A DNA stretch of 20,000 nucleotides from an uncultured virus (IMG/VR IMGVR_UViG_3300017978_000189) (IMGVR_UViG_3300017978_000189), one strand, 5' to 3'; positions 1 through 20,000 are shown, numbered from the stretch's first letter. Notes: generated from the letters alone by a model not told the origin. Numbers and translations are program-made.

Positions 1-2
1 GC

Positions 3-788
3 GCAGCAGATAAAGCGACTGAAGCATTAGCAAAACTTGGAGATAAAGTCGGGGTAACTAATAACTGGAAGCCTAACCAAACTTCAGGTGGTAAAACACA
101 AGATACTAGTAGCAATAGAAGCCCTTCAGCCGCTGCAAGTGGGCAAAATGCCCCAGTAGCTTCACTTGAAGGCATACCGATGAAGTCTGGTGCACACACT
201 AGAGAACAATTGGATGCAAGATTAGCCGAAGTCATGCAAAAAGTCTCGAAAGAAATTCCTGGATTTAATCGTGTCACCGCAGTAAACGATAGAACTGATC
301 CTAGTTCAATGCATAGCAAAGGTAAGGCATTTGATTTTACTATTAATAATCCTACACCTGAGAACTTAGATGCAGCTATCAAGGTCTTGAGAAGTCATGG
401 TCTGAAAGTTGCAGATGAATACAGATATCCCATCCCTGGAAAAACAACTGGACCTCATTTACATGCTGCATTGCAAGGTAGAACTGGTGGTATTTTCTCT
501 GGACCTAATACTGGATATCAAGTTGAGTTGCATGGTAAAGAAGCAGTTATCCCAATGAGTAATCTTAAATCGATGTTAGGTGATAAATCTAAAGGGGATG
601 ATTCTGTTACTAAGCACATGTTGTCTAATCCAGGTGCTGCATCATCCTCACCGATGACCCATTCTGATTCAGGTATGCTACGTCAACTAATGAACTTGTT
701 AGTCGGTCGATTAGATGATATGATTTATGAATTGCAAGCAGCAAATGGAGCTTCTGCTAAGATTGCAAAGAACACAAAGAAGAAGTAA
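3..788 (+). CDS. C-terminal part (5'-truncated) of a putative tape-measure/baseplate-hub-like virion protein with an M15/Hedgehog-DD-peptidase-like Zn domain
   Basis: Frame 3 is open from nt 3 through the tracked ATG at 180 to TAA at 788, so the true start lies upstream of the window. It contains SMHSKGKAFD (H-x6-D, nt 312-335) and PHLH (HxH, nt 456-464). These are followed by GGIFSGPNTGYQVELHGKEAVIP, a motif type common near tape-measure C-termini. Confidence 0.6.
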   Translation, partial: AADKATEALAKLGDKVGVTNNWKPNQTSGGKTQDTSSNRSPSAAASGQNAPVASLEGIPMKSGAHTREQLDARLAEVMQKVSKEIPGFNRVTAVNDRTDPSSMHSKGKAFDFTINNPTPENLDAAIKVLRSHGLKVADEYRYPIPGKTTGPHLHAALQGRTGGIFSGPNTGYQVELHGKEAVIPMSNLKSMLGDKSKGDDSVTKHMLSNPGAASSSPMTHSDSGMLRQLMNLLVGRLDDMIYELQAANGASAKIAKNTKKK

Positions 789-806
789 TTCGATTGCGGG
801 ATAACA

Positions 807-814
807 GATAAATA
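807..814 (+). promoter_or_regulatory. T4-late-type promoter box GATAAATA
   Basis: 7/8 match to the T4 late consensus TATAAATA; intergenic; 5 nt before the portal ATG at 820. The TAAATA core recurs upstream of five other genes. Confidence 0.7.
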
Positions 815-819
815 TCATT

Positions 820-2592
820 ATGTCATATAAGAAGCGTTTTTCCAACACAACAGGGCAGTCTAGCCCAATCTCAGGTGCTAACAGTAACCACGGTGCGTGG
901 AACTTCGGCAATAATTCTGACCCTTCTTTGGGTACTCAGCAGTTTGGCTATCGTAACTATCAAAGTCGCTTGCCAGAAGTCTATACAGGTCATCCAAACC
1001 GTATCGAAAGATACAATCAGTATGAAATGATGGACGTTGATGCAGAAGTTAACGCATGTTTAGACATTATTTCTGAGTTCAGTACACAGAAAAACGACCA
1101 AAACAACACACCGTTCGAAGTTTTATTCCATGAAGAACCAACTCCCCATGAAGTTGAATTGATTAAGAAGCAACTACAACAGTGGTGTAAACTAAACGAG
1201 TTTGAAACTCGTATGTTTAAGATTTTCCGTAATACTATCAAGTACGGAGACCAGATTTTTATTCGTGACCCAGAAAACTTCAAGTTATACTGGGTTGACA
1301 TGGTCAAAGTTAGTAAAGTTATCGTTAATGAAAGTGAAGGCAAGAAGCCTGAGCAATACGTTGTTAAAGATATCAATCCTAACTTAGAAAACTTATCAGT
1401 TGCACAGAAAGTATCCAATGACTTTGCAGCGAACCCTGCTACTGGCTTCGGCGGCACAGGTGGCGGTGGTGGCTCACAGGGTTATACTGTTCCAAGTATG
1501 CCAGCAGGTACTACTGGTTCACGTTTTGCAATGGCAATGAACGAATCAGCGATTGATTCAAAGCACGTGATGCATTTATCACTAACTGAAGGTCTTGACC
1601 GCTTCTGGCCGTTTGGTCAGTCAGTGCTTGAAAACATTTTCAAAGTCTACAAACAAAAAGAATTGCTCGAAGATGCGATTCTAATCTATCGTATATCTCG
1701 TGCTCCAGAGCGCAGAGTGTTTAAGATTGACGTGGGTAACATGCCATCACATATGGCTATGGCTTTCGTTGATAGAGTAAAGAATGAGATTCACCAGCGT
1801 AGAATTCCATCTACTCAAGGTGGTGCTTCGATGATGGATGCTACATACAATCCATTATCAATGAACGAAGATTATTTCTTCCCAGTTACTGCTGATGGTC
1901 GTGGTTCTGATGTAACTACACTAGCAGGTGGTGCTAATTTGGGTGAGATTGATGACTTGCGTTACTTCAATAATAGATTGGCACGTGGTTTAAGAGTTCC
2001 TTCTAGCTATTTGCCGCAAGGTCCGGAAGACAATCCTACTCCATTGAGTGACGGTCGTGTTGGTACAGCGATGATTCAAGAATTTCGATTCAATGAGTAT
2101 TGCAAACGCTTACAAAACTACGTAAGTCAGAAGCTAAATGAAGAATTTAAGTTGTTTATGCGTTGGAGAGGGTTTAATATTGACAGTGCGTTGTTTGATA
2201 TTAAGTTTAACAACCCGCAAAACTTTGCTTCTTACCGTCAATCTGAACTAGATACAGCACGTGTATCAGTATTTCAAACTCTTGAGCAATTACCTTACAT
2301 TAGTAAGCGTTTCGCTATGGAACGCTTCTTGGGCTTGAGTAAAGAAGAAATCGAAGAAAACTCTAAGTTGTGGTTTGAAGAGCGTGAAGAGCCAGCATCA
2401 GATGATGCTAAAGGAAGTGATTTGCGTAGTATCGGTATTAGTGCAGGTGACCTTGATACTGATACAGAAGATGCTGAATCAGTTGAAGATATGCCAGATG
2501 ATGGCAGTATGCCACCTGAAATGGGTCCGGCAGTTGGTGGAGCTGAAGCAATGCCAGCAGGCGGCGGTGTACCTCCCCCTCCTCCAGTCTAA
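820..2592 (+). CDS. gp20: Portal vertex protein, T4 gp20-like
   Basis: 590 aa with gp20-type motifs LLEDAILIYRISRAPERRVFKIDVGNMP, EDYFFP..GRGSDVTTLAGG.NLGEIDDLRYF..L.RGLRVPSS and EFRF..Y.KRLQ; acidic tail; lies upstream of protease, scaffold and MCP. Confidence 0.95.
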   Translation: MSYKKRFSNTTGQSSPISGANSNHGAWNFGNNSDPSLGTQQFGYRNYQSRLPEVYTGHPNRIERYNQYEMMDVDAEVNACLDIISEFSTQKNDQNNTPFEVLFHEEPTPHEVELIKKQLQQWCKLNEFETRMFKIFRNTIKYGDQIFIRDPENFKLYWVDMVKVSKVIVNESEGKKPEQYVVKDINPNLENLSVAQKVSNDFAANPATGFGGTGGGGGSQGYTVPSMPAGTTGSRFAMAMNESAIDSKHVMHLSLTEGLDRFWPFGQSVLENIFKVYKQKELLEDAILIYRISRAPERRVFKIDVGNMPSHMAMAFVDRVKNEIHQRRIPSTQGGASMMDATYNPLSMNEDYFFPVTADGRGSDVTTLAGGANLGEIDDLRYFNNRLARGLRVPSSYLPQGPEDNPTPLSDGRVGTAMIQEFRFNEYCKRLQNYVSQKLNEEFKLFMRWRGFNIDSALFDIKFNNPQNFASYRQSELDTARVSVFQTLEQLPYISKRFAMERFLGLSKEEIEENSKLWFEEREEPASDDAKGSDLRSIGISAGDLDTDTEDAESVEDMPDDGSMPPEMGPAVGGAEAMPAGGGVPPPPPV

Positions 2593-2594
2593 GA

Positions 2595-2602
2595 GATAAA
2601 TA
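2595..2602 (+). promoter_or_regulatory. T4-late-type promoter box GATAAATA
   Basis: Fills the 15-nt gap between the portal stop and ATG 2608; the spacing to the ATG is again 5 nt. Confidence 0.7.
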
Positions 2603-2607
2603 ATACT

Positions 2608-2832
2608 ATGAAATTATTTGAAATGTACGCTCCAGCCGTTGAAGGTTATCAAGACACCAGTCAAGATAACAGTAAAATCAAATGGAAAGAGACAAGAAAA
2701 TCTAAGCTAACTTTACGTCAAATACGTAAGTTGCGTAAGATGATGGACGTTCGTAACTACGAAAAAGTATCCAACCTCAAGAAAGTTCGTACACAATATA
2801 AGCCGGTAAATCCCGAACAACCAGCACTATAA
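2608..2832 (+). CDS. Small basic protein, putative prohead core/internal protein (positional analogue of T4 gp67/gp68)
   Basis: 74 aa, K/R-rich (RKSKLTLRQIRKLRKM); own promoter box and downstream terminator; N-terminus MKLFE contains an L-x-E site. Function is inferred from position only. Confidence 0.65.
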   Translation: MKLFEMYAPAVEGYQDTSQDNSKIKWKETRKSKLTLRQIRKLRKMMDVRNYEKVSNLKKVRTQYKPVNPEQPAL

Positions 2833-2855
2833 TCGCATATTCTAAGTGAAAATGC

Positions 2856-2886
2856 AAAAAACTAGCACTTAATGTGCTATTTTTTT
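2856..2886 (+). terminator. Rho-independent terminator
   Basis: TAGCAC-TTAAT-GTGCTA hairpin (2863-2879) followed by T7 and preceded by an A-tract. Confidence 0.75.
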
Positions 2887-2894
2887 GTATACTC

Positions 2895-2902
2895 ACTAAA
2901 TA
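2895..2902 (+). promoter_or_regulatory. Late promoter box ACTAAATA for the core-protease-scaffold-MCP transcript
   Basis: Immediately follows the terminator; SD AGGAG at 2927-2931 precedes ATG 2940. Confidence 0.65.
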
Positions 2903-2939
2903 TTTTTACAAAAGCCATTTCTAATCAGGAGACAAAACA

Positions 2940-3770
2940 ATGGATAACAAAAAATTTGAACAACTTATTGATTTAATCATCAATGAGAATGAAGAACAAG
3001 CCCGTGCTTTATTCCACGATATCGTGGTAGAGAAGTCACGTGAAATTTATGAATCAATCATGGACGAAGAATTCGGTCAAGACCAAGTCGGCGGTTTAGT
3101 TGACGAAATCTCTGCCGAAGAAGAAGGCATGACTGAAGAAGAAGACGAATTTGCTGATATCGGTGCAGACGAAGGTGACGAAGAAGTTGCTTTAGATGCT
3201 GACGATATCGGTGGCGAAGAAACAGGTGAAGAAGACCTTGAAGACCGCGTTGTTGACTTGGAAGACAAGTTAGACGAATTGATGGCTGAATTTGAATCCA
3301 TCATGTCAGGTGACGAAGGCGGTAGCGACATGGGCGGCGAAGAAGACTTCGGCGGCGACATGGGCGGTGACGAAATGATGGAAGGTGAAGACGAAGATTT
3401 GGAAGAGTCAGAAGATGACGAAGAAGAAACTTTGGAAGAAGCCGTTCAATTACAAAAAGTTTCCGTAACACACGGTGACAACGGTGTAAACACAAAATCA
3501 ATCGTTTCAGGCGGACCAAAAGTCGGTGGTAACGGCGCATCAGCAGCTAACATTGCTAAAGGCGGCGAATCTACTAAAGGTGGCACACAAGGTGGTTTGT
3601 TAAACCCAGCTACTAAAGACTTGAAGGGCGCAGGCACATTCAAGAATGCTCCAGGCAATAAGAACGTTGATCCAACAGCAGCTCCAAAAGCAAAGTTTGG
3701 TGATGACGGTGTAAACACAAAATCAATCGTTGGCGAGTCACGCAAGACTGTCAAGAAGATTGTTAAGTAA
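2940..3770 (+). CDS. Putative prohead core protein with an acidic N-terminal two-thirds and a basic G/K-rich C-terminus
   Basis: 276 aa; strong SD; located between portal and protease; D/E-rich to residue 167, then basic and low-complexity. Confidence 0.75.
   Translation: MDNKKFEQLIDLIINENEEQARALFHDIVVEKSREIYESIMDEEFGQDQVGGLVDEISAEEEGMTEEEDEFADIGADEGDEEVALDADDIGGEETGEEDLEDRVVDLEDKLDELMAEFESIMSGDEGGSDMGGEEDFGGDMGGDEMMEGEDEDLEESEDDEEETLEEAVQLQKVSVTHGDNGVNTKSIVSGGPKVGGNGASAANIAKGGESTKGGTQGGLLNPATKDLKGAGTFKNAPGNKNVDPTAAPKAKFGDDGVNTKSIVGESRKTVKKIVK
3481..3731 (+). repeat. Perfect 26-nt direct repeat ACGGTGTAAACACAAAATCAATCGTT (3481-3506 and 3706-3731)
   Basis: Read directly; encodes GD(N/D)GVNTKSIV twice in the core protein. 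Confidence 0.9.
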
Positions 3771-3783
3771 GGATACCTGAGAA

Positions 3784-4419
3784 ATGGCTTTGTATCTCAG
3801 AGAAAACCTAACATTCGACAATGCTAATATCATTGTTGAAAGTGAAGGTGACGGTAGTAAGAAGTCCCTTTATATGAAGGGCATCTTCATCCAGGGCGGG
3901 GTAAAAAACGCAAATGAGCGTGTTTACCCTGTTTCCGAAATTGATAACGCCGTCAATACTCTCAACGAACAAATCAAAACAGGCTATTCAGTACTAGGCG
4001 AAGTTGACCATCCGGATGATTTAAAAATCAATTTGGATCGTGTATCTCATATGATTACTCAAATGTGGATGGACGGACCAAACGGATTCGGCAAGCTAAA
4101 GATTTTACCAACTCCAATGGGACAGTTAGTGTCTACTATGTTGGAGAGTGGTGTTAAGTTAGGCGTTTCAAGTCGTGGTAGCGGTAACGTGAATGACTTA
4201 GACGGCAGAGTTAGTGACTTTGAAATAGTCACGGTTGATATTGTCGCTCAACCTAGCGCTCCTAATGCGTATCCAAAAGCAATTTATGAAGGCATGATGA
4301 ATATGCGTCATGGTCATAAGATGCTTGATATTGCAAAAGAAGCACAATCAGACAGAAAAGTACAGAGATACCTACAAGAGGAAGTAACTCGCCTCATCAA
4401 GGATCTCAAAATTAAATAA
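3784..4419 (+). CDS. gp21: Prohead core protease, T4 gp21-like
   Basis: 211 aa with motifs GIFIQGGVKNANERVYP, LGEVDHP (catalytic His), LGVSSRGSG (catalytic Ser) and VDIVAQPSAPNAY. Confidence 0.95.
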   Translation: MALYLRENLTFDNANIIVESEGDGSKKSLYMKGIFIQGGVKNANERVYPVSEIDNAVNTLNEQIKTGYSVLGEVDHPDDLKINLDRVSHMITQMWMDGPNGFGKLKILPTPMGQLVSTMLESGVKLGVSSRGSGNVNDLDGRVSDFEIVTVDIVAQPSAPNAYPKAIYEGMMNMRHGHKMLDIAKEAQSDRKVQRYLQEEVTRLIKDLKIK

Positions 4420-4431
4420 AGGGGATTAAGC

Positions 4432-5529
4432 ATGTTAGATGCTATCAAACCATTACTTGAATCTGGACTTATCAACGAAGAAACTTCTTCTGCTTTGAAT
4501 GAAGCATGGGAATCTAAGTTGAATGAAGCTAGAGAACAAGTTCGTGCTGAACTACGTGATGAATTTGCACAACGTTACGAGCATGATAAATCAGTTATGG
4601 TCGACGCCCTAGATAAAATGGTATCAGAAGGTCTATCAGTTGAAATTCAAGAATTCAACTCTGAAAGACAAGCAATGAATGAAGACCGTGTTAAAGCGCA
4701 AGTAAAATTGCGTGAAAACGTAAGCAAGTTCAATGATTTCATGGTAAAGCACTTATCAGAAGAAATCAAAGAATTGCGCTCAGAGCGCAAGCTACAGTTA
4801 GAAAGTCAGCAAAAGTTGGAACAATTCGTTGTTTCTGCTCTAGCACGTGAAATCAAAGAATTCTCACAAGACAAACAAGCTGTTGTTGAAGCTAAGGTCA
4901 AGTTAGTTGCGGAAGGTCGCTCACAACTAGAAGCATTGAAGGCAAAATTTGTTGCTGAATCTGCTAAACGTGTGAACGAAGCTGTTACATCACATCTAAA
5001 GGGTGAATTGACTCAATTGAAAGAAGATATCCAGACTGCCCGTGCAAACGATTTTGGTCGCCGTATTTTCGAATCATTCGCAACCGAATTCTCTGCTACT
5101 CACTTGAATGAGAAAGCCGAGACTAGAAAGCTAATGTCTGCATTAGCTCAAAAAGAACAGCAATTAGCTGAGTCTTCAAAACAAATCGCTCAAGCTAAGA
5201 AATTAGTCGAAAGCAAAGAACGTGAAGTTCGTATTATCAAAGAATCTAATAGCCGTACAAAAGCTATGGATGAGTTGCTAGGTACTCTAAATGAGGAAAA
5301 AGCAACTGTAATGCGTAACTTACTAGAAAGCGTACAAACTGCAAAATTGCAGTCCGCTTTCGATAAGTATCTACCAGCAGTGCTCAACACTAGCTCAGAA
5401 AAGAAGGCTGGAAAGTCTATGATTTCTGAATCAGTTAAAGAAGTAACTGGGGATAAAACTGCCATCAAACAAGTTGAAGCCGAAGGACGTGATAACGTTA
5501 TCGACATTAGACGTTTGGCAGGGCTATAA
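4432..5529 (+). CDS. gp22: Prohead core scaffolding protein, T4 gp22-like
   Basis: 365 aa, E/K/A/L-rich coiled-coil character, motif GRRIFESFATEF, located between protease and MCP; SD AAGGGG. Confidence 0.8.
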   Translation: MLDAIKPLLESGLINEETSSALNEAWESKLNEAREQVRAELRDEFAQRYEHDKSVMVDALDKMVSEGLSVEIQEFNSERQAMNEDRVKAQVKLRENVSKFNDFMVKHLSEEIKELRSERKLQLESQQKLEQFVVSALAREIKEFSQDKQAVVEAKVKLVAEGRSQLEALKAKFVAESAKRVNEAVTSHLKGELTQLKEDIQTARANDFGRRIFESFATEFSATHLNEKAETRKLMSALAQKEQQLAESSKQIAQAKKLVESKEREVRIIKESNSRTKAMDELLGTLNEEKATVMRNLLESVQTAKLQSAFDKYLPAVLNTSSEKKAGKSMISESVKEVTGDKTAIKQVEAEGRDNVIDIRRLAGL

Positions 5530-5558
5530 AAAGACATAAAAATTAGGAGATTATTAAA

Positions 5559-6761
5559 ATGTCACAAGTTCTATTAGAAAGCCGTTGGGACGAGACCAAA
5601 GATACCCTGCTCGAAGGTTTAAAAGGTACTCGCCGCTCAACTATGGGTGTCATCTTGGAAAACACCAAGAAAGCATTGTTGTCAGAATCGGCAGCAGGCA
5701 CAACTACAGCTGGTAATGTAGCAACACTTAACCGTGTTATTCTTCCAGTTATCCGTCGTGTAATGCCAACAGTTATCGCTAACGAGTTGGTAGGCGTTCA
5801 GCCAATGACAGGTCCAGTTGGTCAAATCCACACATTGCGTGTTCGTTATGCTCAAGGTCTTGACGACCAATCATCAGCTCAAACTTCTGTTACAGCTGGC
5901 GAAGAAGCATTGTCACCATTCAAAATCGCTCAAGCATATTCTACAGTTAAGAATGACGCATCGGTTGCTAACAGCTACCGTGGTGCTTCTACTTCTACTC
6001 TAGAAGGTAACGGCGGTAAGCAAATCAGCGTACAAATCTTGCGTCAAGCTGTTGAAGCTAAGTCACGTAAGTTGCAAGCACGTTGGACATTTGAAGCTGC
6101 TCAAGACGCTCAATCACAACACGGTATTGACGTTGAAGCAGAAATCATGGCTGCTCTAGCACAAGAAATCACTGCTGAAATCGACCAAGAGATTCTATTG
6201 TCTCTAGGTTCATTGGCAACTGTTGAAGATACATACAACCAAGCTAACGTTTCTGGTACAGCAACTTTCGTTGGTGACGAACACGCTGCTTTGGCTGTTC
6301 TTATCAACCGCGCTGCTAACCGTATCGCTCAACGCACTCGTCGTGGTGCTGGTAACTGGGCTGTTGTTTCTCCAGCTGCATTGACAGTATTGCAATCTGC
6401 AACTACTTCAGCGTTTGCTCGTACAACAGAAGGTACTTTCGAAGCTCCAACAAACACTAAGTTAGTTGGTACATTGAACGGTGCTATGAAAGTTTATGTA
6501 AACTCATACGCTACTGATGACGCTGACGTTCTAGTTGGTTACAAAGGTTCAAGCGAAACTGACGCTGCTGCGTTCTACTGCCCATACATCCCATTGATGT
6601 CATCTGGTGTTGTTCTAGATCCAGCAACATTCGAACCAGTCGTATCATTTATGACTCGTTACGGATATGTTGAGTTGACAAACACAGCATCATCATTCGG
6701 TAATGCTGCTGACTACTTGGCTGCTATCGGTATCAACTCCGACAACCTATCATTCTATTAA
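5559..6761 (+). CDS. gp23: Major capsid protein, T4 gp23-like
   Basis: 400 aa with motifs LPVIRRVMP..IANELVGVQPMTGPVGQI, VEAKSRKLQARWTFEAAQD..QHGIDVEAE, VGYKGSSETDAAAFYCPYIPL and DPATFEPVVSFMTRYG; SD AGGAG; strong codon bias. Confidence 0.97.
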   Translation: MSQVLLESRWDETKDTLLEGLKGTRRSTMGVILENTKKALLSESAAGTTTAGNVATLNRVILPVIRRVMPTVIANELVGVQPMTGPVGQIHTLRVRYAQGLDDQSSAQTSVTAGEEALSPFKIAQAYSTVKNDASVANSYRGASTSTLEGNGGKQISVQILRQAVEAKSRKLQARWTFEAAQDAQSQHGIDVEAEIMAALAQEITAEIDQEILLSLGSLATVEDTYNQANVSGTATFVGDEHAALAVLINRAANRIAQRTRRGAGNWAVVSPAALTVLQSATTSAFARTTEGTFEAPTNTKLVGTLNGAMKVYVNSYATDDADVLVGYKGSSETDAAAFYCPYIPLMSSGVVLDPATFEPVVSFMTRYGYVELTNTASSFGNAADYLAAIGINSDNLSFY

Positions 6762-6804
6762 TCATAGAATAAACTTTTTACCCTCGGGATGGGAAGTTAC
6801 AATT

Positions 6805-6828
6805 AAGCACTCTTCGGAGTGCTTTTTT
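6805..6828 (+). terminator. Rho-independent terminator with C(UUCG)G tetraloop
   Basis: AAGCACTC-TTCG-GAGTGCTT followed by TTTT, downstream of the MCP. Confidence 0.92.
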
Positions 6829-6837
6829 GTTTTTGGT

Positions 6838-6845
6838 ACTAAATA
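6838..6845 (+). promoter_or_regulatory. Late promoter box ACTAAATA
   Basis: Lies between the terminator and the 6891 gene; mirrored by CATAAATA in the paralogous cassette. Confidence 0.7.
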
Positions 6846-6890
6846 ATCGTATGCACTCTATATGAATGCAAAATTTAAAGGAAACTTATC

Positions 6891-7262
6891 ATGGCACAAA
6901 ACAACGCTAAAATTCACAGTGCAACTACACCTCAATCAAACTTCGCAACACGTAAACTAGCTTTCGTGGTTGTTGATATGAACACAGACGTTGAAACAGA
7001 TTTCGACACAATCGGTTCAGTATACCAGAAGGCAGTTCAAGGTATCCAGCAAATCGCTGAAATCTACGCATTGGGTCAACCTAATGGTGAATTATTCACG
7101 GTTATCTTATCTGATGACACATTACCGTATGATGACGGTCAAGAGTTTGCTGACGGTGGCGAAAATTCTCCGTTATCAAGAGCAATCCGCGAAACTACAG
7201 GCGTACAAGGCGCATGGGCTTGGAACGCTAACTTAAACGGCGACAACTTGAGCTACGATTAA
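6891..7262 (+). CDS. Small virion protein, paralogue 1 (possible capsid decoration protein)
   Basis: 123 aa; SD AAGGA; own promoter and terminator; first 9 aa identical to 7370..7636. Function is inferred from position after the MCP. Confidence 0.75.
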   Translation: MAQNNAKIHSATTPQSNFATRKLAFVVVDMNTDVETDFDTIGSVYQKAVQGIQQIAEIYALGQPNGELFTVILSDDTLPYDDGQEFADGGENSPLSRAIRETTGVQGAWAWNANLNGDNLSYD

Positions 7263-7280
7263 TCATTCAGTGAATGAAGT

Positions 7281-7306
7281 AAAAGCACTCTTCGGAGTGC
7301 TTTTTT
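7281..7306 (+). terminator. Rho-independent terminator with C(UUCG)G tetraloop
   Basis: AAAAGCACTC-TTCG-GAGTGCTTTT followed by TT; core identical to 6805-6828. Confidence 0.92.
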
Positions 7307-7315
7307 ATTACCTGG

Positions 7316-7323
7316 CATAAATA
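7316..7323 (+). promoter_or_regulatory. Late promoter box CATAAATA
   Basis: 7/8 match to TATAAATA; same context as 6838-6845. Confidence 0.7.
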
Positions 7324-7369
7324 ATAGTATGCACTTCTATATGAAGGCAACATTTAAAGGAAAATTATC

Positions 7370-7636
7370 ATGGCACAAAACAACGCTAAAATTCACGGTT
7401 TAACAGCTCCAGCAGCATCTTTCGTAGGTAAAGACCTATTGTGGATCGCTAATGACAGCAATATGAGCAACGCTGCAACAGCAGCCGCAGCTATTCAAGC
7501 TGTTCAACAAGTAGCAACTGTAATGATTATCGGTGAAGCAACTTCAGCAGGTTTAATCTTAGCTATCGAAGGACCAACAACAGCTCCAGATGGTTGGTAC
7601 GTAGTTACTATCTCTGGCGTATCTTTCGCTGACTAA
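7370..7636 (+). CDS. Small virion protein, paralogue 2 (possible capsid decoration protein)
   Basis: 88 aa, Ala-rich; starts MAQNNAKIH; AIQAVQQVATVMIIGE aligns with AVQGIQQIAEIYALGQ of paralogue 1; SD AAGGA. Confidence 0.75.
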   Translation: MAQNNAKIHGLTAPAASFVGKDLLWIANDSNMSNAATAAAAIQAVQQVATVMIIGEATSAGLILAIEGPTTAPDGWYVVTISGVSFAD

Positions 7637-7657
7637 TCACTAGTTGATGACTGAAAT

Positions 7658-7684
7658 AAAAAGCACACTTCGGTGTGCTTTTTT
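7658..7684 (+). terminator. Rho-independent terminator with C(UUCG)G tetraloop
   Basis: AAAAAGCACAC-TTCG-GTGTGCTTTTT followed by T; carries a compensatory T-A to A-T pair change relative to the two previous copies. Confidence 0.92.
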
Positions 7685-7714
7685 AATGGCTGTAAAGGGC
7701 TATTGTACAATAAA

Positions 7715-7722
7715 GATAAATA
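7715..7722 (+). promoter_or_regulatory. Late promoter box GATAAATA for the fibre-like gene cluster
   Basis: Intergenic, after the terminator and upstream of ATG 7751. Confidence 0.65.
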
Positions 7723-7750
7723 CTACATAAAATAATATTTGGGACCATTC

Positions 7751-8440
7751 ATGGCAGTAGATGCATTCAATTCGGTGGGAGGGTATACAGTTGGTATCCC
7801 ACCTACACCTATTATTAGCGAAGCAGGTGATATCACAGCTCCATCGGCAACAGTTAATCAACTAACAGTTAATGGTGATGCAACTGTAACTGGTGCGATT
7901 AGCGCCGATGTGTTTCGCGGTAGTTTTGAAGGTCAAATTTCAGGTGATATTGTATTAACTGGTAATGATACTGAGGTTGTTTTTAATAAAAACGGCGAAG
8001 CGGCATCAGACATTGGGCTAACATTTGATTATGTTAACCAACGATTGAAAGTTCAAAAAGACTTATCTGCAAACTCATTTACATTGGGTACAGGTACGAA
8101 TGAATTTTCAACCGCATCAGTTATGTTTGCGATTACGAATAGTGCTGCGGCGGGACAAGTTTTACATTTTCAATTAGCATCTAGAATATGTTCAGTTGAT
8201 TATACAATCATTGCAACAGATGCAACATCAAACATCAGACAAACAAGCAAACTATTTGCTAGTGTATTGGGTGATGATGTTGGGTATTTTGAATACGGTA
8301 CAATTGATGTTCCGCAGTCAAGTCCAGGAGTAGCTGATTTTAAAGTAGAACATATTTCTGGCAACATAGCATTAACAGTGAAGCCCATGACAGCACACAG
8401 TACGTCATATAAGATTATGGTAACAAGTTATAAAGAATAA
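7751..8440 (+). CDS. Fibre-like virion structural protein (FN..GG..VG N-terminal family)
   Basis: Start re-assigned from TTG 7739 to ATG 7751: GGGA SD at 7741-7744, and MAVDAFNSVGGYTVG aligns with the N-termini of the next genes. Its ~90-aa C-terminal beta domain is shared with the 776-aa and 454-aa proteins. Confidence 0.8.
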   Translation: MAVDAFNSVGGYTVGIPPTPIISEAGDITAPSATVNQLTVNGDATVTGAISADVFRGSFEGQISGDIVLTGNDTEVVFNKNGEAASDIGLTFDYVNQRLKVQKDLSANSFTLGTGTNEFSTASVMFAITNSAAAGQVLHFQLASRICSVDYTIIATDATSNIRQTSKLFASVLGDDVGYFEYGTIDVPQSSPGVADFKVEHISGNIALTVKPMTAHSTSYKIMVTSYKE

Positions 8441-8451
8441 GGAAAAAAGAA

Positions 8452-10782
8452 ATGGCAATTAGAACCTTTAACTCGGTAGGTGGTTTTTCAGTAGGCGAGA
8501 ATCCAGAAACAATCATTCTACCTAATGGTGATATCACAACAGACTTTGCTACGTTTTCAGCAAACGTTGATGCAGGTAAAATTAAAACAGATTACTTGTT
8601 ATATGCAAACGGTGTGCCTTGGGACTTCCAAGAGGCAGCTGGTGCAGCCGATGGGCAAATTCAATATTACTTAGATGGTGATTTTGGTGCATCAAGTAAA
8701 TTTGTATTCGATCCAACTTCTAACGTATTGACAGTTACAGGTAATGCTAACGTATCAGACACCTTTGTAACAGGTAACTTGCGTACTGATAACTTGTTAT
8801 ATGCAAACGGTGTAGCATGGGACTTACAAGAAGCCGCAGGTTCTGACACACAGATTCAATTCAACACCGGTGATAATTTCGATGCAAGCGCAAACTTGAC
8901 ATTTGACAGTGCAAGTAATTTACTTAAGGTAACCGGCAATGCAAACGTAACAAACACTCTTGCAACGGGTAACTTACGCACAGACAATTTATTGTATGCT
9001 AACGGAGTTGCATGGGATATTCAGCAAGCAGCAGGTGATGCATCTCAGATTCAATTCAACACCGGTGACGACTTTGATGCAAGTGCTAACTTGACATTTG
9101 ACGCAACAAATAGCGTCTTGGCAGTTGTTGGAAAAGTCACAGTTACAGGTAATGTTGAAGCACCTAGATTCATCGGTAACTTAGTTGGCAACGTCACAGG
9201 CAATGTTAATTTTGGTGGAACTGACAAGACTATTGCGTTTGTTAAAGGAAGCAATTTATATTACAGTTCAAACCTACAGTTTGACTATACATCTAACGTA
9301 TTGACGTTAACCGGAAACTTAGAAGCATCTAATGCTAATTTAGGCAATCTAACGACTTCTAATTATTTCCATGGTGTATTCGATGCAACATCTTCTAGCC
9401 AACCTAATATTCATACAGTAGGGACGTTAGACTACTTGGATGTTGACACTACGATTACTGCAACAGATGTTGAGACTGGTAATTTGAGTGTTGCTGATAG
9501 AGTAGTAACTCATTTAATTCCTAGCACTGATAACACTTACGATTTAGGTAGCTCAACTAGTTACTGGCGCAATGTGTACGCAGGCTCAAACATTTTCTTT
9601 AATGATAATGCATATCTACGTGCAATTGGTTCAGTTGTATACACTGACGCAATGTACATCGAAAACGGTATGTCGGCAGACACTGTTACATCACGTGGTG
9701 ATGCGTTCTTAGAAGGCGATGTAACCGTTTCAGGTAATTTGACTGTAAGCGGTTCAACTACTTACATTAACGTAACTAACATGGATGTTAAAGATCCGTT
9801 GATTAGTCTAGGTGGTTCTGGTAACGGTGCAAACTTAGCACACTATGATGGTAAAGACCGCGGCTTAGTATTACGTAACAGAACAAGCGATGACCAGTTT
9901 GTACAAAACCAAGCGTTCATTTGGAGTACAACAAACGATGAATTCCGAGCATTTGCTAATGTTACTTCTATTGCTGGTGAAGTTGTAGAAGGCGACATCT
10001 ACGCTAACATTCATGGTAACGTATTTAAAGGTAATGTTGAAGGTTTAATCTTAACGAACAATCAAACTTATATTAATCAAGTTGGTGTGTTGGATGACTT
10101 AGTAGTTGACGGCACATTGCAAGTTAATACTCATGCAAACGTTGCGTCATTTGAAGCAAGCGGAATGCAATACCCATTGACTGATGGTTCACAACGTCAA
10201 GTGTTGAGTACAGACGGTCAAGGTGAATTATATTGGGCAACGATTGATACATATCGTTTGGCTAATGGTACAAGTAATGTGTCTGTTGCAGGTCCCGGAC
10301 CAGACAATCCAACAGGTCTTGGTGGCACAGTTTCAGTGTCAGTTGGTGGAGTTGCTGATGTAGTAGTTATTGACACTAACCAAGTAGATATTACTGGCAA
10401 TCTAGTAGTAACAGATACTACAACGACTAATGTATTAAAAGTTGCAAATAGCACTGTTGGCACAGCGGTCTTAACTACATCAAGTATTTCTACTGACACT
10501 ATCTTATCACTAGCAGTTGCAGATTTTAGAGCAGTTGAATACTTTATTAAGGGCGAAGATGACACCGCATATAAGTATAGCGTAGCGACAATTTCTGCTG
10601 TGCATAATAGCGTTGATGCTGTTGAATATTCAACATACGGTGCGATTCATTCGGGTGCATCAACTGGAACATTTGATGTAGTGTATGATGATTCTGATCC
10701 TGATAATCATTTAATTAAATTAAAGGTAACTCCGTCGTCTGGCAATGAAACAGTCTGGACAGTACAGTATAGAATAATTTAA
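8452..10782 (+). CDS. Fibre-like virion structural protein with internal ~65-aa repeats
   Basis: 776 aa; G/T/N/V/A-rich; three TDxLLYANGVxWDxQxAAG repeats; KDP..DGKDRG module; shared C-terminal domain (DFRAVEYFI..H..YG.I); SD AAGGA. Confidence 0.85.
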   Translation: MAIRTFNSVGGFSVGENPETIILPNGDITTDFATFSANVDAGKIKTDYLLYANGVPWDFQEAAGAADGQIQYYLDGDFGASSKFVFDPTSNVLTVTGNANVSDTFVTGNLRTDNLLYANGVAWDLQEAAGSDTQIQFNTGDNFDASANLTFDSASNLLKVTGNANVTNTLATGNLRTDNLLYANGVAWDIQQAAGDASQIQFNTGDDFDASANLTFDATNSVLAVVGKVTVTGNVEAPRFIGNLVGNVTGNVNFGGTDKTIAFVKGSNLYYSSNLQFDYTSNVLTLTGNLEASNANLGNLTTSNYFHGVFDATSSSQPNIHTVGTLDYLDVDTTITATDVETGNLSVADRVVTHLIPSTDNTYDLGSSTSYWRNVYAGSNIFFNDNAYLRAIGSVVYTDAMYIENGMSADTVTSRGDAFLEGDVTVSGNLTVSGSTTYINVTNMDVKDPLISLGGSGNGANLAHYDGKDRGLVLRNRTSDDQFVQNQAFIWSTTNDEFRAFANVTSIAGEVVEGDIYANIHGNVFKGNVEGLILTNNQTYINQVGVLDDLVVDGTLQVNTHANVASFEASGMQYPLTDGSQRQVLSTDGQGELYWATIDTYRLANGTSNVSVAGPGPDNPTGLGGTVSVSVGGVADVVVIDTNQVDITGNLVVTDTTTTNVLKVANSTVGTAVLTTSSISTDTILSLAVADFRAVEYFIKGEDDTAYKYSVATISAVHNSVDAVEYSTYGAIHSGASTGTFDVVYDDSDPDNHLIKLKVTPSSGNETVWTVQYRII
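8587..9110 (+). repeat. Three tandem ~195-198-nt coding repeats
   Basis: Units begin at about 8587, 8785 and 8980; CAGATTCAATTCAACACCGGTGA is identical at 8851-8873 and 9046-9068. Confidence 0.85.
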
Positions 10783-10802
10783 TCGCTATATAGGAAAACA
10801 TT

Positions 10803-12167
10803 ATGGCAATTAAAAAGTTCAACGCAATCGCAGGAATCTCAGTGGGTGATGTAATCATCCACGAGGTTATTGATGATTCTGCAAGTGTGATGGCTAACAA
10901 CCTAACAGTTTCCAATATCGCTGATTTAGGTGATGTTGCTAACGTTAGGGTTGCTGGCGGCACATCTGGTTTCGTATTGCAAACTGACGGCTCTGGAAAT
11001 TTATCTTGGACTAACCCGGCAGATGTAGGTTGTGTTGGATTTGACACTCACGTTCAGTTTAACGACATGGGTTTGTTTGGTGCAGACTCTAGATTTACAT
11101 TCGACAAACTTACTGGAAAACTCTCAGCTCCTTACCTAGATGGTACACTGACTACTCACGCACAAGCAAACATTACTAGCGTGGGTGTATTAGAGAGTTT
11201 AGATGTTACTGGTTTAGTAACATTAACCTCAGTTGATAATTTGATATTGCCCGGTGGTTCTGCTGGATATGTTCTGACAACGAATGGACAGGGCGTAGTA
11301 AATTGGGAACCATCTTCAGGTGGTGGCTCAATAACTGAATCAGGTTTTATTGGCATAAACAAAAACAGATTTACTGCTGATGGCACACAAACTTCGTTTA
11401 CCTTAACATCTGATCCTGTTTCAGTTGATAACGTTGTAGTTAACATTGATGGATTAGTACAACAAGAACCATCATATGATTTAGTTAACGGTGCTATCGT
11501 TTTCGGAGAAGCCCCATTAGAAGGACAACACATTGAAGTGACAATGTACCACACTGTTGCTGGTTCATCTGACCCAGCTTCAGTTCCTTCAACAGAAGTC
11601 ATGTATGGTTCTGGTTCTGGTTTTGCAAGTGATGAAGATTTCACATTTAATGCAAGCACTTCTACTTTATCAGCACCTAACGTAAACGTCACTGGTGGGT
11701 ATTTAACAGTTGGAACAGCTCCGATTGCAGTAGTAAACGGAACAGCTGGTGCATTTAATACCGGTGTAACTAACGTTAACTTGGGTCTAGGTAGTAATGT
11801 TACTATTGGTTCAACTTCAGGTACTGTCACAGTTCGTGGTTCACTGCAAACAAACAGAATCGCAAGTAGTAACCAAACTGTTCAAGTCGATGGACTTGCA
11901 GTGTTAGATTCGTTCGCGGCTACTGATTTTAGGTCAGCTAAATATATTATAAGAGCAAGTAGCGATTTTGGGTATCAATCAATCGAAGTATTAATGATAC
12001 ATGATGATGTTGATGCTTTCATTACAATTTACGGTGATATTTCAACTTCTGATGTAGACGTTGTTGAAATTACTGCTGAGATTTCAGCGGGAAATGTTGA
12101 ATTGTATGCAACTTCAATCGCTGCGAATACGACAGTAAAAATAATGGGGACTTACTTAGCCGACTAA
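10803..12167 (+). CDS. Fibre-like virion structural protein
   Basis: 454 aa; starts MAIKKFNAIAGISVG; two GG..G.VL.T.G.G...W motifs; one FTADGTQTSFTL..V.IDGLVQ..Y..F.EAP..G..IEV module; C-terminal DFRSAKYII..IHD..YG.I domain; SD AGGA. Confidence 0.85.
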   Translation: MAIKKFNAIAGISVGDVIIHEVIDDSASVMANNLTVSNIADLGDVANVRVAGGTSGFVLQTDGSGNLSWTNPADVGCVGFDTHVQFNDMGLFGADSRFTFDKLTGKLSAPYLDGTLTTHAQANITSVGVLESLDVTGLVTLTSVDNLILPGGSAGYVLTTNGQGVVNWEPSSGGGSITESGFIGINKNRFTADGTQTSFTLTSDPVSVDNVVVNIDGLVQQEPSYDLVNGAIVFGEAPLEGQHIEVTMYHTVAGSSDPASVPSTEVMYGSGSGFASDEDFTFNASTSTLSAPNVNVTGGYLTVGTAPIAVVNGTAGAFNTGVTNVNLGLGSNVTIGSTSGTVTVRGSLQTNRIASSNQTVQVDGLAVLDSFAATDFRSAKYIIRASSDFGYQSIEVLMIHDDVDAFITIYGDISTSDVDVVEITAEISAGNVELYATSIAANTTVKIMGTYLAD

Positions 12168-12182
12168 GCAAGTATAAAATAG

Positions 12183-12761
12183 ATGGTAACAAAAAAGTTT
12201 AACGTCAGAGATGGTTTAAAAGCAGGTAGCATTGTACTTGATTCCGTAACGGGTAAGATTAACGCCGTTGACTTAGACGTAACAAACAAAGTATCGGCAG
12301 TAGAATTATCAGTCGATAAAGTCTCATCAAACATTATCCCTAAAACAAACAACACTTACGATATCGGTGAGGTAGCTAAGAAGTTCAAAGACTTACACCT
12401 TGCTGGTAACATCAATATCGGTACTCAGACTATCTCTGCTACTGCATCAGGGCTAGCATTGTCGGGCACATTGGAAGTTACTACTGCAAATGCGACTACT
12501 GTTAACGCTACAACTGTCAACACAACCAGCCTAAATACTGACGTAGCAACGGTTAATGAGCAATTGGTCATAAATAGTACTATAGATGCTACATCCACGG
12601 ATACAGGCTCTATCGTAACAGCAGGCGGTGTCGGCATTATGAAAGATTTGTATGTAGGTGGTGCGATTCATTTGGCTAACGGTCTCGGTGGGACTGGGTC
12701 AAAGGGTAAAATCAACTACAATGATGGTGTTGATAGTATCGATTTTAATTTTAACGGATAA
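12183..12761 (+). CDS. Short fibre-like protein (possible proximal segment)
   Basis: 192 aa; N-terminus MVTKKFNVRDGLKAG resembles those of the three upstream genes; IP..NNTYDIG module; C-terminus homologous to that of the 1398-aa protein. Confidence 0.8.
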   Translation: MVTKKFNVRDGLKAGSIVLDSVTGKINAVDLDVTNKVSAVELSVDKVSSNIIPKTNNTYDIGEVAKKFKDLHLAGNINIGTQTISATASGLALSGTLEVTTANATTVNATTVNTTSLNTDVATVNEQLVINSTIDATSTDTGSIVTAGGVGIMKDLYVGGAIHLANGLGGTGSKGKINYNDGVDSIDFNFNG

Positions 12762-12766
12762 AATTT

Positions 12767-13624
12767 ATGACAAGTACAGTTGGTGCAAGATTAGTGAATG
12801 ATGGTACGCTGATTACAGCGGGGGAGTTCGATGAGACTCTCCAATCCACGCATTCAATCAAAGCTACCGGAGTCTTTGCCGAAGAATTTGATGAAATTAC
12901 TTTACCTGCAGGTCTACCTTCAGGTGGTGCGATTTCATTTAATGGCACATCCCAATATTTAACAATCTTGGGCGACATTGACTTTGGTTTCGGAACAGGT
13001 GATTTTACAATCGAGGGATGGTTCTTCTTACGAAGCACAGCCCATATGCGTTTGTGGTATTTCCCTGGTGGCGACACATTAGAAGTCAACGATGGGGTTC
13101 TATATTATTGGGATGGTACTGACAGCAACGGTGTTGTCACTTCAGGTCCTAGCGCAATTCCGCAGCAACAATGGTTCCATATTGCCCTTGAAAAACACAA
13201 TGGTGTGGTCAACGGCTACATTAATGGTCAATCTCATATTACAGATAACTCACCTTACTCTGGTACGAACAGTCGTGCTATGTCAATCGGTGGTGACTTA
13301 ACCGGTGATACTGATACTCTTTTATATGGCTACGCTACTAACATTAGAGTAGTTAAAGGTATCGCAGTTTACAGAGGTGAGTTCGACATGCCTGTTGAAT
13401 CTTTATCTGATACACAAAATACTGTATTGTTGTTGAAAGTAGCAAATCAAACTGATATGTTATTAGATTCTTCATCAACTGGCAAGCAGGTAACGAATAA
13501 CGGTAGTGCACCGTTTGATTCAATTACTCCATTAACGACAGTGTACAATGGGGCAATGAAACAATTAAGGTCAGGAACATTGCAAGTTGCAAATATCATT
13601 GACGAAGTAACAACTATAAGTTAA
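12767..13624 (+). CDS. FDE-repeat protein with an inserted Concanavalin A-like/LamG lectin domain
   Basis: 285 aa; LamG-type motifs FGTGDFTIEGWF, QWFHIAL..NG...GYING and GYATNIRVVKG.AVY. The flanks align with the entire 75-aa protein at 17863. Confidence 0.8.
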   Translation: MTSTVGARLVNDGTLITAGEFDETLQSTHSIKATGVFAEEFDEITLPAGLPSGGAISFNGTSQYLTILGDIDFGFGTGDFTIEGWFFLRSTAHMRLWYFPGGDTLEVNDGVLYYWDGTDSNGVVTSGPSAIPQQQWFHIALEKHNGVVNGYINGQSHITDNSPYSGTNSRAMSIGGDLTGDTDTLLYGYATNIRVVKGIAVYRGEFDMPVESLSDTQNTVLLLKVANQTDMLLDSSSTGKQVTNNGSAPFDSITPLTTVYNGAMKQLRSGTLQVANIIDEVTTIS

Positions 13625-13656
13625 TACATTATAGAAAACCAAAAGGAAAATAAAAA

Positions 13657-16600
13657 ATGGCAAAGTTAAAAGACTCTAGAGTTTACGGTAATCTCGACAT
13701 TGATAGTGTATTGACCGTAGCAAGCGACACAACTATCAATGGTAACTTGACGGTTACCGGTAACACTATCTACTCTTATGTAGATACAATGAAAATTACA
13801 GACCCAATCTTGGAATTGGGCGGCGGCGCTGATGGTGCAGCTTTAGAAACAGACGACGGTAAAGACCGCGGTGAATTACTTCACTACTATGACGGTGGTG
13901 TTATTGATGCGTTCATGGGCTGGGATAACTCAGCAAGCGAATTCGCATTAGGTAGTAACGTTTCTGTTACTAACGAAGTTGTTACATTCAACACATATGG
14001 TAACTTACGTGCTGGCACATTCTTTGGTAATGGTTCTGGCTTAACTAGTCTTGCAGGTAGCAACGTTACTGGTACAGTTGGTTATGCTAACATGTCATCA
14101 TATGCAGGTATCGTAACTGCAAGTTCACAACCAAACATCACATCTGTCGGTACACTAGTTGATATCGCTACAAGTGGAAACATTACTGCTGACGGCACAC
14201 TAGAAGTTACTGGTGAAAGTACATTGACAGGTGACGTATCAATGTCAGGCAATGCAACTGTTACAGGTAACTTGACTGTTACTGGTACAATTTATGCTGA
14301 CGTTGCTGGTTCATTGACTGCCCCTGGTACAACTACTCAAGTATTGTTTAACGACGGTGGACAAGTTAACGCAGTTGCAGGTTTCACATTCAACAAGTCA
14401 ACTCAATCATTGACATTAGCTGGTGACCTTACTGGTGACACGATTACAGGTAACTTGTTCTCAGGTGACGCTGGTAGCTTATCAAATATCGTAGGTGCCA
14501 ACGTAACTGGTTACGTTCCAGACGCAGACCATGCTACTATTGCTAACGTTGCTAACGTTGCTTACTCGATTGCTGGCGGAAACGTTTCAGGTGAAGTCGC
14601 AGTAGCAAATACAGTTTCTAACCCAACACAAGGTAATATTACTAGTGTCGGTACATTAACAAGTTTGACTGTTTCTGGTAATATTTCTGGTCAAGCTAAT
14701 CTAGCTATTACAAGCAACGCTACTATCGGTGGTGACCTTGCTGTAACAGGCGACATTTCCGGTGCAGATGGTACGTTCTCTGGTACGATGGAAGTTACTG
14801 GTAACGCAAACGTTGCTAATTTAGGTACAGGTATTGTATCTGCAACAGGCAATGTTACTGGTGCAAACTTGAATACTGCTGGTACTGCAAACATCGGTAA
14901 CTTAGAAATTTCAGGTAAGACAAAGGGTCACTTGATCCCAGACGCAAACGTTACATACGATTTGGGTAATTTGTCACATCGTTGGAATGACTTGTATCTA
15001 AGCGGTGACACAATTTATTTGGGCGACCAGACTATCGAAGCCAATGCAACTGCATTGTTCACTAGTGCTGACCTTGGTGCAAATAATATCACAGCAACAG
15101 CAAACGTTACTGCTAGTAATGTTTATGCTAACTCTGGAACAGTTAAAGCTGCCCACTTTGTTGGTACAATCGACACTGCTTCACAAACTAACATCACTCA
15201 AGTTGGTACATTGGTATCACTAGATGTTACAGGTAACGCTGCTGTTGGTAACTTATTGACTGACCACTTGCTATACGCAAACGGTCAACCTTGGGACTTG
15301 CAACAAGCTGCTGGTTCTACTGGACAACTACAATTCAATGATGGTAATGATTTTGCTGCAAGCGCAAACTTAACATACAGCAACACAGGCGCAGGTACTT
15401 TAACTGCTGCCGGTAACATTGCTGCTGCTAAATTATCATCTACTGGAAACACTGAAGTTGGTGCTGATTTATCTGTAACAGGTAATGCTTCTGTAACAGG
15501 TGACATCACTGGTGCTTCTATTGATGTTTCAGGTACTGCAACTTCTGGCAACGTATCAACAACAGACGTAACTGCTACTGGTAATGTTTCTGCTACTGGT
15601 AATGTTTCTGCTGACACAGTTGTTACTAACGATGTTGTTGCATCTTCAGGCGACTTGACTCTAAGCGGTCAAGGTACAAACGCTAACGTTGTTCTAGCTC
15701 CAACAGGTACTGGTACAATTTCTGCTTCAAGCAAGCGCATTACTAACTTGGCTACTCCATCTGCTGATACTGACGCAGTTACAAAGGGTTATGTTGATTC
15801 TGTTGCTCAGGGTCTCGATGTTAAAGATTCAGTACGTGCTGCTACTACTACTGCATTGGCTGATGCAACATACGATGACAGCGCAAAGACTATCACTGGT
15901 GGTCAAGCTGCATTGATGATTGACGGTGTTGGTGTAGAAAATGGCGACAGAGTTCTTGTTAAGGATCAAGCCGATGCTAACGAAAACGGTATCTATACTG
16001 TAACTGCAAAAGGTTCTGTATCAGCAAGCTGGGTGTTGACTCGTGCTAGTGACTTTGATGAAGCAACTGATGTTGTATCGGCATTCACTTTCATTGAAGA
16101 AGGTTTTAGTTACGCAGATACTGGTTGGGTTTGTACAACAAACGCTCCTGTAACTCTAGGCACAACTAACATTGTTTGGAGTCAATTCTCCGGCGCAGGC
16201 GCATACACTGCCGACAACGGTATTGAATTAGACGGTACAGTATTCAAAGCAATTGTTGACAATTCAACAATTGATATTGTAGGTGGCGCATTGCACGTTA
16301 AAGATGGTTTGACTTTAGTTACACCAAATATCGGCGCTGCAACTGGTACAAGTTTAGATTTATCAGGTAGTGTTGACGTTGGTGGTGACCTTGCTGTTAC
16401 TGGAAACGTTGATGCAAACAACTTCAACGGTACATTCTACGGTTCTTTCGTTGGTACAGTTGATGCGACAGTTGGTGCTGCTGGTTCTAACACTGAAATT
16501 CAGTTTAACGATGCTGGCAACATTGGTGCAAGCACTGCATTCACGTTCAATAAAACTTCAAACACTCTAAGTATTGTTAACATTACAGCAACTGGTGACG

Positions 16601-17853
16601 TTTCTGTTACAGGTAACGTATCTGCTACAAACTTGACAGGTACATTGACAACTGCATCACAAACAAACATCACTAGCGTTGGCACATTGGGAACATTGTC
16701 TGTTACTGGTACTGCTACTGTAGGTAATGTATCTACAACAGGTACAGTTGATGCAGGCTTCTTGATTGGTGATGGATATCAAATTGGTAATATCACTGGT
16801 GCAAACATTACTGGTTATGTTGCTGACGCTGACCACGCTACAATCGCTAACGTTGCAAACGTAGCATATAGCATTTCAGGTGGTAACGTTTCTGGTGACG
16901 TAGCAGGTGCAAACCATGCAAATATTGCTGATACTGCAAATGCAGTGTCAGGTGGAAACGTATCTGGTCAAGTCGGTAATGCTTTGATTGCTGGTACTGT
17001 TTACACAAACGCACAACCAAATATTACTAGTGTTGGTACATTGGTAGATTTGACAGTTACAGGTAACATTGCTACTGGTGGTATTCTAACTGATAACTAC
17101 TACTATGCAAACGGTGCTGCTGTTGACTTCCAAACTGCTGCAGGTAACGCAGGTGAAATTCAATTTAAGACTTCATCAGGTGATGACTTGGCTGCAAGTG
17201 CAAACTTGAAGTTCAATAGCTCAACAAGCGTATTGACAGTTACTGGTAACATCAGCGGTGCTAACGTAATTTCTGCAACTACAGTAACCGCAACTGATTT
17301 GACAGGTACATTGACAACTGCATCACAGACTAACATCACTAGTGTTGGTACATTGACAACCGTTACTGTTGCTGGCGCAACTAACTTAGGTGCTGTTGCT
17401 AACGTTCACATTGACGGTGGTTCATCTGGTCAGTACTTACAAACTGATGGTTTAGGTACATTGTCTTGGTCAACTATCAATACTACTGAAATCACTAATG
17501 GTACAAGTAATGTTTCTATCCCAGTAGCTGACGGTAACGTTTTCATCAACGTTGGTGCAACAGAGATTATCAAAGTAACTGGTGTTGGTGCAAACGTAAC
17601 TGGTACTATCAATGCTACTGGTAATGTAACTGCTGATAACATCACTGCTGCTAACGTAATTGTTGCAGAAGGTGATGTAGCTGCGACAAGTGCAATTACT
17701 GGTACAGTTAAAGTTGCTGGTGGTATGAGTGCTACAGGTAACATCTACACAGGTAAAGCTGTTGGTTTCGCTAATAACAACGGTGGAACAGACAGTGCTG
17801 CTTATATTCAATTCAACAGTTCTGCAAATAGCTTAGACTTTATCTTCAACTAA
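13657..17853 (+). CDS. Long tail/head fibre-like protein
   Basis: 1398 aa of G/T/A/N/V-rich beta repeats. It carries a YadA/HIM neck-like motif RITNLATPSADTDAVTKGYVD followed by a GLDVKDSVRAATT..GDRVLVKDQ..ENGIY..TRA.DFD phage tail-fibre domain; SD AAGGA. Confidence 0.88.
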   Translation: MAKLKDSRVYGNLDIDSVLTVASDTTINGNLTVTGNTIYSYVDTMKITDPILELGGGADGAALETDDGKDRGELLHYYDGGVIDAFMGWDNSASEFALGSNVSVTNEVVTFNTYGNLRAGTFFGNGSGLTSLAGSNVTGTVGYANMSSYAGIVTASSQPNITSVGTLVDIATSGNITADGTLEVTGESTLTGDVSMSGNATVTGNLTVTGTIYADVAGSLTAPGTTTQVLFNDGGQVNAVAGFTFNKSTQSLTLAGDLTGDTITGNLFSGDAGSLSNIVGANVTGYVPDADHATIANVANVAYSIAGGNVSGEVAVANTVSNPTQGNITSVGTLTSLTVSGNISGQANLAITSNATIGGDLAVTGDISGADGTFSGTMEVTGNANVANLGTGIVSATGNVTGANLNTAGTANIGNLEISGKTKGHLIPDANVTYDLGNLSHRWNDLYLSGDTIYLGDQTIEANATALFTSADLGANNITATANVTASNVYANSGTVKAAHFVGTIDTASQTNITQVGTLVSLDVTGNAAVGNLLTDHLLYANGQPWDLQQAAGSTGQLQFNDGNDFAASANLTYSNTGAGTLTAAGNIAAAKLSSTGNTEVGADLSVTGNASVTGDITGASIDVSGTATSGNVSTTDVTATGNVSATGNVSADTVVTNDVVASSGDLTLSGQGTNANVVLAPTGTGTISASSKRITNLATPSADTDAVTKGYVDSVAQGLDVKDSVRAATTTALADATYDDSAKTITGGQAALMIDGVGVENGDRVLVKDQADANENGIYTVTAKGSVSASWVLTRASDFDEATDVVSAFTFIEEGFSYADTGWVCTTNAPVTLGTTNIVWSQFSGAGAYTADNGIELDGTVFKAIVDNSTIDIVGGALHVKDGLTLVTPNIGAATGTSLDLSGSVDVGGDLAVTGNVDANNFNGTFYGSFVGTVDATVGAAGSNTEIQFNDAGNIGASTAFTFNKTSNTLSIVNITATGDVSVTGNVSATNLTGTLTTASQTNITSVGTLGTLSVTGTATVGNVSTTGTVDAGFLIGDGYQIGNITGANITGYVADADHATIANVANVAYSISGGNVSGDVAGANHANIADTANAVSGGNVSGQVGNALIAGTVYTNAQPNITSVGTLVDLTVTGNIATGGILTDNYYYANGAAVDFQTAAGNAGEIQFKTSSGDDLAASANLKFNSSTSVLTVTGNISGANVISATTVTATDLTGTLTTASQTNITSVGTLTTVTVAGATNLGAVANVHIDGGSSGQYLQTDGLGTLSWSTINTTEITNGTSNVSIPVADGNVFINVGATEIIKVTGVGANVTGTINATGNVTADNITAANVIVAEGDVAATSAITGTVKVAGGMSATGNIYTGKAVGFANNNGGTDSAAYIQFNSSANSLDFIFN
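16633..17327 (+). repeat. Perfect 29-nt direct repeat TTGACAGGTACATTGACAACTGCATCACA (16633-16661 and 17299-17327)
   Basis: Read directly; encodes LTGTLTTASQ ahead of the TNITSVGTL motif. Confidence 0.85.
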
Positions 17854-17862
17854 GGAAGATAA

Positions 17863-18090
17863 ATGGCTACTATAGCAGCTAGATTGAATAGCTCAGGTAC
17901 ACTCTACGCCAGCAATGGCGTAGTGTTTAACGAAATCAACCAATCTAACATAAGCATCACCCCGTCGGGGGTGTTTGCTTATCAATTTGATGAAGTTTCA
18001 GGTACACTAAATAATAGAGCTATGCAACAATACGCCAACGGCGTAGTAAAAGTTTCCGGAGTTTTTGACGAAGTGACGGGAATCGCATAA
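17863..18090 (+). CDS. Small FDE-repeat protein (putative fibre adaptor); insert-free paralogue of 12767..13624
   Basis: 75 aa; SD AAGGA overlapping the upstream stop; aligns with residues 1-45 and 261-285 of the 285-aa protein. Confidence 0.8.
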   Translation: MATIAARLNSSGTLYASNGVVFNEINQSNISITPSGVFAYQFDEVSGTLNNRAMQQYANGVVKVSGVFDEVTGIA

Positions 18091-18113
18091 GTATTAAGTT
18101 GAGAATATAAGAC

Positions 18114-19754
18114 ATGGCACTATTACGTTCAGGTACACGAGTTTACGGTAACGCTCAGGTTGATACCGTTTTAACCGTTGCTGGTACGGTAGCGGCAACC
18201 TCAACTACATCAGGTGCTCTCCAAATTACAGGTGGTGCAGGCGTTGGTGGTAATTTATATGTTGGCAACAATATCGTTACATCTAAAGATGTTTCAGCCA
18301 ACAACGCTACATTTACTGGTAACTTAATTATCAACGGGAATATTGTATATTCCAACGTTGATACAATGAATATCAAAGATCCGGTCATTGAACAAGGTGG
18401 TAACCCTAACGGTTCTGCTTTGACAAACAATGACAGTAAAGACCGCGGTCAATTATTACATTACTATACAACACAACCCGTTGATGCGTTTATGGGTTGG
18501 GACAACTCTGCCGGTGAGTTTGTTTTAGGTAGTAATGTTTCTGTTAGTAATAACGTTGTTACTGTTAACGAGTATGGTAATGTCCATGCAAATTTCTTTA
18601 TTGGTAACGGTAGTCAATTAACTGGTATTTCAACATCATCATTGACTGGAAACTTTCACGCTTGTGTAGTTTCTAACGTTAGTAATATTGTTGCTGGTTC
18701 AACATTAGAAATTGTTTCTGATTATACTGATACTAACTACCCAGCAGGTGTATTCACTATCAATCAATTGGGACCTGTTTCTATCACAATGACGAATGAA
18801 TGGGCAAGTGGTGGTGCAACTAAAAATGCCTACACTAACTATTTAAATGGCATCATTAATTCTCAAAATGTCTCGGTAACTTTTGGAATTGCTAATGCTA
18901 CATTTGATGTCAAGTCTACTGATACCATCACAATCGGCGGCGCAACTATTACTGGTGCAAACATTGTAGCATTGGGTATTTCTAGCACTGGCGGAACATA
19001 TACTATTCCTAGTGGATACTTTAATTCAACCCCACAGACACAAGCAAGCGATGCAGTAAGCGTGAATTTGACTACAACACGCGGCATATATGCTGCAACT
19101 GGTACAACTTTACTAAACAATCAACCGATACCGTTTAACATTACTGCATTCTCTGGTTCGTTCCCTTCAAATTCAGTACCATACTGGAGCTTGAATCAAA
19201 CATTCAACTGGACTGCAACTAAAACATCAGGTGCTACTACTGTTTCAGGTAATTTAGCTTACGCTAACGTGTCAGGCAGTGTATCTGGATCACTAACATC
19301 TACTGGTGAGACTTCAGGAACTAGTGGGTCATTGGATAGTACATTGTCTTATTCGTTATCAAGTAGTGACTATATTGGCTCAGGCGCTTTTGGTGCAGGA
19401 ACTAGACAAATGACAACTACTGTTACAGGTGTAGTACCCGCAGCGACAAAATATTATCCATTGTTCTGGAAGACAACTTCTGACAATACGATCCCAACAT
19501 TCACAACGAGCGATTCACACAATAGTAATAACTATGCAACAGGTCAAGGTGCAAACACAACGACTACCGCAAGTAACTATACATGGCTCGCTACACCAAA
19601 TTCAACATCACATACATTCAAGCACGTTTTCTTAGGCTCAGATATTGTTGACGTACCCGACGTAACTGGTACAACTACTATCTCTGGTCAGACGTATAGT
19701 GTATGGGGTTTCACTAATTTTAGTCAAGTAACAACGATTGTGACGACTTCATAA
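18114..19754 (+). CDS. Fibre-like protein, possible distal/receptor-binding segment
   Basis: 546 aa. The N-terminal ~170 aa are homologous to the 1398-aa N-terminus (RVYGN; DTM.I.DP..KDRG.LLHYY..DAFMGWDNSA.EF.LGSNVSV); the S/T-rich C-terminal region is unique in the window. Confidence 0.85.
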   Translation: MALLRSGTRVYGNAQVDTVLTVAGTVAATSTTSGALQITGGAGVGGNLYVGNNIVTSKDVSANNATFTGNLIINGNIVYSNVDTMNIKDPVIEQGGNPNGSALTNNDSKDRGQLLHYYTTQPVDAFMGWDNSAGEFVLGSNVSVSNNVVTVNEYGNVHANFFIGNGSQLTGISTSSLTGNFHACVVSNVSNIVAGSTLEIVSDYTDTNYPAGVFTINQLGPVSITMTNEWASGGATKNAYTNYLNGIINSQNVSVTFGIANATFDVKSTDTITIGGATITGANIVALGISSTGGTYTIPSGYFNSTPQTQASDAVSVNLTTTRGIYAATGTTLLNNQPIPFNITAFSGSFPSNSVPYWSLNQTFNWTATKTSGATTVSGNLAYANVSGSVSGSLTSTGETSGTSGSLDSTLSYSLSSSDYIGSGAFGAGTRQMTTTVTGVVPAATKYYPLFWKTTSDNTIPTFTTSDSHNSNNYATGQGANTTTTASNYTWLATPNSTSHTFKHVFLGSDIVDVPDVTGTTTISGQTYSVWGFTNFSQVTTIVTTS

Positions 19755-19755
19755 T

Positions 19756-20000
19756 ATGGCATTCTTATCTTTTCCATCACCAACACAACTAAAGAACTTG
19801 GCTAACCCGACGGATAACCAAGACGCCGTTACCTTAGCATACTTAGATACTGCGTTAAATGGAAGTGGGAACATTGTTGTCGCTAACGTTAGTGCTAATA
19901 TCGTAACATCGAACAATGTTACAGCTAACACTGTCACAGTTAATGGTGTCATTAACTTGGGCGATGTTGCTAACGTAAAGATTGATGGTGGTACTGACGG
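19756..20000 (+). CDS. Fibre-like protein, 3'-truncated (not in ORF track)
   Basis: ATG lies 1 nt after the previous TAA and the frame is open to the window end: MAFLSFPSPTQLKNLANPTDNQDAVTLAYLD...NLGDVANVKIDGGTD. It shares the neck motif and the LGDVANV..GG motif with upstream fibres. Confidence 0.8.
   Translation, partial: MAFLSFPSPTQLKNLANPTDNQDAVTLAYLDTALNGSGNIVVANVSANIVTSNNVTANTVTVNGVINLGDVANVKIDGGTD

Follow-up and report, generated by a model that had tools for sequence, protein, structure and literature searches.

A candidate adaptor-based coupling of fibre segments, present twice in series in an uncultured T4-like phage

The hosts open to a phage are determined by its fibres, and to our knowledge little is known, apart from T4, of how fibres built from several proteins are joined. 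The question is raised by a stretch of 20,000 nucleotides from an uncultured virus (IMG/VR IMGVR_UViG_3300017978_000189), referred to here as the window, in which a three-part gene junction occurs twice: the C-terminus of a fibre protein (X), the gene directly after it (B) and the N-terminus of the product of the gene after that (Y). The sequence-only reading had proposed a standardised X-B-Y coupling that joins segments in gene order, and this proposal is supported by the co-occurrence of the three elements across phage contigs and by a model of their complex. Judged from gene sequences and structure models together, the 192-, 1398- and 546-aa proteins of the window are probably segments of one fibre, placed end to end in gene order with joints stapled by B.

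The repeated junction in the window

The window carries genes for a portal protein (PF07230, E 4e-103), a prohead protease (PF03420, E 2e-29) and a major capsid protein (PF07068, E 2e-97) and is, by these matches, that of a T4-like (gp20/gp21/gp23) myophage; its capsid protein is 63–68% identical to those of jumbo phages, e.g. Vibrio 2.275.O and PA5oct. A DNA search with positions 12000–19000 against isolate phages gave no match. The five ORFs of the fibre cluster all lie on the + strand and encode, in order, proteins of 192, 285, 1398, 75 and 546 aa (table 1); the adaptors of joints 1 and 2 are called B285 and B75 (B'). The N-end of the 192-aa protein is of a type, designated Z (MAxxxFNxxxGxxxG), that is also found on the 233-, 776- and 454-aa proteins encoded upstream, and these are probably separate fibres with the same type of attachment site. 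The 1398-aa protein is one of 16 ORFs with both Y and X HMM matches. In the 546-aa protein, Y2 is followed by a TGAL..GG.G..GN motif, a shared fibre domain (aa ~64–165) and a distinct C-terminal tip domain, and this tip domain of the distal Y protein was also found on a Z-type protein in loci L016–L019 and L024.

Table 1. Features of the fibre cluster and its upstream neighbours, in nucleotide positions of the window; roles are putative.
Feature	Position	Strand	Basis or remark
Three further fibre-like genes (233, 776, 454 aa)	7739..12167	+	Z N-end, common C-terminal domain, no X end
First putative fibre segment, 192 aa	12183..12761	+	ORF; N-end Z-type, C-end X1
X1 element, last ~48 aa of 192-aa protein (...GGVGIMKDLYVGG...DSIDFNFNG)	12615..12758	+	BLASTP
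B (285 aa), candidate joint 1 adaptor	12767..13624	+	BLASTP against B75; PF13385
B285 repeats 1–2, aa 1–48	12767–12910	+	
B285 LamG/pentraxin-like insert, aa ~51–250	12917–13516	+	
B285 repeat 3, aa 248–285	13508–13621	+	
Putative middle fibre segment, 1398 aa	13657..17853	+	Y1 N-end and X2 C-end
Y1 element, first ~22 aa of 1398-aa protein (MAKLKDSRVYGNLDIDSVLTVA)	13657..13722	+	BLASTP
X2 element, last ~48 aa of 1398-aa protein (...GGMSATGNIYTG...NSLDFIFN)	17707..17850	+	BLASTP
B' (75 aa), candidate minimal adaptor of joint 2	17863..18090	+	three repeats, nothing else
Putative distal fibre segment, 546 aa	18114..19754	+	Y2 N-end, shared domain, distinct tip
Y2 element, N-end of 546-aa protein	18114–18179	+	BLASTP

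The genes beside the fibre cluster vary: it follows head genes in the window, lies by baseplate genes in Synechococcus phage S-SRM01 and stands just before neck genes in loci L092 and L378. The assumption that the fibre is necessarily a tail fibre was dropped because the neighbouring genes differ between phages.

That the same three-part junction occurs twice, as had been noticed from the sequence, was borne out by BLASTP, in which X, B and Y were each similar between the joints (summary E range 5e-10 to 4e-36), and the peptides quoted in that reading were all found as written in ORFs of the window. For X, residues 77–191 of the 192-aa protein were aligned with residues 1297–1398 of the 1398-aa protein (36% identity, E 5e-10). 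For B, the N-terminal part (B285 3–45 against B75 2–46) was 44% identical at E 1e-8 and the C-terminal part (B285 250–285 against B75 42–75) 39% identical at E 1e-5, and for Y, residues 1–157 of the 1398-aa protein matched residues 1–197 of the 546-aa protein (44%, E 4e-36), the latter having a 40-aa insert. Because the three likenesses come in the same order and each lies at a protein terminus, the similarity of the junctions is not attributed to chance.

The likeness of Y extends over ~150 aa within the window, and across distant phages only the first ~22 aa are in common. The remainder of the stretch is a domain seen inside the 776-aa protein of the window (residues 423–532) and present also in cyanophage structural proteins; the whole ~150-aa similarity was dropped as the docking element since this domain also sits inside other fibre proteins. 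Matches of the X-HMM ended at most 1 aa from the C-terminus in 150 of 155 ORFs, and those of the Y-HMM began no further than 5 aa into the ORF in 221 of 225 cases. Both elements are strictly terminal. The parts of the joint were also kept better than the shaft, which was 36% identical to that of the window both in locus L003 (X2 73%, B' 67%) and in locus L009 (X2 63%, B' 60%).

Co-occurrence of X, B and Y across phage contigs

Loci were gathered from IMG/VR by DNA patterns for the X end or the Y start, independently of B. The X-end pattern gave 50 loci (42 clusters at 90% nucleotide identity), 49 of them in frame, and in all 49 the match lay exactly 4 aa from the stop. A gene matching the B-HMM came directly after the X end in 47 of these 49, and the 47 B genes were followed by a Y start in 39 cases, by the end of the locus in 6 and by something else in 2, i.e. 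by a Y start in 39 of the 41 cases that could be judged. The exceptions were two X ends of the 49 without B and two of the 47 with B where no Y start came next. The Y-start pattern gave 116 loci, with B directly upstream in 81, undecidable in 31 and lacking in 4; by cluster (n = 71), B was upstream in 56, 11 were undecidable and 4 had a complete upstream gene without B, which leaves B preceding Y in 56 of 60 decidable clusters. The expectation that X, B and Y would be found in that order on many unrelated IMG/VR contigs was thus confirmed, whichever element was used as the probe.

These counts bear on a different reading, which we regard as improbable, whereby B would be an assembly chaperone or a terminal cap or adhesin for the preceding X end only, the Y starts would be peptides for other sites of the virion and the proteins would form separate fibres. 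A small gene directly after a fibre gene is what this reading calls for, but the regular presence of Y after B and of B before Y, in both sets of loci, speaks against it. Y was found after B even in the absence of X: in one case (L378), B was fused to the C-end of a long X-less protein and a Y-start gene began 1 nt later. Furthermore, some X-bearing proteins (79 aa; 119–131 aa) are not long enough to form a fibre by themselves and would make no sense as fibres provided only with a cap.

In all related IMG/VR loci with enough DNA, the same five genes were found: a short X protein, a B with LamG, a long protein with Y and X ends, a B of 75–80 aa and a Y protein (25 locus-strands including the window, several from the same contigs). 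Syntenic orthologues of the 192-aa protein (149–203 aa) were present in all relatives, and those of the 1398-aa protein had 1380–1696 aa. The triad was also found on contigs without other detectable likeness, where conservation was confined to the ~22 aa of Y and the ~48 aa of X at the protein ends. This recurrence, together with the strictly terminal position of the elements and a complex model that passes its controls (below), argues against the junction repeat being no more than the relic of a fibre-plus-small-gene cassette duplicated in tandem, with termini that have no coupling function. We give that explanation very little credence, although the ~150-aa likeness of Y in the window, and the many internal repeats common to the proteins, are as in duplicated fibre genes.

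Module swapping, which had likewise been suggested, is seen in a middle segment that varies from 187 to 1696 aa, in the tip domain that the distal Y protein has in common with a Z-type protein, and in B inserts that are very different. The notion of an extensible fibre stood in part: putative fibres with one joint and with two joints were seen, but three or more joints in series never.

The B module and its predicted complex

B is a module of ~72 aa with three ~24-aa repeats, each ending in FDEV. B285 corresponds to a B75-type module in which a LamG/pentraxin-like domain separates repeat 2 from repeat 3, and this gives a fourfold difference in length. The insert was matched by Pfam PF13385 (Laminin_G_3) with 34.7 bits against a cut-off of 27.6 (E 2.3e-8); in the AF2 model of B285 it had a pLDDT of 86–97, with 40–59 for the repeats, and its top Foldseek matches were pentraxins and laminin-G modules (E about 1e-8). 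By these predictions the insert has a Laminin_G_3/concanavalin-A-like lectin fold, modelled as a jelly-roll. Between phages the inserts differ widely, with B proteins from 71 to 1126 aa.

The B module corresponds to no Pfam family and no annotated PHROG. In a scan of 41 B proteins, at most two matched any one Pfam family, and 3 matched an unannotated PHROG. A word-based protein search with B75 gave only 24 close clusters, the wider family coming from a profile search. In tblastn against isolate phages B75 had no match at E <= 1, and a more typical B (P0035) matched only Synechococcus phage S-SRM01 (E 2e-3). Matches in the Atlas were to unnamed viral clusters only, with scores of at most 0.90. 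Among 150 listed representatives, B was also found at the C-end of at least 14 long 'YWVGG' proteins without X.

The complex of joint 2 (X2, B75 and Y2) was modelled with three X, one B and two Y chains, a stoichiometry that was assumed. The prediction proposed in the sequence-only reading came out in favour of the coupling, with scores of 0.90, 0.91 and 0.90 in three runs against 0.48 for the best control. As a calibration, 116 of 157 solved complexes came up to that mark, compared with 2 of 215 mismatched pairs; it is only approximate for the X-B-Y model, with its own unpaired alignments and multi-chain job. The runs shared at least 84% of contacts, and the partner pLDDT was at least 92. In searches against PDB sequences the B and X profiles matched no solved chain, and memory of a solved complex is therefore an unlikely source of the result. 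In the model, B is in contact with the C-terminal ~9 residues of all three X copies, and the ends of the X chains pair with one B repeat each (residues 94–97 of copy 1 with B 52–57, 94–97 of copy 2 with B 5–8 and 94–95 of copy 3 with B 32), and residues 1–5 and 11 of both Y copies also contact B. When X was swapped for an unrelated protein, B still had a score of 0.48 with 42 confident contacts. B75 had a pLDDT of 51 when folded alone and 93 inside the modelled complex; B is predicted to be poorly ordered when alone.

A small B that is disordered alone would also be in keeping with an assembly chaperone, X and B make the strongest contacts in the model, and a LamG domain at the end of a fibre would be apt for an adhesin. 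However, Y residues 1–5 contact B in the model, B keeps a score of 0.48 when X is replaced, and B75 and B285 matched no tail fibre assembly chaperone family in Pfam or PHROGs. We prefer to regard B as a coupling element. Since it is predicted to be poorly ordered alone and to fold on assembly, it may act as a staple.

In the proposed mechanism, the 192-, 1398- and 546-aa segments, presumed to be trimers, would be linked in gene order into one fibre with one copy of B on the fibre axis at each joint. Each B repeat would pair with the last ~9 residues of one upstream chain (X, ...NS[LI]DF.F.), the downstream trimer would dock on the same B by its first residues (Y, MA.L..G.R.YGN), and B would fold upon assembly. 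At joint 1 the LamG/pentraxin-like, lectin-type domain of B would jut out to the side of this first knee, joint 2 would have a bare staple as its B, and the 192-aa protein would be a short proximal piece, presumably fixing the chain to the virion via its Z N-end. The analysis shows the likenesses, their place at the termini, the co-occurrence and a predicted complex. We infer the trimeric state of the segments, the 3:1:3 stoichiometry and serial assembly in gene order; we likewise infer the mutual specificity of the two joints, the role of the LamG domain and the location of the fibre on the virion.

The joints could also be real but not mutually specific, with either Y docking on either X·B end, and mixed fibres (192-546, 192-1398-546) or fibres of variable length by self-joining of the middle segment would then be formed. 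The likeness of X, B and Y between the two joints is in keeping with this, as are loci L120 and L132, where a phage has two Y starts that hardly differ in their first ~10 aa. Across the clade of the window, however, each joint keeps its own X (..SIDFNFNG against ..SLDFIFN type), its own version of B (with or without LamG) and its own Y (MAKLKD.. against MALLRS../MARLQS..), and we consider promiscuous joints unlikely. Such versions per joint are the pattern that orthogonal pairs might be expected to leave in the sequences.

The terminal elements and the 72-aa adaptor would mark the fibre genes of one chain in numerous uncultured phages and, among isolates, at least in Synechococcus phage S-SRM01 (gp331-gp332-gp333), and clusters now labelled 'hypothetical' or 'baseplate wedge subunit' may become readable as assemblies; fibres with two knees are predicted. 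The compact natural connector is a candidate tool for swapping fibre tips between laboratory phages. It is possible, as a tentative extension, that B serves T4-like phages in general as a symmetry-matching staple, one chain of three repeats that folds only upon clamping three C-terminal and three N-terminal strands, with orthogonal X/B/Y sets and with T4 gp35 as a much-diverged member. If this were true, the termini would encode the assembly order, a second knee could be added to a fibre, each knee with its own sideways cargo (lectin-type domains, B up to 1126 aa), and a trimeric fibre could dock on a monomer where B is fused to the end of a single-chain beta-helical protein.

Comparison with known fibre joints

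Literature searches for multi-knee or segmented fibres or cyanophage connectors found nothing relevant among the matches listed, and those on gp35 and the kneecap gave T4 work only. In T4 gp38, the lambda Tfa chaperones and the T2/S16 gp38 adhesin, the product of a small gene after the fibre gene acts on the C-end of the fibre. B resembles these systems in being encoded by a small gene directly downstream of a fibre gene; unlike them, it precedes a gene whose product has a conserved docking N-end, and none of their families was matched. In Klebsiella phages KP32, K11 and KP34, as summarised in PMC13352976, a conserved N-terminal peptide docks on another receptor-binding protein and the modules are exchangeable. 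Compared by description, docking there is on a branching domain without a separate adaptor and gives a branch, whereas the window would have an adaptor and a chain.

The closest parallel is the T4 knee. According to PMC5537660 and PMC3004832, the T4 kneecap is a gp35 monomer placed between a gp34 trimer and a gp36 trimer, a single-copy connector from the C-end of one trimer to the N-end of the next; with the one copy of B assumed in the model, the arrangement of the window joint would be comparable. The order of proximal fibre, connector and distal fibre is common to T4 (genes 34-35-36) and the window. In bioRxiv 10.64898/2026.03.06.709160, the gp35 joint domain is composed of residues 1–21 and 324–372, with a CBM-like domain inserted; B285 is alike in having a joint domain from N- and C-terminal stretches with inserted cargo, and B75 is without cargo.

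Detectable homology was searched for by hhalign. B against T4 gp35 (phrog_1154) gave a probability of 0.5% with 8 aligned columns at the gp35 C-end, Y against the gp36 N-end 1.2% and X against the gp34 C-end 0.06%, none of the three with detectable homology. The B HMM did not match gp35, and the window proteins did not match the gp35, gp36 or gp34 PHROGs. The Z N-end of the 192-aa protein weakly resembles that of T4 gp34 (probability 12%, E 0.0024, 19 columns).

By analogy, the X-B-Y joint corresponds both in its logic and in its gene order to the T4 knee of gp34, gp35 and gp36, and the design is closer to T4 than had been allowed in the sequence-only reading. Unlike T4 gp35, B can be as small as 71–75 aa and has three clear tandem repeats, and a proximal piece of as little as 79–192 aa is a further difference. 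In T4 one gp35 joint is followed by a direct gp36-gp37 joint, whereas in the window the same kind of joint would be used twice in series.

Gene content of the window and its repeated junction

All genes of the window lie on the + strand. The first of them form a T4-type head module, as assigned with Pfam and PHROGs, and a series of fibre-like genes comes next. Jumbo myophages (Vibrio phage 2.275.O, PA5oct, XaC1 and others) have capsid proteins 63-68% identical to that of the window, and a DNA search of isolate phages gave no match to the fibre region.

Genes of the window, with positions in nucleotides
Feature	Position	Strand	Source
Portal	820-2592	+	Pfam/PHROGs
Prohead protease	3784-4419	+	Pfam/PHROGs
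Scaffold-like gene	4432-5529	+	Pfam/PHROGs
Major capsid protein	5559-6761	+	Pfam/PHROGs
Fibre-like, 233 aa	7739-8440	+	ORF
Fibre-like, 776 aa	8452-10782	+	ORF
Fibre-like, 454 aa	10803-12167	+	ORF
192 aa, X end	12183-12761	+	ORF
B285, 285 aa	12767-13624	+	ORF
1398 aa, Y start and X end	13657-17853	+	ORF
B75, 75 aa	17863-18090	+	ORF
546 aa, Y start	18114-19754	+	ORF
Open-ended gene	from 19756	+	ORF

Two small genes directly 3' of the capsid gene (6891-7262 and 7370-7636) encode proteins of 123 and 88 aa that have their first 31 aa in common (48% identity, E 2e-8) and match nothing in Pfam or PHROG; the pair may be paralogues with a head-decoration or accessory role. The 233-, 776- and 454-aa fibre-like proteins (7739-12167) have the same N-end type as the 192-aa protein, MAxxxFNxxxGxxxG, so a single type of attachment site may serve all four, shared or in competition. 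A C-terminal domain is common to the 454-aa (residues 362-454) and 776-aa (686-768) proteins at 31%. Within the 1398-aa protein, the region of residues ~690-912 (15700-16400) has an internal stretch resembling other fibre N-ends (..ATPSADTDAVTKGYVD..) and after it, at 749-912, a match to phrog_30390 (E 1e-33); a fusion of two fibre genes may have given rise to the shaft.

The sequence-only reading held that one junction occurs twice, consisting of a C-terminal element X, the gene after it, B, and an N-terminal element Y. X covers ~48 aa (X1 on the 192-aa and X2 on the 1398-aa protein), the two B proteins are B285 and B75, and Y covers ~22 aa (Y1 on the 1398-aa and Y2 on the 546-aa protein). 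All three similarities proved real by BLASTP. The two X ends were 36% identical over 116 columns (E 5e-10), and residues 1-157 of the 1398-aa protein matched residues 1-197 of the 546-aa protein at 44% (E 4e-36). B285 matched B75 in two pieces, residues 3-45 with 2-46 (44%, E 1e-8) and 250-285 with 42-75 (39%, E 1e-5), and therefore corresponds to B75 with an insert of ~200 aa. The insert is a Laminin_G_3 (LamG) domain (PF13385, scoring 34.7 bits where the cut-off is 27.6) that was folded confidently by AlphaFold2 (pLDDT 86-97), with pentraxins and laminin-G modules as its best structural matches. B75 consists of three tandem repeats of ~24 aa with a strand like ARL..G.L at the start and (F/L)(D/N)E(V/I) at the end, and in all three repeats the acidic positions show little or no variation across 41 diverse members.

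The motif TGAL.V.GG.G..GN.Y.G was found on both sides of the joint, where it opens the X element (12615-12758 and 17707-17850) and comes after the Y peptide in the 546-aa protein (18201-18275) and, by the consensus of the Y alignment, in most Y proteins elsewhere. A ~110-aa domain (..D..DRG...Y......AF.GWD.S..EF..G..) extending the similarity of the window Y proteins comes after the Y start of the 1398-aa and of the 546-aa protein (13726-14061 and 18303-18608), lies internally in the 776-aa protein (aa 423-532; 9718-10047), and was also found in structural proteins of the cyanophages S-RIM12, Syn33 and P-TIM40 (40-44% identity). Because Y proteins diverge widely past their first ~22 aa, this domain was rejected as part of the joint.

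For the comparison of relatives, B75 had retrieved nine IMG/VR loci and B285 fifteen full-length relatives. Wherever sequence extended far enough, gene order was the same in all: a 149-203 aa protein with an X end, B with LamG (283-322 aa), a long protein with Y start and X end (1380-1696 aa), B of 75-77 aa, and a Y-start protein of 546-1370 aa. Joint parts were better conserved than the shaft, as identities to the window show for L003 (last 70 aa of the long protein 73%, second B 67%, shaft 36%) and L009 (X2 end 63%, second B 60%, shaft 36%). A complete 367-kb record of the same clade contains two B genes, one LamG-bearing and one short, and no further B. At five loci (L016-L019 and L024) the tip domain of the distal Y protein (..SGQSYNYSIYGF.GFT....TTS) is also carried, on the same contigs, by a protein with the other N-end type, so that a jointed and a simple fibre both appear to present the same tip.

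Distribution and order of X, B and Y in uncultured phages

The B75-family profile was searched against 1.84 billion representative proteins and gave 164 matches at E <= 1e-3. Among the best 150 of these, five architectures were read off the sequences: B standing alone (about 70-130 aa), B with a LamG-type domain after it (total about 290-300 aa), B interrupted by an insert (the form of B285), B at the extreme C-end of long proteins (at least about 14, of 1016-2026 aa, with N-end MATYYWVGG...), and a few multi-repeat proteins that are probably unrelated. The MATYYWVGG.G.W.. proteins (P0037, P0051, P0052, P0115 and others) are rich in beta-helix-like repeats and carry B without X. No Pfam family was matched by more than two of the 41 members scanned, only three of the 41 touched an unannotated PHROG, and the Atlas gave unnamed viral clusters only.

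Distant B copies were located with a pattern for the last B motif and the B HMM. On these contigs the gene before B ends X-like (...GG.G..GN.Y.G..VGF......VYQ.YN...NSLDT.FG) and the gene after it starts MAKL.SGTR.YGN. IMG/VR was then searched separately with X-only and Y-only patterns. The X pattern gave 50 loci (42 clusters at 90% nucleotide identity), in frame in 49 and there always exactly 4 aa before the stop. B (71-1126 aa) directly followed X in 47 of the 49 in-frame loci and was missing in two; after these 47 X-B pairs came a Y start in 39, the locus end in six and other genes in two. The Y pattern gave 116 loci (71 clusters): B ended within 200 nt upstream in 81 (80 under slightly different criteria), a complete upstream gene lacked B in four, and 31 were undecidable, with short upstream sequence or an upstream gene running off the locus, many of these genes ending in the LamG tail typical of B-LamG proteins. 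By cluster, 56 had B, 11 were undecidable and four had none. HMM matches to X ended at most 1 aa from the C-terminus in 150 of 155 ORFs, and those to Y started no later than residue 5 in 221 of 225. The order X-B-Y thus recurs, with B after X in 47/49 loci and before Y in 56/60 decidable clusters. Locus L378, the one genomic context found for a long protein that lacks X and carries B fused at its C-end, also has a Y-start gene, beginning 1 nt after the fusion gene.

Joints were counted in the available locus sequence rather than in genomes, many loci being short and some from the same contigs. One B without a middle segment was seen on 147 locus-strands, two B genes with one middle segment (Y start and X end, 187 to 1696 aa) on 25, and a second Y..X protein at the locus end on one. 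The proposal of an extensible chain held for one and two joints in series; three B genes in series were absent from these locus-strands. A 194-kb record has three joints in two clusters, one with a 79-aa X protein, B of 670 aa and a Y protein of >2550 aa, the other with a 119-aa X protein, B of 813 aa, a 187-aa Y..X protein, B of 748 aa and a 222-aa Y protein. At 79-131 aa, proteins with an X end are too small for anything beyond connectors.

Predicted complex and reading of the fibre

The complex was modelled from three copies of the last 100 aa of the 1398-aa protein (72-row alignment), two of the first 62 aa of the 546-aa protein (63 rows) and one B75. The proposed association of an X trimer with B and Y was supported, with two Y copies, by scores of 0.90, 0.91 and 0.90 in three runs, against 0.00 and 0.00 when the partner was replaced and 0.48 when X was replaced. 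Of 157 solved complexes 116 attained the score mark, as did 2 of 215 mismatched pairs, a calibration that is rough here owing to our own alignments and the several chains. At least 84% of contacts agreed between runs, and partner pLDDT was at least 92. The modelled interface on each X copy comprises residues 84/85, 89 and 92-100, that is, the last ~nine residues, and in the best-defined pairs every B repeat has one X chain at its start (X copy 2, residues 94-97, at B 5-8; copy 3, 94-95, at B 32; copy 1, 94-97, at B 52-57). Y residues 1-5 and 11 contact B in both modelled copies, and the 42 confident contacts that B retained after X replacement are taken to be B-Y contacts. It is possible that B is instead a chaperone or cap, a role against which the Y evidence speaks. 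Folded alone, B75 reached pLDDT 51 (shallow alignment) and the repeats of B285 40-59, and this low order fits a module that orders on assembly. A profile search of solved chains found none like B or X by sequence.

The best explanation is one fibre of three segments and two B staples, joined in gene order. The 192-aa piece would attach by its N-end and present X1 at its C-end, B285 at joint 1 would carry a sideways lectin-type domain, the 1398-aa shaft would have Y1 and X2 at its N- and C-ends, the staple of joint 2 would be bare B (B75), and the 546-aa distal piece would have Y2 at its N-end and the tip at its C-end. Against the three-segment reading stand the exceptions to the triad (2/49 X without B, 2/47 with no Y next, 4/71 Y clusters) and the presence of B on proteins without X. 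Both Y starts of one phage are nearly alike at loci L120 and L132, so mixed or self-joined assemblies of segments are possible.

Comparison with isolate phages and the T4 knee

The only isolate-phage match to a typical B was in Synechococcus phage S-SRM01 (E 2e-3), where gp331 (219 aa) ends ...NSLDFIFI, gp332 (286 aa) has B at its N-end and gp333 (1540 aa) starts MALLKTNTG..., the three adjoining genes annotated as baseplate wedge subunits. At loci L092 and L378 the triad immediately precedes T4-type neck genes, and in the window it comes after the head genes. Pseudomonas phage MIJ3, whose capsid protein is 65.7% identical to that of the window, is described as having 'multiple long tail fibers' and 'thin long kinked fibers' (PMC6892783); two B queries against the isolate-phage collection found nothing in MIJ3 or its relatives.

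T4 has the gene order 34, 35, 36, and gp34 is the proximal trimer, gp35 a monomeric kneecap and gp36 the trimer starting the distal half (PMC5537660, PMC3004832). According to a 2026 preprint, gp35 links (gp34)3 with (gp36)3-(gp37)3 and has a tower-like domain formed by residues 1-21 and 324-372, an ILEI/PANDER-like domain and a CBM-like, whisker-binding domain (bioRxiv 10.64898/2026.03.06.709160). B285 is split in the same manner, around a lectin-type domain. The B HMM gave no match to T4 gp35, hhalign gave probabilities of 0.5% for B and gp35, 1.2% for Y and gp36 and 0.06% for X and the gp34 C-end, and the gp35 and gp36 PHROGs were not matched by window proteins. The first-segment N-end type matched the gp34 N-end weakly (hhalign probability 12%, E 0.0024, 19 columns). 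As no sequence homology was detectable, the module is classed as T4-knee-like in working, not as a proven gp35-family member. The gp35 C-end, ..KVFGQEFREV, resembles the B repeat end, ..GVFAYQFDEV (hhalign, 8 columns, probability 0.5%), a likeness that could be accidental or left over from a common ancestor.

A literature search, mostly at abstract level, gave no such module or two-knee fibre. A monomeric connector between two fibre trimers is already known from T4. New are the compact three-repeat connector, which occurs widely among uncultured phages and is included neither in Pfam nor in annotated PHROGs, the recognisable terminal elements marking which fibre genes belong together and, as proposed, the use of the joint twice in one fibre.
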